From: a virus
Lineage: Duplodnaviria; Heunggongvirae; Uroviricota; Caudoviricetes
Virus record (IMG/VR): IMGVR_UViG_3300023179_004209
Span: 231,832-295,831 of that record
Length of the DNA: 64,000 bases
Reading direction: 5' to 3' (one strand)
Notes under the pieces: model-generated
Database searches by the model: none
Seen by the model: the letters and a program-made list of their open reading frames with translations, nothing else
What the model was told of the DNA's origin: nothing
Program-made: the position numbers and the translations under genes
Shown: piece by piece, positions 1-64,000 of the stretch
Position numbering within the stretch: position 1 is the first letter of the stretch
Layout: each line of letters starts with the position of its first letter

Positions 1-96
1 GGCAAGTGGTATTATAGGAATGTAAATAAGACTGGTTCTACATTTGTTGAGTTGACCGCTCGTGTTTGTAAGTGTGATTGATGAAATATAAAAACA

Positions 97-267
97 ATGA
101 ATGTATTTAATCAACTTGAGATAGAGGGAGAACCTTTGTTAGAGAGTTGTGATGAGTGTAATGCGTTGATTGTGAATTGGGAAACTTTGACCAATAGTTT
201 CTTGACATTTGACAATCGTGTGGTGTGTAAAAAATGTTTGAAAGAAGAATTGGATGGGCAATTATGA
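97..267 (+). CDS. small Cys-rich (CxxC...CxxC) protein, 56 aa
   Basis: ATG..TGA ORF below the 60-aa cutoff of the track; two Cys pairs; no clear promoter. Confidence 0.3.
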   Translation: MNVFNQLEIEGEPLLESCDECNALIVNWETLTNSFLTFDNRVVCKKCLKEELDGQL

Positions 268-324
268 TGAATCTATTGATTTGTTTGATTTTGTGGTTGG
301 AAGAGAAAAAGTTAAAAAAAGTTG

Positions 325-353
325 TTGACTTCCCCGAAGAAATCCTGTAAAGT
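325..353 (+). promoter_or_regulatory. early promoter TTGACT-N17-TAAAGT
   Basis: -35 TTGACT 325-330, -10 TAAAGT 348-353, ATG at 363; member of repeated promoter family. Confidence 0.7.
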
Positions 354-362
354 ATAACCACG

Positions 363-629
363 ATGAAGATCAAATTGCTTGTTCTGGTTTCTCTGGTTCT
401 GGTTGGTGCTGGTTGTGATGGTAACACCGCTGCTAAAAGCTTTGGTGGTACTATGACGGTTGACTTGGAGAAGAACCAGAAGTTGGTGAATGTAACTTGG
501 AAGGATGGTGATACTCTGTGGTATCTTACTCGTCCTGCTCGTAGTGGTGAAACTCCTGAAACTTATACTTTCAAGGAAAAGTCTTCACTTGGTATTCTTG
601 ATGGTCAGGTGATTTTGATTGAACATTGA
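363..629 (+). CDS. small lipoprotein (signal peptide + lipobox-like VGAGC)
   Basis: ORF starts 9 nt after -10; MKIKLLVLVSLVLVGAGC. Confidence 0.6.
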   Translation: MKIKLLVLVSLVLVGAGCDGNTAAKSFGGTMTVDLEKNQKLVNVTWKDGDTLWYLTRPARSGETPETYTFKEKSSLGILDGQVILIEH

Positions 630-645
630 TAAAATATTACCCACG

Positions 646-861
646 ATGAAACTTTACGCTTTTGTTGTTTTTGAAACTGGTGGCTCTGGCGGTCTTGGCC
701 ATTATGGTAATCTTGTTAAGACTGGTTATGTTACCAAGAGTATTCTTGCTAGTAATGCTAATAAGTTTAGAAACAAACGAGTTAAAGTGATGTGTTCTGG
801 TGGTTATGTTTGTTATCCCAAGCGTAAACAAATTACTACTATTATTCCATTTTCAGTTTAA
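646..861 (+). CDS. hypothetical small protein (start moved to 646)
   Basis: ATG preceded by TAAAATATTACCCACG resembling the family -10/leader; in frame with track ORF 619..861. Confidence 0.5.
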   Translation: MKLYAFVVFETGGSGGLGHYGNLVKTGYVTKSILASNANKFRNKRVKVMCSGGYVCYPKRKQITTIIPFSV

Positions 862-881
862 TAATTTTTTGAAAAAAGTTG

Positions 882-910
882 TTGACTTCCCAGAAGAACT
901 CCTGTAGGAT
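882..910 (+). promoter_or_regulatory. early promoter TTGACT-N17-TAGGAT
   Basis: TTGACT 882-887, TAGGAT 905-910, ATG at 920. Confidence 0.7.
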
Positions 911-919
911 ATATCCACG

Positions 920-1045
920 ATGAACGCCGTCATTATTATTGTTACTTTGACATTTTCAGTTTTGTATTATCTTTCAGAGCTTGAAAGTGAAAGCTTTCTT
1001 CGTGATGTGGAGAGTGCAAAACGTGATTTGCGTGACTCTAACTAA
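920..1045 (+). CDS. 41-aa hydrophobic peptide
   Basis: ATG directly after promoter in the same ATATCCACG-ATG context as other family members; membrane-like. Confidence 0.45.
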   Translation: MNAVIIIVTLTFSVLYYLSELESESFLRDVESAKRDLRDSN

Positions 1046-1049
1046 AAAA

Positions 1050-1220
1050 ATGAAAATTAATCGTGAAGAACTTGTTATCGGATATATCGCTACTTTGGTT
1101 GCGGGTGTTTTATTTGCGCTCGGTCCACTTGGAAATGATCTAACAAAAGAAATGGCTTTGTTCTTTTTTAAACTGAGCGTTATTCTGTTTGTTATCTTTA
1201 GGGTAACAAAAGAAAAATAA
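1050..1220 (+). CDS. 56-aa membrane peptide
   Basis: internal ATG of track ORF 981..1220 after the stop of the previous peptide; hydrophobic. Confidence 0.35.
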   Translation: MKINREELVIGYIATLVAGVLFALGPLGNDLTKEMALFFFKLSVILFVIFRVTKEK

Positions 1221-1241
1221 AAAAACTAAATTATTTCCACT

Positions 1242-1484
1242 ATGATTGAAGAACCGGAATTGTCAATGAAGCTTAAGACATACACGGTGGTGTTGCGTAT
1301 AAATACGCTTGAGGATGAAAATACTGAGGGTGACCCTATTATTAGTGAATATTTTCAAAGTGAGTTAGAGAAGAAAATTAGAGAAGAACATATGTTTACT
1401 GATCAAAAAGGTGGAGCTTTGTTTCTTATTTCTAGAAATGTTGAGAATATTACGATGGTTCGGTCAATCTCAGCTTTCAAATAA
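1242..1484 (+). CDS. hypothetical acidic small protein
   Basis: ORF; ATG preceded by TATTTCCACT. Confidence 0.5.
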   Translation: MIEEPELSMKLKTYTVVLRINTLEDENTEGDPIISEYFQSELEKKIREEHMFTDQKGGALFLISRNVENITMVRSISAFK

Positions 1485-1501
1485 TTTTTGAAAAAAGTTG
1501 T

Positions 1502-1529
1502 TGACTTTTTGAATGGGGTGGTGTAAAGT
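1502..1529 (+). promoter_or_regulatory. early promoter TTGACT-N16-TAAAGT
   Basis: ATG at 1539 after ATTTCCACG. Confidence 0.7.
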
Positions 1530-1538
1530 ATTTCCACG

Positions 1539-1721
1539 ATGAAACTGATTGATGTTGATAACGCCGAGGTTGAAGTGGAAGATAGTTGGCAAGAGGAATG
1601 TCCCCAATGTGGTGACACGAATGTTCAATGCCACTACATCCCAAACTGGGATGCAACTCGTTGTTATGACTGCCTGGTTAACGAAGCGATCAAGTTTCAT
1701 TATCGGGTTGAAGAAAAGTAA
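1539..1721 (+). CDS. zinc-ribbon-like small protein (CPQC...CYDC)
   Basis: ORF; 4 Cys in two pairs. Confidence 0.55.
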   Translation: MKLIDVDNAEVEVEDSWQEECPQCGDTNVQCHYIPNWDATRCYDCLVNEAIKFHYRVEEK

Positions 1722-1730
1722 AAAAAGCGG

Positions 1731-1759
1731 TTGACTTCCCAGAGGAAAACCTGTAAAGT
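1731..1759 (+). promoter_or_regulatory. early promoter TTGACT-N17-TAAAGT
   Basis: ATG at 1769 after ATTTCCACG. Confidence 0.7.
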
Positions 1760-1768
1760 ATTTCCACG

Positions 1769-2002
1769 ATGAAGAACATCAATAAGTATAACGAGCGTAT
1801 TACCAAGTATAACGAGCGTATTACCAAGAACTGGAACGACTATTGTGATAAGCTTGAAGACTATTGCCGCCGTCGGCAAACCAAGAACCGCATCGCTGCC
1901 ATCCGCAAGACCATCAAGTATGTCAAGACGGGTGAGGCTGACAAGGAACTGGCTCTTCTCCTCAACCACCAGACAAGTATGCCTAAAAAAAGTTCACGAT
2001 AA
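1769..2002 (+). CDS. basic small protein with tandem KYNERIT repeat, GC-rich 3' half
   Basis: ORF behind promoter. Confidence 0.55.
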   Translation: MKNINKYNERITKYNERITKNWNDYCDKLEDYCRRRQTKNRIAAIRKTIKYVKTGEADKELALLLNHQTSMPKKSSR

Positions 2003-2005
2003 GGC

Positions 2006-2034
2006 TTGACTTTCGGGTGTGGTGATGGTAAAGT
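2006..2034 (+). promoter_or_regulatory. early promoter TTGACT-N17-TAAAGT driving a non-coding transcript
   Basis: No ORF downstream; transcript would start near 2041 (CAGTTGATCG). Confidence 0.55.
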
Positions 2035-2040
2035 ATTTTC

Positions 2041-2200
2041 AGTTGATCGTTAGATTCTAAAAGAATTGAAAATCAACTTCAGCTAACTCAAAGAGTGCCA
2101 GTCTATGAACCTTCGGGTGCCGAGCATGGGGCGACTGGTAATGTGTTGAGGAAATGGGAACCGGACCTGCTGACCAAACAATCAAAACCGGACGATTTTT
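2041..2200 (+). ncRNA. putative small RNA 1 (unknown function)
   Basis: promoter without ORF; GC-rich hairpins (CCTTCGGGTGCCGAGCATGGGGCG); T-run near 2196. Confidence 0.3.
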
Positions 2201-2211
2201 AGAAAAAGTTC

Positions 2212-2240
2212 TTTACAAGTCGGATAGTTCGTGGTAAATT
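2212..2240 (+). promoter_or_regulatory. promoter TTTACA-N17-TAAATT (copy 1 of a duplicated 40-nt promoter)
   Basis: identical 35-nt core repeated at 2497-2525. Confidence 0.5.
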
Positions 2241-2256
2241 AAATAATAAATAAATT

Positions 2257-2463
2257 ATGAATACCCGTGGATTCTACAAAACTACTATTACGTTTGAAGT
2301 GCTCAGTTTGGAACCTATTCCTGATGGAATGAGTTTGGAAGCAATTTCAACCATCGGTCATCCTATGAGTAATCCAAAACTTTCCCGTCTACAGATGAGT
2401 GAACGGGAGATGCGTGAAGAGCTCATAAAGATGGGTCACAATCCTGATTTCTTCAAATCGTAA
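2257..2463 (+). CDS. hypothetical small protein
   Basis: ORF. Confidence 0.45.
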   Translation: MNTRGFYKTTITFEVLSLEPIPDGMSLEAISTIGHPMSNPKLSRLQMSEREMREELIKMGHNPDFFKS

Positions 2464-2496
2464 TAGTGTTAGTCGTCTGATAAGTAAAAAAAGTTC

Positions 2497-2525
2497 TTTA
2501 CAAGTCGGATAGTTCGTGGTAAGAT
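2497..2525 (+). promoter_or_regulatory. promoter TTTACA-N17-TAAGAT (copy 2) driving a non-coding transcript
   Basis: followed by TTTTCAGTTGATGG as in small RNA 1; no ORF for about 950 nt. Confidence 0.5.
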
Positions 2526-2531
2526 ATTTTC

Positions 2532-3470
2532 AGTTGATGGGACCGGAAGGAATACGACTGGAAACCCTGAAACTAAAAGATTGACGGCATAACAACTTGG
2601 GAGAATGTAAGTTAACTTCATATTGCCCACAATGATTAAACGATTGCAATTCCGTGGAAGCAAGGAGCAGTCCGGTTAACTTTAATTCGACCAATGTAGC
2701 CATCCGGTTTCAATCCGGAGAACCAAGAAATAGAGGGCAGTGGGTTACGATTCACTGATAAATACTTGGATGTCAATCAACAATTTGTTAGTTATAGATG
2801 GTATTATATGAGTAGACGGAGAATGATGCCGACACGATTGTCGGTAATCGAACAGTAGGGGTATAATACAGGCAGTTATATGCGGACATTGAAGCTAACA
2901 AACCAATTTTTTAAGTTCTTTTTATAATTTGATTGAATATCTGATATTAGCTTAATTAGAGCCGTCTGTTAATTCAGCGAGGTGTAGTATCCAATCTACA
3001 TATCAGTAAAAATCAAATTGGTTGATGAGGTTCTAGACCAATCCAACATCTATAAAGCAGAGAAATTTGGGACTCTGCCATCAACCAAATGTTTTTTAAC
3101 CAAGCAATAGAGTTAGCTATCTTGACAAAGAATCAAATGACTCTGATAACAGCGTTGGGTGCTAGCAGTAACAACAAAGATCCCAAACGGAAACAGATAA
3201 TACGATTTTTTGCTTGGTTAATTCAATTTTTGAATAATATATACAGGCGGTCATTCTAAACTGATCTGATCAATTAGTGGTGAATGGGAGGTTCAAATCC
3301 TCTGTATGTTATTCAATAGCAAGTAACAGATAGACTATAGGTGTAGCATTCGGGCAATGCGCCGGTAATTACAGGAGACTAGGTTCAATTCCTAGACACT
3401 TACAACTTGGAACAAACGGGCGTTCTTAATTGAATATCCGGTGAAATCCTGAAAACTTGTTATTTTTTTC
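2532..3470 (+). ncRNA. ORF-free region with multiple hairpins, terminator-like elements and T-arm-like motifs (one or more sRNAs)
   Basis: no ORF >60 aa on + strand. 10-bp inverted repeats at 3016-3025/3078-3087 and 3097-3106/3209-3218. T-arm-like GGAGGTTCAAATCCTC (about 3287-3302) and CTAGGTTCAATTCCTAG (about 3375-3391). Confidence 0.3.
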
Positions 3471-3479
3471 ACTTTCCCC

Positions 3480-3508
3480 TTGACTTTTTTCCACGGGTAA
3501 CTTAATAT
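3480..3508 (+). promoter_or_regulatory. promoter TTGACT-N17-TAATAT
   Basis: ATG at 3518. Confidence 0.6.
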
Positions 3509-3517
3509 ATTTTTACA

Positions 3518-3691
3518 ATGAAATACAAGATGTTTGTTCTCCTTGAAGGCAAAAAGAAATTGATTGCTAGCACCAATAATTTCAGTGATTTTCAAACTCT
3601 TATGACTGAATTTGAAAAGTTTGAAATTCAATGGGAAGTTACTGAAAATGGTGATACTGTGTTTTCTACCTTTGCTTCTGTTTTGAACTAA
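3518..3691 (+). CDS. 57-aa hypothetical protein
   Basis: ORF below track cutoff, directly behind promoter. Confidence 0.45.
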   Translation: MKYKMFVLLEGKKKLIASTNNFSDFQTLMTEFEKFEIQWEVTENGDTVFSTFASVLN

Positions 3692-3700
3692 TATAATAAT

Positions 3701-4078
3701 ATGAATTACGCTAACTTTTTTGAACTTAAGGGTAAGACTATCACTTCAATTCAAGGTAGTAACTCTGATGATGGTGATACTATTATCACTACCAGTGATG
3801 GTTCTAGTTATACTCTAACGCATATACAAGATTGTTGTGAACATGTTAGAGTGTATGGTACTGTTGGTAATATTGATGATGTACTGAATGTAGAAGTAAT
3901 TGCTGCTGAGGATACTAATCCTATGGATAATCCTAATGCACCTGACTATAAGGCTTATGATTCTTCTACTTGGACTCAATTCAGAATTGTAACCAACAAA
4001 GGAACTTTTGAAATTTGGTGGTTGGGTGAATCAAATGGATATTACAGTGAAACTGTTTCCGTAATTAAGAACTCATAA
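3701..4078 (+). CDS. hypothetical protein
   Basis: ORF. Confidence 0.55.
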   Translation: MNYANFFELKGKTITSIQGSNSDDGDTIITTSDGSSYTLTHIQDCCEHVRVYGTVGNIDDVLNVEVIAAEDTNPMDNPNAPDYKAYDSSTWTQFRIVTNKGTFEIWWLGESNGYYSETVSVIKNS

Positions 4079-4082
4079 TAAT

Positions 4083-4274
4083 ATGAAAACTGAATATGAT
4101 TATTTAATTCTAGATGCAATGTCACAGTACGGTGGTAGTTTTGTAAAGCAATTGTCTAACCTTGCTAGGGTTGCGGATGCTACAAACTTTGCAAAGCTCA
4201 AGGTTACCTTTGCAAACTATTGGGAAGAATATGACCGTTTTCTTCCTGAATCTAACCAGAAACAGACGGTTTAA
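4083..4274 (+). CDS. hypothetical small protein
   Basis: ORF. Confidence 0.45.
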   Translation: MKTEYDYLILDAMSQYGGSFVKQLSNLARVADATNFAKLKVTFANYWEEYDRFLPESNQKQTV

Positions 4275-4286
4275 ACCGTGCCAGAA

Positions 4287-4318
4287 CCGCCCAGGATCCC
4301 TTATGGGCGGTTTTGTTT
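4287..4318 (+). terminator. Rho-independent terminator CCGCCCAGG..TGGGCGG + TTTT
   Basis: GC stem 4287-4293/4304-4310 and T-run. Confidence 0.65.
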
Positions 4319-4380
4319 GTCTGGCCAGGTGTCCAGATGGTTCCCACAAACCATGACCAAAAAAAAGTTTAAAAAAAGTT

Positions 4381-4409
4381 TTGACGGAACCATTGGCGGC
4401 TAGTATCTT
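4381..4409 (+). promoter_or_regulatory. promoter TTGACG-N17-TATCTT
   Basis: ATG at 4416. Confidence 0.5.
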
Positions 4410-4415
4410 CTTTCC

Positions 4416-4718
4416 ATGGTTAATGACTCTGTTCCCTTTGTTCCCACCCGTGATGACCTGATCAGCTACATCTCTGACACCTACAAGGAGATCAACGGTT
4501 TCCGTCCCCGGCCTGTTTGGTCTGAGTTGACCTACGAGCAGCTGGACAAGTGGGGTCGTGAGTTGGCGGCTGAGGTGGTCACCTACCGTAAGCAAGAGGT
4601 TGTCCGTAACCGTATTGCCCGTGGTCTCCGCCGTGCTCAGCAACGGGCTTGGGTTGAGAAGAAACGCAGTTACTTCACTGGTTCCACTTTCACCATTGGA
4701 AATGTTGTTAACTTCTAA
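4416..4718 (+). CDS. hypothetical protein encoded by an anomalously GC-rich (about 52%) gene
   Basis: ORF; composition contrasts with the 35% GC surroundings. Confidence 0.55.
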   Translation: MVNDSVPFVPTRDDLISYISDTYKEINGFRPRPVWSELTYEQLDKWGRELAAEVVTYRKQEVVRNRIARGLRRAQQRAWVEKKRSYFTGSTFTIGNVVNF

Positions 4719-4726
4719 AAAAGTTG

Positions 4727-4755
4727 TTGACATTGGTTTGGTCATATACTAATAT
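4727..4755 (+). promoter_or_regulatory. promoter TTGACA-N17-TAATAT
   Basis: ATG at 4767. Confidence 0.55.
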
Positions 4756-4766
4756 TTAAAAACAAT

Positions 4767-5129
4767 ATGAAAAACATTGTTCATGTGATTTATCCTGATG
4801 AAGCCGTTCATTCTTTTGTGATGGAGACTGATATGGTTGTTAGTGATATTCTGGAACGGGTATTTGCTGAATGGAATCACGGTTCTGGTATGGAATCTGA
4901 ATTGTTTATCAGGTCCAAGAAACGTTCATTGAGTGTCAATGATATTGTTTGTGTTAATGGTAAATATTATTTGTGTGAGTCTTTTGGATGGAATGAAGTG
5001 ACTCCACAATTTGTTAATGAACTGGAGGAGGAAGTTAGCAATCATCCTAATAGGATTCATGGTGCTTGGTTTGCATTGAATGATGTTATGTGGGACCGTA
5101 AGAGTAAGAACAATTTGGAACTTGTATAA
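4767..5129 (+). CDS. hypothetical protein
   Basis: ORF. Confidence 0.55.
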   Translation: MKNIVHVIYPDEAVHSFVMETDMVVSDILERVFAEWNHGSGMESELFIRSKKRSLSVNDIVCVNGKYYLCESFGWNEVTPQFVNELEEEVSNHPNRIHGAWFALNDVMWDRKSKNNLELV

Positions 5130-5135
5130 AAATTT

Positions 5136-5654
5136 ATGACTATTGAAAAGACTTATAAACTGACGATTAAAGACACTGCATATTTTCTAACTGAAGAAGA
5201 AGTAACAAAACTGTATGAACAGTGTCGTAAGGCATTGAATATTGATAATGCCCCTCCATACTTTCCTAATTATCCGCCGGGTGTAAGAAAGTTTGATGAT
5301 GATAAAACCAAACCATTAAATCCTACAACACCTAGTATTCCATATCCATATGATACTTATCCGTGGTATACGCCCAAGCATCCAAATGACACAGGTCATC
5401 CATATTGGACAGGACCTACTACAACTTGTGGCACAATTAACGCAGGTTCACCTGCTACAACTTGTGGCACAATTAAAGCCGGTGAAGGCATTTGTGTGAT
5501 GGATACAAATTGGCAAACCAATCTTTGTAATACTGTAAAGTCATCTAATGATATTAATTTTATATCAGATGACATGGCGGTTCATGAAGATAATCAAAAG
5601 TGGCGTTCTTCTGTAGAAAAAGCACTAGATAAGATTAATGCTGATAAAAAGTAA
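5136..5654 (+). CDS. hypothetical protein with tandem TTCGTI(N/K)AG repeat
   Basis: ORF; internal duplication. Confidence 0.55.
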   Translation: MTIEKTYKLTIKDTAYFLTEEEVTKLYEQCRKALNIDNAPPYFPNYPPGVRKFDDDKTKPLNPTTPSIPYPYDTYPWYTPKHPNDTGHPYWTGPTTTCGTINAGSPATTCGTIKAGEGICVMDTNWQTNLCNTVKSSNDINFISDDMAVHEDNQKWRSSVEKALDKINADKK

Positions 5655-5658
5655 TAAT

Positions 5659-5955
5659 ATGAAGAAGATTTATATTGAGAAGTTGGCAGAAGTACCCGGT
5701 GGATTACCTGCTAGAAATATGGATGAACATATTATGGGTAAACCTAATTATGATAACTACAGTAGCATTCCAATTGAATACAATTTGGAGGGTGTATTGA
5801 GTTATGATATTGAGGTGGGTAAACCTGTTGTTGTAGGTAGAACCAAGCGTAATGGTGTAGAAGCTTATGGCGTGTTTAGTACATCAAGGGTAACTGAGGT
5901 GGGTAACAACTATTTCAAAACACAGAATAGTGTATATAGTTATAAGTTTTTATGA
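5659..5955 (+). CDS. hypothetical protein
   Basis: internal ATG avoiding overlap with previous gene. Confidence 0.5.
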   Translation: MKKIYIEKLAEVPGGLPARNMDEHIMGKPNYDNYSSIPIEYNLEGVLSYDIEVGKPVVVGRTKRNGVEAYGVFSTSRVTEVGNNYFKTQNSVYSYKFL

Positions 5956-6134
5956 GGGCTATTAAGATTAAAGATTTACCGGATGGACCGTGGCGTGAAT
6001 ATGCGTTAGAAGCGCAACGGCGTGGAATTGAAATAGTTGGAGATGATATATTAAATGGGACTGATATAACGCTTATTGGTGCTATTGATATGATTAGAGA
6101 GTTGACGGAGAAGATTGAAAAGAAAACTGAATAA
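5952..6134 (+). CDS. hypothetical small protein
   Basis: ORF, 4-nt overlap with neighbour. Confidence 0.45.
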   Translation: MRAIKIKDLPDGPWREYALEAQRRGIEIVGDDILNGTDITLIGAIDMIRELTEKIEKKTE

Positions 6135-6140
6135 GTTTTT

Positions 6141-6488
6141 ATGAATATTACCGCTGCTAAAGATGTTCCTAATGTAGATCAAACTAGTATTTGGAAGGGA
6201 TTTTATGAGGCGCACTTTATGAGTGGTGAAGAAATAAACCAAAAGTATCCTATATTAAATACCAAGTGGAAATATTCAAATCATAAGCCAGTAACAGGTG
6301 GTAGTGAATATGGATACTACTATTCTTATTATAGGGATTGGAGTACTGAAGTAGTGACTGATCCGTGGTATAGAAATCTTATTAATAATGGTAATCCGAT
6401 TAATAAAAGTGAAATGGAAACTGTGTTTTCTACAACCGTGGAAGGCAACAAAGTTATATTAGTAATTTATCTAAATACATACGTATGA
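6141..6488 (+). CDS. hypothetical protein
   Basis: ORF. Confidence 0.5.
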   Translation: MNITAAKDVPNVDQTSIWKGFYEAHFMSGEEINQKYPILNTKWKYSNHKPVTGGSEYGYYYSYYRDWSTEVVTDPWYRNLINNGNPINKSEMETVFSTTVEGNKVILVIYLNTYV

Positions 6489-7048
6489 TTAACTATAAAC
6501 AACATTTGATTGACCGAGCAAATAATTTGGGTGTATATGATATTGCTTCTGTGGTAATTACAGATCCACGATTTGAATTGTGGAGTGGTAGTAGCAAAGA
6601 ACATCAACATCACTATGGTATGGGTGGTTTGATACAACATACATATGAAGTAGTTGAATTGTGTATTTCTAATTATATTTTATTAAAATTAGATGTTGAC
6701 CGAACTGAATTGTATTTGAGTGCGTTATTTCACGATTGTGGCAAAATGTGGGATTATGAACCAGTTAATGAAGAATATACAAAATGGCAAGGAACTGAAC
6801 ACAAACGAACTATTCATCATATCAGTCGTAGTGCAATTACTTGGAATCAGGCGTGTGCATTTCATAATTTCAAGTATGGTAAATATGCTGATAGTGTTAC
6901 CCACAACATTTTGTCACATCACGGACATCGTGAGTGGGGAAGTCCAGTGATGCCAAAGACTAAAGCTGCGTGGTTGTTGCATTTGTGTGATGGTATCAGT
7001 GCGAGAATGAATGATGCTGACAAGTGGGATTTTGTAAAAAAGGATTAA
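6485..7048 (+). CDS. HD-domain metal-dependent phosphohydrolase
   Basis: H..HD..H..H..D series: QHTYEV, FHDCGK, SHHGHREWG, HLCDGIS. Confidence 0.7.
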   Translation: MINYKQHLIDRANNLGVYDIASVVITDPRFELWSGSSKEHQHHYGMGGLIQHTYEVVELCISNYILLKLDVDRTELYLSALFHDCGKMWDYEPVNEEYTKWQGTEHKRTIHHISRSAITWNQACAFHNFKYGKYADSVTHNILSHHGHREWGSPVMPKTKAAWLLHLCDGISARMNDADKWDFVKKD

Positions 7049-7053
7049 AACAT

Positions 7054-7512
7054 ATGATTATACATAAAGATTGTAATATTTTTGATGGTGGTGCTCAAGG
7101 CATTATACATCAGGCGAATTGTCAAAACACTATGGGTAGTGGCATTGCTAGAGAAATTCGTGCTAGATATCCGGAGGCTTATGAAGTGGATTGTCTGACA
7201 ATTGCTGGTGACTATAAGAAGTTGGGTACATTTAGTAGTGTAAAGACTAATGATGGTAAATTTGTAATTTATAATTGTTATAGTCAGTATCGTTATGGGC
7301 GTGAAAAACGTCATACCAATTATGAAGCAGTTTATACTGGATTGAGTAGTATTGAACAAAATGCAAGAGAATTGGGATTAACTACACTTAGTTTGCCATA
7401 CAATATGGGATGTATGTTGGGTGGTGGTAGTTGGCGAATTGTTAGTGTGATCATTGATGAAGTTTTCAAAGATTCCCCAATAGATTTATATATTTGCAGG
7501 TATACCCCGTAA
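7054..7512 (+). CDS. Macro domain protein (ADP-ribose binding/processing)
   Basis: IFDGGAQGIIHQANCQNTMGSGIAREIRARYPE matches the Macro-domain N-terminal signature. Confidence 0.65.
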   Translation: MIIHKDCNIFDGGAQGIIHQANCQNTMGSGIAREIRARYPEAYEVDCLTIAGDYKKLGTFSSVKTNDGKFVIYNCYSQYRYGREKRHTNYEAVYTGLSSIEQNARELGLTTLSLPYNMGCMLGGGSWRIVSVIIDEVFKDSPIDLYICRYTP

Positions 7513-7519
7513 AAAAAGG

Positions 7520-7548
7520 TTGACTTGTTTTAAACTCCGTGGTAAAGT
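7520..7548 (+). promoter_or_regulatory. promoter TTGACT-N17-TAAAGT
   Basis: consensus family member; 30-nt leader to ATG 7586. Confidence 0.65.
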
Positions 7549-7585
7549 AGTGGAGTAATAAGAAACAACTAAAAAATAAAAAATT

Positions 7586-8197
7586 ATGGGATGTGACATT
7601 CATTTGTATATTGAGTATAAGTCTAAAGATGGATATGATCCTGCATGGCAAGGTTTTGGGGGAAATATTAATCCCGGCCGTAATTACGCAATGTTTGCAT
7701 TGATGGCAGATGTTCGTAACTATTATAGTGACGGAAAATTGCCTGTTTTGGTTGAACGCCGTGGTATGCCTGATGATGCGGGTTATACTGCAACGGATGA
7801 TAACCGAATCTATATTAGTGAAACTAAAAGTGAGGACTATGTTTCTATGGAAACTGCTAAGCGTTGGGTTAAGTCAGGCAGTAGCAAGTTCATCAACGAT
7901 AAGGATGGAAATCCAATTTGGGTTACTAATCCTGATGCACATAGTCATAGTTGGTTGACAACCAGTGAGTTTGAGAGTGTTATCAACAAGTATCTTGAAT
8001 TGGAAGCTGGTTGGCATAAAGTGCGTGTTGAGGAACATAACAAAATGGTTAAGGAAGAGAATATTCAGCCTGATAGTTGGGCTTATGCTCCTCCCTCTAT
8101 GGTTGATGAACCAGAGTATCAAGTTGTATTGGCTAGTTTGAAACGGTTTGAGGAACTTGGATATGATGCTCGTATTGTGTTTTGGTTTGACAACTGA
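7586..8197 (+). CDS. hypothetical protein
   Basis: ORF. Confidence 0.55.
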   Translation: MGCDIHLYIEYKSKDGYDPAWQGFGGNINPGRNYAMFALMADVRNYYSDGKLPVLVERRGMPDDAGYTATDDNRIYISETKSEDYVSMETAKRWVKSGSSKFINDKDGNPIWVTNPDAHSHSWLTTSEFESVINKYLELEAGWHKVRVEEHNKMVKEENIQPDSWAYAPPSMVDEPEYQVVLASLKRFEELGYDARIVFWFDN

Positions 8198-8339
8198 TTT
8201 ATATGAATCTAAAATGGGTGGAAGAAATACAACCAGTATTGGAAGAACAAGAGTTTATTTCTGGTATGCTTGAAATTGCTGAACAAAATGGCATCCGTTG
8301 TTGGGAATGGTGGTTAGAAGAAAAAGAAGAAGAATAATT

Positions 8340-8612
8340 ATGAAATTCAAAGTAAGTTATTACGATTATGACACTGATAAATATGTAACGAAGGATTGTG
8401 ATAGGATGGATTTTTCTAATGGAGAATTTTATTTTTATCCTGTAGATAATCCTGTTAAGATTTATAAGGGTATAGGTATTGACCATCCTAAAGTTAGTAT
8501 TCATCAAAACAATGATCGTATAAAAATTCATATTACAGGGTATCAATATATTATGGGAGAAGGTGGTTACGAAAGAACTGAAACTATTATTGAAAATGTA
8601 AGGGAAGATTGA
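8340..8612 (+). CDS. hypothetical protein
   Basis: internal ATG of track ORF 8298..8612. Confidence 0.5.
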   Translation: MKFKVSYYDYDTDKYVTKDCDRMDFSNGEFYFYPVDNPVKIYKGIGIDHPKVSIHQNNDRIKIHITGYQYIMGEGGYERTETIIENVRED

Positions 8613-8613
8613 T

Positions 8614-8892
8614 ATGAATAAAAAATTAGAATTAATGGTAGAATTAATGTATGTAATGGGACAATTTGGCAAAAACTTGACCGCAGAAAAAACTGCGGAA
8701 ATTATAGAACGAGATGGTAGTGTTGTTACAGGTTTTGTTGTGACTGACAAATATGGTAATGTTGGCATCATTGACAAAGGTGCGGTAAAATGGATTGACA
8801 AAGCTAAATTTTATGGTATGATGCATAATGAAATTGAATTTAACGGAGATGATTTGGTGAAGAGTGTAGAATCATTTGCTAAGACTATATGA
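8614..8892 (+). CDS. hypothetical protein; C-terminal 20 aa paralogous to N-terminus of 11442..11786
   Basis: ORF; EIEFNGDDLVKSVESFAKTI. Confidence 0.5.
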   Translation: MNKKLELMVELMYVMGQFGKNLTAEKTAEIIERDGSVVTGFVVTDKYGNVGIIDKGAVKWIDKAKFYGMMHNEIEFNGDDLVKSVESFAKTI

Positions 8893-9065
8893 AGTATCAA
8901 ATTATAGAAAGATTTGCGTGGTATTTTCCAGATAATGATATTGAAGTAAGCGTTTATCGTAAACAAAGTTATTTTCGTAGATTTATTATGTGGTTGTTTT
9001 TTGATGCTGAACTACGGACCTACTACAAGACACTTGACACTTGTAAGGTAAAAAAAGGTTGATAT
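8889..9065 (+). CDS. 58-aa hypothetical protein
   Basis: ORF below track cutoff, ATGA overlap. Confidence 0.3.
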
Positions 9066-9293
9066 ATGACTAAGAATGAGTTATTGAGTGCTTATAACAA
9101 GGTGTTGGCTGAGAATGTTGAATTACAGAATCAATTGGATTGGTATAAAAATTATGCTGATAGGTTGGTAGAACATAAGGATATGGTATGTTTACCGGCG
9201 GATTTGAAGAATTTGCGTGAAAGCAATCTAAAGTTGGCAACTGAGAATGAAGAGTTGAAGAAACTTATTATGGATAAGTGGTATGAAGATTAA
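9066..9293 (+). CDS. coiled-coil small protein
   Basis: ORF. Confidence 0.5.
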   Translation: MTKNELLSAYNKVLAENVELQNQLDWYKNYADRLVEHKDMVCLPADLKNLRESNLKLATENEELKKLIMDKWYED

Positions 9294-9558
9294 AGTTAAG
9301 AATATTAAGATTCCCAAATGTTTTCCGTATAAGGACTATACTTGTAAAGTTGATCGCCATAAATTTCACGCTAATTTATTTGAAGATAATGGTGGAGAGT
9401 TATCTGCAAAGATTGGTAGAGAGTTATATCTTGTCAAAGAAAATGGTAAATTGGAAGATTGGATTGATGAGGCTATGGAGATGAGTGATTTTTATCATAA
9501 TCTGGTTGACTTTCTAAAAGAAGTAAAGTATATTCATAACCAAGAGAAAAATGACTAA
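9283..9558 (+). CDS. hypothetical protein
   Basis: ORF. Confidence 0.5.
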   Translation: MKIKVKNIKIPKCFPYKDYTCKVDRHKFHANLFEDNGGELSAKIGRELYLVKENGKLEDWIDEAMEMSDFYHNLVDFLKEVKYIHNQEKND

Positions 9559-9913
9559 CGAAGAAATCAATAAAATTATTGCTGAATTTCGTGGGTGGGT
9601 GGAATATCATCCAACTCCAGAAAGCATATCCAAAGGATATCCTAGTTATTCTTATTGGACACCTCCGAGGGATTCAAAACAATTTGCTGAAAACTGGGGT
9701 AAATTAGAAATGGATTATCCGCCAGATTATTGTAATGATTTGAATGCAATGCATGACGCAGAAAATACACTAAATGATGATCAACAATATGAGTATGCTT
9801 ATGTGCTTGATGATTTGATTAAAAATCGTTCTTGTGAATTTGATTTGATTCACGCTTCTGCACGAATGCGAGCAGAAACTTTTGTAAGAACAATTAGTAA
9901 ATGGAAAGAATAG
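9551..9913 (+). CDS. hypothetical protein
   Basis: ORF. Confidence 0.5.
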   Translation: MTNEEINKIIAEFRGWVEYHPTPESISKGYPSYSYWTPPRDSKQFAENWGKLEMDYPPDYCNDLNAMHDAENTLNDDQQYEYAYVLDDLIKNRSCEFDLIHASARMRAETFVRTISKWKE

Positions 9914-10041
9914 TATGATTAAACAAACAAAAAAACATAGATTTTATGCGTGGTTACTTAAACATTTGATTTTGCCAAAATGTCTAAGAATGAGGCTTAT
10001 TAAAAAAGTAAGTGACACTGCTCAATATTGAATGTCAACAA

Positions 10042-10064
10042 CCCCTAGGATAAAGCCATAGGGG
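10042..10064. repeat. IS end hairpin CCCCTAGG-ATAAAG-CCATAGGGG (right end, overlaps tnpB stop)
   Basis: 8-bp stem with A bulge; near-identical copy at 11323-11345. Confidence 0.6.
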
Positions 10065-11211
10065 CTTGTAATGCTGTTGCTTTCACAACAGGCTTACATA
10101 CATTTGGCTGGTTGACGACAGCCTGCCCGTAAGTCAGGTAATTAGTCTGTGATACGGGAAGTTTGGACAATTTAGCAATATTGATTGCCGCATTAATGTC
10201 CGCATCATAAATAAGTCCATTCTTAGAGTAAAATCTACAACCTCTTCTTTCTCCATCACGATTTCCAGTTACACTATCAATCTGTGATGTATAATAAGGG
10301 CGAACTAGTAGAACCAATTTACCTTGATTCTCTGCCTTATAGCTTATTACTCTACGAAGTTCAAATATTGGAACTTGTCCAATTGAACGCTTATTTTGAT
10401 ATTTATTTTTTTTCTTTTTTATACCGACAAGATTTTCAAGCACGATTGTATCTGCTTCTGTGTTTAAAACTTCATTAGCAATCAAATGTGTTTGATTTCT
10501 ATTTTTGTTAGATTCTTTATGTTTTAACTTACGAAGATGTCTTCTGGCACTTTTAGTGCTTTTGGATTTGAGACTATCTTTTAAATGTCTCAATCTACGC
10601 TTATCTCCATTAAACTTTCTATCAATAATTATTCTACCATCACTACAAGCTGCATTACGACGAATGCCGATATCTACTCCTAAAGCGAGTTTTTGTTTTA
10701 ATGGTTCTTTAGGTTTATTATCAAATGTAAATGATATAAATAATTTACCATCATTTTCATAAATTAGAGGATCTGTATATTCATATTTGTCCAATAATTC
10801 CTTTAGTTTAGGATACACTACAAATTTAAATGATTGTCTTCCAGAAGTAGTAGTTATACGGATTGAATATTTATCAGTTTTGTTTTTTGAATAAAGTCTT
10901 TTATCTAAACGCATGGAAAGGTTTTTCTTTTCAATTGATTTTTTTAATCTGTGTTTATTTGACTTTGTAGATTTATAACTTGATAAACATTCTTGTTCTG
11001 CTTTAATAATAACTTGTGATGGTATATTTGGATATTGTTTTCTAATGTTATTATAAACTTTAGAATGTAAAACTAACAAACTATTTTTTGTTTCATTGAA
11101 TTGATGTTGTGAAGCAAAATTAAATACAACTTTATGCATTTCAAGAATTGACTTTAAACTATCAAAGTCTTCTTGATTTTTCATTAAAAGTTGTGTATTA
11201 TATGATATCAC
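10045..11211 (-). CDS. tnpB: TnpB (OrfB) RuvC-like RNA-guided nuclease family protein
   Basis: RuvC-I GVDIGIRRNAA, RuvC-II IVLENLVG, RuvC-III YDADINAAINIAK; zinc-finger Cys mostly lost. Confidence 0.75.
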   Translation of the reverse strand: MISYNTQLLMKNQEDFDSLKSILEMHKVVFNFASQHQFNETKNSLLVLHSKVYNNIRKQYPNIPSQVIIKAEQECLSSYKSTKSNKHRLKKSIEKKNLSMRLDKRLYSKNKTDKYSIRITTTSGRQSFKFVVYPKLKELLDKYEYTDPLIYENDGKLFISFTFDNKPKEPLKQKLALGVDIGIRRNAACSDGRIIIDRKFNGDKRRLRHLKDSLKSKSTKSARRHLRKLKHKESNKNRNQTHLIANEVLNTEADTIVLENLVGIKKKKNKYQNKRSIGQVPIFELRRVISYKAENQGKLVLLVRPYYTSQIDSVTGNRDGERRGCRFYSKNGLIYDADINAAINIAKLSKLPVSQTNYLTYGQAVVNQPNVCKPVVKATALQAPMALS

Positions 11212-11322
11212 TTCATATAAATATACACTATAAATACAAAAAGTGAAAAATAATGAAAAATATTTTTGTGGTTGACAAAATCAAGCGGTCAATGTATATT
11301 GATTACATAGTCGGAATTCCTC

Positions 11323-11345
11323 CCCCTAGGCTAAAGCCATAGGGG
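11323..11345. repeat. IS end hairpin CCCCTAGG-CTAAAG-CCATAGGGG (left end)
   Basis: same palindrome as 10042-10064. Confidence 0.6.
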
Positions 11346-11441
11346 TTTCCTTCCTCCAAAAAATATGAAGAAGAATGGTGGTGGATTGGATATAGTGATG
11401 GTGTGGATGATTATTCCAGAACTTTACATTTATAAAATAAT

Positions 11442-11786
11442 ATGAACAATAAAGAAATAGAATTTAATGTTGATGATTTAGTAAAAAGCGTTGAATCACT
11501 TGCTCAACATATAAAAAATGTACATTACGAAATGTATTATTTAAAAGAAGATTTGAACGAATATAAAAAAATAAACGAACTACAGCATAGGCTTATGAAA
11601 AACGCTGAAGAACGAGGTATAAAAAAAGGACTTCAAGAATCTCAAGAAGAATTACAAAAATATAAATCATTTGTAAATTCATTGCTTAGTCCCGAAGAAT
11701 ATGGTTATGCTGTTAGTGCTGAAGTGCGTGATCAAGCACGAATTTTGCTGGGTATGAAGCCAGTTGAAAGTAAATTAAAGAAATAA
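11442..11786 (+). CDS. coiled-coil protein; N-terminal EIEFNVDDLVKSVES motif
   Basis: ORF. Confidence 0.5.
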   Translation: MNNKEIEFNVDDLVKSVESLAQHIKNVHYEMYYLKEDLNEYKKINELQHRLMKNAEERGIKKGLQESQEELQKYKSFVNSLLSPEEYGYAVSAEVRDQARILLGMKPVESKLKK

Positions 11787-11787
11787 T

Positions 11788-12006
11788 ATGAATACAAAGT
11801 ATATAAGTATATATCCGCAATGGCATTGTAGAAATGGTGGTGGATTATTTGTTGGAATACGATTTCAATTTCCAGTGACTAACTATGATAGTGAAGCATT
11901 TGCTTCTAACCATACTTATAGTTGTTTACGCTTGACATTGGGACTATTAGTGTTTAGTATCAATGTAGAGGTAAAATACAATTATATTAAAATGTTACCC
12001 CAATGA
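11788..12006 (+). CDS. hypothetical small protein
   Basis: ORF. Confidence 0.4.
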   Translation: MNTKYISIYPQWHCRNGGGLFVGIRFQFPVTNYDSEAFASNHTYSCLRLTLGLLVFSINVEVKYNYIKMLPQ

Positions 12007-12350
12007 AATATGTTAAACTAATTGCCAAGCCTGATACTTGGTTTAAGGCGGGAACAGAAGCGTTTGATTACGACTGCTTTGGCAAACGAATTACGCTTGA
12101 GTCATACAATAAATGGCTCAAATCAGGCAGTATCTTGGCTAGAGGTATTCATATCTATGAAGATGGTGTTGAAGCTGAAGATGGTGAATTGTGCGGTATT
12201 GATGAATTTGATGTTGAAGTAGTTGAAGAAGAAAGGTTGATACAGACTAATCAAGTTGATGTTATGATTGAAATGGCAAAAGATTCTGACAAATTAGAGA
12301 GTGAGAATTTTATTGCAAAAGCAGCATTAAAAAATAATAACGAGGAATAA
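12003..12350 (+). CDS. acidic hypothetical protein
   Basis: ORF. Confidence 0.5.
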   Translation: MKYVKLIAKPDTWFKAGTEAFDYDCFGKRITLESYNKWLKSGSILARGIHIYEDGVEAEDGELCGIDEFDVEVVEEERLIQTNQVDVMIEMAKDSDKLESENFIAKAALKNNNEE

Positions 12351-12355
12351 TTAAT

Positions 12356-12688
12356 ATGATTTGTACCGCTAAACATCCTAATGATTATCATTTATTGACT
12401 CGACCAAAGATGAATGTTAAAATCTATGATTGTCAATGCAATGTGGTAGCGAATATAGAGGGAAATCTATCGTTAGATCTAATAGAGGACATTTATTCTA
12501 AAGAAGGACCACAGGCTGCAAAAGATGTTTGGTGGGAAACCTATTTGTGGATAAAAGAACAAGAGGCGATACAATATAAAGAAAAAGATATTCCGTGGCC
12601 TAAGCCATTAGATCCTCCAACTACTACTGCTGAGGCAGAAGCCAGACAAAGAAGGTTTGAAGATAATATCAGGTATATTCAAGGTTAA
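12356..12688 (+). CDS. hypothetical protein
   Basis: ORF. Confidence 0.5.
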   Translation: MICTAKHPNDYHLLTRPKMNVKIYDCQCNVVANIEGNLSLDLIEDIYSKEGPQAAKDVWWETYLWIKEQEAIQYKEKDIPWPKPLDPPTTTAEAEARQRRFEDNIRYIQG

Positions 12689-12695
12689 TATTCAA

Positions 12696-12932
12696 ATGAA
12701 AAATAGTTGTAAGCATCAGAGACTAGTAGAAGTAAAAACTCCCGTATATAATCATTATACTGGTGATGAATCTGTTGATATAAGTTGGGAATGGGAAGAT
12801 ACTTTTAAAGATATAGATTTGCATAGGTATAAATGCACACAATGTGGTGAAATTGGTTATTACTCAGGTGCTGCTGAAAATTACTATACCAAAGGAATCA
12901 AAAATCCTATGTTGGGACCAAGTTATGAATGA
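12696..12932 (+). CDS. zinc-ribbon small protein (CxxC)
   Basis: internal ATG of track ORF. Confidence 0.45.
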   Translation: MKNSCKHQRLVEVKTPVYNHYTGDESVDISWEWEDTFKDIDLHRYKCTQCGEIGYYSGAAENYYTKGIKNPMLGPSYE

Positions 12933-13299
12933 AGAAGAATTTGATATAAAGGACGATAGACGGACATACTATTACAACATTTTTGGCAAGATGGAACCAG
13001 ACTATGAAAGTATGTGTGCTTATTTATTGGATGAAGGTGTATTGTTTGTAAGTTCAGCAATCAGTAAACACAATGGTAAAGATTGTTTGGCATTGTATGT
13101 ATTAATTAATGATTATTTTGTACCCGCTTCAGATGGTGAAGAAGTAACATACGATGAATTGCCAAAGTTGTATGAATTGTATAAAGAAAAACAATGGGAT
13201 GGCGTGTCTCAATTTGTAGCAGATAAACGAGGTATTCCAAACATTTACTGGAAAGATAAAGGTAGCGCATTTCAGAAAAAAGTTGGGAATGAAAAATAA
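12925..13299 (+). CDS. hypothetical protein
   Basis: ATGAATGA overlap start. Confidence 0.5.
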   Translation: MNEEEFDIKDDRRTYYYNIFGKMEPDYESMCAYLLDEGVLFVSSAISKHNGKDCLALYVLINDYFVPASDGEEVTYDELPKLYELYKEKQWDGVSQFVADKRGIPNIYWKDKGSAFQKKVGNEK

Positions 13300-13338
13300 G
13301 TCTTGACTTAGTAATATATCAGTGATATATGTATTGAT

Positions 13339-13803
13339 ATGAACCGAAGAAAATTTATTACATCAACCGCACTTGCATTGCCATCCGTAGCAGTGTTTGG
13401 TGCAATATCAACGCAACCAGAAATGAATATGCTTTATAGAAAGCGTGATTTCATTTTTAATAGTGAAACCACGACTTATAGAAGTGCTACCAGTCTTTAT
13501 TCTAATGAGGATATGACGGAGTGGTGTAATAAGAATGGTTTGTATTATGCTAAAAATGATGAACTAAATAAACAACTTTTTAAACATCAAATAAATGACG
13601 ACTTAGTTTTTATGGATAAACATTTGTTTGATAGAGATAAGTCACTTAGTTATATAAAGTGTTATATAAATGGAAATGAACGCCAATTCTGGCATAAAGG
13701 TTATAAGCGTGTAGTAATAGACATTTTTACAACAGATGATAAAGAAATTTATTATTGGCCACAAAATAGTGTTGTGATTAGTTGTGTCTTTGGTGAAGCA
13801 TAA
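13339..13803 (+). CDS. secreted protein with Tat-like signal (RRKFITSTALALPSVAVFGA)
   Basis: twin-Arg motif and hydrophobic core. Confidence 0.55.
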   Translation: MNRRKFITSTALALPSVAVFGAISTQPEMNMLYRKRDFIFNSETTTYRSATSLYSNEDMTEWCNKNGLYYAKNDELNKQLFKHQINDDLVFMDKHLFDRDKSLSYIKCYINGNERQFWHKGYKRVVIDIFTTDDKEIYYWPQNSVVISCVFGEA

Positions 13804-13819
13804 TTTTTCAAAAAAGCTG

Positions 13820-13848
13820 TTGACTTCTGCGGAGGATTGGTGTAGGAT
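13820..13848 (+). promoter_or_regulatory. promoter TTGACT-N17-TAGGAT
   Basis: ATG at 13858 after ATATCCAAG. Confidence 0.65.
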
Positions 13849-13857
13849 ATATCCAAG

Positions 13858-13944
13858 ATGAATATTGAATTCCTAGCGGAAAATGCGGCGATGTTGGGAA
13901 TGATTCTGGGGATTGTTCTCATTTTGTGGATTGAAAATATTTAA
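13858..13944 (+). CDS. 28-aa hydrophobic peptide
   Basis: ATG in canonical position behind promoter. Confidence 0.3.
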   Translation: MNIEFLAENAAMLGMILGIVLILWIENI

Positions 13945-13953
13945 CAAAAGCTG

Positions 13954-13982
13954 TTGACTGATTAAGTAAAAAACAAATAAAA
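13954..13982 (+). promoter_or_regulatory. promoter TTGACT with weak -10
   Basis: GCTGTTGACT as in 13815-13825. Confidence 0.35.
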
Positions 13983-13984
13983 TT

Positions 13985-14114
13985 GTATCTTTTGTTAAGT
14001 TGTATATAGTTAATATTACAGGCTTCATTTCCTGTTCTAAAATTTAGCAGCCCTACTGCTAATATTAAAAAAGCCCCCAAGCTTTCCCTGATAGGCCCAC
14101 TATCAGGGTTTTTC
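13985..14114 (+). ncRNA. putative small RNA ending in a terminator
   Basis: hairpin AGCAGCCCTACTGCT, then terminator; no ORF. Confidence 0.3.
14086..14114 (+). terminator. Rho-independent terminator CCCTGATAG..TATCAGGG + TTTTT
   Basis: 8-bp stem and T-run. Confidence 0.65.
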
Positions 14115-14722
14115 ATTTTTATTTCAAATATATTTTTGTTTTTGTTGACGGCTAGATATTTATATACATAGCAATTTTGATTATCTCAATGTGGGCCATT
14201 GTATATGAGTCAAAATTCAATTGGAGCGGTAGAATAAAAAATGACCTGTATCTTGCTAACCGGAGATACTTGAATCAGACCGACCAGTCCAAAGCTCACG
14301 CAACAGAGCATAAAAATAAGAAAGTTAATTACTTTTCCTGAATACAATTTACCGGCCGTGATTAGAAATAATCAGAATATACTATTGTTGGTGTAAAATG
14401 TCTTTCATTATTTATGAATTGACGCACCGTGGAGTTTTGAGGTAGGCGTTCTCCCGCATATAGATGTAATAGATAGTATTGAGTTGCATAGCATCAGCTA
14501 TGGTTAATAGACTCTGTTATGTTGCGCATAGAACCTGTGTAGGACAGGGATCATATCCTACAGACGGCAGATATACATTATTGCAAACTACTATGATACA
14601 TATTTATACCTAGCAATAGGTGAATTGTATTCAGTAGTTTGCAAATCCGGCAGATGGAAGTTTGCCTAGCGGTTCAAATATAAATAAAGCGCTGTAACTT
14701 AATAAAATACTTATAGCATATT

Positions 14723-14983
14723 ATGACGCAGCAATTTAAAACATATACCAATAGTATTACCACTTTAATTGACGCAAACAATTATATACAACAAAAATAC
14801 GGAACTAATGCAATGTTAGAAGAAGTTGTTGTTGATGGTAAAACTAAATATCAATTTTGTAATATCCCCTCCGTCAAAAATTATCCCCATAAATTAAAAA
14901 ATGTTACATCTGCAATGAATGTATTGTTTGCGCATGAAAGAGGTTGGATTGCTTATAACAAAAATCTCAAAAATTCCAATTGA
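14723..14983 (+). CDS. hypothetical protein
   Basis: ORF; stop lies in the next -35. Confidence 0.5.
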   Translation: MTQQFKTYTNSITTLIDANNYIQQKYGTNAMLEEVVVDGKTKYQFCNIPSVKNYPHKLKNVTSAMNVLFAHERGWIAYNKNLKNSN

Positions 14984-15008
14984 CTTTCTATAAATTTGGT
15001 GGTAAACT
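14980..15008 (+). promoter_or_regulatory. promoter TTGACT-N17-TAAACT
   Basis: family member, repeated at 15211 and 15458. Confidence 0.6.
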
Positions 15009-15031
15009 TAAAAAGTAAAGTAAGTTAAACT

Positions 15032-15214
15032 ATGAACAATTGTAGAGTAATTTTGTTGCTTTTTGGTGGAGTTTATGTTCGTGTGGAATTCGGACCAAAA
15101 GATTTTGAAATTCAAGCGTTCAAAGAATTTCAAGACAAAGAAGAACAATTGTTCTTTTATCAGTGTGTATTGAACTATCTCAATGCCGAATGGATTAGTC
15201 TAAAAAGTTGTTGA
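15032..15214 (+). CDS. hypothetical small protein
   Basis: ORF; stop codon is the TGA inside the next TTGACT. Confidence 0.45.
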   Translation: MNNCRVILLLFGGVYVRVEFGPKDFEIQAFKEFQDKEEQLFFYQCVLNYLNAEWISLKSC

Positions 15215-15239
15215 CTTCTTATAAAGTGTGTGGTAAACT
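15211..15239 (+). promoter_or_regulatory. promoter TTGACT-N17-TAAACT
   Basis: near-identical to 14980 and 15458 copies. Confidence 0.6.
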
Positions 15240-15257
15240 TAAAAAGTAAATTAAACT

Positions 15258-15449
15258 ATGAATAAGAAATATCTTCTGTTCGCTGGCAATAGTCGCACTA
15301 CTGGGTGGGATGGGTTTATTGGAAAATTTGATTCTGAAAATGATGCCTACAAATTTCTTATCAGTCAGGATAACTTTGATTATGATTGGGCTGAAATTGT
15401 TGATATTGAACAGCTGAAGGTGGTTTGGACCGAAAGTGGAATGGACTAA
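15258..15449 (+). CDS. hypothetical small protein
   Basis: ORF. Confidence 0.5.
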   Translation: MNKKYLLFAGNSRTTGWDGFIGKFDSENDAYKFLISQDNFDYDWAEIVDIEQLKVVWTESGMD

Positions 15450-15457
15450 AAGATCAT

Positions 15458-15486
15458 TTGACTTGTTATAAAGTGTGTGGTAAAGT
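15458..15486 (+). promoter_or_regulatory. promoter TTGACT-N17-TAAAGT
   Basis: family member. Confidence 0.6.
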
Positions 15487-15492
15487 AGAGTT

Positions 15493-15624
15493 ATGTTAAA
15501 ATTCAAACTTACATTAATTTCAGGCTTGGTTGTTGAACATTTTTCAGATACTATGATTCAAGCAATTAAGTATGTGGAACATAGATTTGAAACAAGTGTG
15601 GTAAAAGCTGAAAAGGTAAACTAA
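15493..15624 (+). CDS. 43-aa hypothetical peptide
   Basis: first ATG after promoter, below track cutoff. Confidence 0.25.
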   Translation: MLKFKLTLISGLVVEHFSDTMIQAIKYVEHRFETSVVKAEKVN

Positions 15625-15625
15625 T

Positions 15626-15997
15626 ATGACACGGCAAATTAAATTTAGAGTATACAATAACAAACAAAACAAATGGGTTCACGGACCTGGCAATGAAGTG
15701 AATTTGTTTGGAGAAACAATTTTGTTTGGGGCATTTATGAATAATGTTCCTACAGAAGAATTGAATGATTGCGTTGCACTAGAATACACTGGCTTAACTG
15801 ATAAAAATGGTAAAGAAATTTACGAGGGTGATATTATTCATTTAAAATTTGGTGAGTTAAATGCCAACCTTGTGGTAAAGTGGGATAAATATATGGGCTT
15901 GAAATACCATAATGGAGGATGGACTTCTATGGTGCATGTTAATACCCACGGAGAAGTAATTGGCAATATTTTTGAACATAGTGAACTATTAAACTAA
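15626..15997 (+). CDS. YopX-like phage protein (paralog 1)
   Basis: YTGLTDKNGKEIYEGDII motif typical of the YopX family. Confidence 0.45.
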   Translation: MTRQIKFRVYNNKQNKWVHGPGNEVNLFGETILFGAFMNNVPTEELNDCVALEYTGLTDKNGKEIYEGDIIHLKFGELNANLVVKWDKYMGLKYHNGGWTSMVHVNTHGEVIGNIFEHSELLN

Positions 15998-15998
15998 T

Positions 15999-16430
15999 AT
16001 GAACAGACCAATTAAATTTAGAGTTTGGCTACCGTCACTAAATAAATTTGGTAGTGACAATAGTGTTTTTATGGATTGTTATGGTAAACTATATGGCGTT
16101 ACCAGACCCAGTTTAGTTGATGATTCACGAAGTATTGTCAACATTGGCCAATTCAAAGAATTTAGCGGACATACAATTCAATGGTATACTGGCTTAACTG
16201 ATAGCAACGATAAAGAAATTTACGAAGGTGATATTCTAATGTATAAGTCTGGTTCTATACCTACAACAGGTGTAATAGGACAAGTATTATATGAAGCTGA
16301 TGAAGGCGGTTATATCTTTCAATGGGAACGAAAAGGACCAAATCAACATCATATCAACCTAAATTGTGATGTAGCATTTGAGTCCGTCATTGTTGGCAAT
16401 ATTTTTGAACAAAGTGAACTATTAAAATGA
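15999..16430 (+). CDS. YopX-like phage protein (paralog 2)
   Basis: YTGLTDSNDKEIYEGDIL; shared C-terminal GNIFE(H/Q)SELL. Confidence 0.45.
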   Translation: MNRPIKFRVWLPSLNKFGSDNSVFMDCYGKLYGVTRPSLVDDSRSIVNIGQFKEFSGHTIQWYTGLTDSNDKEIYEGDILMYKSGSIPTTGVIGQVLYEADEGGYIFQWERKGPNQHHINLNCDVAFESVIVGNIFEQSELLK

Positions 16431-16629
16431 TTGTTTTAATTACTTATCTTGATAAAGAAACAAATACCAAAATGGTGAGTCACGGATACAATACAGAAAC
16501 CGATGAACTTGTTGTTTTGCCAAATTCTCCACTGCGTGAATTTGATTATTCATTTGATTCAGTGCATAGAGAGTATATACTAAACTAATCTTACGATAAT
16601 CTTCTGATAAACAAACACAATCTACCGAT

Positions 16630-17085
16630 ATGAATAAAAATATTAAAACCTGCCCAAATTGTGACGCATATGAAGTAAAAGGTGAATATCATTCTCTTTT
16701 TGGATGCGGTTCTTACTACTCTGATATGCGAATGGGAACGCCTACAATTACAGAGAAACGAGAAGGTTATAGATTTCACGAAACACTACAGTGCGCTCAT
16801 AACAGAATCGCAGTCTTAAATATTAGACTGCGTAAAGTTGAAGAATATGTTAAAAAACAAACAGAAGTTCCAGAAGTTCCAAAACAAACACTAAAAAGTC
16901 TTGAGGAACATAATAACAAAGCATATAACACTTTTGCCGCAGTCAATAACCTCAACTCTGGCTTTGCTTGTCCAAAGTGTGGAGAAGAATTGTATTATTC
17001 TAATCCCAATGTTATGTTGACAACATATCCTCCTAAACGAGGTGTGCAGTGTAACAAGTGCAATCATACAGATTATGTATACTAA
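16630..17085 (+). CDS. Cys-rich (multiple CxxC) protein
   Basis: ORF with 4 CxxC pairs. Confidence 0.5.
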   Translation: MNKNIKTCPNCDAYEVKGEYHSLFGCGSYYSDMRMGTPTITEKREGYRFHETLQCAHNRIAVLNIRLRKVEEYVKKQTEVPEVPKQTLKSLEEHNNKAYNTFAAVNNLNSGFACPKCGEELYYSNPNVMLTTYPPKRGVQCNKCNHTDYVY

Positions 17086-17087
17086 TT

Positions 17088-17468
17088 ATGAATGAAGCAT
17101 ATATATTTACCATCATTTTAATTGCTGTAGCAGTAATAGCAGTTATTGCATTTATTGTCGGCGTAATAGTAAAATACAAACAAAATAAAGATAACGCAAA
17201 CAAAAAGAAAGTATATATCAGTGATCTAGTAATCACATACTGCGGTGTAGGCACTGCACTAATGAACAAAAGAACAATCTCTTATAGAGATGTAACTGCT
17301 GAAGGTGCTCTAAAATCCAGACAAAAACAACAAGAGATGGCTAATAAAGCACATCAAACATTAGCAACATTATCAGATACAGATATTTTCAATTTTGAAG
17401 GTATTGTTGTAATTCACAAAAATCAATTCATTGCAATTGAACAAGGAACACATACTGAATATGAGTGA
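17088..17468 (+). CDS. membrane protein (N-terminal TM helix)
   Basis: internal ATG; hydrophobic IFTIILIAVAVIAVIAFIVGVIV. Confidence 0.5.
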   Translation: MNEAYIFTIILIAVAVIAVIAFIVGVIVKYKQNKDNANKKKVYISDLVITYCGVGTALMNKRTISYRDVTAEGALKSRQKQQEMANKAHQTLATLSDTDIFNFEGIVVIHKNQFIAIEQGTHTEYE

Positions 17469-17757
17469 TGAGATTAAATCAAGTTGGATTATTATTGAAA
17501 ATGATGATGTTTCTGTTTCAACTATTACACATCTTGCCAAATTATCTGGTTTAGCTAAATCATATTCTGAAGCAAAAAGTTTAATAAAAAGTGGGGGGTT
17601 ATACCTGAATAATAAAAAAATATCTGATATTAATAGAGAAATATCTACAGATGACTTATTATATAATAAATACATTTTGTTACGAAAAGGAAAATCAAAC
17701 TATTTTATATTCAAATTAAATCAAGATGAAACCTCAATGGCCAACACTGCAAGATAG
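17461..17757 (+). CDS. hypothetical protein
   Basis: internal ATG of track ORF. Confidence 0.45.
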   Translation: MSDEIKSSWIIIENDDVSVSTITHLAKLSGLAKSYSEAKSLIKSGGLYLNNKKISDINREISTDDLLYNKYILLRKGKSNYFIFKLNQDETSMANTAR

Positions 17758-17911
17758 ACTAAATCATCCATTAAAAGATGAACTTACAGCTTTACATCAA
17801 CTAAAACAAGTGTTACCATTGTCAAAACAAGCACAAAAATTATATGATAAACTATCTAAAAAATCTATTCAAGAAACCAGAAACAACGCCGGTAGAACAA
17901 CCGAAGAATAA
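17726..17911 (+). CDS. hypothetical small protein (overlaps neighbours)
   Basis: ORF only. Confidence 0.25.
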   Translation: MKPQWPTLQDRLNHPLKDELTALHQLKQVLPLSKQAQKLYDKLSKKSIQETRNNAGRTTEE

Positions 17912-18218
17912 ATATTATTTAGCTAAATATAGATCCAATGTATCTTTACATATTACCTACAATCAACTAGATACAGATGGTTATCACGAATACCGACAAT
18001 ATGAAAATATTGAAAGTGACGATAATGTGGTTTTTCTTGAACAAAAAAATAAATCAATTAAAGCATATCAAGAGGTAATTTCAAATATTAATGAACAACT
18101 AAAAGACAATTCAAGTGAATATATTATGGTGCAAAAAGTATTTCTTTTCAAAAAATCTGACTTTGTTAATGCAAAAATTATAATCAAAGATAATGACCTA
18201 TATGAATCTACCAACTAA
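17844..18218 (+). CDS. hypothetical protein
   Basis: ORF only. Confidence 0.35.
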   Translation: MINYLKNLFKKPETTPVEQPKNKYYLAKYRSNVSLHITYNQLDTDGYHEYRQYENIESDDNVVFLEQKNKSIKAYQEVISNINEQLKDNSSEYIMVQKVFLFKKSDFVNAKIIIKDNDLYESTN

Positions 18219-18873
18219 ACAACCTATTGATTCAGATAAAAAAGAAAAGTTAATTATCTTAAAAAAAGAGATAATTGATTGTTTACAGAAATCAAAGAAT
18301 TTTAAATTGATAAAAGAATATAAGAAAAAATTGACAGAACAATTCTTGTTAGAAGAAGGAGAGGAATTATTAAACAAACTTAAAAAATTAAGAGAACCAA
18401 AACCAAAAAAAGTTGGGTATGGCGTTATTGGTTCTTCAAAGTTAATTATATTAGAAAATAATCCTAAAAAAGGATATAAACTTAATGTTGGAGACAGATA
18501 TAAAGGTGAATATATTGGTAGAATTGGTGATATAGAATATCTGTGTAGTATTTCCGATCATTTAGACAAAATTTCTCGCACAGAAGAAAAATCTACAGAA
18601 AATCAAGTAATTGAAGGACAGATATTTTATCTTGCTAAATTATCAGATACAAATAGTGAAATATACAACATCGTTCAACGATATGTAAACTTTACAAGTA
18701 CATATGGATACGATAAAGATGAAGCCAAAAAAATAAAAGCGGAATGTATAAAAGAAATCAAAGAAATTTATGTGGCTAAAATTGTTAAAAATTATGATGT
18801 TACAAGAATTTCTGAATGGAATCAATACTCAAGAGTAGCTCAAAGAACTACAAAAAATAGATACAGAGGATAA
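18202..18873 (+). CDS. K/E-rich hypothetical protein, N-terminus MNLPTKQP
   Basis: start moved to MNLPTKQP, which is also the N-terminus of the next gene. Confidence 0.5.
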   Translation: MNLPTKQPIDSDKKEKLIILKKEIIDCLQKSKNFKLIKEYKKKLTEQFLLEEGEELLNKLKKLREPKPKKVGYGVIGSSKLIILENNPKKGYKLNVGDRYKGEYIGRIGDIEYLCSISDHLDKISRTEEKSTENQVIEGQIFYLAKLSDTNSEIYNIVQRYVNFTSTYGYDKDEAKKIKAECIKEIKEIYVAKIVKNYDVTRISEWNQYSRVAQRTTKNRYRG

Positions 18874-18878
18874 TTAGT

Positions 18879-19061
18879 ATGAATCTACCAACTAAACAAC
18901 CAGATGTAATTGAACTAACCAAGTCAATCAGAGAAATACACTATCAACTACAATTAGACTACCAAGCTCTAATGTTGAAAGCCACTACTCTACAAGCAGA
19001 AAATGAAGAACTAAAAGAAAGATTGGCTAAAATTGCAGAGAAAATCCAACTTGACATCTAA
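18879..19061 (+). CDS. coiled-coil small protein, N-terminus MNLPTKQP
   Basis: ORF. Confidence 0.45.
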   Translation: MNLPTKQPDVIELTKSIREIHYQLQLDYQALMLKATTLQAENEELKERLAKIAEKIQLDI

Positions 19062-19084
19062 AAAAGTTGTGGTATATTCATAAT

Positions 19085-19327
19085 ATGAAATTATATTCCA
19101 AAAAGAATAAAGAAGATCTATTTGATAGATTTGACATTGATATCCATTTTCCAATATTCAAATGGGGAACAAATTCAGGAAATGAATGGGTAAACGATTT
19201 TCCAACTAAATACATTGATATCAAATTTGATACACAATTAGTCTATAGAAAAGATGTTACCTGGACTTATTTTGAATTGTTGTTTTTAGGATTTGGCTTT
19301 ACTATCACTAAACAAAATAGTTACTAA
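19085..19327 (+). CDS. hypothetical protein
   Basis: internal ATG. Confidence 0.45.
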   Translation: MKLYSKKNKEDLFDRFDIDIHFPIFKWGTNSGNEWVNDFPTKYIDIKFDTQLVYRKDVTWTYFELLFLGFGFTITKQNSY

Positions 19328-19451
19328 AAAATATATGAATAAAAACAAATTAAATCTTAGAGAATTGTTAACAGATTGCTTGAGTGGATTCTTCTGTGGT
19401 GTTCTACTTTATAGCATAATTCTCTGGTTAAAACGATAATACAAACAATAT

Positions 19452-19898
19452 ATGAAATACAGAATTTGGAGCAAAAACGCACAGTGTTATACTCACGAAC
19501 CCTGTTACCCAGGTTCATCACTACATTGTGCATCAAACTATTACCTAGATAGTGATGGTAACATTGTTGACTTTGTAACAACTATTGGTGGTAATCAAGA
19601 CGATGCATCAAAATGTGATGTAGACCAAGAAGCTTATACTATTGAACTATGTACAGGCTTCAAAGCCACTAATGGTGAATATCTGTATGTAAATGATTTG
19701 GTAGAATTTCCGTTGGGTATTAAGACAAGTAAAGGTAAGATAATTTACGACCACTTTTGCTTTTGGATAGTTGAAAAACAAGGCGGCGTACTTAAGTTTG
19801 ACCAAAAGCCGTATACTTATTTGGGTAATTACAACAAGAATCCAGAAATCATCAATGCTCCAATCAAAATTGATAATGGTAATATAGGAGGACATTAA
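19452..19898 (+). CDS. hypothetical protein (possible distant YopX-like)
   Basis: ORF; TNGEYLYVNDLVEF. Confidence 0.45.
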   Translation: MKYRIWSKNAQCYTHEPCYPGSSLHCASNYYLDSDGNIVDFVTTIGGNQDDASKCDVDQEAYTIELCTGFKATNGEYLYVNDLVEFPLGIKTSKGKIIYDHFCFWIVEKQGGVLKFDQKPYTYLGNYNKNPEIINAPIKIDNGNIGGH

Positions 19899-19901
19899 TA
19901 T

Positions 19902-20132
19902 ATGAAATGTATCAAACGAGGAAGACCACCTGAACATAGAATTTGGCACGGAGAATGTCATAATTGTAATTCTGTATTTGAGGCACTTGAAGGTGAACTA
20001 ACTAACATAGAAAACGATTTTAGTTTATGCAAAGAAAATGCCAGATTTGCAAGAGCTATGTGTGAAATATGTAAGAGTAACTTTGTTCTTTATCCAGTAA
20101 AAGCAAACGCACGAGATTTCTATAATAAATGA
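19902..20132 (+). CDS. zinc-finger small protein (CxxC/HxxC)
   Basis: ORF. Confidence 0.45.
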   Translation: MKCIKRGRPPEHRIWHGECHNCNSVFEALEGELTNIENDFSLCKENARFARAMCEICKSNFVLYPVKANARDFYNK

Positions 20133-20232
20133 ATACCAACATTAAATCTGAACAACCCTATACCAGATACTTTTTAACCAACTCAAAAACAAAAGTAGCT
20201 AAAGTAAGAATTGTTCTATTATATAAAACAAA

Positions 20233-20679
20233 ATGAGAGACTTCATTTACAGAATTTGGGACATCAAACAAAAGAAGTATACTATGACCGCTTCACTATA
20301 TGGATGTGAAGGTCTTAGTCATCTTACTCAATGCTTTAACCGCAATGAATCTATCATTGAACAATACACTGGTTTACATGATAGTAAAGGTAACAGAATC
20401 TTTGAGGGAGATATTTTATACTTTGTTGGTAGATATATTTACACAGAACCAGTAGAAGTTATCTATTATGGATCTTCATATGGATGTATAACACATGATG
20501 AACGTGGTGTTCTAAAAGAATATACAGAACTAAATCACATAGTTCAACAATATCATCCAGAAGTTATTGGTAATAGACATCAACTGCCTTGTAAACCAGA
20601 CCACAACGGCGAGTGTATCCATTGCGACTGCTGGTTGTCCGATTGTCCACTTTTGAAAAAAAGTTCCGAAAGCCATTGA
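20233..20679 (+). CDS. YopX-like phage protein (paralog 3) with Cys-rich tail
   Basis: YTGLHDSKGNRIFEGDILYF. Confidence 0.45.
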   Translation: MRDFIYRIWDIKQKKYTMTASLYGCEGLSHLTQCFNRNESIIEQYTGLHDSKGNRIFEGDILYFVGRYIYTEPVEVIYYGSSYGCITHDERGVLKEYTELNHIVQQYHPEVIGNRHQLPCKPDHNGECIHCDCWLSDCPLLKKSSESH

Positions 20680-20704
20680 CTTTTTAGAAAAAGTCTGCGA
20701 TACT
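20676..20704 (+). promoter_or_regulatory. promoter TTGACT-N17-GATACT
   Basis: ATG at 20714; -35 overlaps the previous stop codon. Confidence 0.5.
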
Positions 20705-20713
20705 CTTATCAAG

Positions 20714-20899
20714 ATGAAACACGAAGGTAAGACGATTGAACCGAGGGATATCGTTAAGGCCAACGCTGAAATCTATCGTAACAACGAGTTGATTCGGATG
20801 GAAAAAGAAAACTACAATCGTTGGCTTGCTGTCCATACTGATGAAAAGACCAAGAAAAATCATCCCGACAAAAATGACTTTTTTAATTATGAAAACTGA
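20714..20899 (+). CDS. hypothetical small protein
   Basis: ORF. Confidence 0.45.
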   Translation: MKHEGKTIEPRDIVKANAEIYRNNELIRMEKENYNRWLAVHTDEKTKKNHPDKNDFFNYEN

Positions 20900-21071
20900 T
20901 GAATTTGTTCCGTTCAAGGTTTCAGAAAATATTGACAATTCAACCCCATTCATTGCTCTGAGTGATACTTATCCAAACGACAAGTTTGAACTTTGGACCA
21001 AGGAAAATTGGGAAGAAATGAAAGAAAAAAATTCTGAAAAAAGCGTTGACAGTTTCAAGTCTCTCTGGTAA
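20889..21071 (+). CDS. hypothetical small protein
   Basis: internal ATG; stop inside next promoter spacer. Confidence 0.4.
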   Translation: MKTDEFVPFKVSENIDNSTPFIALSDTYPNDKFELWTKENWEEMKEKNSEKSVDSFKSLW

Positions 21072-21074
21072 AGT
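21046..21074 (+). promoter_or_regulatory. promoter TTGACA-N17-TAAAGT
   Basis: family member; about 45-nt leader. Confidence 0.6.
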
Positions 21075-21120
21075 ATAAAAACAATAAGTTAAACAACAAA
21101 ACATAAAAAATAAAACAAAT

Positions 21121-21402
21121 ATGAAGGATACTACACTCAAGCAGCTCGTTCGTGACCGCAATGGCGATCCCCGTGGTATGGTGATTGCAACCGTGATTAA
21201 TAACACTGTCCGGTTTGGTTGGAGTTATACCAATACCAAGGCGGGTGACCGATTCAATAAGCAAAAGGCATTTGTTATTGCAACTGGTCGTGCTGAAAAG
21301 GGTTGGGGTGTTAATGTTAATGTTCCTCATCGTGTTGGTAAGGTTCTCGGTGAGATGGCTGACCGTTCCGTTCGTTATTACAAGGGTGTTCCCCTCGCTT
21401 AA
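21121..21402 (+). CDS. hypothetical protein, relatively GC-rich
   Basis: ORF. Confidence 0.55.
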   Translation: MKDTTLKQLVRDRNGDPRGMVIATVINNTVRFGWSYTNTKAGDRFNKQKAFVIATGRAEKGWGVNVNVPHRVGKVLGEMADRSVRYYKGVPLA

Positions 21403-21468
21403 TTATTCATCATAAAAAGGTTTAGGGTAATCCTTCCTTTCACAAAACCCCATTTAATTTATACTATT

Positions 21469-21657
21469 ATGGTTGATCTACTAAAATATATATCCGAAGG
21501 AATTACAAATTATCTAATCTTCATATTCACTATTCTGTTTCTATATATCTTTATAGTTGCAATTATCAATGTGTTTTTCAATAAGTTGATTGTAGCCATC
21601 GTTGCGGCCGCAGAAGTGATCAAGTCCAAGAACAAAAAATCTTCCAACGAAGACTGA
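21469..21657 (+). CDS. small membrane protein
   Basis: ORF with long hydrophobic stretch. Confidence 0.45.
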   Translation: MVDLLKYISEGITNYLIFIFTILFLYIFIVAIINVFFNKLIVAIVAAAEVIKSKNKKSSNED

Positions 21658-21677
21658 AAAAAAGTTTGCAGAGAGGC

Positions 21678-21706
21678 TTGACTCTACCCCCACCTTCCCC
21701 TATACT
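21678..21706 (+). promoter_or_regulatory. promoter TTGACT-N17-TATACT
   Basis: ATG at 21716 after CTGTTCCTACG. Confidence 0.6.
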
Positions 21707-21715
21707 GTTCCTACG

Positions 21716-23092
21716 ATGAATTTGAACTTTGAAGGTCTCCTTGAACCGCAGAAAAATCACTGCCTCAACCTCCTCTCCAGTCTCTTCACCAACGGATTTG
21801 CATTCGATGCAAGTCCCACTGGCACCGGCAAAACCTACTGTGCGTCATGGGTCGCCAAGAACTACGGTGCTTCCGTTGTAGTTCTCTGTCCCAAGAGTGT
21901 TCAAAAGAACTGGTTTGACACTCTCAAGAGCTTTGGTGTAGATAATCCTATCGTTATGACTTTTGAACGATTGGTTCGTGGTAATACTGAGTATTACAGT
22001 TTCAATATGAGTGATTATCTTAATCGTAAGACTATTTGGAAGTCTGAAGGTATTGAAGTTAACTTCCCCAAGAATAGTCTGGTTATTCTGGATGAAGTAC
22101 ATAAGTGTAAAGGTAAAAAGAGTCTTGCCGGTGAATGTCTTATTGCACTTAAGAATGCTGGATACAAGTTGTTGATGCTTAGTGCCAGTGCTGCTACCAA
22201 TGTTACTGAAATGAAGGCATTTGGTTATGCCACTCTTCTTCATAATGGTTATGGATATTTTGATTTCTGTAAGGATAACGGTGTTGATTTCAACCGTTTT
22301 GGTGCAATGAGTTGGGATGCAGATGCTCGTAAGTGTAAGGATGGTATGCTTCGTATCCATAACACTCTGTATAACACTGTTAATTGTGCCAGCCGAATGA
22401 ATCGTAAGGATTTTGGTGATATCTTCCCAGATAACCAAGTTATTGCCGATTCTTTTGATCTTGGTTCCAATACTTCTAAGTTGAAGTCTGTTTATGCCGA
22501 AATGGAATATGAGTTGATGAATTTGGAGGAGGATTCCAAGGAATATAGTGAACACGTTTTCGCTATTATTATGAAAGCTCGTCGTAATAGTGAAATTCTC
22601 AAGGTTCCTTCTATGGTCAACTGGATTATTGATATGTACCGTGAGGGTATTAGTCCTGTCGTGTTTGTTAATTTCACTGAAACTTTGGAAGCTATTGAAA
22701 AGCGTCTCATTGAATCTGGTGAGTTTACTGGTAAGATCAGTAAGATTGTTGGTGGTCAGTCTCCTAAGACTCGTAATAATGAGATTGAAAACTTCCAGAA
22801 GGATATTACCCGTGTTTGTTTGGTGATGATTCCCGCTGGTGCTGCTAGTGTTAGTCTTCATGACTTGAATGGTAATTATCCCCGTCATACACTGATTAAT
22901 CCTAGTTACAGTGCTATTAACACTCTTCAATCACTTGGTCGTTGTCATCGTGTTAATGGTAAGACTCCGGTGATTCAACGATTCTTCTTTGCTGAAGGTG
23001 TTGAAATTGAACAAAAGATGCGTCAACGAGTTAGTTTGCGTCTGACCAATCTGGATTGTTTGAATGATGGTGATTTTGCTATTAACAATTAA
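21716..23092 (+). CDS. SF2 DExH-box helicase
   Basis: motif I SPTGTGKT, II ILDEVHK, III SASAAT, VI QSLGRCHR. Confidence 0.75.
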   Translation: MNLNFEGLLEPQKNHCLNLLSSLFTNGFAFDASPTGTGKTYCASWVAKNYGASVVVLCPKSVQKNWFDTLKSFGVDNPIVMTFERLVRGNTEYYSFNMSDYLNRKTIWKSEGIEVNFPKNSLVILDEVHKCKGKKSLAGECLIALKNAGYKLLMLSASAATNVTEMKAFGYATLLHNGYGYFDFCKDNGVDFNRFGAMSWDADARKCKDGMLRIHNTLYNTVNCASRMNRKDFGDIFPDNQVIADSFDLGSNTSKLKSVYAEMEYELMNLEEDSKEYSEHVFAIIMKARRNSEILKVPSMVNWIIDMYREGISPVVFVNFTETLEAIEKRLIESGEFTGKISKIVGGQSPKTRNNEIENFQKDITRVCLVMIPAGAASVSLHDLNGNYPRHTLINPSYSAINTLQSLGRCHRVNGKTPVIQRFFFAEGVEIEQKMRQRVSLRLTNLDCLNDGDFAINN

Positions 23093-23105
23093 TTTATAAA
23101 ATAAC

Positions 23106-23372
23106 ATGAATACCACTCTGATTCCTGTCCGATACAACACTAACCGAAATGTCGCTGTTAATCGGTTGGTTGAAAATAATATCGTTGTCAATCTTGAAAA
23201 CAAAGACGACATTAAATCCAATATTGATCATTATCTGTTTAATGAGTTTTACACTTATGTACTTGTGAAGTTCAATAATACCATGTATATTTGTGAACCT
23301 ATTTCTGTTGAAAACAGGGAATATAGTCGTCGTACAATTAACTGGCATCCTTATGCCGATAAACTTAAATAA
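23106..23372 (+). CDS. hypothetical protein
   Basis: ORF. Confidence 0.5.
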   Translation: MNTTLIPVRYNTNRNVAVNRLVENNIVVNLENKDDIKSNIDHYLFNEFYTYVLVKFNNTMYICEPISVENREYSRRTINWHPYADKLK

Positions 23373-23377
23373 ACATT

Positions 23378-23566
23378 ATGGGAAGAGAAACAATTAAAGA
23401 TGGTAAGATGAATGTAGTTGGTTATGTAGATAAGACCTGTCACGGTACACGAATCAGTGACCGTAACAACAACTACAAAGGGTCATACTACACTAAATCC
23501 AATACCACGGTAGATAAAAGTGGTAAGATTGTAGGTAAAGGCAATCAAACGTTCAGACTCATCTAG
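23378..23566 (+). CDS. hypothetical small protein
   Basis: ORF. Confidence 0.45.
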   Translation: MGRETIKDGKMNVVGYVDKTCHGTRISDRNNNYKGSYYTKSNTTVDKSGKIVGKGNQTFRLI

Positions 23567-23573
23567 TAACACC

Positions 23574-23604
23574 CCCTCAATAATTAACCTTATTGAGGGT
23601 TTTC
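23574..23604 (+). terminator. Rho-independent terminator CCCTCAATA..TATTGAGGG + TTTT
   Basis: 9-bp stem and T-run. Confidence 0.65.
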
Positions 23605-23688
23605 ATTTATAGGGGGGGAGGGGTACCCCCAATAAATAAATAATAAAAAATTAATTGGTTAGATTGTTTGCTTATATTTATAAGCAAT

Positions 23689-24033
23689 ATGACTAAAGAA
23701 CAATTAAAATCATTGATTAGAGAATGTGTTTGCGAAATCCAACAATCATTGGAAGAAAAGAAACAAAAGAAAAAGGAAGCTCCTAAAGCACCAGAACCAA
23801 AAGCTGCAGCAAAACCAGCTCCAGTAAAGAAATTGGTAAAGAAACCAGTTAAAAAGAATTTGGCAAAGGTAGCACCACCAAAGGATAAATTGACCACATT
23901 TGACGCAGTTCAATTGGCAAGAAGAGCAGCTGATGCAGAAAAGAGAGGCAACAAACAAGCTGCTAAGGATTTGAACTTGGCTAAGCAAGCAGCTAACTAT
24001 ATGTTAAAGACTGGTAAGACCAAGGTAGATTAA
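23689..24033 (+). CDS. histone-H1-like Lys/Ala/Pro-rich DNA-binding protein with propeptide-like N-terminus MTKEQLKSLIRE
   Basis: KAPEPKAAAKPAPVKKLVKKPVKK low-complexity basic region; start adjusted to ATG after TATATTTATA. Confidence 0.55.
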   Translation: MTKEQLKSLIRECVCEIQQSLEEKKQKKKEAPKAPEPKAAAKPAPVKKLVKKPVKKNLAKVAPPKDKLTTFDAVQLARRAADAEKRGNKQAAKDLNLAKQAANYMLKTGKTKVD

Positions 24034-24057
24034 TTTCGTTTATATTCATATTGTTTA

Positions 24058-24089
24058 CCGCTTAGATTTAAAAGTCTAAGCGGTTTTTT
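24058..24089 (+). terminator. Rho-independent terminator
   Basis: CCGCTTAGA..TCTAAGCGG + TTTTTT. Confidence 0.7.
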
Positions 24090-24215
24090 ATTATTTATAA
24101 TAAGTCCTGTTTTTATTACTATATTTATATAAACTAAAAATTGACATTGTTCTGTTTCCATAATTTGTTATTAATTTTAATTGTCAATAAATGTAACAAT
24201 AAAAGGAAATAAATT

Positions 24216-25991
24216 ATGGCAATCAATATTTTTACACATATACGTAGAGGTTTATATGATAATGTTTACAATTGTATAGAAAAAGAAAAGGTGGATGTCA
24301 ATCAAAGAGATGATGACACTGGCAATCCACCACTGGTTGTTGCGGTAGAAGAAAACCAAATAGAAATAGTCAGATTACTATTAAACCACGGTGCTGATGC
24401 CAATTGTAAAGATTGGACCAGTAAAAATACCGCATTGGATGTAGCTGAACAAAAAGGTTTCAAAAATATTGCAGAAGTATTACAACAAAGAGGTGCAAAA
24501 TACAGTAGTGGTAGTAGTTTCCATTTAGCTGCAAAGAATGGTGATATCGTTTCTATCGAAGAAATGTTGAATAAAGGATGTGATATCAATGAAGTTGACG
24601 CAGGTAAAGGTTGGACTGCTCTACATTACGCTGTTAATTATGGACAAAAACACTTGGTTGAATATTTGATTATAAGAGGTGCAGATGTCAACAAGAAAGA
24701 TTTCTTGGGTAAAAACAATCCTATTGATGTATTATCCAACACCAATAGAGGTGAAATTGTTAAATTATTGAATAAATACGGTGCTAAATCCGCAGGTGGT
24801 GTTAGTATTCATTTCTGCGCAGAAACTGGTGATTTTGAAGGTGTACAATCATTCTTTGATAAAGATGGTAAAGTTAATGGTAGAGATGAAAAGAATGGAT
24901 GGATGCCATTACATTATGCCGTTAACGCTAACGATGTTGATATGGTGGAGTTTTTGGTACATTTGGGAGCAAATGTTAACGGTGCAGATTTTAAAGGTGA
25001 AATTGCTCCGTTAGACATTGCATTCAAGACTGGGAATGTAGAAATGCAAACATATCTACAATCCAAAGGTGCGCAAAGAAAGAAGAAACATGATACTGGT
25101 GGTGGTGGCAAAGATGTAACCATCTATATTACAGAAGAAGTCAAGAAACAAATTGCAATGTTTATTGAAAAGCGTGAAAAAGAAGAAGCTGCAATAAAGA
25201 AACATGAAGAAGAACAAACTGCAAAAGAACCTAAAAAGAAAGATGCACCAGCTAAGAAAATTAACTGGAAAGATTTCTTGAAACTTAAAGATATTCCAGT
25301 TGTAGAAAAGAAAGAAGAAAAGAAGGTAGAAGTGGTTAAACCCGTCAAACAAATTGTCAAGAAAGTTGAACAAGTTGATATAGAAGTTAAATCCAGTAGA
25401 TTACAATTGGATGTTGAACAAGAAGGTTACATATTCTTCATGGACATTGTTGCTTATAGTAAGAAAACAACTGATGAACAAAAGAAAGCTTGTAAAGATT
25501 TGGGTGCATTGGTTAAGTCTACAATGCAATATAAAACCGCTAATGCTCTTGAAAAGTTAATTATATTACCTACTGGTGACGGTATGGTATTGGGATTCTT
25601 TACTTATTTGGAAGATGCAATGAATTGTGCTATTGCTATAGCTAAAGCAGTAAAGGATAGACCAGATTTACAAATGAGAATGGGTGTACATTGTGGATCA
25701 GTAATTCCAATGGAAGACATCAATGGTAATCTTAACATTAGTGGTGACGGTATTAATTATGCTCAAAGAGTAATGGATGCGGGTGAAAGTAATCATTTAT
25801 TGGTTAGTTCAGCAGTAATGTTAAAGTATGACCGACCACCATATGTTTTGGTAAACGATCTGGGAGATGTAGTTGTAAAACATGGTGTAGTGATGCATTT
25901 GTATAGTTTACATGGTAGTGACTTTGGCAATAAAGCATTTCCATCTAGTAGAGTGAAGAAGGCAGAACCTACTGATTCAATCAAAAAATAG
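24216..25991 (+). CDS. ankyrin-repeat protein fused to class III nucleotidyl cyclase homology domain
   Basis: about 8 ANK repeats (GADANCKD, TALHYAV, PLHYAV...). K/E-rich linker. CHD motifs FFMDIVAYS, PTGDGMV, MRMGVHCGSV, SGDGINYAQRV. Confidence 0.65.
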   Translation: MAINIFTHIRRGLYDNVYNCIEKEKVDVNQRDDDTGNPPLVVAVEENQIEIVRLLLNHGADANCKDWTSKNTALDVAEQKGFKNIAEVLQQRGAKYSSGSSFHLAAKNGDIVSIEEMLNKGCDINEVDAGKGWTALHYAVNYGQKHLVEYLIIRGADVNKKDFLGKNNPIDVLSNTNRGEIVKLLNKYGAKSAGGVSIHFCAETGDFEGVQSFFDKDGKVNGRDEKNGWMPLHYAVNANDVDMVEFLVHLGANVNGADFKGEIAPLDIAFKTGNVEMQTYLQSKGAQRKKKHDTGGGGKDVTIYITEEVKKQIAMFIEKREKEEAAIKKHEEEQTAKEPKKKDAPAKKINWKDFLKLKDIPVVEKKEEKKVEVVKPVKQIVKKVEQVDIEVKSSRLQLDVEQEGYIFFMDIVAYSKKTTDEQKKACKDLGALVKSTMQYKTANALEKLIILPTGDGMVLGFFTYLEDAMNCAIAIAKAVKDRPDLQMRMGVHCGSVIPMEDINGNLNISGDGINYAQRVMDAGESNHLLVSSAVMLKYDRPPYVLVNDLGDVVVKHGVVMHLYSLHGSDFGNKAFPSSRVKKAEPTDSIKK

Positions 25992-26025
25992 TATATATTA
26001 GTAGATACGGTCATATTTATAATGT

Positions 26026-27453
26026 ATGACCGTATCTGAATTAAAATCATTAATAAAAGAAGTATTACTTGAAGCAGTACCATTTGATAAATCAACTGAT
26101 ATTGAATACGGACTAAAAGCCAAGTATGATGAATTGGGCGATTATACATTTGGTGTAGAATTTGAATTTGAACCTGTTGTAGAAGAACAGAATTTATCAA
26201 TGGATCAAATCATAGAAAAGTTGTCAGAGTTGATGGGATCATCATACCGTTATGATAATGGATTAACTGACGCATATAATTCGTGGGTTGAAGAACAAAG
26301 AAAAGAAGCGGCTTGGAAATGGAACCGATATGGAACCATTGATAATATTGATAGATATGATGAAGAATATGGTCCAATGAGTGTAGATACATTTGATAGT
26401 AGTGTTCCAGAACCAGAAAGAAATGATTTTGATAGTGATGATGAATACAATGAAGCATATGAAAAATATGATGAAGTAAGAAATGAAATAGACAGTGAAT
26501 ATGATCGTTGGGAAAGAAGAAATCGAGGTGATTATGTTGATGAATATTTAAGACTTTTAGCAAGAAGTGGAGAATGGACTGATTTTATTCCAGATAGTGA
26601 AATGACTGTAACTGATATGGAAAATGGTATTGATTCTGCGTATAACTTATTAGATAGTTTGGGTGAAGATGTAAGAAAAGATGATAAACCAGATAAAAAT
26701 ACATGGGCAGTAGGAGAAGACGGACCAAATGTTGAAATAAGAAGCAGACATATGAGACAAACTGGTCATGATTTTAATATTATTTCCAAAGTAGGAAATT
26801 GGGTAAGTGATCAAGCAACACACGGTAAAACTGGGATGCATATTCATATAGGAGTTCCAAGTGATTTTGATATGTTTGATGTATTGGCAATGAGTACATT
26901 GGTTGATGAAAAAGCTATTAAATCTGAAGTAGCCATGGATAGAGATTTTAACAGTTTTGCTAAATTGAGAAGAAGTTTGAGTAACGCAATTTATAACAGA
27001 ATTCATGAATACATGCGTAGACAATCTGAAAATGTACCAAAATCTTTTATTCTTACAAACGCACAAATGAAAGAAATATTATCTGGATTTGATCGTAATC
27101 ATGGTACAAATATTGCAGCATTTAGTGAACATAAAACAATTGAATTTAGATATTTGGGATCTGATATGGCAGATCAAGTATTAAAGTGGATATCTTATTT
27201 CTTGTTGTTACCTCGTATTGCTAAGAGTAGAAATCAGATAAAATTGGATACTATTTATAATGAACAAATAGTAGCTACCAGATTACCAGGCAAGATTAAA
27301 TTTGATTTGTTTAAGACTGATGAACCAAGAACTAGTGTTCCAATGCCAAAAGAACCTGCAGATTTAATCAAACAAAAAGCATTTGAATTACCAAGCAAAT
27401 TGGATATTGCGAAACAACAAGCTGCGGTTAAAAAACAATCGGGAACACAATAA
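26026..27453 (+). CDS. acidic protein with propeptide-like N-terminus MTVSELKSLIKE
   Basis: ORF; D/E-rich first half. Confidence 0.55.
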   Translation: MTVSELKSLIKEVLLEAVPFDKSTDIEYGLKAKYDELGDYTFGVEFEFEPVVEEQNLSMDQIIEKLSELMGSSYRYDNGLTDAYNSWVEEQRKEAAWKWNRYGTIDNIDRYDEEYGPMSVDTFDSSVPEPERNDFDSDDEYNEAYEKYDEVRNEIDSEYDRWERRNRGDYVDEYLRLLARSGEWTDFIPDSEMTVTDMENGIDSAYNLLDSLGEDVRKDDKPDKNTWAVGEDGPNVEIRSRHMRQTGHDFNIISKVGNWVSDQATHGKTGMHIHIGVPSDFDMFDVLAMSTLVDEKAIKSEVAMDRDFNSFAKLRRSLSNAIYNRIHEYMRRQSENVPKSFILTNAQMKEILSGFDRNHGTNIAAFSEHKTIEFRYLGSDMADQVLKWISYFLLLPRIAKSRNQIKLDTIYNEQIVATRLPGKIKFDLFKTDEPRTSVPMPKEPADLIKQKAFELPSKLDIAKQQAAVKKQSGTQ

Positions 27454-27472
27454 TTCTTATATTTATAACAAT

Positions 27473-28936
27473 ATGACATTGTTTGAACATATTTTGATTG
27501 AAGGTAGAGTGGATGATTTTAAGAATTTATTAAAAAATAAGTTCAGCATTGATTATGTTCAAAAGATTATCAATAGAGATACCAGCAAAAACCATAAGAA
27601 TTTGTTATGGATTGGTAAGATACTAAAAACAGAACCAGATATCAATGAAGAAGATTTGTTTAAAAATCTGGAAATATTCAACAAAGTAGCATCATCCACT
27701 GATTTGTATAGTTTTAAAGAGTATAGTACATTTTTGAGTTTCTTACAAAAGAAAAGTAAAGAAGTACAAATGGGTAAGATGGCTCAAATCAAAGCTGGTT
27801 CACGTACAATTAAAGATGATAAAAGATGGTTGGTAGTTGCACCAGAAACACATGATGCAAGTAGATATTTTGGTGGTGGTACCAGCTGGTGTATCAGTAC
27901 AAGCAATGATAGATACTGGAAAGATTATTATTATGCACAAACCATAGTAATGATTAAAGATAGAAGTAAGAAACCAGACAATGACTTGTTCAAAGTTGCC
28001 ATTGTTGGTAATGCCTATGAACAACTTTGGGATACTAGTTTTAGTGATAAGATAGATAAAATCAGAGAATTATCAAAACATGTAGATTTATATAATGTCA
28101 ATGACAATAAATTAAGTGGTGACCAAAAAATTAATTATTTAGGACAATTACCAGAAGATTTAATTGAAGACTTGATGAATTATTTTAATGATGATGATGT
28201 CTATGAAAGACAAACCAATCATTATTATGAACTTGCAAGAGAAAGATATGATGAAGGTGGTAAAGAAGAACTTTTGAAATCATTGTTTAATACTACGGTA
28301 GCGTATTTTGATGCGGATGTTGATTTTCATGCAGATGATTTTGGTGATTTAATGAGCAGACAATTTGCAGATGAAATTCAAGACGGTAATTGGGATGAAT
28401 TTTTAAGTGAACTATGGGGTGCATGTATAACTTATCAAGGTGTAGAGGATGATTCTTTTTATGCTGAAGTAAATACAAGAAATTTCAAAAACTTGATAAG
28501 TGATACCAGTTATGATTTAAATACCTATCTTGATTTAGCCAAAGAAGTATTGAAAAATGAGGATATATCAAATATGGATAACATCATAAAAGATGCGTTG
28601 ATTAAAACATCTGATAATGGTGATCCATATACTGTAATTAAAAGACAAGCAAATCAATTAAAAGATACAAATTATAATGATATAATATTATCATCATTAA
28701 ATGCATATAATGCAAAAAATAATCCTACTTTTATTCAAGGTCAGAGATCTTTGGGACCAGAATTTATGGGTATTGTAAATAAATTTAAACCAAAGAACAT
28801 TGAGGATGTAATTAAAGTGTTGAGTATCAATCCTAGAGCAAAGGATATGATTGATCAGATACAAAGATACAGAAGAGATTTGTATGAATCCAAGAAAAAG
28901 CGGACAATTAAATATAGAGATTTTTACAAATTATGA
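27473..28936 (+). CDS. hypothetical protein (N-terminus MTLFEHILIE)
   Basis: start moved to ATG after TATATTTATAACAAT to avoid 70-nt overlap. Confidence 0.5.
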   Translation: MTLFEHILIEGRVDDFKNLLKNKFSIDYVQKIINRDTSKNHKNLLWIGKILKTEPDINEEDLFKNLEIFNKVASSTDLYSFKEYSTFLSFLQKKSKEVQMGKMAQIKAGSRTIKDDKRWLVVAPETHDASRYFGGGTSWCISTSNDRYWKDYYYAQTIVMIKDRSKKPDNDLFKVAIVGNAYEQLWDTSFSDKIDKIRELSKHVDLYNVNDNKLSGDQKINYLGQLPEDLIEDLMNYFNDDDVYERQTNHYYELARERYDEGGKEELLKSLFNTTVAYFDADVDFHADDFGDLMSRQFADEIQDGNWDEFLSELWGACITYQGVEDDSFYAEVNTRNFKNLISDTSYDLNTYLDLAKEVLKNEDISNMDNIIKDALIKTSDNGDPYTVIKRQANQLKDTNYNDIILSSLNAYNAKNNPTFIQGQRSLGPEFMGIVNKFKPKNIEDVIKVLSINPRAKDMIDQIQRYRRDLYESKKKRTIKYRDFYKL

Positions 28937-29874
28937 ATAACGAAGGTATATCATTGATTGATACAAAGAAAGGTATTCCCAGATTAAATTTTAGATTTGA
29001 CAAAGATTATCCTGAAGATTTTATATCAATTGGTTCTGGAAAGTTCATCCAAAAAAGAACTGGTGATATTAATTTAATTTATTTGGCTCATAAATTCATG
29101 AGTGAAAAAGAGGTGATGGATCAATTGTCATTTTATATAAATCAAACAGACATTAATGCAAATCCTACCATTAATGCTAAAATTGCTAGATACCCAGATT
29201 TATTTTTCACATATAAAAAAGAAATAAGAAAAGCAATTAAAAACTTAAGTGCTACTGATTATATATCATTTACTGGTAAAAATATAGAACATGTTAAAAC
29301 AATGATACATAGAGGTATACTTGATTTTAACAATAGAATAAACTATGTTAAAGATTATGATTTGATTATTACTGTTCCTAGTCAAGCTCCGTTAAATCAA
29401 ATGATAATTAATGAATTTAAGAGTTATATAAATCCAGAAAAAACTTTGGTAATAGATGACTTTTTATTAAAAAACCGTGTTAAAGATATTAGATGGGATA
29501 ACAATGAATATTTGGAAGTAGAAGAAAGAGAAGGAAAAAATCCTGATCAAATTGCCAAAGTAAGAAAAATGAGAGATATTATGTTGAAAAGTATATATTC
29601 AAAAGGCAATCTAAATAAAGACTTTCAAGTAAAGATGGTAACCAAATCCAGTTTAAGAAGATATTTTCATAAGTTCATGCACATTAATGATAAACTAGAT
29701 GAACAATTATTTTTAAAGATTAACAATGGTAAAATACTAATTATTGATGATAGCTTTGGTTCAGGAGTAACTATGAAAGAATCATCAAGAGCGATTAAAC
29801 ATTTAAATCCTAAAACAGTTGACGCATTCATTCTGCTCCACGATTACGCACCAACAGCTAAAAAAACTGGTTGA
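28933..29874 (+). CDS. hypothetical protein
   Basis: ORF. Confidence 0.55.
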   Translation: MNNEGISLIDTKKGIPRLNFRFDKDYPEDFISIGSGKFIQKRTGDINLIYLAHKFMSEKEVMDQLSFYINQTDINANPTINAKIARYPDLFFTYKKEIRKAIKNLSATDYISFTGKNIEHVKTMIHRGILDFNNRINYVKDYDLIITVPSQAPLNQMIINEFKSYINPEKTLVIDDFLLKNRVKDIRWDNNEYLEVEEREGKNPDQIAKVRKMRDIMLKSIYSKGNLNKDFQVKMVTKSSLRRYFHKFMHINDKLDEQLFLKINNGKILIIDDSFGSGVTMKESSRAIKHLNPKTVDAFILLHDYAPTAKKTG

Positions 29875-29898
29875 CTTTTAAAAAAAGTATGTTAAAGT
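29871..29898 (+). promoter_or_regulatory. promoter TTGACT-N16-TAAAGT
   Basis: -35 overlaps stop of previous gene. Confidence 0.5.
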
Positions 29899-29906
29899 AA
29901 AAAAGT

Positions 29907-30086
29907 ATGAAGAACACTACAAATACATTGATTGAAAATCTAAAGAAACAAATCAAACTCCGTAAAGAAACACATACAGAATATGGTTATTTATATGCAA
30001 TTAAAACAGTCGCTGATGCAATTCTGCCATATGATGCTAGCAAATCTATTAAGCCAGCTATTATTCCTTCAGAATTTAACTTCTAA
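29907..30086 (+). CDS. 59-aa hypothetical protein
   Basis: first ATG after promoter; below track cutoff. Confidence 0.3.
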   Translation: MKNTTNTLIENLKKQIKLRKETHTEYGYLYAIKTVADAILPYDASKSIKPAIIPSEFNF

Positions 30087-30185
30087 ACTTTTCTGAATTA
30101 AAATTAACAGGAAGATTTTATAAAAACTAATTATTAAGCGCAACAAGCGCATTGAATAATTTTAAATATAATATTAATATAGAAT

Positions 30186-30329
30186 ATGGGAAAGAGCTAT
30201 AAAGACAAGTATAAGCGCAACAATAGTTTTGATAAACGCAGCAAGCGCATTAAGCAGGGAAAATCTAAATTTAAGTTTTCTGTAGAAGATGTTGGTAAGA
30301 AGCCAGTTTGGGATGATGAACAGGAGTAA
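30186..30329 (+). CDS. 47-aa highly basic (K/R-rich) peptide
   Basis: ORF below cutoff; flanked by AAGCGCAACAA repeats. Confidence 0.25.
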   Translation: MGKSYKDKYKRNNSFDKRSKRIKQGKSKFKFSVEDVGKKPVWDDEQE

Positions 30330-30402
30330 TTATATACTTGACAACTTACTAATTTTGTTATAGTATTGTAACGTAATATAAACTTAATATACAGAAATTA
30401 AA

Positions 30403-30717
30403 ATGGATACATTTACAGGATCGGTTGATGCGTTATTAGACCATTGTTCAAAACTAGATATCAAAGAAGTTGAAGAACAAATTAAATTAGATGAAAAACA
30501 AGAATGTCTCTCTATTATTATGAGAGATTGTGATTGTTCCCTTGAGGAAGCGGAACAAATTTATAATGATATTGCGTTAAATGAAGTAAAAGATACAATT
30601 GATCAATTGGTAAAAGAAGGAATTGTAGAAGTATCTGGATATAATGATGATGGTGAACCGTTGTTTACATTAACAGAACTTGGACGACAAATTCAAAAAG
30701 AACTAGGAAATAAGTAA
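30403..30717 (+). CDS. acidic hypothetical protein
   Basis: ORF followed by terminator. Confidence 0.5.
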   Translation: MDTFTGSVDALLDHCSKLDIKEVEEQIKLDEKQECLSIIMRDCDCSLEEAEQIYNDIALNEVKDTIDQLVKEGIVEVSGYNDDGEPLFTLTELGRQIQKELGNK

Positions 30718-30723
30718 ACTTTA

Positions 30724-30751
30724 ACCCGCTTAATATTAAGCGGGTTTTTTA
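30724..30751 (+). terminator. Rho-independent terminator ACCCGCTTAAT..ATTAAGCGGGT + TTTTTT
   Basis: perfect 11-bp palindrome and T-run. Confidence 0.75.
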
Positions 30752-30776
30752 TTATATTCATAATATTTATACAGAT

Positions 30777-32114
30777 ATGGATAAGAACTTAAAGAATGTA
30801 ATTTTAAAATTGGTCGAAGAAGTAATGACTGAAGCTCCTGCACCAGTTATTGAACCACCAACCAAACCAGCAGAAAGACCACCTGCTCCATCCAAGCCAG
30901 ATAAAAGACCCAATCCATTAAAACCAACAAAACCTGGCATTGCACCAAGACCAAAGGCTTTAAGTCACGATGTACAAGCATTCTTAAATCAAAGAAAGGG
31001 TTTAACTGAAAAAATTGATACGGGTGAGGATATACCAGATTTTATTGATCCAAGCAAAAGAGCCAAAATTGAAAATGAAAAGGACTATGTAGAACAAATT
31101 CTACCAGATTTAGGTCCAGAAGCAGATAGATATTTAGAAATTATTACCAGTGAAAGTTATCAACAAAATGTAAAAAGAGTAGCTTACTATCTTGGTATTA
31201 GTGTAGGTGAAATTCAATCCAAGTTTCCAAACTATCCAACAATGGTTATGTTGGCATTTAAAACACTAAATGATATCAAAAGAGCAGAATCTAGTTTAAA
31301 GAAACAATTAGAACAAATTGCAGTAGATGTAGTATTAGATTTACCAGAAAATAAGTTTATTAAACAATTAGTAGAAGATGGTGACATTATCGTTGATGCC
31401 AAATTAGGCAATGCTGACTTAACAAAAGCAGTTACCGCAGACAAAATGGATGAAGAAATGGATAATGGTCTAACAGTTGCAGAAAATCTTAATATGCAAC
31501 TGAACACTATGTTGAGTGGTGACACTGATGGTAAATTAAGAAGAACATTGGCTAACTATATGACACAAGGTGATGCAGTAAATAAATTATTCTTATTTAA
31601 TACTGTTTCAGATAAGTTAGATACAATGAGTCCAAATCTATCAAAAAAATACGGTGTATTAGCCGCAATTACACAAATAGGATATTATTTAACGCCGGAT
31701 TTTCCAATTACAAGTGATATCGTAAATATGGCTGCTGTAGGCAGTGAACAAGTGGTTCCAACTGGTGATAAATATACAATCAAAGCCAGAGCAATGACAT
31801 TTCCTTATCTAGTACATGAATTGGTAAAAGGAATTGGTGATTATATCAGTATGGATGTTGCTTCACAAGAAGAATTGGATACTGAAACAATGGACGATGA
31901 AATCAAACAGATTATGGCAGGTCCAGCATTGGAAATGAAGTTGAGAAAGTTGATTCCAGCCGATAAAATTGAATATTTGCCTATAATCAAGAAACTATTT
32001 TATAAGTTGCCAATTGAAACCATCAAGGATATATTACTTGGAGGTATGAAAGCTCAATCTTTCATGAACGGTTTGATAAAACAAGCCGAAGAAAGCATGG
32101 AAGATGTAGATTAA
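30777..32114 (+). CDS. protein with propeptide-like N-terminus (MDKNLKNVILKLVEE) and Pro-rich linker
   Basis: ORF; PAPVIEPPTKPAERPPAPSKPDKRPNPLKPTKPGIAPRPK. Confidence 0.55.
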   Translation: MDKNLKNVILKLVEEVMTEAPAPVIEPPTKPAERPPAPSKPDKRPNPLKPTKPGIAPRPKALSHDVQAFLNQRKGLTEKIDTGEDIPDFIDPSKRAKIENEKDYVEQILPDLGPEADRYLEIITSESYQQNVKRVAYYLGISVGEIQSKFPNYPTMVMLAFKTLNDIKRAESSLKKQLEQIAVDVVLDLPENKFIKQLVEDGDIIVDAKLGNADLTKAVTADKMDEEMDNGLTVAENLNMQLNTMLSGDTDGKLRRTLANYMTQGDAVNKLFLFNTVSDKLDTMSPNLSKKYGVLAAITQIGYYLTPDFPITSDIVNMAAVGSEQVVPTGDKYTIKARAMTFPYLVHELVKGIGDYISMDVASQEELDTETMDDEIKQIMAGPALEMKLRKLIPADKIEYLPIIKKLFYKLPIETIKDILLGGMKAQSFMNGLIKQAEESMEDVD

Positions 32115-32119
32115 AATGA

Positions 32120-32419
32120 ATGAAATTCAATCATCAATATTTGGGATATGAATCAGAAGAACAAAGAGATTTATATTCTTGTAATATATTAGATGATTAT
32201 GGAGTTCATGTTGGGTTTTGTAAGTATTATAAACCGTTGTTAGAGTTTGAAACGGTTTATATTGAATTCATTAATATAACTTATGAACACCGTAGAAGAG
32301 GTCATGCAACCGCAATGGTTAAAGAACTTCAACGAATGTATTATTTGAAATGGGATGGTAGATTAAGTGTAGACGGTAGGAAGTGGTATAATTCATTGAT
32401 GGAAAGACAAATAGTATAA
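32120..32419 (+). CDS. small GNAT-like acetyltransferase (tentative)
   Basis: HRRRGHATAMVKEL resembles GNAT motif A. Confidence 0.35.
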   Translation: MKFNHQYLGYESEEQRDLYSCNILDDYGVHVGFCKYYKPLLEFETVYIEFINITYEHRRRGHATAMVKELQRMYYLKWDGRLSVDGRKWYNSLMERQIV

Positions 32420-32431
32420 TATTTATACTAC

Positions 32432-33199
32432 ATGAAAGTCATCAAAGGAGACGTAAACTTAGATTGTTTAAATTTGAGAGAAATACCGGAAATTATCAAG
32501 GATGTTTCAATTGAAGGATCATTAAGTTTATATAATAACAATTTGCGTAGTCTTAAAAATTGTCCTAAAAAAATTATACGTCATTTAAATGTGGCTAATA
32601 ATAGAAGTTTACGTTCATTGGTTGGTGGACCAGAAGAAGTAGGTGCTATTGATGTACATAATTGTAATCTAACAAGTTTAGAAGGATTTCCAAAGATAGT
32701 TAAATCTGGCAATTTTTTAGGTGGTCGTGTAGATGTTAGTGGTAACAAATTGACTTCATTGGTTGGTTTACCAGAAGAATTGTCGGAGTTAGTGATATAT
32801 AATAATCCTGGTCTTAAAACATTGCAGGGTTGTCCTAAAATTATCCGTGGTGGTTTTGAAGCATTATGGTTACCAATTACCAATATGATTGGCGGTCCAA
32901 CTGTAATATATGATGATTTGTTGTTGTATGATACAGAAATAAATTCGTTGGAAGGATTTCCAAAAAAAGTTGGTGGCAACATTTTTCTAGGCAATACACC
33001 ACTTGGTAGTATATTATTTCCTAACAGAGTAACACCAGAAACAAAGAAAAAATCTGAGGAATTAATAAATAAAATACACAGTATATGTGATATTGGAGGT
33101 GGTATATACAGAACTGCAGATGATATTGAAGAAGAAAATCCAGAAATAGAAATGGATGATTATGAACCAGATGAATATGGAGGATTTCGCAGAGTATGA
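32432..33199 (+). CDS. LRR protein paralog 1 (LPX-type 20-22-aa repeats NxLTSLxGxP)
   Basis: about 9 repeats, e.g. NNLRSLKNCPKKI, CNLTSLEGFPKIV, NKLTSLVGLPEEL. Confidence 0.6.
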   Translation: MKVIKGDVNLDCLNLREIPEIIKDVSIEGSLSLYNNNLRSLKNCPKKIIRHLNVANNRSLRSLVGGPEEVGAIDVHNCNLTSLEGFPKIVKSGNFLGGRVDVSGNKLTSLVGLPEELSELVIYNNPGLKTLQGCPKIIRGGFEALWLPITNMIGGPTVIYDDLLLYDTEINSLEGFPKKVGGNIFLGNTPLGSILFPNRVTPETKKKSEELINKIHSICDIGGGIYRTADDIEEENPEIEMDDYEPDEYGGFRRV

Positions 33200-33921
33200 A
33201 ACGCAAACATTTTTATGATAATGTAGAATTAGATCATCTATTTCTAAAAGAAATACCAGATAATATTGCAATGTATGCGTGTCATGGTTTATATGATATA
33301 TCTGATAATAAACTTACATCATTAAAAAATTGTCCGTCATTTGTAAAAGATAATTTTAATTGCAGCCTTAATAACTTAACATCATTAAGAGATGGTCCAC
33401 AAGAAGTTCAAGGAAGTTATAATTGTGCTGATAATAAAATAACATCATTGGATGGTATTGCAAAAATTATTGGAGGAGGTGTAGATGTATCATATAATCA
33501 ATTGTCATCATTACAAGGTATTCCAACACTAAAATCTAATAGATTATTAAAAGTGAGTGATAATAAAATTACAAGTTTGATTGGATATGGATTTGAGTCA
33601 ATTGAATTTAGTTCATTTGATGTAACCTCAAATAAATTAACATCATTGGCAGGTAGTCCATATAGAGTGAATGCAAATTATGAATGTGATGCTAATCCAA
33701 TTGAAAACTTTGTGGGTGGTCCTAAATTTGTTGGAAGAAATTTTTATGCAACAAGTTTACGAAGTTTAAAATCAATTGAAGGATTACCACATGTAATTGA
33801 AGGTAGATTATTTATCAGTATGATTGATATGCGTAGAATATTTCCTGGTCTTGCTGACGGAAACATAATAAAAGAAATTAGATCTATCAGCAACATTATT
33901 GGTGGTATAGCTACAATATAA
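33196..33921 (+). CDS. LRR protein paralog 2
   Basis: NKLTSLKNCPSFV, NNLTSLRDGPQEV, NKITSLDGIAKII... Confidence 0.6.
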   Translation: MKRKHFYDNVELDHLFLKEIPDNIAMYACHGLYDISDNKLTSLKNCPSFVKDNFNCSLNNLTSLRDGPQEVQGSYNCADNKITSLDGIAKIIGGGVDVSYNQLSSLQGIPTLKSNRLLKVSDNKITSLIGYGFESIEFSSFDVTSNKLTSLAGSPYRVNANYECDANPIENFVGGPKFVGRNFYATSLRSLKSIEGLPHVIEGRLFISMIDMRRIFPGLADGNIIKEIRSISNIIGGIATI

Positions 33922-33925
33922 AATT

Positions 33926-34657
33926 ATGAAAAAAATAGAAGGATATGTAGATTTAAGTGATTATGACTTCAAAGAAGTACCGTCAATATTAAATGATGTT
34001 AGTATTGAAGGTATTCTAAATATAGCTGATAATCGCATAAAAAATTTAAACAACTTTCCTTTAAATTGTGAATCTGTTTATTTGTCAGGAAATCCATTAA
34101 CTAGTTTAGTTGGTATAAAACAAAAGTATATAAGGGATTTGGAAGCAAGTAGAACAAAGATTCAAAATTTGGAAGGATGTCCTGAAATTGTATCACAACT
34201 TTTAATAAAAAACTGTGCATCATTTAATAGTTTAAAAGGAACTTTAAAAGAAATCTCAGGTCAACCCGCATATTTGACTATAAGAGGTACTTCATTACAA
34301 ACATTAGAATATTGTCCAAAAACAAATAATAATGTTAGTTTTCGTCTTGATTTTAATAAAATAACATCATTAGTTGGTCTGCCAAATAAATGTCGTGATC
34401 TACATATCAGTGATAATAACTTAACTAGTCTAGTTGGATGTCCTCAACATATCAAGGGTGATTTTTATTGTAATAATAACAATTTGAAAACATTTGACGG
34501 ATTTCCCAAAGTAGTTGAAGGTATCATATATATGACACTTTCACCTATGTATGACAATCCATTGATGATGCAATCATATTATTTTGAAAAAGAAATTAGA
34601 AAAAGATGTAAAGTTTATGGTATATCATTGACTGAACCAAAAAATGTACAAATTTAA
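33926..34657 (+). CDS. LRR protein paralog 3
   Basis: same repeat type; N-terminal DFKEVPSILNDVSIEG shared with paralogs 1 and 4. Confidence 0.6.
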   Translation: MKKIEGYVDLSDYDFKEVPSILNDVSIEGILNIADNRIKNLNNFPLNCESVYLSGNPLTSLVGIKQKYIRDLEASRTKIQNLEGCPEIVSQLLIKNCASFNSLKGTLKEISGQPAYLTIRGTSLQTLEYCPKTNNNVSFRLDFNKITSLVGLPNKCRDLHISDNNLTSLVGCPQHIKGDFYCNNNNLKTFDGFPKVVEGIIYMTLSPMYDNPLMMQSYYFEKEIRKRCKVYGISLTEPKNVQI

Positions 34658-34668
34658 TAACTGATAAT

Positions 34669-35349
34669 ATGGGAAAATATATAAAAGGAGATGTAACATT
34701 ATCTGGACTTCATTTAAAGAAGCTGCCTGAAATATTAAAGGATTTAACAATTGAAGGCAGTATATTTTTGAGTGGAAATCAGCTCACTACATTAGAAAAT
34801 TTCCCGGAACTTGTAACGGAAAATATAATGTTAGGTTCAAATCCATTGGTTAGTTTAAAAGGTATAAAACAAACCGCTGTATCAACATTATCCATAGATA
34901 ACGGTAAATTTAGTAATTTGGAAGGATGTCCATCACACATTAATAAATTAAATATAGTGGGTAATAGTAACTTAAAAAGTCTAAAGGGACTTGCACCTCA
35001 TTTAATATCTTTAAAAATTATAGGTACACCATTGCAAACAATGGAATATTGCAATCAAAATATTCACGGTACATATCATCTTGAATTTAATTTATTAAAA
35101 TCTCTGGTTGGAATGCCAAAACAATGTAGAGAACTAAAAATAGGATTCAATCAATTAGAAAATTTTATTGGTGCTCCTGAAGTTGTACTTGGAGATTTTC
35201 AATGTTATCATAATCCAATACTATCATTGGAAGGATTTCCAAAATATGCAAAAAGAGTGATTATTAATAATTTTATGAAAGACAGAGAACTTACAAGAAG
35301 AGATGTAGCAAGAGTGTGTGAAGCAGAAGAAATTGTCATTTCAGTATAA
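34669..35349 (+). CDS. LRR protein paralog 4
   Basis: LHLKKLPEILKDLTIEGS; NQLTTLENFPELV etc. Confidence 0.6.
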   Translation: MGKYIKGDVTLSGLHLKKLPEILKDLTIEGSIFLSGNQLTTLENFPELVTENIMLGSNPLVSLKGIKQTAVSTLSIDNGKFSNLEGCPSHINKLNIVGNSNLKSLKGLAPHLISLKIIGTPLQTMEYCNQNIHGTYHLEFNLLKSLVGMPKQCRELKIGFNQLENFIGAPEVVLGDFQCYHNPILSLEGFPKYAKRVIINNFMKDRELTRRDVARVCEAEEIVISV

Positions 35350-35380
35350 TAATAAATTTCAAACTAATATTTATAAACAT

Positions 35381-36334
35381 ATGAAACAACTATTGACAGA
35401 AGCCAATCTAACAAATTTTTCAGAATTACTAACTGCCATTAACAAAGTATTGGACAACAAAGACATTCCACAATTTGCTGGTAGTGAAACCAATAAAGTA
35501 AGAGATTGGTTTGTAAAACAATATGTAAAAGCAATCAAAGAAGATGAAGTTGACCTACAATCATCCATCACACCACACAAATATAGTGAAGGTGAACCAG
35601 AATGGATGAATAAATCTGACATCATGGACTTTAGTGGTGAATTACCAGAAGATGTAGTTGATGAAATTGGTCATACAGTAGACTATTTTGCTACACTTGA
35701 CGCAAATGACTTGAGAAAAATCTACAAAGAACCATATAGAGTCATCAAACAAAAGGTACAAGAATGGGACAGAGAATTGGCATCAACATCAACTGATACC
35801 AAGAAGGAAGATAATCTAAAGAAAACCTTAGTCAAGGGTACTGATTATAAGATTATCAAGGAAGTATCTGGATTAAAGTGGGTAAAACTACTTACACCAA
35901 AATCAAAAGATGTTGAAGGTGATGTAATGGGACATTGTGTAGGTGGTGAAGGTTATGAAAACAGAGACATTTATTCATTATGGGATAATAGAGATAGATC
36001 TCATGTGACTATTGAAGCTGATGATAACAGAAAGACTATTCAACAAATCAAGGGTAAACAAAATAGAGAACCAGTTGAAAAATATCAACCAGCTTGTGTT
36101 GAATTCGTGGCTAATGCAATGTTGCAAGGATACAGAGTACAAGGTGACGGTGAAAACATTGGTATGATCAAACATAACAGTGAATATCACTTTGATGAAT
36201 TAAATGTATTACCAGAAAAATTCAGAAACAAAGAAATATTTAGAACTTGGGTAGATAAAATTTTCCCAACTGAAATATTCCCTAAACAACAAAAAGCTAT
36301 TGCTGATATTGCAAAAAGAATTGTTGAAGTATAA
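35381..36334 (+). CDS. hypothetical protein (N-terminus MKQLLTE)
   Basis: start moved to ATG after TAATATTTATAAACAT. Confidence 0.5.
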   Translation: MKQLLTEANLTNFSELLTAINKVLDNKDIPQFAGSETNKVRDWFVKQYVKAIKEDEVDLQSSITPHKYSEGEPEWMNKSDIMDFSGELPEDVVDEIGHTVDYFATLDANDLRKIYKEPYRVIKQKVQEWDRELASTSTDTKKEDNLKKTLVKGTDYKIIKEVSGLKWVKLLTPKSKDVEGDVMGHCVGGEGYENRDIYSLWDNRDRSHVTIEADDNRKTIQQIKGKQNREPVEKYQPACVEFVANAMLQGYRVQGDGENIGMIKHNSEYHFDELNVLPEKFRNKEIFRTWVDKIFPTEIFPKQQKAIADIAKRIVEV

Positions 36335-36378
36335 TATAATTAATTTGTTATGTTTGTATAATAATATATAATATTGTT

Positions 36379-36759
36379 ATGCATATACAATATCAGACCG
36401 TAACATTAGAAGGAATAAAGAAAACCGCAGATATAATGTATGGTATATACGAAATGGAGCATTCTGACAATGCTCCATTTAAGCGTTGGGTATGGACCGA
36501 TAGTGTATTTGGTGGGGTGTTACAAAAAATAGATACTATTGATTTTAGAATCAAGAGTCCTATTGACAATCTTTTAATAGTAAATGATAGTGTAAAGTTT
36601 TATCTTAAAAAGGATATACTCTGTAATTTGAGAATAGTAACTACTAACTATACAGAGTTAAAGATGAAATTGGATGAAAAATATAAAATAGATAATGACC
36701 CGAGAGATTTAGGAATTCTTATATTTGGTGTTAGCATTGGTTCATCTGAATTATTCTAA
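36379..36759 (+). CDS. hypothetical protein
   Basis: ORF. Confidence 0.5.
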   Translation: MHIQYQTVTLEGIKKTADIMYGIYEMEHSDNAPFKRWVWTDSVFGGVLQKIDTIDFRIKSPIDNLLIVNDSVKFYLKKDILCNLRIVTTNYTELKMKLDEKYKIDNDPRDLGILIFGVSIGSSELF

Positions 36760-36791
36760 TTTAATAATAAATCTATCATATTTATATCTAT

Positions 36792-37640
36792 ATGATTAAA
36801 TTGATAGATTTACTAAATGAAACGCCTATAGGTACATATACAACCATAGGTGACTTTGAAAAAGGTGCATCATATAAAGATCCAAGAGATAGAGCATCTG
36901 TTAGTCATCCAGTAACAGTACAAAAAGTCAAGGATATGTTGAAAAATACAATTGTTGACTTTGATTTTTACTTTGTTAACAAGCCTGGATTAAGACAATT
37001 TAGTGAAAAAGGTAAAGTACCATATGAATTCATTTTCAAACCAGTTCCAGAAGGTTTAGGATTGACACACGAAGAATTGGGTGATAGAAGTATAAACAGT
37101 GATAATATCACTGTATTCTTTGTAAGTAATACCGCTGCGGATAAAATTCCAATGACTGCGTGGACTATTGTTCATAGAGTTGGTCACGCAATGAATAGAA
37201 CACCACAGTTTCAAGAATATACAAACTGGTTGGATAAACAATTTGATGAATTACTTGCTTTGTATGGTAAACAAAAAGTAAATACCAGATATAGTTTTGG
37301 TGATAATGATTATAAAAGATCAAGAGTTTATGATTTAGCTAAGGGTAGATTATTCAATCATATAGGTACAATGCGTAGTGCTAGAGAAGGTAGAATACAT
37401 CTTAGACCATATGAATTTTACTATGAATTGTTTGTACAATATTTGAAAGACGGTGAAATTAAATTCAATCCATTGACCAAAAACATTTTGGTTGGTTATG
37501 GACCATATGGTAGTAAAAGTATTGCTTATACACAAAATTTAGCTGACGCACAAGAACATTTAAATATGATTGCAAATACAATACCATATTATGTTGAAGA
37601 TGTATTGAGAGCGAATGCTGGTGATATATTTGTAATGTAA
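36792..37640 (+). CDS. protein with N-terminal decapeptide MIKLIDLLNE (propeptide candidate 1)
   Basis: ORF; shares only the first 10 aa with the next three genes. Confidence 0.6.
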   Translation: MIKLIDLLNETPIGTYTTIGDFEKGASYKDPRDRASVSHPVTVQKVKDMLKNTIVDFDFYFVNKPGLRQFSEKGKVPYEFIFKPVPEGLGLTHEELGDRSINSDNITVFFVSNTAADKIPMTAWTIVHRVGHAMNRTPQFQEYTNWLDKQFDELLALYGKQKVNTRYSFGDNDYKRSRVYDLAKGRLFNHIGTMRSAREGRIHLRPYEFYYELFVQYLKDGEIKFNPLTKNILVGYGPYGSKSIAYTQNLADAQEHLNMIANTIPYYVEDVLRANAGDIFVM

Positions 37641-37641
37641 T

Positions 37642-37983
37642 ATGATTAAATTGATTGACATATTATTTGAAAATAAGGGTAACTATGTTTATCATTTGAC
37701 TAAGTTATCTAATTTAGACAGTATTAAAAAACACGGATTAAGACCTGCTATACCTGTCGATATGGATACTGAAGAAGAAGGTGTTTATTTATTTAAAACT
37801 GAAGAAGATGCGGAAGATGCATTACAAAATTGGTATGGTGATAGATACGATGATACAGAAGAGTTTGCAATATTGACCATAAAGACAGATGGTTTGAGAT
37901 TATTTTCAACATTAGCAGACTATGAATATGTTTCTTATGAAACAATACCGTCGTCAAATATAGTTAATATGGAAAAAATATGA
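37642..37983 (+). CDS. protein with N-terminal MIKLIDILFE (propeptide candidate 2)
   Basis: ORF. Confidence 0.6.
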   Translation: MIKLIDILFENKGNYVYHLTKLSNLDSIKKHGLRPAIPVDMDTEEEGVYLFKTEEDAEDALQNWYGDRYDDTEEFAILTIKTDGLRLFSTLADYEYVSYETIPSSNIVNMEKI

Positions 37984-38519
37984 TTAAACTCAAAGACATA
38001 TTGAAAGAGACAATCAATGATAGTATTGATTATGGATATCATTATACCAGCAAGAAAAATTATGAAAAGATAAAGACTGAAGGGTTGAAAATAAATCAGT
38101 CTATGCATATGACACTCAGAAATAATGAATGGATGTTAGATGCTTATGGTAAGATTCCTATATTTTTGGGTACAAAACCTCTTACACAATATGGTCCAAG
38201 AATACCAGTAGGTAGTGAATATGATTGGGTTTTATTAAAAGTAGATGTAAATGGTCTTGATATTTCTGCGGATATTGGTACAATGATTGACTTTGGTGCA
38301 TATATTGAAAAGGATGGTTTTTGGTTCAAACAAAAACCTTTTTGGTTAAATGATACTGAATTTAATTATGATGATTTGCAAGGCAGTGATAAATTGGATT
38401 TATATAAAGTAATAAGACAAACAAAATCGTTTGTAGTATTAGAAGATATAAGTTTGGATAGAATAAAACAGATAGATTATAAAGGAAAACTTTCAATCAA
38501 AAACTTTTTTAATATATAA
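37980..38519 (+). CDS. protein with N-terminal MIKLKDILKE (propeptide candidate 3)
   Basis: ORF. Confidence 0.6.
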   Translation: MIKLKDILKETINDSIDYGYHYTSKKNYEKIKTEGLKINQSMHMTLRNNEWMLDAYGKIPIFLGTKPLTQYGPRIPVGSEYDWVLLKVDVNGLDISADIGTMIDFGAYIEKDGFWFKQKPFWLNDTEFNYDDLQGSDKLDLYKVIRQTKSFVVLEDISLDRIKQIDYKGKLSIKNFFNI

Positions 38520-39019
38520 TGATTAAATTATCTCAATTAATAAATGAATTAAAATTGACAAATGATATGCGTATTCATATGTCAAAGAATCCATTTGAAT
38601 TGGAACAAAGAACATTCAAACAAAACATTGGAATGAAACCATTTGGATTTTGGTATGGTTTTGGTAGTGAATGGATTGACTGGACACGAAGTGAAGTGCC
38701 GGATTGGGTTGGTAAATACATTTATAGTGTTGATATTGGAAATTCCAATGTATTACAGATAAATACCCATATGGAATTGATGCAATTTAACCGTGAATAT
38801 CAATCCAATATAAGTGGTATTGGACATAGAAGACTAGAAGGTGAAGTAATTGACTGGAAAAAAGTTGCTGATAAGTATGATGGTATAGAAATCAATCCAT
38901 ATCAATTTGAAGCTAGATATCAATATTTATGGTATTATGGTTGGGATATTGCAAGTGGGTGTATATGGAATTTAAAGAATGTTAAACTAAAGTTGTTAAC
39001 TGATAAAGGAATAGAATGA
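38519..39019 (+). CDS. protein with N-terminal MIKLSQLINE (propeptide candidate 4)
   Basis: ORF. Confidence 0.6.
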   Translation: MIKLSQLINELKLTNDMRIHMSKNPFELEQRTFKQNIGMKPFGFWYGFGSEWIDWTRSEVPDWVGKYIYSVDIGNSNVLQINTHMELMQFNREYQSNISGIGHRRLEGEVIDWKKVADKYDGIEINPYQFEARYQYLWYYGWDIASGCIWNLKNVKLKLLTDKGIE

Positions 39020-39537
39020 ACTTGATTACAGAAAATAGACACAGTGAATTTGGTTGTTTAATGGCTATAGTTGAACCAACCAGAGGACCACACATCATTA
39101 AATTTGGTAAAACAATAGTACCACCACAAATTCTTTATACTGATCCAAATGATAGTAGCTATGGTTATGATGATGAACCACACATTACAGCTAAGTATGG
39201 TTATTCTCCTGACTTAACAAGAGCTAATTTAGCCACCATTCTACAAGGTATCAAACCATTTATTGTTAAACTTACTGGTTTAACCCAATTTCAAAATGAA
39301 AAGTATGATGTAGTCAAGTTTGATGTAGAAAAGAATGAGATATTATCTGAAATAAGACGAAGATGCGATTGTTATAAGAATGAGGATAAATACCCAGATT
39401 ACAAACCACATATGACATTGGCTTATGTACAAAAAGGTAAGTTTCCTCATATTAAAGAAGGATTAAACATATCTGTACCAGTCACCAGATTCAAATATAG
39501 TGGTCAAGACGGTAAAAAATTATACATCAATTTGTAA
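39016..39537 (+). CDS. 2H phosphoesterase superfamily protein (LigT / cyclic phosphodiesterase-like)
   Basis: two H-x-T-x motifs (EPHITAKY and KPHMTLAY) about 85 aa apart. Confidence 0.6.
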   Translation: MNLITENRHSEFGCLMAIVEPTRGPHIIKFGKTIVPPQILYTDPNDSSYGYDDEPHITAKYGYSPDLTRANLATILQGIKPFIVKLTGLTQFQNEKYDVVKFDVEKNEILSEIRRRCDCYKNEDKYPDYKPHMTLAYVQKGKFPHIKEGLNISVPVTRFKYSGQDGKKLYINL

Positions 39538-39586
39538 TATATAAAAAGTGCTCGTTTTAATTATAAAAAGTATATTTATAATTACT

Positions 39587-40543
39587 ATGAGCAAGTTTCT
39601 ATCACTAATTGTATTTTCGTTGTTTTTGATTGGTTGTACGACAACAATTAAGCCAGGACAACAAGTGAGCACTGCGCAAGATGCGGTTGCCAAACAAGAA
39701 AAGAAAATTGATCAAACATATGATGATTTGGTCAAGAATGACAAGCATAAAAGAGTACAAACATCTGTATTAGCTCAAGGTATTCAATATTCGTTACAAC
39801 AAGTAACCAATGCACCAATTCAAGTAGAAACTGCTAAGAATCTTAATGAAAGAGTTATCAGTATAGTTGGTTCACCACATTTAGACGAAATCAAAAGAAT
39901 CAAAGCTACAATCGACTTATTAAATTCATCATTGGCCGAAGAAAGAAAGAAGGGTGAAGAATTGTTGGGTCAAAGAGATGTTATCATTGATAAGTTACAG
40001 AAGGAAAAGAATGAATTAAAAGACAAATATGATGACCAACTTTGGCAAATGACTGATAAAGCCAAAGAAGTTGCAAAAGAATCTGATGCAAAACAAGCTA
40101 CTATTGATAGTATGAGTGGTATGTTTGGTCTTAATGCAGTTTTCTGGGGTCTTAAAAAGTTTTTCTTTAGTTGTTTAACCGCAATCATTATATTTGTTGT
40201 AGTATTTGCTTTATTAAGAATACTAGCAAGTGTACATCCAGCAGCTGGTGCAGCATTTAGTATATTCAACATGCTTGGTTCTGGAATCTTGAGTTTGGTT
40301 AAAGGATTAACACCAAAAGCATTTGAATTGGCTAATTTTGCATCAAAAGATAAGGTTGATGAATATAAGTCACCACTTACTAAGATAGTTGATGTAATTC
40401 AAGAACTCAAGGAAAAACAAAAAGAATCTCCTGAAAGAGTATATCCATTGACCGAAGTATTAAAGAGATTTGACAAAGAAATGGATAGCACTGAAAAAGA
40501 CTTGATTGATGATATTCTAAAAGAACAAAAATGGATTAAATAA
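39587..40543 (+). CDS. lipoprotein / membrane protein with coiled-coil region
   Basis: MSKFLSLIVFSLFLIGC lipobox; internal TM segments. Confidence 0.55.
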   Translation: MSKFLSLIVFSLFLIGCTTTIKPGQQVSTAQDAVAKQEKKIDQTYDDLVKNDKHKRVQTSVLAQGIQYSLQQVTNAPIQVETAKNLNERVISIVGSPHLDEIKRIKATIDLLNSSLAEERKKGEELLGQRDVIIDKLQKEKNELKDKYDDQLWQMTDKAKEVAKESDAKQATIDSMSGMFGLNAVFWGLKKFFFSCLTAIIIFVVVFALLRILASVHPAAGAAFSIFNMLGSGILSLVKGLTPKAFELANFASKDKVDEYKSPLTKIVDVIQELKEKQKESPERVYPLTEVLKRFDKEMDSTEKDLIDDILKEQKWIK

Positions 40544-40546
40544 TTT

Positions 40547-40927
40547 ATGGACACTAATACTATACACACTATTTCGCAACAAGTTTTGGAAAACACTGCT
40601 CAAGATATGACAGGCAAATATGTCTGGATGTTCTTGGCTGGTTTAGTTGTATTGATGTTTAAATCAAGCATTGAAAAGTTAGCCGCAGCATTATTTATGT
40701 TTATTGGTTCTGACTATAAAGAAGATGATGTTGTATATGTTGACGGCAAGCCTGGCAGAATTGTTCGTGTAGGACTAACTAAAACAGTTTTCTTTATTTA
40801 TGATGTCGTAGACGGCAAAGTTGTTAGCGGTAATAAATTGGTAGTTCAAAACGAAAGACTCGCAGGTCTTAATATTGAAAAACCTTTACCTAACTTGGAC
40901 CTTAGTAGGTTCAAGAAAAATGACTAA
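40547..40927 (+). CDS. membrane protein (1 TM)
   Basis: YVWMFLAGLVVLMF hydrophobic helix. Confidence 0.5.
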   Translation: MDTNTIHTISQQVLENTAQDMTGKYVWMFLAGLVVLMFKSSIEKLAAALFMFIGSDYKEDDVVYVDGKPGRIVRVGLTKTVFFIYDVVDGKVVSGNKLVVQNERLAGLNIEKPLPNLDLSRFKKND

Positions 40928-40929
40928 CA

Positions 40930-41571
40930 ATGTTAAAATCATTATTATCACTACTATTAACTACAACAATATTTGCAGCGGAATTTGAATCGGTAAATTA
41001 TTATACAAAGAATTACCTATTTGACGCTCAAATATATTCTGTCAATACTTTCGTATCCGAAAACACACTTAGCCATCAACTAGGTGATTTTACGCCGCAT
41101 CTTGACTATGTACAATACCAAGGTTTGGATAAATATAAAGAAAGTGACTTTGGATTTGGTAGTGAATATAAACTAACAGATAAACTAAATTTGGATGTAG
41201 GTAGTTGGTATTACTATTATTACAGTGCAGGTGACCATTATTTTGAACCATACGCATCATTAACTTATGATTGGATAGTATCACCAACATTATATTTTAG
41301 TATGATAACATACAATAATACACCTAGAGCAACAATAAGCTTTGATTATAACAAAGATTTTAATGAAAAGCTGCATTTGAATGTAAGACCAGTGATTGGT
41401 ACTGCAGACTATGATGTAAGATATGGTTATTATGGTATAGTATTTGGTTTGGATTACAATGTAAATAAGAATTTTACATTGTTTACTGTTACAGAAGTTG
41501 ATAAACCTTTTAGTTCACCTGACGATAGTATCGTATACACTTATTCATTTGGAATCAAATTATCCCTATGA
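40930..41571 (+). CDS. secreted Tyr-rich beta-rich protein (possible outer-membrane protein)
   Basis: signal peptide MLKSLLSLLLTTTIFAA; alternating aromatic pattern. Confidence 0.5.
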   Translation: MLKSLLSLLLTTTIFAAEFESVNYYTKNYLFDAQIYSVNTFVSENTLSHQLGDFTPHLDYVQYQGLDKYKESDFGFGSEYKLTDKLNLDVGSWYYYYYSAGDHYFEPYASLTYDWIVSPTLYFSMITYNNTPRATISFDYNKDFNEKLHLNVRPVIGTADYDVRYGYYGIVFGLDYNVNKNFTLFTVTEVDKPFSSPDDSIVYTYSFGIKLSL

Positions 41572-43007
41572 AATTTCTTAAATTCAATTTGAGATTCGCA
41601 TTATCTACCAGCACACTATTCATTTTAGTGTTGGTAAGTATGGTATATTTCTTTTTGTTAATATTTGCAATTGAAGATATTGCAAAGAATAGTTTGAAAA
41701 GAAGTTTAAATACCTCGGTGAATATTTGTAGCAGTATTCTTGACCCAAATGAAATTGAAAAGTTAACTGAATATGAACAAGAAAAAAGCGAAGTATTTAT
41801 CAATTACAGAAAGTCTATCAAAGAAATAAAGAAAGAAGTAGAAGATATTAAATTTGTTTATATTGTAAGACAAACGGGTACAAATATCACTTATATAATA
41901 GATTGTGGTGATGATGTATCCGAACAAGCTAAATTGGGTGAAATATATGATGATGCGGGTGATGGATTGAAAGAATTATTTAACAATCCAGTTGAAGGTG
42001 TAACATTTGAGAAAGAATATTATACAGACAAGTGGGGTACATTTTTATCCGCATATAAACCAATATTTAAAAACGGTAAAATCATATATGCAGTTTGCAG
42101 TGATATCAAGTCAGTTGATGTTGAAAAGTATATATCAAATTATAAAAAGAAGTTTACTTGTGCATTTTTTACATTGTTAATTGTTATATTTCCAATCATA
42201 TGTTGGATAACAAATATGATTAGAAGACCACTTAATAAGTTAAGAGATGAAATTCTCAAGTTAAAAGATTTGGATGTAGATGAACATATTGATTTTAAGA
42301 GTAGTATCAGTGAAGTAAATGATATGATTGACGCAACTGATAAGGTAAAAACTGGTTTAAGATCATTTTCAAAGTATGTACCTGACAAGGTTGTAAAACA
42401 ATTGATAAGTCAAGGTAAGGATGCAAAAATTGGTGGGGAAAAAGAATATGTAACAATACTATTTAGTGACATTGAAGGATTTACAAGTATATCTGAAAAC
42501 AATGATACTCAAGAAGTTGTAACTGCATTAAATGAATATTTTGATATCTATGTACATTGTTTGGAAGAAAGTGGTGCAACTGTTGATAAATTCATTGGTG
42601 ACGCTGTAATGTCATTTTGGAATGCACCAAGTAAAGTTGAAAACCATGAATTTATTGCGGTCAAAACTGCAATGGAAATTGTCAAAGAAATTAATAAATT
42701 GAATCAAAAATGGAAAACTGAAGGTAAGAAATTTACATTCAAAACCAGAATAGGTATCAATTCTGGTGAAGTTATTGTCGGTAATATTGGTTCGACAAAC
42801 CGTATCAATTATACTGTTACTGGTGATCCTGTTAATTTGGCATCAAGATTAGAAGCGTCAAATAAACAATACAATACAACAATTTTAGTAAGTGAATCTG
42901 TTTATAATAAAACAAAAGAGTCAATTGATTATAATTATATTGACACAGTGAAGGTAAAAGGAAAAGAAATATATGTAAAAGTATATCAACCCGTTAAACT
43001 CAAGTAA
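41568..43007 (+). CDS. transmembrane sensor class III adenylyl/guanylyl cyclase
   Basis: TM1, about 150-aa extracytoplasmic domain, TM2, linker, then CHD. CHD motifs FSDIEGFTSISE, KFIGDAVMSFWNAP, RIGINSGEVIVGNIGS, TVTGDPVNLASRLE. Confidence 0.75.
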   Translation: MKFLKFNLRFALSTSTLFILVLVSMVYFFLLIFAIEDIAKNSLKRSLNTSVNICSSILDPNEIEKLTEYEQEKSEVFINYRKSIKEIKKEVEDIKFVYIVRQTGTNITYIIDCGDDVSEQAKLGEIYDDAGDGLKELFNNPVEGVTFEKEYYTDKWGTFLSAYKPIFKNGKIIYAVCSDIKSVDVEKYISNYKKKFTCAFFTLLIVIFPIICWITNMIRRPLNKLRDEILKLKDLDVDEHIDFKSSISEVNDMIDATDKVKTGLRSFSKYVPDKVVKQLISQGKDAKIGGEKEYVTILFSDIEGFTSISENNDTQEVVTALNEYFDIYVHCLEESGATVDKFIGDAVMSFWNAPSKVENHEFIAVKTAMEIVKEINKLNQKWKTEGKKFTFKTRIGINSGEVIVGNIGSTNRINYTVTGDPVNLASRLEASNKQYNTTILVSESVYNKTKESIDYNYIDTVKVKGKEIYVKVYQPVKLK

Positions 43008-43013
43008 CAAATT

Positions 43014-43790
43014 ATGAAATTCGCAACACCAAGAAGTATTAAAAATACATCATTACAACTATTCAACAAACACGATGAAAGATTATTAGTACTTTACGAT
43101 TACTTGATTAACATTTGTAATTATGGTGATGACAAATATCATAGACTAGAAACAAAATATCACGATTTGTATCATTTTTTAACGAGTACATCTGTATTTC
43201 TTGATGTATATGTTAGTATTGTCAATAAAAATATCATTAAATTAAATGAACAAGATTTCTTTTGCGGTGTTGTTGCTACAATGTATCATGATATAGGATT
43301 TTTAAAGTTAAAAGAAGATGAAAATGGAACGGGGGCACAATATATTAATACACATGTAGAAAGAGGATGTCACTTTATAGGTAATAATTTTGACGGTATA
43401 TTAACTGAAGAAGAAAAGAGTAGAATTTGTAATTTAATAATGGTAACGGATTATTTTAAAAAGGTAGAGAATTTAGAAATAGACCATGTTGGTGCTTGTG
43501 TTGCTTTGGGTGATTGGTTGAGTCAAATGGGTGATGAACAATATGTAGAAAAATTAAGTAAATTGTATCAAGAATTTGATGAATTTCAGAAATATCACAA
43601 TTTGAATATGTACAATGGATTGCAAGATTTGATAAGCAAAACACCAGGATTTTGGTATAAATTGGTTAAACCATTGCTTGATAGTAAATTTTATGCGTTA
43701 TATGAGTACACATCCAGTAACTATATTGTAATGATTGAAAATAATATCAACCGATTAGTTAAAGAATATAACTTAAATTATGTAATCTAA
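43014..43790 (+). CDS. HD-domain phosphohydrolase
   Basis: LYHFLTS..MYHDIGF HD motif; downstream His/Asp. Confidence 0.55.
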   Translation: MKFATPRSIKNTSLQLFNKHDERLLVLYDYLINICNYGDDKYHRLETKYHDLYHFLTSTSVFLDVYVSIVNKNIIKLNEQDFFCGVVATMYHDIGFLKLKEDENGTGAQYINTHVERGCHFIGNNFDGILTEEEKSRICNLIMVTDYFKKVENLEIDHVGACVALGDWLSQMGDEQYVEKLSKLYQEFDEFQKYHNLNMYNGLQDLISKTPGFWYKLVKPLLDSKFYALYEYTSSNYIVMIENNINRLVKEYNLNYVI

Positions 43791-44105
43791 GTTCTCATCA
43801 CATCTTTCAAACACACATTTAATATTTTCAGGCTTTCTTCTAAATCTACCCAATTTAGGGTGTTCACTACTATACACAGTCAATCGTTGACAAGATAGTG
43901 CATATCCTATCAAATCTCTGCTCAATCCATTTCTTTCGTGGGTTACTATCATATAGTTTTCATCTGGTACATCCAATTCAAATGTAGTTACTATTCTATA
44001 TGTCTTTTTAACGCTTTTGGGTTGTAACGGTTGATTTTCCATACTCAAATATATAATATTAAATTTAGTATAAAAACAATTATAAATCCTATTTATGTAT
44101 AACAA
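43773..44105 (-). CDS. hypothetical protein on minus strand
   Basis: ORF convergent with HD gene; start may be at internal MENQ. Confidence 0.45.
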   Translation of the reverse strand: MLYINRIYNCFYTKFNIIYLSMENQPLQPKSVKKTYRIVTTFELDVPDENYMIVTHERNGLSRDLIGYALSCQRLTVYSSEHPKLGRFRRKPENIKCVFERCDENLDYII

Positions 44106-44116
44106 AGGAATATTAT

Positions 44117-44347
44117 ATGAGACAAATCGGAGGAATTGTTAGTTTGAAACCAATCGGAGTTATGTCAAATAACCCAGGCATGAGTGCAGGTCAAATTGAA
44201 GCAAATCAACTTGCTGCAGAACAAAGACAAGCACAACAACAAGCCAGAGTTGACGCATTGGTTGATAAATTGGCACAACAACATCAAGCCAATCAAATGA
44301 AACCAATTGATCCAGGCGCAACAAAAAGATGGTCTGTAAAATATTAA
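44117..44347 (+). CDS. Gln/Ala-rich small protein
   Basis: ORF. Confidence 0.45.
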   Translation: MRQIGGIVSLKPIGVMSNNPGMSAGQIEANQLAAEQRQAQQQARVDALVDKLAQQHQANQMKPIDPGATKRWSVKY

Positions 44348-44369
44348 TTTATAAAATAGTAACTGTTAT

Positions 44370-44795
44370 ATGGGCAAAGTATCTTTAAGTAATAAAATTG
44401 CAGAAGAGCCACCACCAGTAAAAAAGAAAATAATGTTGCCTGTTCTTACTAAAAAAGAATGGATTACATTCATATCATATAGCATTTGTTTGCCAACTAT
44501 TGGTATTTTTATTGGTTATCTTTTATTCAAAGATATAAAAACAGACAATTCTCTTAATATATTACAAAACGAATTGAATGTAAAACTACAAACAACATCC
44601 AAACAATTAAACAAAATTGACGACGAAGATTTATATAAAGTTGTAATGGAAAAAAAAGGTAAGAAAATAGAAGAATTAAAAGAACAGTTAAACGATATAG
44701 AACAATTCAAGATTAAACAATCAAACGAAGTAGTACAATTCGTAAATAATAAAAAAGATGAATTAAAAAAGAAAGAAATCTTATATCACAGATAA
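44370..44795 (+). CDS. membrane-anchored coiled-coil protein
   Basis: TM CLPTIGIFIGYLLF. Confidence 0.5.
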   Translation: MGKVSLSNKIAEEPPPVKKKIMLPVLTKKEWITFISYSICLPTIGIFIGYLLFKDIKTDNSLNILQNELNVKLQTTSKQLNKIDDEDLYKVVMEKKGKKIEELKEQLNDIEQFKIKQSNEVVQFVNNKKDELKKKEILYHR

Positions 44796-44804
44796 TTATA
44801 GTAT

Positions 44805-45170
44805 ATGGACTTAATAACTAAATTCTTAACTCTACATAATCAATTGAAGGTTTACCATTGGCAAACTGACAGCTATGCACAACACCAAGCTTTCGGTGGT
44901 GCTTATGATGAATTCACAGGATTGATTGACCAATTCATTGAAGAATTCATGGGTAAATATTCAAGAATAATGAATAAAGAAGGATTCAAAGCAGTATCAT
45001 CTAACATCACTGATAAAGATCCAGAGAAATTCATTGAAGAATATATAACATTCCTCATTGTTGAATTGCCTAAAGGTCTAAGTGAAAAAGACACAAACTT
45101 ATTAAACATAAGAGATGAAATGTTGGGCGAATTACAAAAACTCAAATACCTACTCACACTAAATAAATAA
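44805..45170 (+). CDS. hypothetical protein
   Basis: ORF followed by terminator. Confidence 0.5.
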   Translation: MDLITKFLTLHNQLKVYHWQTDSYAQHQAFGGAYDEFTGLIDQFIEEFMGKYSRIMNKEGFKAVSSNITDKDPEKFIEEYITFLIVELPKGLSEKDTNLLNIRDEMLGELQKLKYLLTLNK

Positions 45171-45196
45171 CACTAGAATACAATAAAAAATTTCTA

Positions 45197-45232
45197 AGTC
45201 TGAGTAGGATAAAACTTACTCAGACTTTTTTA
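45197..45232 (+). terminator. Rho-independent terminator AGTCTGAGTA..TACTCAGACT + TTTTT
   Basis: 10-bp stem. Confidence 0.75.
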
Positions 45233-45266
45233 TTGACAAAATTAACCGTCAAACTATCATAACCAT

Positions 45267-45470
45267 ATGAAAATCAAAATGTTAAAAAATATTGATGTAG
45301 ACATTGACAAAACCAAACTCCAAGAAGTTTGGCCAAAATATCTCCACCGCAATGATGTTTTTAATGTTGACAAAATTGAAACCATCTGCGAAGATAAAGT
45401 CAATCTGGTACTAGACAACGGAGATGTCCTACTTGAAGTACCAAACAAGTCATTCACTCCAGTTTTTTAA
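45267..45470 (+). CDS. hypothetical small protein
   Basis: ORF. Confidence 0.45.
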   Translation: MKIKMLKNIDVDIDKTKLQEVWPKYLHRNDVFNVDKIETICEDKVNLVLDNGDVLLEVPNKSFTPVF

Positions 45471-45478
45471 AAAAAGTG

Positions 45479-45507
45479 TTGACTACGATCAGTTTCAATG
45501 GTAAATT
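45479..45507 (+). promoter_or_regulatory. promoter TTGACT-N17-TAAATT for tRNA-Arg
   Basis: immediately upstream of tRNA. Confidence 0.55.
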
Positions 45508-45530
45508 GATCATGTTCTTTAAATCATAAT

Positions 45531-45606
45531 GTCCCTATAGCTCAAACGGATAGAGCATCTGCCTTCTAAGCAGATGATCCAGGTTCGATTCCTGGTGGGG
45601 ATACCA
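45531..45606 (+). tRNA. tRNA-Arg (anticodon TCT)
   Basis: hand-folded cloverleaf. Acceptor GTCCCTA/TGGGGAT with wobbles; D-stem GCTC/GAGC; anticodon arm TCTGC-CTTCTAA-GCAGA; T-arm CCAGG-TTCGATT-CCTGG; A+CCA. Confidence 0.7.
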
Positions 45607-45668
45607 TTTTTTGAACATATTTATAAATTTGTATATATTTATATGTTCAAACTTCTCTAAAAAAGAAG

Positions 45669-45696
45669 TTGATTCTTTGAAAATTTGCGGTAAGAT
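45669..45696 (+). promoter_or_regulatory. promoter TTGATT-N17-TAAGAT followed by the AGTAGTAAGT..GTTCTTT motif
   Basis: one of four promoters in the RNA cluster followed by GTAGTAAGT. Confidence 0.45.
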
Positions 45697-45823
45697 AAAG
45701 AAGTAGTAAGTAATTTGTTCTTTCAGCATGGTGGGAGAAGCACTCCTCTAGAACATCTTCGTATGGCGGAACTGCCTTGACCTTTAATCAAAGGGGGTCA
45801 CCAACGAAAGAAACAAATTACTG

Positions 45824-45852
45824 TTGACAAAAGAATAAATCGTGGTAAGATA
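45824..45852 (+). promoter_or_regulatory. promoter TTGACA-N17-TAAGAT followed by AGTAGTAAGTTCTTTAAAA
   Basis: as above. Confidence 0.5.
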
Positions 45853-45936
45853 AAAAAGTAGTAAGTTCTTTAAAATAAAAATATGAAAGTAAAGGATTAC
45901 TAATCTTTTGCTTATAATGTATAATATATATTCTAT

Positions 45937-46368
45937 ATGGAACATAGTAAACAAAAAGGCAATTTAGGATTTTCTGCAACTCTCAAAGAATTACATAAAC
46001 TTGGATATAATGTATTTACTGAAGTTGGAGATTACTCTAAAATAGATATGATAGTTGAGGTAAAGAATAAATTAATTAAACTTCAAGTTAAATACATTAC
46101 GGATTCAAATGGAAAAGTAACTTTAAACTTACAAAAAAGTGGACCAAATGGGTATAGATACAAGTATACAGAACTTGATATAGATTTGTTCAGTATTTAC
46201 TTACCTACTTTAGATAAAGTAATTTTTGTACCTGCTAAATTAGCTTGTAAGAATACTAAAGCATTTAGCATTAGATTTAATGAAAGTAAAAATCATCAAA
46301 GTAAACATATTAATTATATAAGTGAATTTGAAGATTTAAATAAAACACTAAACAATTTAGTTCTTTAA
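45937..46368 (+). CDS. hypothetical protein embedded in the tRNA cluster
   Basis: ORF; stop codon lies within the GTTCTTTAAAA motif. Confidence 0.5.
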   Translation: MEHSKQKGNLGFSATLKELHKLGYNVFTEVGDYSKIDMIVEVKNKLIKLQVKYITDSNGKVTLNLQKSGPNGYRYKYTELDIDLFSIYLPTLDKVIFVPAKLACKNTKAFSIRFNESKNHQSKHINYISEFEDLNKTLNNLVL

Positions 46369-46375
46369 AATTTAT

Positions 46376-46451
46376 GGGATTGTAGCTCAATTGGCAGAGC
46401 AGTTCGCTTTTAACGAATTGGTTGACGGTTCAAGTCCGTCCGGTCCCACCA
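46376..46451 (+). tRNA. tRNA-Lys (anticodon TTT)
   Basis: GGGATTG..CGGTCCC acceptor; anticodon loop CTTTTAA; T-arm GACGG-TTCAAGT-CCGTC; A+CCA. Confidence 0.7.
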
Positions 46452-46457
46452 TTTAAT

Positions 46458-46532
46458 GGCGTTATCGTCTATCGGCTAGGACACTGGACTTTCACTCCGG
46501 TAAGAGGGGTTCGATTCCCCTTAACGCTACCA
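46458..46532 (+). tRNA. tRNA-Glu (anticodon TTC)
   Basis: GGCGTTA..TAACGCT acceptor; anticodon loop CTTTCAC; T-arm GGGG-TTCGATT-CCCC. Confidence 0.65.
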
Positions 46533-46721
46533 TTTTGTTTGTCCGTTGCTTAAAAGAAACGGAATGGTGGAGGGTAAATAACCAAAACACCCCTAGAGTT
46601 GGAAGTTCTCTTAAAAAACTTCTTGGTTGCGGGGATGAGTCATGGTATACTTTGTTTGTTGGGTGGACAAAGTATTCAATAAACACACCCAACACAATTT
46701 ATATAGTTCTTTAAAATTCAA

Positions 46722-46878
46722 TAGCTGGCGGCAGGTTAGATCTGGGGGTGGCTCATAACCATTCATTAAGTAGGTGCGATTCCTATGCTTCAGCAACCAT
46801 TTGAATGGCTGGGGTTTCAGCAAACGACGAATCCTCATAAGGTTTGTTAAGTGGGGGCAGCACCCATACCAGCTACCA
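46722..46878 (+). ncRNA. tRNA-like / mini tmRNA-like element (acceptor-like stem + T-like arm + CCA; internal GCA AAC GAC GAA TCC TCA TAA)
   Basis: 5' TAGCTGG pairs with 3' CCAGCTA followed by CCA; hairpin GTGGG-GGCAGCA-CCCAT; exact 12-mer of canonical tmRNA tag start at 46820. Confidence 0.3.
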
Positions 46879-46970
46879 TTTACGCCCGGAGAATATCCGA
46901 TCAATACGCAACACGGAAAGAAACCTCCTCTAAAGGGAAACTTGCTAGTAGCGGGCGACGATTTTAGATG

Positions 46971-46998
46971 TTGACAAAACATCAATGTGTGATAAGAT
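46971..46998 (+). promoter_or_regulatory. promoter TTGACA-N16-TAAGAT
   Basis: drives short RNA ending at terminator 47109-47141. Confidence 0.5.
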
Positions 46999-47004
46999 GA
47001 TTTT

Positions 47005-47141
47005 AAGGTTAGTTGAGTCCGTTACCTTAGATTAAAAACTCAACAGTGTTTGATCAGAGCTTCTATAATAAATGATCTCTCGACCAGTAGATAGCTGGTT
47101 ACATTTTCAGTGGTTTTGAAGATAAAACCACTCGGATTTTT
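47005..47141 (+). ncRNA. putative small RNA between promoter and terminator
   Basis: hairpin GTTGAGT..ACTCAAC and terminator hairpin AGTGGTTTT..AAAACCACT + TTTTT; no ORF. Confidence 0.4.
47109..47141 (+). terminator. Rho-independent terminator
   Basis: 9-bp stem + CGGATTTTT. Confidence 0.6.
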
Positions 47142-47166
47142 AGTTAGTTCTTTAACAAAACAATTT

Positions 47167-47252
47167 GCGGGGTGTCAGAAGTCTGGTATCTGGCTACGCT
47201 CATAACGTAGTGCCATTTGGCCTCGGAGGTTCAAATCCTCCCCCCGCTACCA
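47167..47252 (+). tRNA. long-variable-arm tRNA with anticodon CAT (identity uncertain)
   Basis: D-stem CAGA/TCTG; anticodon arm CTACG-CTCATAA-CGTAG; 14-nt variable arm; T-arm GGAGG-TTCAAAT-CCTCC; 6-bp acceptor GCGGGG/CCCCGC; ends ..TACCA. Confidence 0.5.
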
Positions 47253-47258
47253 TTTAGT

Positions 47259-47350
47259 GGCCTCAAGATGTAAGGTGCATGGGGAGACTTATAATCTCTA
47301 TAATCGCTCGATTGGCGTTCTGGGCAGTTCGATTCTGCATGAGGCTACCA
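47259..47350 (+). tRNA. type II tRNA, Leu/Tyr-like body with anticodon loop CTTATAA (apparent anticodon TAT)
   Basis: acceptor GGCCTCA/TGAGGCT; anticodon stem GGAGA/TCTCT; long variable arm; T-loop TTCGATT; A+CCA. Confidence 0.5.
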
Positions 47351-47529
47351 TTTTTGATCGTGTAATGGAATTAGACATACGGATGATGGGTAGCACAAAG
47401 TTACGTTACTTGGAGTGGTTTCCAAGTGTAGTTGAAGCAAATTGTGTCCATCAGACGGGTGCTAGATATAGTCTAACCAACCTTGAAACTAGTTGTGGGT
47501 ATTCCAGTCCCACCACGATCACATTTTAC

Positions 47530-47613
47530 GGGTGTGTGATGTAATGGCAGCCATGCAGCACTCAAAATGCTGTGGAGAAATCCGTGGGGGTTCAAGTCCC
47601 TCCATACCCACCA
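47530..47613 (+). tRNA. tRNA-Leu (anticodon CAA)
   Basis: acceptor GGGTGTG/CATACCC; anticodon arm CAGCA-CTCAAAA-TGCTG; long variable arm; T-loop TTCAAGT; A+CCA. Confidence 0.6.
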
Positions 47614-47660
47614 TTTTTATTGTTCATTGAAAATTAGTAGACGCAAAGTAATTTGTATTT

Positions 47661-48350
47661 ATGTCTTCCAAAATACTACTTATTAGTATGAAAAAGATAG
47701 ATATACAAGAGTTAACAATTGCAACAAAAACATCTATATCATACGCTGAAGTTTTAAAAAAGTTAAGACTGAAGCAAAGTGGTTCAATGCAAAGTCGTAT
47801 TAAGAACGAGATTAAAAATCTTGGACTAGATATTAGTCACTTTACTGGACAAGCGTGGTGTAGAGGTAAAAATTCTTATCAAGACAAAAGAATAAGAAAC
47901 AAATATTCTGATGAAATTATTTTTACTGAAAATAGTAATGTTTCAAACGTTGTAGTAAAAAACAGATTGAAGTCAAATCCAAATTATATACATAAATGTG
48001 AATTATGTTCTATTAAAGAGTGGTATGACCCGTTTGAAAACAAAATCAAACCAGTAAATTTAGAACTTGACCATATAAATGGCAATGAAAGAGATAACAG
48101 AAAAGAAAATTTAAGATTGATTTGTTCTAATTGTCATAGTTTTACTCCTACATATAAAGGGAGAAACATTAATAAAACTTTTAGAAATGGTGAAAAGAAA
48201 ATATCTGATGATGTTTTGATAGAACAATTAAAAACAAAAAACATAAGACAAACTTTAATTTCAGTTGGAATGTCTGCTTCTGGTGAAAATTATGAAAGAT
48301 GTAAAATTTTGAAAAACCAGTTGACAACAAAGAATGATGTGGTAAGATGA
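47661..48350 (+). CDS. HNH homing endonuclease inserted between tRNA genes
   Basis: ELDHINGNERDNRKENLRLICSNCHSF HNH motif. Confidence 0.7.
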   Translation: MSSKILLISMKKIDIQELTIATKTSISYAEVLKKLRLKQSGSMQSRIKNEIKNLGLDISHFTGQAWCRGKNSYQDKRIRNKYSDEIIFTENSNVSNVVVKNRLKSNPNYIHKCELCSIKEWYDPFENKIKPVNLELDHINGNERDNRKENLRLICSNCHSFTPTYKGRNINKTFRNGEKKISDDVLIEQLKTKNIRQTLISVGMSASGENYERCKILKNQLTTKNDVVR

Positions 48351-48351
48351 A
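48323..48351 (+). promoter_or_regulatory. promoter TTGACA-N17-TAAGAT inside the 3' end of the HNH gene, followed by AGTAGTAAGT..GTTCTTTAAAA
   Basis: same architecture as 45824 promoter. Confidence 0.5.
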
Positions 48352-48387
48352 AGAGTAGTAAGTGATGGTTCTTTAAAAACTTTTAGT

Positions 48388-48476
48388 GGGCAAGTGGCGA
48401 AATTGGAGAACCGCAAGGGACTTAAAATCCCTTACATTAGAAACGCTGTGGGTTCGAATCCCACCTTGCCTACCAT
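48388..48476 (+). tRNA. tRNA-Leu (anticodon TAA)
   Basis: acceptor GGGCAAG/CTTGCCT; anticodon arm AGGGA-CTTAAAA-TCCCT; long variable arm; T-arm GTGGG-TTCGAAT-CCCAC; A+CCA. Confidence 0.65.
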
Positions 48477-48499
48477 TTTTTGATAGTTCTTTAACAATT

Positions 48500-48810
48500 T
48501 AAGATAGTGGCGGAACAACAATTAGTTTAGTTGTAACGCACAATATATGGCGTTGAAAAACGTTGTATATTGGTTGGAGTAAGAATCATGGAGGGTAAGT
48601 CTATGGAGAATTTGAGGTCGTTCAACCTCAAATTTGAGCGTATCGGGACCGTAGCTAAAATTTAAATGATAAATCGTAGCCCGTTGTGGGGAAAACAAAA
48701 TCCCATCAGTCATCAACACAAGGAGTAATTACCCGTGTGGACTGTGGATGAATAACCAGTCATGATTAAGAAACTTGGAGGTAATCATTAGTCCTTCCTA
48801 TTTTGATTTA
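48500..48810 (+). ncRNA. uncharacterized structured non-coding segment
   Basis: no ORF; hairpins GAGGTCGTTCAACCTC, CGTTGAAAAACG; preceded by GTTCTTTAACA motif. Confidence 0.25.
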
Positions 48811-48814
48811 ATAT

Positions 48815-48887
48815 GCGGGTCAAGTGTAAAGAGAGCACGTTAGTCTACCAGACTAAAAGGCGAAATGCAAAGTTCGGACCCGCTCCA
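48815..48887 (+). ncRNA. tRNA-like RNA lacking an anticodon loop
   Basis: 7-bp acceptor GCGGGTC/GACCCGC + T + CCA. D-like hairpin GTG/CAC. Middle arm is 6-7-bp stem TTAGTCT/AGACTAA with 3-5-nt loop. T-like hairpin CGAA/TTCG. Confidence 0.35.
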
Positions 48888-48897
48888 TTTTAGTAAT

Positions 48898-48990
48898 GGC
48901 TCTGTGATGTATGGTGCATGGGCAGACTTATAATCTGTATAATCCCTAGATTTGGGTGCTGATAGGGTTCAATTCCCTACGGAGCCACCA
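48898..48990 (+). tRNA. type II tRNA paralog of 47259..47350, anticodon loop CTTATAA (apparent anticodon TAT)
   Basis: acceptor GGCTCTG/CGGAGCC; anticodon stem GCAGA/TCTGT; about 24-nt variable region; T-arm TAGGG-TTCAATT-CCCTA; A+CCA. Confidence 0.5.
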
Positions 48991-49000
48991 TTTTAAATAT

Positions 49001-49112
49001 GGATCAATAGCTCAATTGGTTAGAGCGAAGAACTCTTTCTCTGCTTATAAACTAAAAGTATAAGTAGGAAATAATTCTTGGGTTATCGGTTCAAGTCCGG
49101 TTTGATCCACCA
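49001..49112 (+). tRNA. tRNA gene with about 35-nt insertion in the anticodon loop (possibly CAT anticodon after removal)
   Basis: acceptor GGATCAA/TTGATCC + A + CCA. D-arm GCTC-AATTGGTTA-GAGC. Anticodon stem AAGAA/TTCTT encloses 42 nt beginning CT and ending AA. T-arm ATCGG-TTCAAGT-CCGGT. Confidence 0.5.
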
Positions 49113-49115
49113 TCT

Positions 49116-49655
49116 TTAAAGATTAATTAATCCACCGTGTAATTCTCCATGACAGTTTCTGCATACAAGAATACACTTGTCAAGTTCAGTTTTTAATTTG
49201 TCAAAAGAATATGTTCTTAAATCGGAAATAGAATATTCTTTTTCGTTTGGATTGGTATGATGAAAATCCAATGATCCTATGTATTTATTATAACCACAAA
49301 AAACACATTTACCGCCTTTCATATCAACACATTTTTCCTTTAATTCTTTTTGCTTTTTATAAGCAATTTCATCATTACATTTTTTACACCAACTATGTAT
49401 TTTTCCATTTGAACTTATATAGAAATTATTTTTGTTTAATTCTTTTTGAGATTTACATTTTGGACATATTTTCAATTCAATTCCATTTTCATTTTTAATA
49501 ATTTCTTTTTTTCTAGTTTTATATATTGGTTTTGTTTTTAATCCAAATTTTTTCAACCAATGCCTGACTGTGGTTTGTCCTTTTCCTATACTTTTTGCAA
49601 TTTGATGCGTTGATAGTCCTTGTTCAATCATTAATGTCAAATCAGATTCATTCAT
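49116..49655 (-). CDS. HNH endonuclease with N-terminal HTH
   Basis: CRNCHGELHGG, FHHTNPNEKE, multiple CxxC; HTH QIAKSIGKGQTTVRHWLKKFG. Confidence 0.65.
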   Translation of the reverse strand: MNESDLTLMIEQGLSTHQIAKSIGKGQTTVRHWLKKFGLKTKPIYKTRKKEIIKNENGIELKICPKCKSQKELNKNNFYISSNGKIHSWCKKCNDEIAYKKQKELKEKCVDMKGGKCVFCGYNKYIGSLDFHHTNPNEKEYSISDLRTYSFDKLKTELDKCILVCRNCHGELHGGLINL

Positions 49656-49730
49656 AGTTCAATAAAGTTATATTTTACATTTATAAATATAAATGAACTA
49701 ATTGAAAATCGTTAAAATTATTCAATAAAA

Positions 49731-49760
49731 AACCCCGTCATTAATTTGACGGGGTTTATT
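49731..49760 (-). terminator. Rho-independent terminator (strong on minus strand)
   Basis: CCCCGTCA..TGACGGGG with A-run before and T-run on complement. Confidence 0.65.
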
Positions 49761-49771
49761 GCTTTATATGA

Positions 49772-50395
49772 TTAAGGATTGATTGGATCTGGTGGTGTAG
49801 GAGACATGATTGTTAATGTTGCTGGATTGCTTGTTACGGTTTGACCGTTGTTTCCAGAAACGATAACTGTATAAGAACCTGCGTCACTTTCTTGAACACT
49901 TGCAATTGTATAAGTTGAATTAGTAGCATCAACTATATTTGTACCATCTTTAGTCCATTGGTAAGATAGATCTGATGGACCACTTGCAACCACAGTAAAT
50001 GTTAATGATGAACCAGTTGGAACTGCTTGATTAGCTGGTTGTTGTACAATTGAAGGTGGCAACCAAGGTAGAGGTAGAATTACTACTGGTGGATTGATTT
50101 GATTATCAATTTGATTTTGAACATTGGTTTCGTAACTATTTTTTTGTTCAGTACCCATCGAATCCCAAACCCATCCAAGAACTTGATCTTGAGTTAATTG
50201 GTTATAAGGAGTAAATTGTGAACCAGAATGATATGTTACTCCTGTTGCGCCATAAACTCTACCATTATATGTGATATTATTTACTGTTTCGGAACCAACG
50301 CAGTCCCAATGAACTGTAAATACTACATCTGTGTTTTGTTCATATGTAGGATAACATTCTAATGTTCCCACTCTCCAATTAATTGTTGCGCTCAT
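49772..50395 (-). CDS. protein with C-terminal Ig-like domain (N-terminal domain paralogous to next gene)
   Basis: TGSSLTFTVVASGPSDLSYQWTKDG..DAGSYTVIVSGNNG I-set-like pattern. Confidence 0.55.
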   Translation of the reverse strand: MSATINWRVGTLECYPTYEQNTDVVFTVHWDCVGSETVNNITYNGRVYGATGVTYHSGSQFTPYNQLTQDQVLGWVWDSMGTEQKNSYETNVQNQIDNQINPPVVILPLPWLPPSIVQQPANQAVPTGSSLTFTVVASGPSDLSYQWTKDGTNIVDATNSTYTIASVQESDAGSYTVIVSGNNGQTVTSNPATLTIMSPTPPDPINP

Positions 50396-50409
50396 ATTAT
50401 TTTATTAAA

Positions 50410-50793
50410 TTAAGGTTGTACACTACCAGTTGATTGCCATGGTAGAGGTAAGTTTACGATTGTAGGATTGATCATTTGTTGAACTTGATCGGTAACATAA
50501 TTATCGATTGCATCTTTTTGAGATCCGATTTGTCCAAATACCCATCCCATAACAATTTGATTTGTTAGTTGGCTGAATGGAACAAAGCTACCACTATCCC
50601 ATGATCCACTATTTAATGTTAATTCTGTAGTATTTGGGTAGTATGTTTTTACTTCGCTTCCACTTTGTGGTCCTACTTGAGCTATACCAGAACCGATACA
50701 ACTCCATCCTACTTTAACTACTACATCTGTATATTGATCGTATTGAGTATAACATTGTATACTGTCAACATTGTAATTGATTGTTACTGCCAT
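50410..50793 (-). CDS. paralog of N-terminal domain of 49772..50395
   Basis: MAVTINYNVDSIQCY vs MSATINWRVGTLECY; shared VILPLPW motif. Confidence 0.5.
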   Translation of the reverse strand: MAVTINYNVDSIQCYTQYDQYTDVVVKVGWSCIGSGIAQVGPQSGSEVKTYYPNTTELTLNSGSWDSGSFVPFSQLTNQIVMGWVFGQIGSQKDAIDNYVTDQVQQMINPTIVNLPLPWQSTGSVQP

Positions 50794-50880
50794 AAATTAT
50801 AAAATTCCTTTCGGCATATAAATATTGACAAAAGTTCAAATCGTGTTAGTATTTAATAACAATTAATAAATATAAACTAT

Positions 50881-51120
50881 ATGGCACACTTTGTAAAACT
50901 ATCGGTATTGGATCCTGGTCATGATGATATGGAAAATCAGAACAATAGAAAATATAATCCACAATTAATTAATTTGGATATGGTAATTAATGTAGAACAA
51001 TCTAAAGTTCACAGTTTAATTTTTACCAAGAATAATTTGACGCATCCGATTAGAGTGAGAGAGAGTCTTGATGAGATTCTTTCTTTGTCACGGGGATGTA
51101 ATAAAGTTTTGAATGGATAA
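50881..51120 (+). CDS. hypothetical small protein
   Basis: ORF; divergent promoter region 50800-50880. Confidence 0.45.
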   Translation: MAHFVKLSVLDPGHDDMENQNNRKYNPQLINLDMVINVEQSKVHSLIFTKNNLTHPIRVRESLDEILSLSRGCNKVLNG

Positions 51121-51129
51121 ATACTATAT

Positions 51130-51444
51130 ATGAGTATGATAAAAAAGTTTTTTAAAACAGTTATTAATAAGTTTGGTTGTGATGAGTGTCATAATAAGGA
51201 ATTATTGATGGCTGTTTTGGAGAGTAATAAACAACAAATTGAAAGGTTAAATAATATTATGTCAGCACTAACTAATCTACAAGACGCATTGAATCGTTTG
51301 ACTACCGCAACTGATACTGCAGTAACAGTATTGAACACTCCACATCCAACCGAAGAAGCACTACAAGCTGCTGCTGATTTGGTAAATTCACAAGCTGCTC
51401 GTTTGGAAGCTGCTAGTGATAACGATCCAACTACTGTAGCCTAA
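51130..51444 (+). CDS. hypothetical protein
   Basis: ORF. Confidence 0.5.
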   Translation: MSMIKKFFKTVINKFGCDECHNKELLMAVLESNKQQIERLNNIMSALTNLQDALNRLTTATDTAVTVLNTPHPTEEALQAAADLVNSQAARLEAASDNDPTTVA

Positions 51445-51453
51445 TTTATAGTT

Positions 51454-51705
51454 ATGTTTGGATCAACAGAAGGACAGAGACCGCAACAGAAACTAAGTGT
51501 AAAAGACACCAGTGAAGTTGTATGTGATACTTGTAAAGGTAATGTGTTTAGTGAAGGAATGTTTTTACGAAAGGTAAGTGCTTTACTTACTGGACAACCA
51601 AAAGATTCATATCTTCCTATTGCTACATTTTACTGTGTCAAGTGTCATACAGTTAATGATTGTTTTATTCCAGAGGAATTGAAGAATAAGATTCAATTGA
51701 TTTAA
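51454..51705 (+). CDS. zinc-ribbon small protein
   Basis: CDTCKG..CVKCH. Confidence 0.5.
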   Translation: MFGSTEGQRPQQKLSVKDTSEVVCDTCKGNVFSEGMFLRKVSALLTGQPKDSYLPIATFYCVKCHTVNDCFIPEELKNKIQLI

Positions 51706-51726
51706 TTGTAATATAAGTAGAGTATA

Positions 51727-51760
51727 ACCCCTACAGATTTTAATGTCTGTGGGGTTTTTT
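51727..51760 (+). terminator. Rho-independent terminator
   Basis: CCCCTACAGA..TCTGTGGGG + TTTTTT. Confidence 0.7.
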
Positions 51761-51776
51761 ATTTATATTTATAGAT

Positions 51777-52172
51777 ATGGATGCTGATATAAAGAAAGAA
51801 TTTATGACATTGTTACCCGAATTATTTGCGGTAATAAAGAATAAATTGAATTTGCAAACAACCCCTAAGATAATCTTGAAAAAAGATCAAGACAATTCAA
51901 ACAATATCTTGGGTAAAACTGCTTACTACAATCCAGCAGACAAAAGTATTACTTTATTCATTCTAGATCGTCATCCAAAAGATATACTTAGATCATTTGC
52001 ACATGAATGTGTTCATTTGTATCAACATGAAAACAATATGTATGGTATTGGTGAAAATGAATCTGGTGATACTCATTATGCTCAAAATGATACTGAATTG
52101 AGAAAAGCTGAAAAACAAGCATATCTCCTTGGAAATATGATGTTTCGTGATTGGGAAGACAGTAAGAAGTAA
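51777..52172 (+). CDS. HExxH-motif protein (putative small metallopeptidase-like)
   Basis: FAHECVHLYQH. Confidence 0.35.
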   Translation: MDADIKKEFMTLLPELFAVIKNKLNLQTTPKIILKKDQDNSNNILGKTAYYNPADKSITLFILDRHPKDILRSFAHECVHLYQHENNMYGIGENESGDTHYAQNDTELRKAEKQAYLLGNMMFRDWEDSKK

Positions 52173-52379
52173 TTAATACATTATTACTTTTACCATTGGA
52201 ATTAAATCTTTTACAAAACCTTCGTCAATTAAGTATTGTGCAATTCTGTCAATTTGAGGTTTGATATCCTTGAATTTGGTACCGTCTCTGTTATGAACCT
52301 TAATTAACTTTTCATCTTCAATTGTAACTTCAATTCCATAAAAGATTCCGTCCACAATTTTAGATTTTTGCTTTTTCAT
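52173..52379 (-). CDS. hypothetical small protein on minus strand
   Basis: ORF. Confidence 0.4.
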   Translation of the reverse strand: MKKQKSKIVDGIFYGIEVTIEDEKLIKVHNRDGTKFKDIKPQIDRIAQYLIDEGFVKDLIPMVKVIMY

Positions 52380-52470
52380 AGGTTTTAGTTCACTTATATA
52401 AATATCAAATGTAATCTTTAATAGTTCTTTTAATTTGACATTTTAATATTTTATAGTATAGTCTAAATAT

Positions 52471-53037
52471 ATGGATCTTGACGCTAAAAAAATCAACGAA
52501 AGCTTAGAAAAAGCTGAAGCTACTGAATTGAAACCTTGGTACAGAACCAATAAGTATGGTGATTGGATATTGGACCACCTTGCCTATGGATGGCGTATCT
52601 ATTACAGATATTATGATGTAAAACGATGGATTATTAGTACCTATCAACGAATTCGTTATGGTGTAAGTGATAGTGAATGTTGGAGTTTGGACTGGACATT
52701 TACGAATTTTATTCTACCCAGACTAAAACATTTCAAGAAAATCAATGTTCATACACATCCACCTGATATTACATATGAACAGTGGCACCAAATCTTGGAT
52801 GAACTGATTTGGACATTTGAATATATGCATGATGAAGAAAAGTTCAATCCAATGCCTCCGGTTATGTATGTGCGTCTTGGTAACATGGATGATTACTTTA
52901 AAAATATTAACCGTGAAAAAACACCAGAACAAAAACAAGCTTGGGCTGAATATCTGAAGAAAAATGAAGAACTAGAAGAACGTCGTAAAAAAGGAATGCA
53001 ATTGTTCGTAAAATATTATCAACAACTATGGGATTAA
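52471..53037 (+). CDS. hypothetical protein
   Basis: ORF. Confidence 0.5.
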   Translation: MDLDAKKINESLEKAEATELKPWYRTNKYGDWILDHLAYGWRIYYRYYDVKRWIISTYQRIRYGVSDSECWSLDWTFTNFILPRLKHFKKINVHTHPPDITYEQWHQILDELIWTFEYMHDEEKFNPMPPVMYVRLGNMDDYFKNINREKTPEQKQAWAEYLKKNEELEERRKKGMQLFVKYYQQLWD

Positions 53038-53546
53038 ATTATACACCTCCAGATTGGAACGAATGGTTTTTGCAAGGAGTTTATTGGGTTGCAAGTAAAT
53101 CCAAAGATCCCAAAACTAAGATTGGTGCTCTTATTGTAAAAGATAAACGAATCATTTCAACAGGATACAATGGTATTCCTATTGGAGTAGATGATAAAAA
53201 TGAATTACGACATGAAAGACCAGAAAAATACAAATGGTATGAACACGGTGAACGCAATGCGATTTATGCTGCTGCTAAATATGGCATTGATACAAACGGA
53301 TCGATATTATACACCAATGCTTTGCCATGTGCTGATTGTGCTAGGGGTATAATTCAAAGTGGTATCAAATGTGTTTATATACACCAACAATTCAATGATT
53401 TGTGTAATTCAACACAAAGAGAACAATGGAAAGGACATGACAATGCTACTTTCACAATGTTCAATGAATCTGGAATAGAAATTCATACAATTGATAGAAT
53501 TTTGGGATGTAAAGCATATTTTGACGGAAAAGTGTTTGACATTTAA
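53028..53546 (+). CDS. dCMP deaminase (cytidine/deoxycytidylate deaminase family)
   Basis: HGERNA and PCADCA zinc-binding motifs. Confidence 0.75.
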   Translation: MGLNYTPPDWNEWFLQGVYWVASKSKDPKTKIGALIVKDKRIISTGYNGIPIGVDDKNELRHERPEKYKWYEHGERNAIYAAAKYGIDTNGSILYTNALPCADCARGIIQSGIKCVYIHQQFNDLCNSTQREQWKGHDNATFTMFNESGIEIHTIDRILGCKAYFDGKVFDI

Positions 53547-53569
53547 AAAAAGTGTGATAGTCTGTTCAT

Positions 53570-53782
53570 ATGATCAACAATAACGAACTGTTCGCTAAGG
53601 TACTGGCTGAAAATCCTCTTCCTTATCGTTTTGGCGACAAGGTAAACACTAACCGTGGTATTGGTTATATCAGTGGTTATAATTTCAAGGACCGTGAAAA
53701 GACTTGGAAGTTTACTATTCGTCCTTATGGATTGCCTAATTATTATATTGATGTTGAAACCGTATATGGAAAGGTAGACTAA
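53570..53782 (+). CDS. hypothetical small protein
   Basis: ORF. Confidence 0.45.
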   Translation: MINNNELFAKVLAENPLPYRFGDKVNTNRGIGYISGYNFKDREKTWKFTIRPYGLPNYYIDVETVYGKVD

Positions 53783-53786
53783 GTTT

Positions 53787-53948
53787 ATGGAATTTGAATC
53801 AAATACAGATATTCTAAGAGATTTAATGGATCAACTTCACACTTTACACAAAGAAAATGCTAGGTTGATGCAAAAGATTGAAGCGTTAGAAAAACATAAT
53901 GAGGAATTGAATCGTAAGTTGAAGAGTATTCAAGCATTATTTCTATGA
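53787..53948 (+). CDS. 53-aa coiled-coil peptide
   Basis: ORF below cutoff. Confidence 0.3.
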   Translation: MEFESNTDILRDLMDQLHTLHKENARLMQKIEALEKHNEELNRKLKSIQALFL

Positions 53949-54115
53949 AATTATTTTTAGTATTTTTTATTAATTTGGCACTATCGTTGGGTACAAGTAT
54001 ATTGCTTTATAAGTCATTTAAAGTGGATGTATCACCTACAATTATTTCTATTGGATTGATTGTTGCGTATATGTTTTTACCACAACGATTTCATGATTGG
54101 ATTGCTGAAAAATGA
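53945..54115 (+). CDS. 56-aa membrane peptide
   Basis: ORF below cutoff, ATGA overlaps. Confidence 0.3.
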   Translation: MKLFLVFFINLALSLGTSILLYKSFKVDVSPTIISIGLIVAYMFLPQRFHDWIAEK

Positions 54116-54357
54116 ATATTAGACCATCACAATGTTTTGAATGTGAGACTGGTACATACAAAGATGTAAATGTCAATTATTTCTCACAATTAAGCGGGGG
54201 AAGAAGTCTTGTAACTAAAGATGTAACAATTCAACGGTGTGATACTTGTGGTGCTGAAATCTTAGATTCTAAAGCGTCTAAGATAATTGAATCAAATATT
54301 GAACGTAATTTTCCAGGTTATTATGAACGTACACGTTCCAGAAGAGTTGAAAAATAA
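54112..54357 (+). CDS. zinc-ribbon small protein
   Basis: CFECETG..CDTCGAE. Confidence 0.5.
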   Translation: MNIRPSQCFECETGTYKDVNVNYFSQLSGGRSLVTKDVTIQRCDTCGAEILDSKASKIIESNIERNFPGYYERTRSRRVEK

Positions 54358-54367
54358 ATATCCATAT

Positions 54368-54523
54368 ATGGAATTTAGGGGTAAACAGCGTCAATTAAAT
54401 GATAGAACAGTGATTGAAACGTACAATCCTGCAACTAATCAGACATTTTTCTATAGCTTTGATGAAGACTTTTTTTGGTTTCCCGGTCAAATTCCAGACT
54501 ACAAACTTCCAAAAGTGTCTTGA
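54368..54523 (+). CDS. hypothetical small protein
   Basis: internal ATG. Confidence 0.35.
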   Translation: MEFRGKQRQLNDRTVIETYNPATNQTFFYSFDEDFFWFPGQIPDYKLPKVS

Positions 54524-54548
54524 CTTGTTATAAAGTGTGTGGTAATCT
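54520..54548 (+). promoter_or_regulatory. promoter TTGACT-N17-TAATCT
   Basis: CTTGACTTGTTATAAAGTGTGTGGTAA identical core to 15458 promoter. Confidence 0.6.
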
Positions 54549-54554
54549 AGACTT

Positions 54555-55076
54555 ATGAATGAACAAACCTATATGAAGCTTGGTGATGTCGTGAAACGTC
54601 CTGTTTTTGATGTAAAAAACATCAACCGTGAAAATCCTCGTTTCAAACATCTGGTGGATAGTTACCAGAAGTGGAATAGTGATAATGATATTGATGAACC
54701 TCGTTCAACATATGAAAATGATATTATTGAATGTCTTGGTCAATATGATTTGGATGGATTTGCACTTGCTCAACATTTGAAGGACTATGTGTATGTTGAG
54801 CCTGATAGTGAACTTGTCCATATTCTGGATGATGTTCTTTTTGTCAAGAGTTCACTTGAACGAGAAATGTTGAGTCAATGGGTTAAGGAAAACTTCTTGA
54901 CCATTCCAGATGATGTAGTTGGTAAGAAGGTTAATGCAAAACAAGGTTTTCGTAAGTATGAGAATCACTACATTACTGGAATTAAGCCAGAAACTTATCA
55001 AGTAACTGTTAGTGATAATCCTAAGAAATACGGTGGTTATATTGTTGGGTTTGAAAATGTAACTTTTGTTGACTAA
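54555..55076 (+). CDS. hypothetical protein
   Basis: ORF behind promoter. Confidence 0.55.
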   Translation: MNEQTYMKLGDVVKRPVFDVKNINRENPRFKHLVDSYQKWNSDNDIDEPRSTYENDIIECLGQYDLDGFALAQHLKDYVYVEPDSELVHILDDVLFVKSSLEREMLSQWVKENFLTIPDDVVGKKVNAKQGFRKYENHYITGIKPETYQVTVSDNPKKYGGYIVGFENVTFVD

Positions 55077-55302
55077 TATGAATGTAGGACAATTGATTGA
55101 ACAATTAAAGAATTACCCGCAGGATTTACGGGTGGTTGTTCGTGGTTATGAAGGTGGATACAATGATGTAGACACATTTGAAACGCTCAATCTTGTGCTT
55201 AACTACTATGATGAATGGTACTATGGTAAACATGAGGATGTTTCATCCATCTTTAATGAAGAAGTTAAAGCTAATGCTGTTGATGCATTACAAATTGGAT
55301 AG
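55066..55302 (+). CDS. hypothetical small protein
   Basis: ORF. Confidence 0.45.
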   Translation: MLTNMNVGQLIEQLKNYPQDLRVVVRGYEGGYNDVDTFETLNLVLNYYDEWYYGKHEDVSSIFNEEVKANAVDALQIG

Positions 55303-55303
55303 A

Positions 55304-55642
55304 ATGAACGTTAAGGATACATCCATAATTCCCAATGGAGATTATTGTTATACTTGGATTGAAGTTCCAAGTGAAAGTAACAACTATCGTGGTAAGGTAA
55401 AACAATGTCCTTATTATGATTGTAAGAACATCAATGGTGTAGAATTTCCTTGGTGTAATTATTTAGAATTGGGTGGCACTCCCGGTGATAAAAAATGGAA
55501 GGGTTGGGAAGATCATAACAAAGCAGATGAAGTTCTTACAGAACACTTTGGAAGCAAAGAAAAAATGGAAGAAAAACTGCCTTTGTTTCTACTATTTGAT
55601 AGTTGCAAAGAATGTGGCGTAAATGCTGAAGATGAACCTTGA
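55304..55642 (+). CDS. Cys-rich hypothetical protein
   Basis: internal ATG. Confidence 0.45.
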   Translation: MNVKDTSIIPNGDYCYTWIEVPSESNNYRGKVKQCPYYDCKNINGVEFPWCNYLELGGTPGDKKWKGWEDHNKADEVLTEHFGSKEKMEEKLPLFLLFDSCKECGVNAEDEP

Positions 55643-55666
55643 CTTTCTTTAAAGTCATGGTAAATT
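55639..55666 (+). promoter_or_regulatory. promoter TTGACT-N16-TAAATT
   Basis: ATG at 55673. Confidence 0.55.
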
Positions 55667-55672
55667 GATTGT

Positions 55673-56764
55673 ATGAAGATTGACATTCAAAAGGTTGACC
55701 TCACCCAATTTATGGTGCATGAACATTCACTTAATGGTGAAATTGTCCAGTTGATTCAGCCCCAACATATTGGCACTAAATGGCATCAAGACAACAAGCA
55801 TATGCGTAGTGTAATTGTGAATTATGCAGGTGAAGTTATCAGTGCAGGTTTTCCTAAGTTTACCAACTGGGGTGAGAATCCTGATCACTTTCCTGTTCCT
55901 AATTCATTGAAGCATTGCACCGTTGTTGAAAAGCTTGATGGTTCATTGTTGATTGTTAGTAAGTATAATGGTCAATATATTCTACGTACCCGTGGAACTG
56001 TTGATGCTTCTACTATGGCTAATGGTCATGAACTTGAAATTTTCAAGAACACTATTTTATCCAAGTTGGCTGATAACAATGATACTTGGGATTATTCAGT
56101 GCTTTTTGAGTGGTTGTCTCCTATCAACAAGATTGTTTTGAACTACGGTGATGAACCTTCTTGGAGATTGATTGGGTTTATTAACCACATCAACTATTCA
56201 CTTGCACAACAAGATATGTTGGACGCTATGGCTAAGAAGTATGGATTTGATCGTCCTCCTACCTATACTTTTTCTGATGTTCAAGATCTGTTAAAGGATG
56301 TTGACCAATGGAGAGGTAAGGAAGGTGTAGTTGTTTATTCAAAGAATGACCAAATGCTTCACAAGGTAAAGGGTGCTTGGTATCTTGCTCTACATCATAT
56401 GAAGAGCGAGTTGTCAAACATTGAGAAGGTTATAGATGTATGGTTGGAACAGAGTATGCCTGACTATCAGACTTTCTATAGTTATATCTTTACCACCTTT
56501 GATTACGAATTGGCTGAACAGTGCCGTGGTATGATTAGCCGTATTTGTGATGCTAAGAAGGAAGTGGATATGATTGTGGTTGGTATGAATGAATTTGTGA
56601 ATAACAGACTCAAGACTCTACCTACTCGTAAGTTACAGGCTGAACAAGTAATTTCAGCTTATGGTAATACTAATAGAGCTTCATTTTTGTTCAAGTTGCT
56701 TGATGGTAAGTCGTTAGGCAAAGAAGAATATAAGAAGTTACTATTTCAAGTATTGAAAAACTAA
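55673..56764 (+). CDS. ATP-dependent RNA ligase, T4 Rnl1-like
   Basis: motif I EKLDGSLL (KxDGS as in T4 RnlA KEDGSL); later EGVVVYSK and HKVKGAWY. Confidence 0.6.
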   Translation: MKIDIQKVDLTQFMVHEHSLNGEIVQLIQPQHIGTKWHQDNKHMRSVIVNYAGEVISAGFPKFTNWGENPDHFPVPNSLKHCTVVEKLDGSLLIVSKYNGQYILRTRGTVDASTMANGHELEIFKNTILSKLADNNDTWDYSVLFEWLSPINKIVLNYGDEPSWRLIGFINHINYSLAQQDMLDAMAKKYGFDRPPTYTFSDVQDLLKDVDQWRGKEGVVVYSKNDQMLHKVKGAWYLALHHMKSELSNIEKVIDVWLEQSMPDYQTFYSYIFTTFDYELAEQCRGMISRICDAKKEVDMIVVGMNEFVNNRLKTLPTRKLQAEQVISAYGNTNRASFLFKLLDGKSLGKEEYKKLLFQVLKN

Positions 56765-56771
56765 AACAATA

Positions 56772-56805
56772 CCCTACTAATTAAAATAAATTGGTAGGGT
56801 TTTTT
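56772..56805 (+). terminator. Rho-independent terminator
   Basis: CCCTAC..GTAGGG + TTTTTT. Confidence 0.65.
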
Positions 56806-56868
56806 CTTGCATATGTATGTATGATAGTCAATAGTGGCTATCATAACACACAAACACAAAGGAAAAAT

Positions 56869-57084
56869 ATGGCAGATAATAATAAAACTCCCTACGAATT
56901 GCGTTGGGAAATTCTAAAAGAAATGATCGGTATTACCAGAGAAGAGTGGGCTACCAAAAAAGAGTTAGCTCAATACAACGCCGAAAAAAGTGGTAAATCA
57001 CTTGAATATATCGGTGATATTCCATTACACGATGCGTTGCAGCGTGCAGAAAATGTATATACATCGTTTATTTGTAAGAAGTAA
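56869..57084 (+). CDS. hypothetical small protein
   Basis: ATG behind SD-like AAAGGAAAAAT. Confidence 0.45.
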   Translation: MADNNKTPYELRWEILKEMIGITREEWATKKELAQYNAEKSGKSLEYIGDIPLHDALQRAENVYTSFICKK

Positions 57085-57106
57085 TCATTTAAAGAACTAA
57101 CAATGA

Positions 57107-57137
57107 CCCCCACTATTAATTTAGTGGGGGTTTTTTA
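57107..57137 (+). terminator. Rho-independent terminator CCCCCACTA..TAGTGGGGG (copy 1 of 3)
   Basis: near-identical copies at 58312 and 59206. Confidence 0.75.
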
Positions 57138-57161
57138 TTTTTTGTATATATTTATAATGAT

Positions 57162-58283
57162 ATGAGTAAACTACTTAATGAAACATTTCAAAAACATTTA
57201 GGACTTCTTAAAAAGAAACTTAATGAAGCAGGTCAATATGAATTACCTTTAAGTGGTGATACACAGTCAACTAATGATCTTAGTTCTGAAGTCAAGGATG
57301 AGTTTTGGAATAATTTTCAAAAGATGTCAGTTAAAGATTTCGTAGATAAATATGGAAAAAAATTTTCAGATCCTAAATTTCATGCATTTATAAGTGCAGG
57401 ATTGGGTGATAAAATAAATGATGAAGGTTTTGAAGTAACACAAGTTTCGCCATTGGTTACCACATTATCACCTACACAGAGGGAAATTGGATTTGGTAAT
57501 AGTTTAAATGATTTGATAAAAGCAACATACAATGAAAGTGTTCAATTAGAAGAACTTGATAATATGTTAAAAGGCAAAAATGTCAAATTAAAAGCAAAAA
57601 CAGGTGAAGTACCAATAGTAATTTTTAATAATAAATATATAATAGATGGACATCATAGATGGAGTAAAATTTATTGTGCTAACAAAACCGCAACAGTATT
57701 TTGTTTGAATTTTGAATGTCCGGCTTTAAAAAATGATCCTTCAATGGCATTAAAAGCGTTTCATTTAGCAATTGCTAAAATGTTAAAAAATTCTCCAACT
57801 GAAAATAAATCCGGTAAAAATTTATTTGAATCAAATAGAAATGAAGTATATCAATATATTTATGAAATATTAGTTTTACCACATAACAAAGCATTTTTAG
57901 ATGTATACAAAAAACATAGTAATCTTATAAATCCAAACTTAAATGAAGCGGAACAACTAGATTTGATTGATCCAGAAACAACATTAAATTCAAAAACATT
58001 GAAGTATGTAGATCCATTTGCAAAAACAGTTTCATTGTATATTTCTGATAATGCTGCAGCTTTAATAGGTAATAGTAAGCCTGCTACTGATACACCAAGA
58101 AGTCATATGCCTCAAACTGATAAAGCACCAGGATATGAAGATGCATTAGAAAAAGGTGAAATTAATTTCTTACCTGATAAAGTTACTGAAAAAATGGTCA
58201 ATGAAACATTTCAAAGACATTTGACTCTTCTTCACAAGAAGTTGAATTTAAATGAAAATGTAGACATCAATAACATACAATAA
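57162..58283 (+). CDS. protein with N-terminal MSKLLNETFQKHLGLLKKKLNE motif repeated near its own C-terminus
   Basis: ORF; C-terminal KMVNETFQRHLTLLHKKLNLNE. Confidence 0.55.
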   Translation: MSKLLNETFQKHLGLLKKKLNEAGQYELPLSGDTQSTNDLSSEVKDEFWNNFQKMSVKDFVDKYGKKFSDPKFHAFISAGLGDKINDEGFEVTQVSPLVTTLSPTQREIGFGNSLNDLIKATYNESVQLEELDNMLKGKNVKLKAKTGEVPIVIFNNKYIIDGHHRWSKIYCANKTATVFCLNFECPALKNDPSMALKAFHLAIAKMLKNSPTENKSGKNLFESNRNEVYQYIYEILVLPHNKAFLDVYKKHSNLINPNLNEAEQLDLIDPETTLNSKTLKYVDPFAKTVSLYISDNAAALIGNSKPATDTPRSHMPQTDKAPGYEDALEKGEINFLPDKVTEKMVNETFQRHLTLLHKKLNLNENVDINNIQ

Positions 58284-58311
58284 ATTGTAATTTAAAATAT
58301 TAATCAATAAC

Positions 58312-58340
58312 CCCCACTATTAATTTAGTGGGGTTTTTAT
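58312..58340 (+). terminator. Rho-independent terminator (copy 2)
   Basis: CCCCACTA..TAGTGGGG + TTTTT. Confidence 0.75.
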
Positions 58341-58386
58341 TTTTTGTATATATTTATATTTAACACAAAGGAAAAATTTTAAACAT

Positions 58387-59181
58387 ATGAGTGATAAACT
58401 AAACGAAACATTTCAAAAGCATCTTAAATTGCTTCACGAACACTTAAATATAAATGAAGCATATGGTGACCCTGCGCATCTTGATTGGGCTATGAGAGAT
58501 CCAGGTGAAAGACCTGATTGGGATCCTGATGGACTAACAGGAATAAAACAACCATCATCATATAGACCTGCACGAAATTACGATCCCGAAGAAGAAAAAA
58601 GAAATCAATTCAATAAAACTGTAGCAGGTGTTGCTAGAAATATGGGAGTTAACGGTTATGATTTAGTAAGATATTTAAATCAAATTAAACAAGACGGTAA
58701 AAAAGATTGGGAAACAACGGATGAATTAAATCCAGATAAGGATAGACAAATTTACGGACACGATAATTTTGACAAAGCTGCGTTTAAAAGATGGTTAGAG
58801 AGAGATAAAGAAGAATCAGAAAGAAATTATAAAGCCCGACAAGAAAAAGATAAACTAGAAGCACCATCCAGAGAAATTAATTCTGCAGCTGAAGCTATTA
58901 GTTCAGATATGACTCAGTTAATACATAGTATAGGTTTAATTAAATGGCAAGTATTTAAATTAAAAAGTTACGAAGGAAAACTTAAGTATTTAAGTGATCA
59001 TTTTGAAAAAAATGAAGATAAACTAAAAAATGATACATTCAAATACACAAGCGGCTATGAAGATCTTAAACCATACTTTGATAAGTATTCTGAAAACGAT
59101 CAAAAAGCTAAACTTATATTACTCGCAGCAATTAAAAAGAGTGAAAAATCATGGGCTGCTAGAGGATTTTTTGAACAATAA
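58387..59181 (+). CDS. protein with N-terminal MSDKLNETFQKHLKLLHEHLN motif
   Basis: ORF. Confidence 0.55.
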   Translation: MSDKLNETFQKHLKLLHEHLNINEAYGDPAHLDWAMRDPGERPDWDPDGLTGIKQPSSYRPARNYDPEEEKRNQFNKTVAGVARNMGVNGYDLVRYLNQIKQDGKKDWETTDELNPDKDRQIYGHDNFDKAAFKRWLERDKEESERNYKARQEKDKLEAPSREINSAAEAISSDMTQLIHSIGLIKWQVFKLKSYEGKLKYLSDHFEKNEDKLKNDTFKYTSGYEDLKPYFDKYSENDQKAKLILLAAIKKSEKSWAARGFFEQ

Positions 59182-59205
59182 ACTTATAAAATATTGAATC
59201 AATAA

Positions 59206-59232
59206 CCCCGCTATTAATTTAGTGGGGTTTTT
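59206..59232 (+). terminator. Rho-independent terminator (copy 3)
   Basis: CCCCGCTA..TAGTGGGG + TTTTTT. Confidence 0.75.
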
Positions 59233-59258
59233 TATTTTAAGTGGATATTTATATTGAT

Positions 59259-59645
59259 ATGACCAAGACACAATTGAAACAATTGATAAAAGAGTGTTTA
59301 AATGAAATTGATTTTGCACCTGGTTTTAGACCAACACATGATTTAACCATAGTTTCAACTGTTACTGGTAGTGATGTAGATGATTTAAAAACTTATATAT
59401 TAGAATTACATAGAGTTTTAAAAGCTAATTTTGGTAATGATGTACAGTTTGAAGAAAAATTAAAAATGTCTATGTTGTCAAACGGAGATAAAAAAATTGA
59501 AACCACATTCACTATTATTGATATAATTGATGATTTAATGTCAAAAACAGTAAGAGAAAATCTACAATATATACATGAACAATTAACAATGTGGTCAATA
59601 AATCAAGATTTAGTAATAGACTTTACTTTCAAGATTAAAAAATAG
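59259..59645 (+). CDS. protein with propeptide-like N-terminus MTKTQLKQLIKE
   Basis: start adjusted to ATG after TATTTATATTGAT. Confidence 0.5.
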   Translation: MTKTQLKQLIKECLNEIDFAPGFRPTHDLTIVSTVTGSDVDDLKTYILELHRVLKANFGNDVQFEEKLKMSMLSNGDKKIETTFTIIDIIDDLMSKTVRENLQYIHEQLTMWSINQDLVIDFTFKIKK

Positions 59646-59650
59646 ATAAG

Positions 59651-59686
59651 AAAAAACCCCACCGTTAAAAGTGGGGTTATTTGTTT
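59651..59686. terminator. bidirectional Rho-independent terminator
   Basis: AAAAAA-CCCCAC..GTGGGG-TTATTTGTTTG between convergent genes. Confidence 0.65.
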
Positions 59687-59687
59687 G

Positions 59688-60005
59688 TTAGTTCTTCTTT
59701 GGTTTTGTTGGTCTATCACCATCTTTTGATGGACCATCATGTTTTGGACCTCTTGGACCACCTGGTGGTGGACCAAAACTTCTCAAAGTCTTACGATCAT
59801 CATCACTGACCTTGGTGCGTTCTTCCTTGTCCAACTTACCGTCTTTGTTTGCGTCATATTTAGCAATTAATTCAGCACGTTGCTTCTTTTGTTCCTCAGT
59901 CAACTTTGGACGGGGAGGACGGCCTTCACCTGGAGGTGGACCTTTTGGACCTTCTTGAGCATTTAGGGTAAATGCTGCGGCTAATACTAATAGATACTTA
60001 TACAT
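59688..60005 (-). CDS. secreted EF-hand calcium-binding protein
   Basis: signal peptide MYKYLLVLAAAFTLNA; canonical 12-residue loop DANKDGKLDKEE; Pro/Gly-rich flanks. Confidence 0.6.
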   Translation of the reverse strand: MYKYLLVLAAAFTLNAQEGPKGPPPGEGRPPRPKLTEEQKKQRAELIAKYDANKDGKLDKEERTKVSDDDRKTLRSFGPPPGGPRGPKHDGPSKDGDRPTKPKKN

Positions 60006-60140
60006 ATATTTTCCTTTCGTTTAGTAACCACCATAGATTACACTCTATACATAACATATTACATACCCATAACAAACATCTTTTACACCTCCTTTACAAT
60101 TTTCTATTGACTTTATAACAACTTATGTTACAGTAACAAC

Positions 60141-60596
60141 ATGAGTACAATTTATATCGCCGTTGGATTGCCTGGAAGCGGTAAATCCACATACGCAAAG
60201 AACTTTATTAAAGGAAAAGACATTGAATACCTAAGTAGTGATGAATTACGAGCTGTATTTGGTAAAAGTGAAGAAGATCAAACGGTGACTCCACTTGTTT
60301 TTGGTCACATCAAAAGAAAGGTTGACGAATTTCTAAAAGATGGTAAAAATGTATTGGTTGATGCAACCAGTGTAAACCGTAGAGAACGATCTGATTACAT
60401 CAACACCGCAAAGAAATATGGCGCAAAAGTAATTGCTCTTGTTTTCAAGATGGATCGTGCTGGTTTGATTACACGAAATCAAAAGAGAGGTCAAGAAGGT
60501 GGCAGAGTTGTACCTGATTGGGTTATTGATAAGATGTTAACAAAGTATGAAGAACCTTCTACCAGTGAAGGTATTGATGAAATAATTTATGTTTGA
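60141..60596 (+). CDS. P-loop polynucleotide 5'-kinase (Pnkp kinase-domain-like)
   Basis: Walker A GLPGSGKST; size and context with phosphoesterase and RNA ligase. Confidence 0.6.
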   Translation: MSTIYIAVGLPGSGKSTYAKNFIKGKDIEYLSSDELRAVFGKSEEDQTVTPLVFGHIKRKVDEFLKDGKNVLVDATSVNRRERSDYINTAKKYGAKVIALVFKMDRAGLITRNQKRGQEGGRVVPDWVIDKMLTKYEEPSTSEGIDEIIYV

Positions 60597-61233
60597 AAGA
60601 CCACTAAAACTTATTCATAATGATGATCACCGTGTGTATTTCACCAGTGATACTCATTTTAACCATGATAAGGCTTTTATTTATGAAGCCCGTGGTTATA
60701 AAAACCGTTATGAACACAATGATGCTTTGATTGCAAAGATCAATGAAGTGGTGCGTCCAGAAGATACACTGTTTCATCTTGGTGATTTTTGTCTGAATAT
60801 TACTCCGCCTGAATTTGAATCGATTCTTAGTAGAATTAACTGCAATAACATTGCTTATATTTGGGGCAACCATAATAGTTGTATTCGTAGAGTCTATGAA
60901 GATTCGGTAACAACTCAATATGGTAGGGATGTGGAAGTATATCCATATGCAATTGGTAAACTCACTTATCTGGGTTATTACAAGGAAGTGATCGTAAATG
61001 GTCATATGATTGTTATACATCATTTTCCCCACCAAATTTGGAATCAAATGCAAAAGAATGCTTGGCAATTGAGTGGACATAGCCACTACACCAATCCAAC
61101 CACTCAAGTAGAATATCCAGACAATAAAATTCTGGATGTTGGTTGGGATGGTCACGGTAAACCGTTGTCATTTCCAGAGATTCAGAAGATAATGATGAAT
61201 AAAAATCATATCAAGCATGATAAACATCATTAA
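60589..61233 (+). CDS. calcineurin-like metallophosphoesterase (Pnkp phosphatase-domain-like)
   Basis: SDTHFNHD, HLGDF, WGNHN, HH, GHSH motif series. Confidence 0.6.
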   Translation: MFERPLKLIHNDDHRVYFTSDTHFNHDKAFIYEARGYKNRYEHNDALIAKINEVVRPEDTLFHLGDFCLNITPPEFESILSRINCNNIAYIWGNHNSCIRRVYEDSVTTQYGRDVEVYPYAIGKLTYLGYYKEVIVNGHMIVIHHFPHQIWNQMQKNAWQLSGHSHYTNPTTQVEYPDNKILDVGWDGHGKPLSFPEIQKIMMNKNHIKHDKHH

Positions 61234-61241
61234 AAATACAA

Positions 61242-61270
61242 ATCCTCTCCGTAAAAAGAGAGGATTTTTT
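61242..61270 (+). terminator. Rho-independent terminator
   Basis: ATCCTCTC..GAGAGGAT + TTTTTT. Confidence 0.75.
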
Positions 61271-61272
61271 GT

Positions 61273-61300
61273 TGACTTTCTATAAAACCCGTGGTAGATT
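61273..61300 (+). promoter_or_regulatory. promoter TTGACT-N16-TAGATT
   Basis: TTGACTTTCTATAAAACCCGTGGTAGATT; ATG 61310. Confidence 0.6.
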
Positions 61301-61309
61301 GAGTTCGTT

Positions 61310-61786
61310 ATGTCAAAACCATACATTCACGCTCAAAGTTCCGTCCGTAAATTCGGCGGTAAACCAGAAGATTATGAACCCATACACGCTTTTATGGATT
61401 GTAGTAAGGGTGCAATTGCGGATAACCGACATCGTGCTCTAACACACAATAGTTGGTTTCTTAGTAATATTCTGGAACGAGTAAAATTTGCCAATAGTGG
61501 ACCAGAAACCAGTGATCATCGTTTTCCTACCATTATCAATAGTGATGGACGTAGTGTGAGTGTACGGGACATTGGTGAACAACATTGTTTGGAAGACTTT
61601 GCTAATAAGTTTATTCCTTCAGCACAAGATTATCTGGCTGAAATGGAGTTCAAGAGTTGGATGCAGAATGGCATTTCACATCCTCCTAGCTTTGTCAAGA
61701 TTGATGAAGGTCGTAAATCCCGTGCTAAAAATGGTTTGACTTCTAAAACTTTCGGTGGTAGTATCAAAAATGTAATTGGAGATTAA
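61310..61786 (+). CDS. hypothetical protein
   Basis: ORF behind promoter. Confidence 0.55.
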   Translation: MSKPYIHAQSSVRKFGGKPEDYEPIHAFMDCSKGAIADNRHRALTHNSWFLSNILERVKFANSGPETSDHRFPTIINSDGRSVSVRDIGEQHCLEDFANKFIPSAQDYLAEMEFKSWMQNGISHPPSFVKIDEGRKSRAKNGLTSKTFGGSIKNVIGD

Positions 61787-61799
61787 TAAAACAAAACAT

Positions 61800-62186
61800 A
61801 TGAAAGAATCACTTAAGAAAATTGAAGAGCTAAAGAATCAACTCAACACAGTTAAGTCAGAACTCCAGAATGAGTTTAAGGCTGAACTAAAGAAGATCTT
61901 TGTTGATAATCCTACACTGGACAGCATTGAGATGTATCTTAATAACCACGAATTTAACGATGGTGGCGCAACCTCATTCTATATTGGATATGAAGATCTC
62001 AAGATTGTAGTAGAAGGTGAAGAAGTTGAACGTGAGTGGGATAATGCAACGAAGGAATATAAACCAAATCCAGTGCTTGAATCACTAATTGAACTTTTTG
62101 GTGATGTTCAGTGTATCCATGAAGACCTATATGGTGATGAATATGAACATCTATCTATTACCCGTGAGGACGTTCTAAACTATTAA
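61800..62186 (+). CDS. hypothetical protein
   Basis: internal ATG. Confidence 0.5.
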   Translation: MKESLKKIEELKNQLNTVKSELQNEFKAELKKIFVDNPTLDSIEMYLNNHEFNDGGATSFYIGYEDLKIVVEGEEVEREWDNATKEYKPNPVLESLIELFGDVQCIHEDLYGDEYEHLSITREDVLNY

Positions 62187-62189
62187 TAT

Positions 62190-62579
62190 ATGAGTACATA
62201 TCGTAGAGCCACATTACAGGATTTAGCCAAACTTGGTTATGTTCCTAATGCACAAAAGTATAGTGAACATATTGCGTTTGCCAAGAAGTATTATCCTCCT
62301 GAGGCAACCACAATGGTTATGGTAGTTCATAGTGAGTACAATGATAGTACCTATGATAATAGTTTTCAGTATATCATTGTATATGACACGGAGGGTAATG
62401 AACTTCCTCCATTGAAGAAGACTGCCAAGGAATGTCGTGAACATTGGACTACTGAGTATCTGCCTATTCCAAACACAAGCCACGGTCATTATGGTGCATC
62501 TGAATCAGATGAACCTTTGGAAGATGTAGTTATTCCATTAACCTCAGAAGTTCCAGAACTTTATATCAAGGAGAATTAA
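62190..62579 (+). CDS. hypothetical protein
   Basis: ORF. Confidence 0.5.
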   Translation: MSTYRRATLQDLAKLGYVPNAQKYSEHIAFAKKYYPPEATTMVMVVHSEYNDSTYDNSFQYIIVYDTEGNELPPLKKTAKECREHWTTEYLPIPNTSHGHYGASESDEPLEDVVIPLTSEVPELYIKEN

Positions 62580-62582
62580 TAT

Positions 62583-62819
62583 ATGTTTAGTAATAAAAAT
62601 ATTGTAAAGTATTGTGCAAAGTATTTTGTTCTTTTGACGGTGGGTGCTTACGTTTTTAACACATCCGTAATATTCATTAATCAAAAGAGTGACGTTGCAA
62701 ATCTTATCGGGTCCGCACTTTTTGCTGGACTTTTCGTTGGGACGCTGTTAATCTTAAAAAGTGATGTGACCAAGTTGGTCAAGAACATCAACAAAACTGA
62801 AAATAAAGAAAATGAATAA
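62583..62819 (+). CDS. small membrane protein (2 TM)
   Basis: hydrophobic segments. Confidence 0.45.
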   Translation: MFSNKNIVKYCAKYFVLLTVGAYVFNTSVIFINQKSDVANLIGSALFAGLFVGTLLILKSDVTKLVKNINKTENKENE

Positions 62820-63717
62820 GAAAATCGTTAGTCTGATTGCTAGTGTCGTCGCCATCGCCGCCTTTACTGGTTGTGATCGGGTTGAACCGGGATATGTTGG
62901 TATTAAGGTGAACCAGTGGGGTAGTCAGAAAGGAGTCAATGATTTTCCGTTGGTTACTGGTGGTGTGTTCTACAACCCCATCACTGAGGACATCTACAAG
63001 TTCCCAACCTTTATGCAAAATGCTGTGTGGGATCGTGAACGTGGTAGTAAGGAAAGTCCCGGTGATGACAGTGTGACCTTTAATAGTATTGAAGGTGCTG
63101 TTGTTAATGCTGACATTGCTCTTGCTTATACGTTTGTGGCAGAGAAAGTTCCTCAGATCTTTGTTGAATTCCGTCAGTCACCAGAGATTATTACTCATGG
63201 ATTTATGCGAAATGAGATTAATAACGCATTCAACCGTGTTGCTAGTACCATGAAGGCTAGTGATATCTTTGGTGAGAGAAAGCAGTACCTTCTTGACAAT
63301 GTTAAGAGTAATCTTAACGCACAACTTGGTCCCAAGGGATTTAGGTTTGAATTGATCAGTTTCCATGGTGGTCTTCGTGTTGATCAGAGTGTTCAGACCC
63401 GTATCAACGCAGTCCTAGAGGCTAGTCAAAAGGCTATTGAAGCTGAAACCAAGGTTCGTCAAAGTAAGGCTGAGGCGGATCAAGTGATTGAAAAGGCCCG
63501 TGGTGAGAAGGAAAGTAACATTGCTAAGGCAGAGGGTGAAGCACGTAGTATTGCTCTTAAGGCAGAAGCACAGTCCAAGGCTAACTTGGTTTTGGCTCAG
63601 TCTCTAACCCCGGCACTGGTTCAGTATGAAGCTCTTCAGAGGTGGGATGGTAAGTTGCCGGTATATAATGGAGGTGGTGTTGTACCGTTCGTTAACATTG
63701 GAAACACCAACCGATAA
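62812..63717 (+). CDS. SPFH/band-7 domain lipoprotein (HflK/C-prohibitin-like)
   Basis: lipobox AAFTGC; C-terminal Ala/Glu/Lys-rich coiled coil QVIEKARGEKESNIAKAEGEARSIALKAEAQSKANLVLAQ. Confidence 0.55.
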   Translation: MNKKIVSLIASVVAIAAFTGCDRVEPGYVGIKVNQWGSQKGVNDFPLVTGGVFYNPITEDIYKFPTFMQNAVWDRERGSKESPGDDSVTFNSIEGAVVNADIALAYTFVAEKVPQIFVEFRQSPEIITHGFMRNEINNAFNRVASTMKASDIFGERKQYLLDNVKSNLNAQLGPKGFRFELISFHGGLRVDQSVQTRINAVLEASQKAIEAETKVRQSKAEADQVIEKARGEKESNIAKAEGEARSIALKAEAQSKANLVLAQSLTPALVQYEALQRWDGKLPVYNGGGVVPFVNIGNTNR

Positions 63718-63738
63718 GTGGTAGGAAAAGTGGAGAAA

Positions 63739-63766
63739 CCCGTCAGAGAAATCTGTCGGGTTTTTT
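63739..63766 (+). terminator. Rho-independent terminator
   Basis: CCCGTCAGA..TCTGTCGGG + TTTTTT. Confidence 0.7.
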
Positions 63767-63796
63767 GTTGACTTCGTATAAACCGTATGGTAGATT
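63767..63796 (+). promoter_or_regulatory. promoter TTGACT-N17-TAGATT
   Basis: same core as 61273 promoter; SD-like AAGGAG in leader. Confidence 0.6.
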
Positions 63797-63819
63797 TAAG
63801 GAGTAATTGAAAGGATAAA

Positions 63820-64000
63820 ATGACTACTGAACGTAAATTGGCTAGTGTTGTTAAGATTGTTGACATTCAACCTATTCCGGGTGCTGATGCTATTGTAGTG
63901 GCTACCGTTAAGGGTTGGAAGGTTGTAGTAAAGGTTAATGAATACAAGGTGGGTGATTTGGCTGTTTATTATGAGATTGACAGCTTTTTGCCTATTCGTC
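63820..64000 (+). CDS. partial gene; N-terminal OB-fold tRNA-binding (Myf/EMAP-II/CsaA-like) domain
   Basis: LASVVKIVDIQPIPGADAIVVATVKGWKVVVKVNEYKVGDLAVYYEIDS pattern; runs off window. Confidence 0.4.
   Translation, partial: MTTERKLASVVKIVDIQPIPGADAIVVATVKGWKVVVKVNEYKVGDLAVYYEIDSFLPIR

Follow-up and report, generated by a model that had tools for sequence, protein, structure and literature searches.

A 64,000-nt stretch of DNA (the window) from the genome of a large, uncultivated and widespread freshwater phage has the start codons of many genes placed at a fixed distance of 6 or 9 bases from strong bacterial-type promoters. The arrangement spans at least three promoter classes over the whole window. 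A few phages and bacteria are already known to fuse promoters to start codons, and the strategy is used here in an unusually systematic way. The fusion of promoter and ATG together with the missing ribosome-binding sites suggests that the phage mRNAs probably carry little or no leader. Our overall proposal, to which we assign a probability of about three in four, is that gene expression is built around 5′-end-dependent, Shine-Dalgarno-free translation. What is read directly from the sequences is the make-up of the motifs, their strand bias, the fixed spacing, its conservation, the coding status of the ORFs, the lack of Shine-Dalgarno motifs, the covariation in the RNAs and the mosaic breakpoints. 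From these we infer the proposed properties of the promoters and mRNAs, namely that the host polymerase uses the promoters, at which base it starts, that the promoters act early and how ribosomes load.

By sequence criteria, the repeats carry a complete strong sigma-70-type promoter anatomy. Their consensus comprises an A/T-tract UP-like element, a -35 element TTGAC(T/A), a spacer of 16-17 bp, often a TG, and a -10 element TAnnnT; in the consensus the -35 region reads TTGACTT, A/T tracts lie upstream of it and the spacer is 17 bp. The exact motif TTGACT-N16/17-TA(A/G)(A/G)GT, for which the first-pass annotation had claimed at least 20 copies, occurs seven times in the window (0.16 expected). 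Relaxing the -10 to TAnnnT behind TTGACT yields 23 copies (22 on +) where 3.0 are expected, and the TTGAC-N17-19-TAnnnT family has 41 members (39 +, 2 -) against 14.3 expected over both strands, so that chance may account for about 7 of the 39 on the + strand. In the window and in related loci alike, the repeats lie nearly all on the coding strand, with 221 promoters on + and 19 on - in 32 metagenome loci found with a non-coding RNA probe, and 154 on + and 16 on - in 63 loci found with an RNA-ligase protein probe. An independent promoter-like class, nATATTTATA, likewise lies 3-6 nt from ATG.

The distance from the -10 to the ATG takes two fixed values, 9 nt (dominant in 325-4760) and 6 nt (dominant later in the window). 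ORFs of at least 30 aa are opened at 6 nt behind 8 of the 39 window promoters and at 9 nt behind 7 of them, where the chance of such an ATG at one given offset is about 0.7% of positions. After the -10, the 9-nt class follows the consensus AT(T/A)TCC-A-C-(G/A)-ATG-AAn. The 9-nt offset recurs in 130 of the 221 unique + promoters of the 32 loci and the 6-nt offset in 71 of the 154 + promoters of the 63 loci; both sets were retrieved from related contigs without reference to ATG spacing, while 13 of the first IMG/VR copies had been chosen by a pattern containing the 9-nt feature. Of 39 distinct relatives, 24 keep the -10, 6 nt and ATG arrangement at the RNA-ligase gene, with protein identities as low as about 58%, and among these promoters the hexamers, the spacer and the 6-mer have diverged while the 6-nt spacing stays. 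Two copies with a 9-nt-type discriminator run from TTTCC directly into ATG. An ATG soon after the -10 had been noted at 363, 920, 1539, 1769 and 13858, and the offset is indeed 9 nt in all five; the 9-mers quoted for them agree with ours (Table 1) in three cases and differ in two. The list was too narrow in scope, as it lacked the entire 6-nt class of Table 1 and the 9-nt cases at 3518, 20714, 21716 and 61310.

Table 1. Promoters, start codons and predicted RNAs in the window (coordinates in nt; +1, predicted transcription start).
Feature	Position	Strand	Description
P1, 9-nt class	308..362	+	A-tract 308-324; -35 TTGACT 325-330; -10 TAAAGT 348-353; ATAACCACG; predicted +1 A360, 3 nt upstream of ATG
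Lipoprotein ORF	363..629	+	88 aa, behind P1
Extended -10 only	627..861	+	TGaTAAAAT 627-635, overlaps stop TGA 627-629; ATTACCCACG (10 nt); ATG 646; ORF 646-861, 71 aa
P2, 9-nt class	865..1220	+	-35 882-887; -10 TAGGAT 905-910; ATATCCACG
P2 ORFs	920-1045; 1050-1220	+	41 aa, hydrophobic; 56 aa, beginning 4 nt past stop
-10-like element	1227..1484	+	TAAATT 1227-1232, no good -35 found ahead of it; ATTTCCACT; ATG 1242; ORF 80 aa
P3, 9-nt class	1484..1721	+	-35 1501-1506; -10 1524-1529; ATTTCCACG
P3 ORF	1539-1721	+	60 aa, CxxC...CxxC
P4, 9-nt class	1714..2002	+	-35 1731-1736; -10 1754-1759; ATTTCCACG; ORF 1769-2002, 77 aa
P5	1989..2200	+	-35 2006-2011; -10 TAAAGT 2029-2034; ATTTTC; predicted +1 A2041
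Non-coding RNA 1	2041-2200	+	~160 nt, behind P5; predicted 5′ end AGUUGAU
P6	2200..2463	+	TTTACA 2212-2217; TAAATT 2235-2240; 16-nt A/U leader; ORF 2257-2463, 68 aa
P7	2485..3410	+	TTTACA 2497-2502; TAAGAT 2520-2525; ATTTTC; predicted +1 A2532
Modular non-coding RNA array	2532-3410	+	~880 nt, behind P7; two tRNA-like units at its end
tRNA-like unit 1	3232..3314	+	long acceptor-like stem; one long arm; T arm GGAGG-TTCAAAT-CCTCT
tRNA-like unit 2	3338..3402	+	7-bp acceptor stem TAGGTGT/ACACTTA; hairpin GCAT-TCGGGCA-ATGC
P8, 9-nt class	3463..4318	+	-35 3480-3485; -10 TAATAT 3503-3508; ATTTTTACA
P8 operon ORFs	3518-3691; 3701-4078; 4083-4274	+	gaps of 9 and 4 nt, without Shine-Dalgarno
P8 operon terminator	4287-4318	+	hairpin CCGCCCA/TGGGCGG plus T-run
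P9, 6-nt class	4364..4718	+	TTGACG 4381-4386; TATCTT 4404-4409; CTTTCC; ATG 4416; 100 aa
P10	4710..5129	+	TTGACA 4727-4732; TAATAT 4750-4755; ATG 4767, 11 nt past -10; predicted leader ~5 nt; ORF 120 aa
9-nt class	13820..13944	+	ATATCCAAG; hydrophobic 28-aa ORF from 13858
Promoters 14980, 15211	14980..15239	+	TTGACT boxes hold upstream stops TGA 14981-14983, 15212-15214
6-nt class	15458..15624	+	TAAAGT; AGAGTT; ATG 15493; ORF 43 aa
6-nt class	19051..19327	+	TATATT; CATAAT; ATG 19085; ORF 80 aa
Promoter 20676	20676..20899	+	TTGACT 20676-20681 holds TGA 20677-20679 of ORF 20233-20679; -10 GATACT; CTTATCAAG; ATG 20714; 61 aa
Promoter 21046	21046..21074	+	-10 TAAAGT 21069-21074 begins with stop TAA of ORF 20841-21071
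9-nt-type	21678..23092	+	TATACT; GTTCCTACG; ATG 21716; DEAD/ResIII helicase, 458 aa
6-nt class	45233..45470	+	TATCAT; AACCAT; ATG 45267; ORF 67 aa
6-nt class	53536..53782	+	TAGTCT; GTTCAT; ATG 53570; ORF 70 aa
6-nt class	54520..55076	+	TGGTAATCT; AGACTT; ATG 54555; ORF 173 aa
6-nt class	55639..56764	+	TGGTAAATT; GATTGT; ATG 55673; Rnl1-type RNA ligase
6-nt class	60107..60596	+	TACAGT; AACAAC; ATG 60141; AAA_33 kinase, 151 aa
9 nt from -10 to ATG	61272..61786	+	TAGATT; GAGTTCGTT; ATG 61310; DUF6915 protein

The ORFs opened by the promoter-abutting ATGs have the sequence properties of real coding sequences. Among the 135 at +9 the median is 70 aa, and 99% reach at least 30 aa, compared with 32% for all ATGs; across 37 homologous pairs, differences at the three codon positions number 230/165/554 and are thus concentrated at the third. 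In the lipoprotein ORF at 363, the signal peptide and lipobox MKIKLLVLVSLVLVGAGC begin from the promoter-abutting ATG, and this protein matches phrog_12728 (E=8.6e-28) and has homologues in cultured phages, being 50-61% identical to Bacillus/Brevibacillus myophage lipoproteins. Homologues of ORF 1539-1721 stand behind the same promoter module in five related loci. Shine-Dalgarno motifs were not found genome-wide, with a GGAG/GAGG/AGGA core at 11 of 117 starts against a 6.3% background, and G makes up 6-10% at positions -9 to -4 of the starts. Fifty of about 120 genes begin at most 15 nt after the preceding stop.

The bases that follow the -10 point to where transcription may begin. In the 9-nt class, 80% of the copies have C at position 6 and 89% have A at position 7; in the 6-nt class, 88% have a pyrimidine at position 6 and 100% have A at position 7. 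The conserved part of the non-coding RNAs (AGTTGA...) and of a leadered class (GTAAAT...) likewise begins at position 7. A pyrimidine at 6 and an A at 7 thus predict the 5′ ends 5′-AUG for the 6-nt class and 5′-AC(G/A)AUG for the 9-nt class under E. coli-type rules, which may not be those of the host. The resulting predicted leaders of 0 and 3 nt fit the earlier suggestion that transcription starts on the A of the ATG or within 1-3 nt of it. The predicted 5′ ends are also less structured (-2.5 and -2.8 kcal/mol, versus -4.6 in random windows), a general trait of gene starts that does not discriminate between models.

Two other readings bear on these predictions. For the 9-nt class, the real transcription start could lie further downstream than the predicted A. 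Additional 5′ nucleotides ahead of the AUG lower leaderless translation in E. coli, so that a conserved leader of 3 nt would not be an obvious optimum. The cassettes in 325-2000 might also be translated from read-through transcripts, with their ATGs internal. Terminators between these cassettes were not found, and hence read-through transcripts with internal ATGs must also exist. Nearly each small ORF in 325-4760 has its own promoter copy.

Under the reading we prefer, that of 5′-end-dependent translation, every transcription unit would have a strong promoter of the sigma-70 type at its head, joined to the start codon of the first gene. Host RNA polymerase would begin transcription at the conserved A that lies at position 7 past the -10 and follows a C or T. 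In the 6-nt class this A would be the A of the AUG, giving a truly leaderless mRNA, and in the 9-nt class the mRNA would begin 5′-AC(G/A)AUGAA, with a fixed 3-nt mini-leader. Ribosomes would load at or beside the mRNA 5′ end, and downstream cistrons, at most 15 nt past the preceding stop, would be translated by termination-reinitiation. If ribosomes serve only the 5′-proximal ATG, any small gene expressed on its own would need a separate promoter, which would account for the dense array, and with a promoter for each small gene, upstream ORFs would extend into the next promoter and place their stops inside its -35 or -10 hexamer. Phage phiYS40 provides a precedent for the strategy (PMC3594737). 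Deinococcus is another, with a -10 to ORF distance of 6-7 bp (PMC12340547).

Stop codons inside promoters had been reported for this DNA. Those within TTGACT are present at all three sites (Table 1), and the stop at 21071 is inside a promoter as well, but it forms the first half of the -10 and does not lie in the spacer. Promoters 14980 and 15211 lead into short A/U-rich leaders (GTAAA...). On sequence analysis, all four parts of the first-pass interpretation (promoters, near-leaderless starts, embedded stops and ORF-less RNAs) hold up; of the underlying observation, the array, the ATG abutment and the embedded stops stand, and the copy number and some quoted details do not.

The promoters at 2006 (TTGACT) and 2497 (TTTACA) are both followed by ATTTTC-AGTTGAT with no ORF behind, and, as had been proposed, each appears to head a nucleotide-conserved, covarying non-coding RNA. 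The same promoter module, with ATTTTC-A(G)GTTGA replacing the ATG, would drive non-coding RNA operons. Non-coding RNA 1 combines a hairpin at its 5′ end (AGUUGAU/AUCAACU) with a conserved module on the 3′ side (2072-2200), and five of its pairs have compensatory changes in five sequences. No conserved ORF was found in the P7 array (2532-3410), whose 5′ module (2530-2586) is 98% conserved and whose module 2587-2700 is limited to a subset of relatives. Neither ARAGORN nor Rfam called the covarying tRNA-like units; unit 2 further contains a variable hairpin as well as the T arm CTAGG-TTCAATT-CCTAG, and its acceptor and T stems show compensatory changes.

The promoter modules may also have shaped the gene content of these loci. 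P6 is a 97% duplicate of P7, and its ORF 2257-2463 is missing in relatives such as locus L008. Near-identical promoter modules could provide the patches of homology at which cassettes are gained and lost, and across related loci the mosaic breakpoints of cassette shuffling coincide with promoter modules.

The fusion of promoters with start codons in this phage is real, is larger than the first-pass annotation had supposed, and is well supported by comparison with relatives. That annotation had counted at least 20 copies of TTGACT-N16/17-TARRGT in the window, a figure too high for the exact motif, which occurs 7 times against 0.16 expected; with a relaxed -10 (TTGACT-N16/17-TAnnnT) there are 23 copies against 3.0 expected. 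The wider family TTGAC-N17-19-TAnnnT numbers 41 copies over both strands against 14.3 expected, 39 on the plus strand and 2 on the minus strand, and the plus-strand matches have spacers of 16-18 bp, mostly 17 bp. The consensus of 35 non-redundant copies with a 17-bp spacer reads aaaattttnaAAAAAgctg-TTGACTT-(spacer)-tGTAnnnT-AT(t)tcCACg-ATG-AAn, in which distal and proximal A/T tracts at the position of an UP element are followed by the -35, the 17-bp spacer, TAnnnT, a conserved stretch of 9 nt and the start codon. The second codon is AAN in 56 of 63 module copies. Promoters with the ATG 9 nt after the -10 (the 9-nt class) carry AAAATTTTnAAAAAAGCTG directly upstream of the -35, and an extended -10, TGnTAnnnT, is found in many promoters of non-coding RNAs and many of those with the ATG 6 nt after the -10 (the 6-nt class). 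Hexamers separated by 17 +/- 1 bp, an orientation that follows the genes, an excess over chance, and UP-like and TG elements together mark the modules, as judged by sequence, as putative sigma-70-type promoters for a primary sigma factor. A Bacteroidota-type promoter (TAnnTTTG with a -33 TTTG) misfits the conserved positions.

Measured from the -10 to the first ATG of an ORF of at least 30 aa, the promoter-to-ATG distance in the window is bimodal, at 6 and 9 nt (Table); by chance, about 0.7% of positions would be expected at any given offset. Two further 9-nt cases, at 13858 (an ORF of only 28 aa) and 20714 (-10 GATACT), were left out of this count. The first-pass annotation had placed an ATG directly behind the promoter at 363, 920, 1539, 1769 and 13858; these coordinates hold, and all five have the -10, 9 nt and then the ATG, although two of the five 9-mers differ slightly from those it quoted, and it had seen the 9-nt class only, missing the 6-nt class. 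Shifting the -10 of the 9-nt class (for example to AGTATT or GATATA) such that its spacing becomes 6 nt violates the A-11/T-7 rule and lengthens the spacers to 20-21 bp.

The same geometry is found in related phages. Our first scan of IMG/VR used a pattern that contained the 9-nt feature and therefore shows only that the module exists elsewhere, although the loci it returned carry many further, unselected module copies. Two later sets of loci were fetched with probes free of the promoter-ATG feature. In the first, comprising 32 metagenome loci (193 kb) retrieved with a 21-nt piece of the tRNA-like RNA, 221 unique promoters run with the genes and 19 against them, and the ATG stands exactly 9 nt after the -10 in 130 of the 221 and 6 nt after it in 14. 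The second, 63 IMG/VR loci (342 kb) retrieved with the RNA-ligase protein, holds 154 promoters that follow the direction of the genes and 16 that oppose it, so that the coding-strand bias of the window (39/2) recurs in both sets (221/19 and 154/16); here the ATG follows at 6 nt in 71 of 154, at 7 nt in 13, at 8 nt in 8 and at 9 nt in 12. Before the RNA-ligase gene itself, the -10, 6 nt and ATG are kept in 24 of 39 distinct sequences, and this spacing persists in sequences as distant as about 58-62% protein identity, in which -35 flank, spacer, -10 variant and 6-mer have all changed (as in TTGACA-N17-TAAGGT-tctcca-ATG and TTGACA-N17-TACAAT-tcttca-ATG). A spacing that outlasts the turnover of the sequence around it is a signature of selection on geometry.

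Table. Coordinates of promoter classes, RNA features and genes (window numbering unless a related metagenome locus, L001 and the like, is named)
Feature	Position	Strand	Remark
ATGs at 6-nt spacing	4416, 15493, 19085, 45267, 53570, 54555, 55673, 60141		
ATGs at 9-nt spacing	363, 920, 1539, 1769, 3518, 21716, 61310		
Leadered GTAA(A/T)TAAA promoters	7520, 14980, 15211, 45824, 48321, 63768		many copies in L001-L045
nATATTTATA motif, examples	26014, 27460, 30764, 32420, 35368, 36779, 39573, 51766, 57149, 59246		within 21400-59300
tRNA-like terminal units	3232-3314 and 3338-3402		acceptor-like and T-arm helices
ORF-less family beginning with AGATCGGCTGA	L001:4281, L003:1106, L005:11386, L019:8457, L037:7334		
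HD and Macro domain proteins	6485-7512		adjoining
TnpB/IS605 OrfB-type RNA-guided nuclease gene	10045-11211	-	Cas12f1-like TNB and OrfB_IS605 domains
Two cyclase-domain proteins	24216-25991 and 41568-43007		class III adenylate/guanylate cyclase
LigT-type 2'-5' ligase	39016-39537		
tRNA cluster	45.5-49 kb		HNH gene inside
Rnl1-type RNA ligase	55673-56764		
AAA_33/PNK-like kinase	60141-60596		
DEAD/ResIII helicase			encoded in window
dCMP deaminase			encoded in window
Ankyrin-repeat protein			encoded in window

The ORFs behind the promoters behave as genes. Among ATGs at +9, 135 of 138 open complete ORFs (median 70 aa), and ORFs of at least 30 aa follow 99% of them as against 32% of all ATGs. 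Across 37 gap-free homologous pairs, the differences at codon positions 1, 2 and 3 are 230, 165 and 554. In the window, the promoter-abutting ATG is the earliest possible start past the in-frame stop. The ORF at 363-629 matches phrog_12728 (E = 8.6e-28) and is 50-61% identical to a 'putative membrane lipoprotein' of Bacillus and Brevibacillus myophages; it starts with MKIKLLVLVSLVLVGAGC, a signal peptide with a lipobox, and because this signal begins at the promoter-abutting ATG and the protein has homologues in cultured phages, its N-terminus is fixed there. These observations indicate that the promoter-abutting ATGs are probably the true starts of the predicted proteins.

These starts are not preceded by Shine-Dalgarno (SD) sequences. 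GGAG, GAGG or AGGA occurs at -18 to -4 of 11 of 117 crude gene starts, against a background of 6.3%, and the 6 or 9 nt between the -10 and the ATG contain no GGAG-like core. At gene starts in the window G falls to 6-10% at -9 to -4, and the context is biased towards T at -1 (74%) and A at +4 (73%), the exception being the 9-nt promoter class, which has G or A at -1. The roughly 120 gene calls comprise 20 with a sigma-70-like promoter directly before them, 14 with the motif nATATTTATA in that place, 50 that start no more than 15 nt after the preceding stop, and 36 that fall outside all three classes. The nATATTTATA motif, which defines the ATATTTATA class, sits 3-7 nt (mode 5) before the ATG of 14 mostly larger window genes and usually directly behind a GGGGTTTTTT terminator. 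In relatives the ATG lies 3-6 nt downstream in 20 of 29 unique copies, and the motif resembles a promoter of late or middle type that likewise adjoins start codons. A leadered class is present as well, in which the -10 is followed by 6 nt and then by GTAA(A/T)TAAA, with A/U-rich, SD-free leaders of 10-35 nt.

The sequence between the -10 and the ATG points to where transcription would begin. In the 9-nt class, position 6 after the -10 is C in 80% and position 7 is A in 89%; in the 6-nt class, position 6 is a pyrimidine in 88% and never G, and position 7 is A in 100%. For E. coli-type polymerases, the modal start has a pyrimidine at -1 and a purine at +1, 7 nt after the -10. The conserved sequence of the non-coding RNA promoters and of the leadered GTAAAT class likewise starts at position 7, which in the leadered class is the predicted +1, and two copies with a 9-nt-type discriminator read TTTCC-ATG, with the ATG itself at position 7. 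Because of this pyrimidine-6/A-7 geometry, the conserved starts at position 7 in the other classes and the TTTCC-ATG copies, we predict mRNA 5' ends of 5'-AUG for the 6-nt class and 5'-AC(G/A)AUGAA for the 9-nt class. The 6-nt class, comprising 8 window genes, 71 of the 154 RNA-ligase-locus promoters and 24 of the 39 RNA-ligase genes, has its -10 6-7 bp before the start codon and its predicted +1 at the A of ATG, and by these sequence criteria belongs plainly to the leaderless kind. Outside that definition falls the 9-nt class of 325-4760, with its ATG at predicted +4; it is near-leaderless at best, and would be a variant with a fixed 3-nt mini-leader of conserved sequence. The first 40 nt of the predicted transcripts fold at -2.5 and -2.8 kcal/mol, as opposed to -4.6 kcal/mol for random windows of equal G+C, and this weak 5' folding is compatible with the model without being specific to it.

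The promoters are packed tightly against the genes upstream. Of the stop codons that the first-pass annotation had read within promoters, the TGA embedded in TTGACT is confirmed at 14983, 15214 and 20679, while at 21071 a TAA forms the first half of the -10 and does not lie in the spacer, as had been claimed. Stops come to lie inside the -35 or -10 hexamers because the upstream ORFs run via the A-tract into the next promoter. No terminators were found between the cassettes in 325-2000, and upstream of the promoters at 325, 882, 1501 and 1731 there are A/T tracts only, with no terminator-like hairpin. Four module copies in 308-1778 form a 65-nt direct-repeat family (69-85% identical). Throughout window positions 1-5200, gene cassettes are gained, lost and reordered among related contigs, and the homology blocks shared with four related metagenome loci (L021, L040, L008 and L018) end inside promoter modules. 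In L021, window 48-246 is joined directly to 1232-1484, and in L040, 1769-2463 is absent. The promoter at 2200-2237 is a 97% duplicate of that at 2485-2522, with a 68-aa ORF inserted between them.

We favor, with a probability of about 0.75, the explanation that promoter-ATG fusion serves an SD-free, 5'-end-dependent mode of expression. It builds on the observed anatomy, statistics and conservation of the modules, the coding status of the ORFs, the lack of SD sequences, RNA covariation and mosaicism; from these we infer the identity of the polymerase, the start site, the timing and the mode of ribosome loading. Host RNA polymerase with its primary sigma factor would fire at every module, translation of the first cistron would begin, with no SD pairing, at a 5' end of 0 or 3 nt, and ribosomes would get to later cistrons by reinitiating over gaps of at most 15 nt. 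As this would serve the 5'-proximal AUG alone, each independently expressed small gene would require its own promoter, giving rise to the promoter array. Where the ATG is replaced by AGTTGA, the same module would become an RNA promoter.

The promoters may be real but start transcripts of the 9-nt class at position 9 or 10, leaving a 0-1-nt leader and a truly leaderless mRNA, with the conserved CCAC acting outside the mRNA as a discriminator or start-site-selection element in the manner of the long G-poor discriminators of E. coli rrnB P1. G-poor discriminators are known to have downstream start sites, and in the bacteria studied leaderless initiation works better on a true 5'-AUG; the discriminator here is G-poor and pyrimidine-rich (AT(T/A)TCC), and a second pyrimidine-purine step, C8-R9, lies directly before the ATG. 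We nevertheless regard this start as unlikely, since A at position 7 in 89% after C in 80% is the modal start geometry, the 6-nt, non-coding RNA and GTAAAT-leader classes of the same phages have conserved sequence from exactly position 7, and two variants of the 9-nt-type module have the ATG itself at that position. It is improbable that the promoters fire while the ORFs are mainly translated, SD-independently, as internal cistrons of read-through transcripts, by A/U-rich or S1-type loading or by reinitiation, with the fixed promoter-ATG distance a by-product of packing. The cassettes in 325-2000 indeed lack separating terminators, a class with short A/U-rich leaders is present, and the internal genes of the window, all SD-less too, must be translated somehow. 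However, a by-product of packing would neither fix the spacing at exactly 6 or 9 nt across hundreds of diverged copies nor preserve the pyrimidine-6/A-7 step, the same abutment recurs in the unrelated promoter-like motif nATATTTATA, and the CCACG before 9-nt-class ATGs is not A/U-rich, whereas internal starts have T at -1 in 74%.

Reading of the motifs by a phage-encoded or phage-modified polymerase with a different start geometry, in place of the host primary sigma factor, seems quite improbable to us: every element fits the primary-sigma consensus, including the 17-bp spacer and the upstream A/T tracts, and no polymerase or sigma gene is present among the window proteins scanned, although nATATTTATA clearly differs from the sigma-70 consensus and probably needs a phage factor, and the window is only part of the phage genome. 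We consider it highly improbable that the 55-65-nt modules are primarily recombination or cassette-boundary sequences like T4-type PeSLs, with their promoter look and the position of the ATG secondary. Homology between contigs does break at the modules, cassettes come and go between them (L021, L040), and the window copies keep 69-85% identity over 65 nt. Yet the conserved positions are exactly the functional promoter positions while the spacers vary, copies of the 6-nt class are dissimilar outside the hexamers and still keep their geometry, and the strand bias agrees with gene direction; moreover, promoter and recombination roles are not mutually exclusive.

The same modules appear to drive RNAs without ORFs. 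The first-pass annotation was correct in placing two ORF-less promoters at 2006 and 2497, with -35 elements of TTGACT and TTTACA, respectively, and ATTTTC-AGTTGAT is common to both; its prediction of non-coding RNAs behind them gains support from nucleotide conservation and covariation. About 160 nt follow the promoter at 2006 (non-coding RNA 1), with a 5' hairpin AGUUGAU/AUCAACU, and the module at 2072-2200 is conserved in five loci, with compensatory changes in 5 of 23 predicted pairs. The fold of the single sequence is unexceptional against shuffles (z = -0.74), so the support for a structure in non-coding RNA 1 is comparative. The roughly 880 nt behind the promoter at 2497 contain no conserved ORF; their modules are 82-98% identical in relatives but present, absent or reordered, and the distance from promoter to terminal units ranges from 135 to 1662 nt. 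The array segment 2587-2700 is confined to the window and the related loci L017/L035. Two loci retrieved with a 19-nt non-coding RNA probe (L011 and L013) were dropped as chance matches within unrelated coding sequence.

The array ends in two tRNA-like units. Among 21 distinct sequences, 96.6% of cells pair, and 11 pairs have changed on both sides against 4.8 in shuffles, none of 500 shuffles reaching 11; pairing falls to 29-52% on sliding the partners, and RNAalifold independently recovers the same helices. A tRNA was defined by a cloverleaf with D arm, 7-nt anticodon loop (U33, purine 37), T arm and 7-bp acceptor, and by a call from ARAGORN or Rfam RF00005. As tRNAs the units were rejected: the acceptor and T stems are present and covary, but a canonical D arm and anticodon loop are absent. 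ARAGORN made no calls in 2000-3500, and Rfam, at gathering threshold over the window and 7 loci and at E <= 1 over 1900-3600, returned only the tRNAs of the 45.5-49 kb cluster and one chance lncRNA match; no family matched any part of 1900-3600, and 3232-3402 was called as tRNA by neither program, at either Rfam threshold. A genuine tRNA-Asp lies inside the same array in three relatives. The RNAs behind the ORF-less promoters form a tRNA-like operon. In relatives, a further promoter-driven ORF-less family begins ...AGATCGGCTGA(A/C)AAAGC(C/T)AGGGT(A/G)GGGG... and, judged by eye, looks like one more conserved small RNA.

The closest known case is phage phiYS40 of Thermus, most of whose middle and late mRNAs are leaderless, with a shifted IF2/IF3 balance (PMC3594737). 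Both are large AT-rich phages with promoters directly before start codons, and phiYS40 is lytic, its leaderless transcripts being translated by the host apparatus. Leaderless transcripts in phiYS40 are middle and late, whereas here the arrangement extends to sigma-70-like classes with full -35 and UP element and to the separate ATATTTATA class; the dominant class of 325-4760 is fixed at 9 nt and not at a spacing that puts AUG at +1; and the host phylum of phiYS40 uses leaderless mRNAs heavily. No protein or DNA relationship to phiYS40 was detectable: INPHARED gave no match for the window, and the helicase matched Rhodothermus phage RM378 best, at 25%. In Deinococcus-Thermus and Actinobacteria, TAnnnT stands 6-7 bp before many ORFs, which have no or a very short 5'-UTR (PMC12340547, PMC4007540, PMC3160421). 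The 6-nt class has exactly this geometry, but leadered genes of those bacteria use GGAG ribosome-binding sites, of which the phage has essentially none, and nothing in their descriptions corresponds to the 9-nt class and the CCAC(G/A) conserved ahead of its ATG.

A PeSL (promoter-early stem-loop) combines a terminator with a promoter, and the T4-type genes that follow it carry ordinary leaders with SD. In T4-type phages, early sigma-70-type promoter repeats of this sort stand before small ORFans at indel and replacement breakpoints (PMC2839356, PMC4122927). The present modules are similar in that near-identical promoters precede small ORFs of unknown function and mark breakpoints between genomes; they differ in that promoters in 325-2000 have no terminator stem-loop ahead of them and stand directly against the ATG. 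The ATATTTATA class, unlike the promoters of 325-1731, does follow GGGGTTTTTT terminators. In phage lambda, transcription of cI from PRM starts at the A of AUG, and translation depends on the 5'-terminal AUG; Shean and Gottesman reportedly described in 1992 a leaderless phage-gene mRNA with such reliance on a 5'-terminal AUG (cited in PMC12340547). Leaderless genes of the lambda cI type are isolated regulators in SD-using genomes, whereas here the arrangement is the rule for first cistrons. The promoter-driven, structured RNA array of variable content is reminiscent of the tRNA clusters of large phages that include small stable RNAs (T4 species 1 and 2), although the two conserved units of the window have no canonical D arm or anticodon loop. 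In contrast to these modules, leaders of ordinary or greater length are found on the early transcripts of phiKZ and on AR9 transcripts (PMC8244752, PMC5312081). No description of this phage lineage or of the promoter-ATG arrangement was found in the literature, and a search for leaderless transcripts of cyanophages or freshwater phages gave reference-list mentions only. The strategy is known from phiYS40 and Deinococcus-Thermus; what is new is this arrangement, in uncultivated but widespread phages.

If the predicted 5' ends are right, these phages offer a natural, sequence-rich system for leaderless and near-leaderless translation, with hundreds of diverged fusions of promoter and ATG at two sharply defined spacings, and would be a second independent virus, after phiYS40, built on it. 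In such genomes, gene callers that rely on ribosome-binding sites will put starts in the wrong place and overlook small ORFs; the promoter-ATG signature can help in annotating transcription units and in limiting the possible hosts of uncultivated phages. One promoter per ORF offers a mechanistic explanation of why early regions of phages hold dense promoter arrays and shuffle cassettes through promoters, and the conserved tRNA-like RNAs make up an unexplored group among phage non-coding RNAs. A broader reading, which we put forward tentatively and think rather doubtful, is that the lineage has dropped SD initiation altogether, that 5'-end initiation and reinitiation run all of its temporal programmes with two 5'-end signals, and that a tRNA-like RNA operon is part of the same design. 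The bare 5'-AUG and the 5'-AC(G/A)AUGAA mini-leader might then be separate translational signals that the phage sets in opposition, for instance switching off its first wave of small proteins via a change in the balance of initiation factors, and the non-canonical tRNA-like RNAs, made from the same promoters, might target the host machinery of tRNA, RNA repair or defence. Rnl1-type and LigT-type ligases and a PNK-like kinase are likewise encoded in the window.

The 64-kb window has 33% G+C and nearly all of its genes on the plus strand. Megablast of window 1-8000 against INPHARED gave 0 matches, and thus no near match among 50,697 deposited phage genomes. Only remote matches (25-30% identity) were returned by tblastn of the ankyrin protein, RNA ligase and helicase, to Wolbachia WO, Streptomyces phages and Rhodothermus phage RM378 (the best for the helicase, at 25%), and they gave no cultured relative or clue to the host. 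Because relatives are plentiful in IMG/VR and in freshwater and estuarine metagenomes of JGI, where their contigs reach 304 kb, the window belongs to an uncultivated lineage of large phages, and the group is widespread. As to the host, a scan of GTDB genomes for the promoter-ATG pattern gave a single match, on a 1.4-kb contig of an unclassified Lake Lanier MAG, and comparison of the TnpB protein with plasmids gave only matches of about 25% identity, spread across many phyla. The lipoprotein of ORF 363-629 resembles Bacillus and Brevibacillus phage proteins, but the absence of SD sequences argues against a Firmicute host.

An RNA-repair and RNA-modification set is encoded in the window, consisting of the LigT-type ligase, the Rnl1-type RNA ligase, the AAA_33/PNK-like kinase and the adjoining HD and Macro proteins; together with the tRNA-like RNAs, it suggests a possible theme of tRNA damage and repair. 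Several tRNA calls are oversized at 87-109 nt, among them two calls of 'Ile(TAT)' with 92-93 nt and a tRNA of 109 nt seen by Rfam only, and may reflect insertions, introns or miscalls; these calls and the HNH endonuclease ORF within the tRNA cluster lie in 47166-47350, 48898-49109 and 47661-48350. One of the two cyclase-domain proteins is fused to ankyrin repeats, and amidoligase-like and PRTase-like proteins lie beside it at 26026-29874. The TnpB gene is on the minority strand, inside an otherwise plus-strand phage region.

Follow-up and report, generated by a model that had tools for sequence, protein, structure and literature searches.

A gene-free stretch near the beginning of the window, by which we mean the whole 64,000-nucleotide piece of DNA analysed here, is a real and conserved locus of non-coding RNA in an uncultivated, large and low-GC phage from fresh water. 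As read from its sequence and those of its relatives, the locus is a chain of folded RNA modules, the predicted 3' end of which consists of two anticodon-less look-alikes of tRNA. In about 40 metagenomic relatives, found in lake metagenomes, the locus takes the form of a mosaic built of RNA modules that are each closed by a stem. The best reading, which we hold with moderate confidence, is that of an early non-coding RNA operon giving stable RNAs that mimic tRNAs. Its features, as predicted on the + strand, are the following.

2006-2034, +: promoter P1, TTGACT-17-TAAAGT, TG-extended; would drive the S1 RNA from a start near 2041
2041-2200, +: S1, structured small RNA with a 5' hairpin (~2044-2078), core helices, a pseudoknot and a U-run
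2200-2237, +: promoter cassette copy A, with promoter P2 at 2212-2240, TTTACA-17-TAAATT; would drive orf68
2257-2463, +: orf68, gene of a 68-aa protein, flanked by the promoter copies and distinct from the RNA
2485-2522, +: promoter cassette copy B, with promoter P3 at 2497-2525, TTTACA-17-TAAGAT
2531-2578, +: M1a, 5' leader hairpin (AGUU/AACU, GGG/CCC, CCGG/CUGG)
2579-2778, +: M1b, multi-helix module; closing stem GAUUGAC 2579-2585 / GUCAAUC 2772-2778
2784-2905, +: M3; closing stem UUUGUUAG 2784-2791 / CUAACAAA 2895-2902; contains the hairpin 2828-2845
2906-2927, +: spacer, a U-run and then a AGUUCUUU box; recombination or insertion point in relatives
2928-3017, +: M3b; closing stem UUUGAUU 2928-2934 / AAUCAAA 3011-3017; inner stem CUGAUAU/AUAUCAG and a variable hairpin
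3018-3097, +: M4; closing stem UUGGUUGAUG 3018-3027 / CAUCAACCAA 3079-3088 (inverted repeat I2); hairpin GCAGAG/CUCUGC; U6 at 3092-3097
3096-3221, +: M5; closing stem UUAACCAAGCAA 3096-3107 / UUGCUUGGUUAA 3210-3221; 5 compensatory pairs
3234-3312, +: tRL1, first tRNA-like element, with an acceptor-like helix, a long arm and a canonical T-arm
3316-3469, +: D3, 3' domain, a 156-nt domain present in every relative covering it
3480-3508, +: next early promoter, TTGACT-17-TAATAT, driving a 57-aa gene (3518-3691); 3' boundary of the locus

Extent and coding status

Excluding orf68, the region is non-coding. A sequence-only reading had taken it for one ORF-free block of 1.45 kb with no plausible ORF on either strand; this block is split by orf68, which is a conserved gene, and the truly ORF-free parts are 2041-2200 (module S1) and 2531-3469 (~0.94 kb). 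The orf68 protein is 82% identical in L003/L004 (relatives are given L numbers), with nucleotide differences of 5/5/16 by codon position, and has no match in Pfam. It is hardly credible at all that the remainder is an unrecognised protein-coding sequence, either with recoded stops or made of several micro-ORFs. ORFs of 30-56 aa do exist there, e.g. 3089-3259, but TAA, TAG and TGA are each present in all six frames of 2526-3480, which rules out a recoded (stop-reassigned) gene; the ORF just named, with 56 aa the longest remaining, is broken by two in-frame stops in L013 and has no ATG in L006, and the substitutions track base-pairing and not codon periodicity.

Promoters and predicted transcripts

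The duplicated promoter described earlier is borne out as a direct repeat of 38 nt (2200-2237 / 2485-2522, 97% identical, repeat family D5), each copy containing a TG-extended promoter, and three promoters (P1, P2 and P3) were found where two had been counted. Promoters are conserved upstream of M1a in the relatives: the -35 and -10 hexamers of P3 are kept while its spacer is variable, and the -35 is TTGACA in L006 and L012. L012 and L023 keep the block 2006-2047 with 95% conservation, upstream of other RNA modules, and the stretch between the promoter copies (2225-2484) is absent from L013/L014. Based on these signals, we infer early transcription of + strand RNAs from two sigma-70-type promoters: P1 would give the ~160-nt S1, and P3, with a start site near 2532, a long non-coding transcript of ~0.94 kb reaching from ~2532 to ~3469. 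This transcript would be made of the independently closed modules M1a, M1b, M3, M3b, M4, M5, tRL1 and D3, its last 235 nt holding both tRNA mimics, and would end in a long-range helix and then U7. The putative terminator is the U7 run at 3463-3469, directly after helix P1 of D3, which is A/U-rich and encloses ~130 nt; the terminator scan made no call there.

Mosaic arrays in the relatives

Comparison of the arrays shows that the modules are shuffled among relatives. The M1a leader at the 5' end and tRL1/D3 at the 3' end recur in nearly every array covering them, while modules in the middle have been exchanged, dropped or added, and many of the junctions fall at spacers of a U-run plus AGUUCUUU or within shared closing-stem sequences. 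In many relatives the array also contains a tRNA-Asp(GUC), called by ARAGORN, which is unusual and has an encoded CCA, and in the distant relative L022 a similar neighbourhood includes tRNA-Lys and tRNA-Arg. The arrays of L023 and L058 are very different or minimal, that of L058 having no tRL1, and the core common to all relatives is only ~156-235 nt. Our D3 model (R1) finds one full-length match per relative, with scores of 88-183 bits. The search that yielded most relatives used a 20-mer lying within tRL1, and the conservation of the 5' half of tRL1 is partly circular for this reason; among relatives found through protein, tRL1 is 95-99% identical, compared with 90-96% for the adjacent DUF7448 gene. 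Among 50,697 phage records, neither megablast nor blastn found a match to the region, hence no isolate relative, and tblastn with two large proteins gave remote matches only. One viral contig match, L060, proved to be a chance hit in GC-rich coding DNA.

This layout bears on the idea that the locus is one giant ornate RNA working intact in the manner of GOLLD and ROOL, possibly with higher-order assembly, to which we assign a low, though by no means trivial, probability. Its architecture parallels the published description of GOLLD, in which the 3' region is universally conserved, the 5' region is less so, linker tRNAs are sometimes present, and the carriers are phages, near tRNA islands (PMC12286853). 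Correspondingly, the leader and tRL1/D3 recur here around a variable middle that sometimes includes tRNA-Asp, the array has a single promoter and a single U7 run at its end, and the habitat is again lake metagenomes; this GOLLD-like layout (conserved 3' part, variable 5' part, occasional tRNA, setting in a phage and tRNA island) is a resemblance only. On the other hand, three permissive Rfam scans (window 1900-3600, L012 3400-5850 and window 3225-3475) gave no match to GOLLD or ROOL at E<=10, the common core is small and the L023 and L058 arrays depart widely, and no covarying long-range helices between modules were found. Whole modules are moreover swapped between close relatives, which fits independent cassettes better than one three-dimensional fold.

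Covariation and strand

The case for RNA structure rests on covariation, because single-sequence folding gives weak z-scores and energies that are not significant. Lack of covariation in relatives would have spoken against the locus, and all named helices carry compensatory changes, so that the feature goes beyond chance. In D3 (alignment A6), 32 of 42 pairs change on both sides and 96.6% of cells pair, a level of covariation that none of 500 shuffles reaches, with at most 17 in slid controls. A structure-blind alignment of tRL1 plus D3 still has 19 pairs changing on both sides, with 97.8% of cells pairing. For S1 (alignment A7), 94.7% of cells pair and 5 pairs change on both sides, against 0-1 in slid controls. 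Together with many selected G.U wobbles, which are valid solely in + strand RNA, these figures show that selection on the + strand maintains the secondary structures. The MFE z-score points to the same strand, being -2.2 there and -0.3 on the - strand.

Modules S1 and M1a to M6

The predicted core of S1 consists of the helices 2080-2083/2169-2172, 2087-2091/2146-2150 and 2097-2103/2133-2139 and a UUCG-capped hairpin, accompanied by a pseudoknot (CCGG 2161-2164 / CCGG 2188-2191) and then a U-run at 2196-2200. In L024, L032 and L056, S1 is found within the array, 3' of M1a. A CCA end for S1 was considered and ruled out, since ACCA is not conserved among the S1 variants. Most arrays on contigs that extend to the 5' end have M1a, which is 95-100% identical wherever present; in L001 and L012 the interior of M1b is swapped for a far shorter version, and its covariation is weak because few variants are available.

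Among the middle modules, M3 has 5 compensatory pairs in 12 variants (for example GCCGACA/UGUCGGU versus GCUGAUG/CGUCAGU), and contains the GC hairpin pointed out before, GCCGACACGATTGTCGGT at 2828-2845, which is real. Its 3' end resembles that of a tRNA: the stem is followed by A and then CCA (2903-2905), continuing AUUUUUU, and this CCA is the sole CCA[AT]TT[TA] site within 2000-3500. M3b and M4 together have 6 compensatory pairs; the inner stem of M3b changes from CUGAUAU/AUAUCAG to CUGUUGU/ACAACAG in relatives, and the hairpin of M4 from GCAGAG/CUCUGC to GUGAAG/CUUCAC. M4 also has a pseudoknot that is a candidate only, CCAA/UUGG, which becomes CCAG/CUGG in L012 and L014, a single clear type of compensatory variant in an ambiguous register. 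The two inverted repeats already noticed (3018-3027/3079-3088 and 3096-3107/3210-3221) are present as the closing stems of M4 and M5. What had looked like a terminator hairpin with a T-run near 3080-3095 is instead the closing stem of a ~70-nt two-hairpin module (M4), followed by U6; a simple terminator scan made no call at this stem and U6, the sole call in the region being the T-arm of tRL1. In many relatives, the place of M5 is taken by M6, an unrelated stem-closed module with a covarying stem, which ends U-CCA or A-CCA and continues AUUUU.

The two tRNA-like elements

Both T-arm motifs reported from the sequence are real (3287-3303 and 3379-3395), and the acceptor-like pairing near them, described as partial, amounts to 7/7 at a tRNA-like distance. 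Leaving aside the annotated tRNAs, just four T-arm stems of the window are perfect over 5 bp and have 7/7 acceptor pairing at some distance; those of tRL1 and tRL2 are the sole two with a canonical TTC loop and pairing at a tRNA-like distance, while the other two (60727 on the + strand and 30933 on the - strand) have TGC loops and A/T-only pairing.

In tRL1, an A/U-rich acceptor-like helix (3234-3242/3304-3312) would be followed by a GG-containing single strand, a D-stem being doubtful, and then by a long arm (3252-3263/3275-3286) and the T-arm (3287-3291/UUCAAAU/3299-3303). It has neither an anticodon loop nor CCA. Its T-stem pairs alternate between G-C and A-U across relatives, and its acceptor helix differs by three both-side changes from the L016/L057 type; in L023, tRL1 is reduced to a minihelix of acceptor and T-arm. 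The second element, tRL2 (3338-3402), is a predicted 65-nt cloverleaf, which is also the MFE fold of the isolated sequence. It has a 7-bp acceptor stem (3338-3344/3396-3402), a D-stem (3346-3349/3357-3360) whose loop has the GG required by the elbow, then a stub arm (3362-3375) and the T-arm at 3379-3395. The stub, with 4-5 bp and a loop of 3-5 nt, takes the place of the anticodon arm, and its sequence covaries freely; across 31 variants, the GG of the D-loop and the T-loop GUUCRAnUC hardly vary or do not vary at all, and most variants have G3.U70 (GU in 19/34). The T-arm, acceptor and D-loop features are thus clearly tRNA-like by sequence and pairing. Having no anticodon, tRL1 and tRL2 would both be unable to decode, and their tails, ATTCAATA and CAACTTGG, have no encoded CCA, unlike the phage's own tRNAs. 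Within D3, the helices P1 (3316-3324/3455-3463) and P2' (3327-3331/3446-3451) enclose tRL2 and a hairpin (3413-3443), and tRL2 would sit in the three-way junction that they close; since P1 and P2' covary strongly around tRL2, D3 probably works as an intact domain and not as an excised tRNA-like piece.

Decayed tRNA genes had been named among the candidates, and pseudogenes of a former tRNA island would explain the sub-threshold tRNA score of 17.3 bits, the real-looking tRNA-Asp in the relatives' arrays and the tRNA-Lys and tRNA-Arg of L022. We nevertheless hold such a decaying cluster to be highly unlikely, since helices foreign to tRNA (the stub arm, P1, P2' and the hairpin) are maintained by numerous compensatory changes, tRL1 exceeds the DUF7448 gene in identity among the relatives found through protein, and most modules are without any tRNA-like feature.

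T-arm plus acceptor sequences are also typical of attP cores. Such likeness, and the fact that promoters fire into an A/T-rich gene-free stretch, would suit an element acting at the DNA level, namely a replication origin, a pac site (an origin or packaging region had been proposed) or an attP with the 3' half of a host tRNA. This is extremely unlikely in our judgement: there are no iterons or tandem repeats and no skew signal, and selection acts on RNA pairs of the + strand, including G.U. Both acceptor strands are present and, rather than match one fixed tRNA of a host, they covary within the phage lineage, and Pfam finds no integrase domain among 30 window ORFs. A scan of bacterial genomes with the D3 motif gave two chance matches in unrelated bacteria, without a clue to a prophage or host.

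Search of known families and partner proteins

The Rfam scan proposed with the first reading matched no curated family (Rfam 15), so that the locus belongs to none of them; at gathering thresholds, the whole window and nine loci gave true tRNAs only, and the three permissive scans added nothing stronger than a weak tRNA match. The best match to the tRNA model (RF00005) is tRL2 with 17.3 bits, below the 29-bit threshold, tRL1 has no match, and ARAGORN makes no call in 2000-3500. Among the marks of a tRNA, the 7-bp acceptor stem, the T-arm GTTCRANYC and the D-loop GG are found, while the 5-bp anticodon stem with a 7-nt anticodon loop is replaced by the stub arm. For tmRNA, ARAGORN has no call and the Rfam model aligns only to a 17-nt T-arm (8.9 bits, in L012); neither CCA nor a tag ORF is seen, G3.U70 being nonetheless present in most tRL2 variants. 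There is no Rfam match to Y RNA (YrlA), and the 30 window ORFs scanned with Pfam include no TROVE (Ro) or RtcB domain, and among possible partner proteins no CCA-adding enzyme or nuclease.

Spacers, CCA ends and the proposed explanation

The order of a U-run and then a AGUUCUUU box also links the true tRNAs of this phage at 45.5-49.1 kb, and in L006 and L012 inserted modules are flanked by duplicates of the box. The AGTTCTTT box is overrepresented in the window (17 copies, with 4.6 expected), and 8 of its 9 + strand copies fall within the two RNA arrays. Considered as a candidate promoter class of its own, it overlaps the -35 hexamer in P2 and P3 but lies within transcribed leaders in the tRNA cluster. 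By blastn, the tRNA cluster has no homology to any of the array modules. All nine tRNAs called in the window have tails beginning ACCA, eight of them ending ACCATTT and the ninth ACCATCTT. RNase E of E. coli cleaves polycistronic tRNA precursors 1-3 nt past the encoded CCA (PMC2190699).

On the reading as an early operon of tRNA-mimic stable RNAs, the array would be transcribed early and then, more speculatively, cut in its A/U-rich spacers, in some cases after stem-N-CCA as in the phage tRNA cluster, by the host enzymes of tRNA maturation, RNase E and RNase P, giving abundant and stable small RNAs. It weighs against such processing that M3 is the sole module of the window's own array ending N-CCA, that tRL1 and tRL2 carry no CCA themselves, and that P1 and P2' hold tRL2 within D3. 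The tRNA-like pieces might offer an elbow and an acceptor stem to a tRNA-recognising factor of the host or phage, which would be titrated or redirected. A bolder and distinctly tentative proposal is a new class of phage RNA, an early, cassette-shuffled array of stable RNAs whose constant tRL1 and D3 would serve as an anticodon-less decoy or adaptor protecting or reprogramming the tRNA pool. Its partner would recognise the tRNA elbow or acceptor end, examples being a host anti-phage toxin that targets the acceptor end, RNase P, the CCA-adding enzyme or the ribosome.

Comparison with known systems

Phage RNAs associated with tRNA islands (GOLLD, ROOL and RNAC/RNAD) have been known for years, in T4 for decades, without an assigned function. 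The present locus is a compact and sharply defined case, having a 156-nt core with very strong covariation; the non-decoding tRNA mimic at this core points to tRNA-recognising machinery as the partner, and the shuffling of modules among ~40 closely related lake phages provides a natural series of deletions and insertions. It is also a sign that abundant freshwater phages contain a whole layer of tRNA-like genes which the standard annotation tools (ARAGORN, Rfam 15) overlook.

In kind, the locus appears to resemble T4 RNAC/RNAD and GOLLD/ROOL, lying outside GOLLD/ROOL by model and being compared with RNAC/RNAD by description only. RNAC and RNAD (species 1 and 2) are non-coding stable RNAs of the T4 tRNA region (PMC3014915). 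The suggestion of phage sRNAs of this sort finds support in kind, as the locus holds covarying + strand RNAs, some of them tRNA-like, and shares its spacer grammar with the true tRNA cluster of the same phage. Common to both are stable non-coding RNAs (predicted here) of a large lytic phage, with or like tRNAs. T4 RNAC/RNAD are presumably matured by the host tRNA-processing enzymes. The present RNAs differ from them in forming a separate array of ~8 modules, which follow early promoters and lie 42 kb away from the true tRNA cluster; this array is highly mosaic, and its 3' end would be a tRNA mimic embedded in a three-way junction.

Like GOLLD and ROOL, the locus is phage-borne, large, heavily structured and tRNA-associated (PMC12286853, PMC5737381), and like GOLLD it occurs in lakes. 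It differs from them in having no covariance-model match, in its conserved core of ~156-235 nt, which is itself tRNA-like, and in a variable part that is a string of self-closed cassettes and not a linker.

With the tRNA-like domain (TLD) of tmRNA, YrlA and mascRNA, the elements share an acceptor stem and T-arm with the elbow determinants kept and the anticodon arm missing or stubby. The TLD of tmRNA has a GG-containing single strand in place of a D-stem, and the same is predicted in tRL1 and in the L058 form of tRL2; unlike tmRNA, the locus has no CCA, tag ORF or pseudoknot ring, and unlike in YrlA, the acceptor ends are open here and the stub arm is capped.

In T4-type phages, early genes are shuffled by means of promoter cassettes (PeSL). 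Here too, repeated early-promoter cassettes flank small units and act as recombination points, L013/L014 lacking the stretch between the promoter copies; the difference is that the shuffled units are mostly RNA modules, with many of the junctions at spacers or closing stems.

Genomic setting and coding content

The window is part of a large uncultivated phage and has a low G+C content, about 32%. Along its first 8 kb, strong promoters of nearly identical sequence (AAAAAGTTGTTGACTT-N17-TAAAGT) follow one another, each with a small ORF 8-10 nt on its 3' side. The early genes at 300-3520 start 8-10 nt past the -10 hexamer (...TAAAGTATTTCCACGATG) without a Shine-Dalgarno sequence, and judging by this spacing their mRNAs would be nearly leaderless. 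Our searches found no isolate phage related to the region at the DNA level and only remote matches at the protein level; the nearest sequences are IMG/VR and lake-metagenome contigs of at most 230 kb. Several other features of the window are recorded here. A small early ORF (1769-2002) contains a perfect 21-nt tandem duplication at 1784-1825 (AAGTATAACGAGCGTATTACC x2). On the opposite strand, within the early region, a 388-aa ORF (10045-11211) with OrfB_IS605 and Cas12f1-like TNB domains encodes a TnpB-type nuclease. Further along are an ankyrin-repeat protein with a C-terminal nucleotidyl-cyclase domain (24216-25991), a second adenylate/guanylate cyclase (41568-43007) and a T4 Rnl1-type RNA ligase of the tRNA-repair type (55673-56764).

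The sequence-only reading had described 2040-3480 as free of ORFs, which is wrong: 2257-2463 codes for a 68-aa protein, 82% identical in other phage contigs, whose substitutions by codon position (5/5/16) show third-position bias. The duplicated promoter it reported does exist, as a 38-nt direct repeat (2200-2237 and 2485-2522, 97% identical) that is a promoter cassette. Two relatives (L013 and L014) lack the interval between the copies (2225-2484), the expected outcome of recombination between them. Truly non-coding are 2041-2200 (module S1) and 2531-3469 (the array), where TAA, TAG and TGA each occur in all six frames, and hidden coding is disfavoured. The longest ORF left, of 56 aa (3089-3259), was rejected, with two interruptions in L013 and no start codon in L006.

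A mosaic array among relatives

Relatives were collected through the neighbouring DUF7448 protein, through a 20-mer from the tRNA-like element tRL1 scanned over a metagenome collection, and through a degenerate 3' motif scanned over viral contigs. Overall, about 40 loci have a homologous stretch without genes; it measures 0.35 to 2.4 kb and is a mosaic. The leader hairpin M1a stands behind the promoter in most arrays extending to the 5' end, and tRL1 with the following domain D3 recurs at the 3' end. The middle modules differ between arrays in presence and order, with duplications and exchanges; M5 and the unrelated module M6 stand in for each other, and S1 can occupy a position inside the array. 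Many relatives carry a tRNA-Asp(GUC) with an encoded CCA (ARAGORN) between window positions 2778 and 2784. In L013 (2388-2462) and L006 (1029-1103) this tRNA has an odd T-loop (TGCGAAT, G at position 55), lacks the D-loop GG and scores under the Rfam tRNA threshold. In another relative (L012), neither ARAGORN nor Rfam calls the module at 4140-4345; its acceptor stem (GAGCGCG/CGCGCTC) resembles that of a tRNA, its hairpin GCAGGTATCGAATCCTGC resembles a T-arm, and about 150 nt are inserted internally.

Structure and covariation

Each module has its own terminal closing helix, in a beads-on-a-string layout, and the array helices are under selection. Comparison with relatives, proposed earlier as a check for conserved structure, shows helices kept by compensatory changes. 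For 3234-3478 (tRL1 and D3), 26 variants were aligned with MAFFT and pairs were taken from RNAalifold: 97.8% of cells pair over 62 predicted pairs, and 19 pairs change on both sides; none of 500 shuffles is as good, and slid controls reach at most 7. We then refined the 3' domain (3312-3467) by hand and built a covariance model. The refinement added helix P2' (CAGAU 3327-3331 with AUC(C)UG 3446-3451), in which the central G-C pair is flipped to C-G in the L016/L036 type. With the model, each relative yields a single full-length hit (88-183 bits), and the more distant phages searched yield none. In its alignment, which is biased towards structure by being fitted to the model, pairing holds in 96.6% of cells and both sides change in 32 of the 42 pairs (slid controls at most 17); the MAFFT alignment, made independently, gives a concordant result.

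Compensatory pairs number five in M3, six in M3b/M4 and five in M5, and among six variants of S1 five pairs change on both sides, including a pseudoknot helix directly 5' of the U-run. Both inverted repeats noticed earlier were recovered (3018-3027/3079-3088 and 3096-3107/3210-3221), as was the GC hairpin at 2828-2845, whose helix covaries (GCCGACA/UGUCGGU vs GCUGAUG/CGUCAGU). Function is placed in the + strand RNA because of many conserved G.U pairs and a strand-biased MFE z-score (-2.2 on the + strand vs -0.3 on the - strand); an origin, pac or attP site is disfavoured.

tRNA-like elements

Both T-arm motifs of the sequence-only reading are present (3287-3303 and 3379-3395). A whole-window scan, annotated tRNAs excluded, gives four perfect 5-bp T-arm stems with 7/7 acceptor pairing at some distance. 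Only those in tRL1 and tRL2 combine a canonical TTC loop with pairing at a tRNA-like distance; in the other two, at 60727 and 30933, the loop is TGC and the pairs are all A/T.

tRL2 (3338-3402, 65 nt) folds as a cloverleaf in isolation. Its 7-bp acceptor stem covaries at every pair, with G3.U70 in most variants; the D-arm has a near-invariant GG, the T-loop GUUCRAnUC is invariant, and the "anticodon" arm is stubby, with 4-5 bp and a loop of 3-5 nt. The most distant variant (L058) has a 9-nt GG-containing strand in place of the D-stem. The element is not free-standing; P2' and helix P1 of D3 close a three-way junction of which it is one arm. A U7 run lies immediately 3' of P1, and the next promoter follows. 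tRL1 (3234-3312) has an A/U-rich acceptor-like helix, in which a direct reading of the sequences gives three both-side changes relative to the L016/L057 type. The other parts of tRL1 are a long arm, a canonical T-arm and a single strand containing GG, and in L023 the element is reduced to a minihelix of acceptor and T-arm. A CCA end is absent from both elements, and the tails of all nine phage tRNAs begin with ACCA (ACCATTT in eight). Decayed tRNA genes are disfavoured.

It is firmly established that this is a conserved + strand non-coding RNA locus of self-closed structured modules with two anticodon-less tRNA mimics at its end. Transcription from promoters P1 (2006-2034) and P3 (2497-2525), termination at U-runs and early timing are likely, as we infer.

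Features shared with the tRNA cluster

M3 ends in stem-A-CCA-AUUUUUU, followed by AAGUUCUUU, and M6 and several extra modules of relatives have covarying stems with N-CCA-AUUUU ends. The window has 17 copies of the box AGTTCTTT where 4.6 are expected, an enrichment of nearly four-fold. On the + strand, eight of the nine copies precede RNA module starts, either in the early array region or in the tRNA cluster (45.3-49.2 kb).

Copies of the box in the two RNA arrays
2207, 2492, 2914, 45864, 46359, 46705, 47146, 48485; + strand; AGTTCTTT box

The box is a candidate processing site, protein-binding site or promoter element. In E. coli polycistronic tRNA precursors, RNase E cuts 1-3 nt after the encoded CCA, after which RNase P generates the 5' ends (PMC2190699). 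From the CCA/U-run ends, the box and this E. coli processing we infer a tRNA-type maturation of the array. With moderate confidence, stable small RNAs would arise from the modules through the tRNA-processing machinery, and the tRNA-like units would work by tRNA mimicry and engage a factor that recognises the elbow or the acceptor stem of tRNA. In the main rival reading, the whole transcript functions in one piece, as a single ornate RNA like GOLLD or ROOL. That helices P1 and P2' covary strongly around tRL2 argues that D3, at least, stays intact; the free swapping of middle modules points to independent cassettes.

The tRNA cluster itself (45300-49200) includes unusual genes: a tRNA-Met(CAT) of 87 nt with a long variable arm (47166-47252), two tRNA-Ile(TAT) of 92-93 nt (47259-47350 and 48898-48990), and a 109-nt tRNA (49001-49109) with an insertion of about 35 nt in the anticodon arm, scoring 55 bits in Rfam without an ARAGORN call. 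An HNH endonuclease ORF (47661-48350, +) and a putative second ORF (about 45940-46340) are inserted. The inter-tRNA stretches 46533-47165, 47351-47529 and 48476-48897 have no ORF of at least 200 aa and look like further non-tRNA modules; they show no sequence homology to the early-array modules. Two end in CCA-TTT (46876 and 48885), and a hairpin at 46770-46786 is T-arm-like with a TGCGATT loop.

Comparison with known RNA families

The Rfam scan suggested by the sequence-only reading returned no family at threshold: Rfam 15 has no match for the locus at gathering thresholds, and three permissive scans gave a single sub-threshold match, tRNA at 17.3 bits on tRL2, with none to GOLLD, ROOL, tmRNA or Y-RNA. 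ARAGORN calls neither tRNA nor tmRNA at the locus. In kind, the locus is like RNAC and RNAD of T4, two small RNAs encoded in its tRNA region whose roles are unknown (PMC3014915). In architecture, with its conserved 3' part, variable 5' part and occasional tRNA, it is like GOLLD, which has a conserved 3' and a variable 5' region, at times linker tRNAs, and occurs in phages near tRNA islands (PMC12286853, PMC5737381). By the Rfam searches it belongs to none of GOLLD, ROOL, tmRNA and Y-RNA; with the T4 RNAs it was compared by description. The large IMG/VR catalogue of unnamed candidate viral RNAs (PMC10690425) may contain pieces of the locus.
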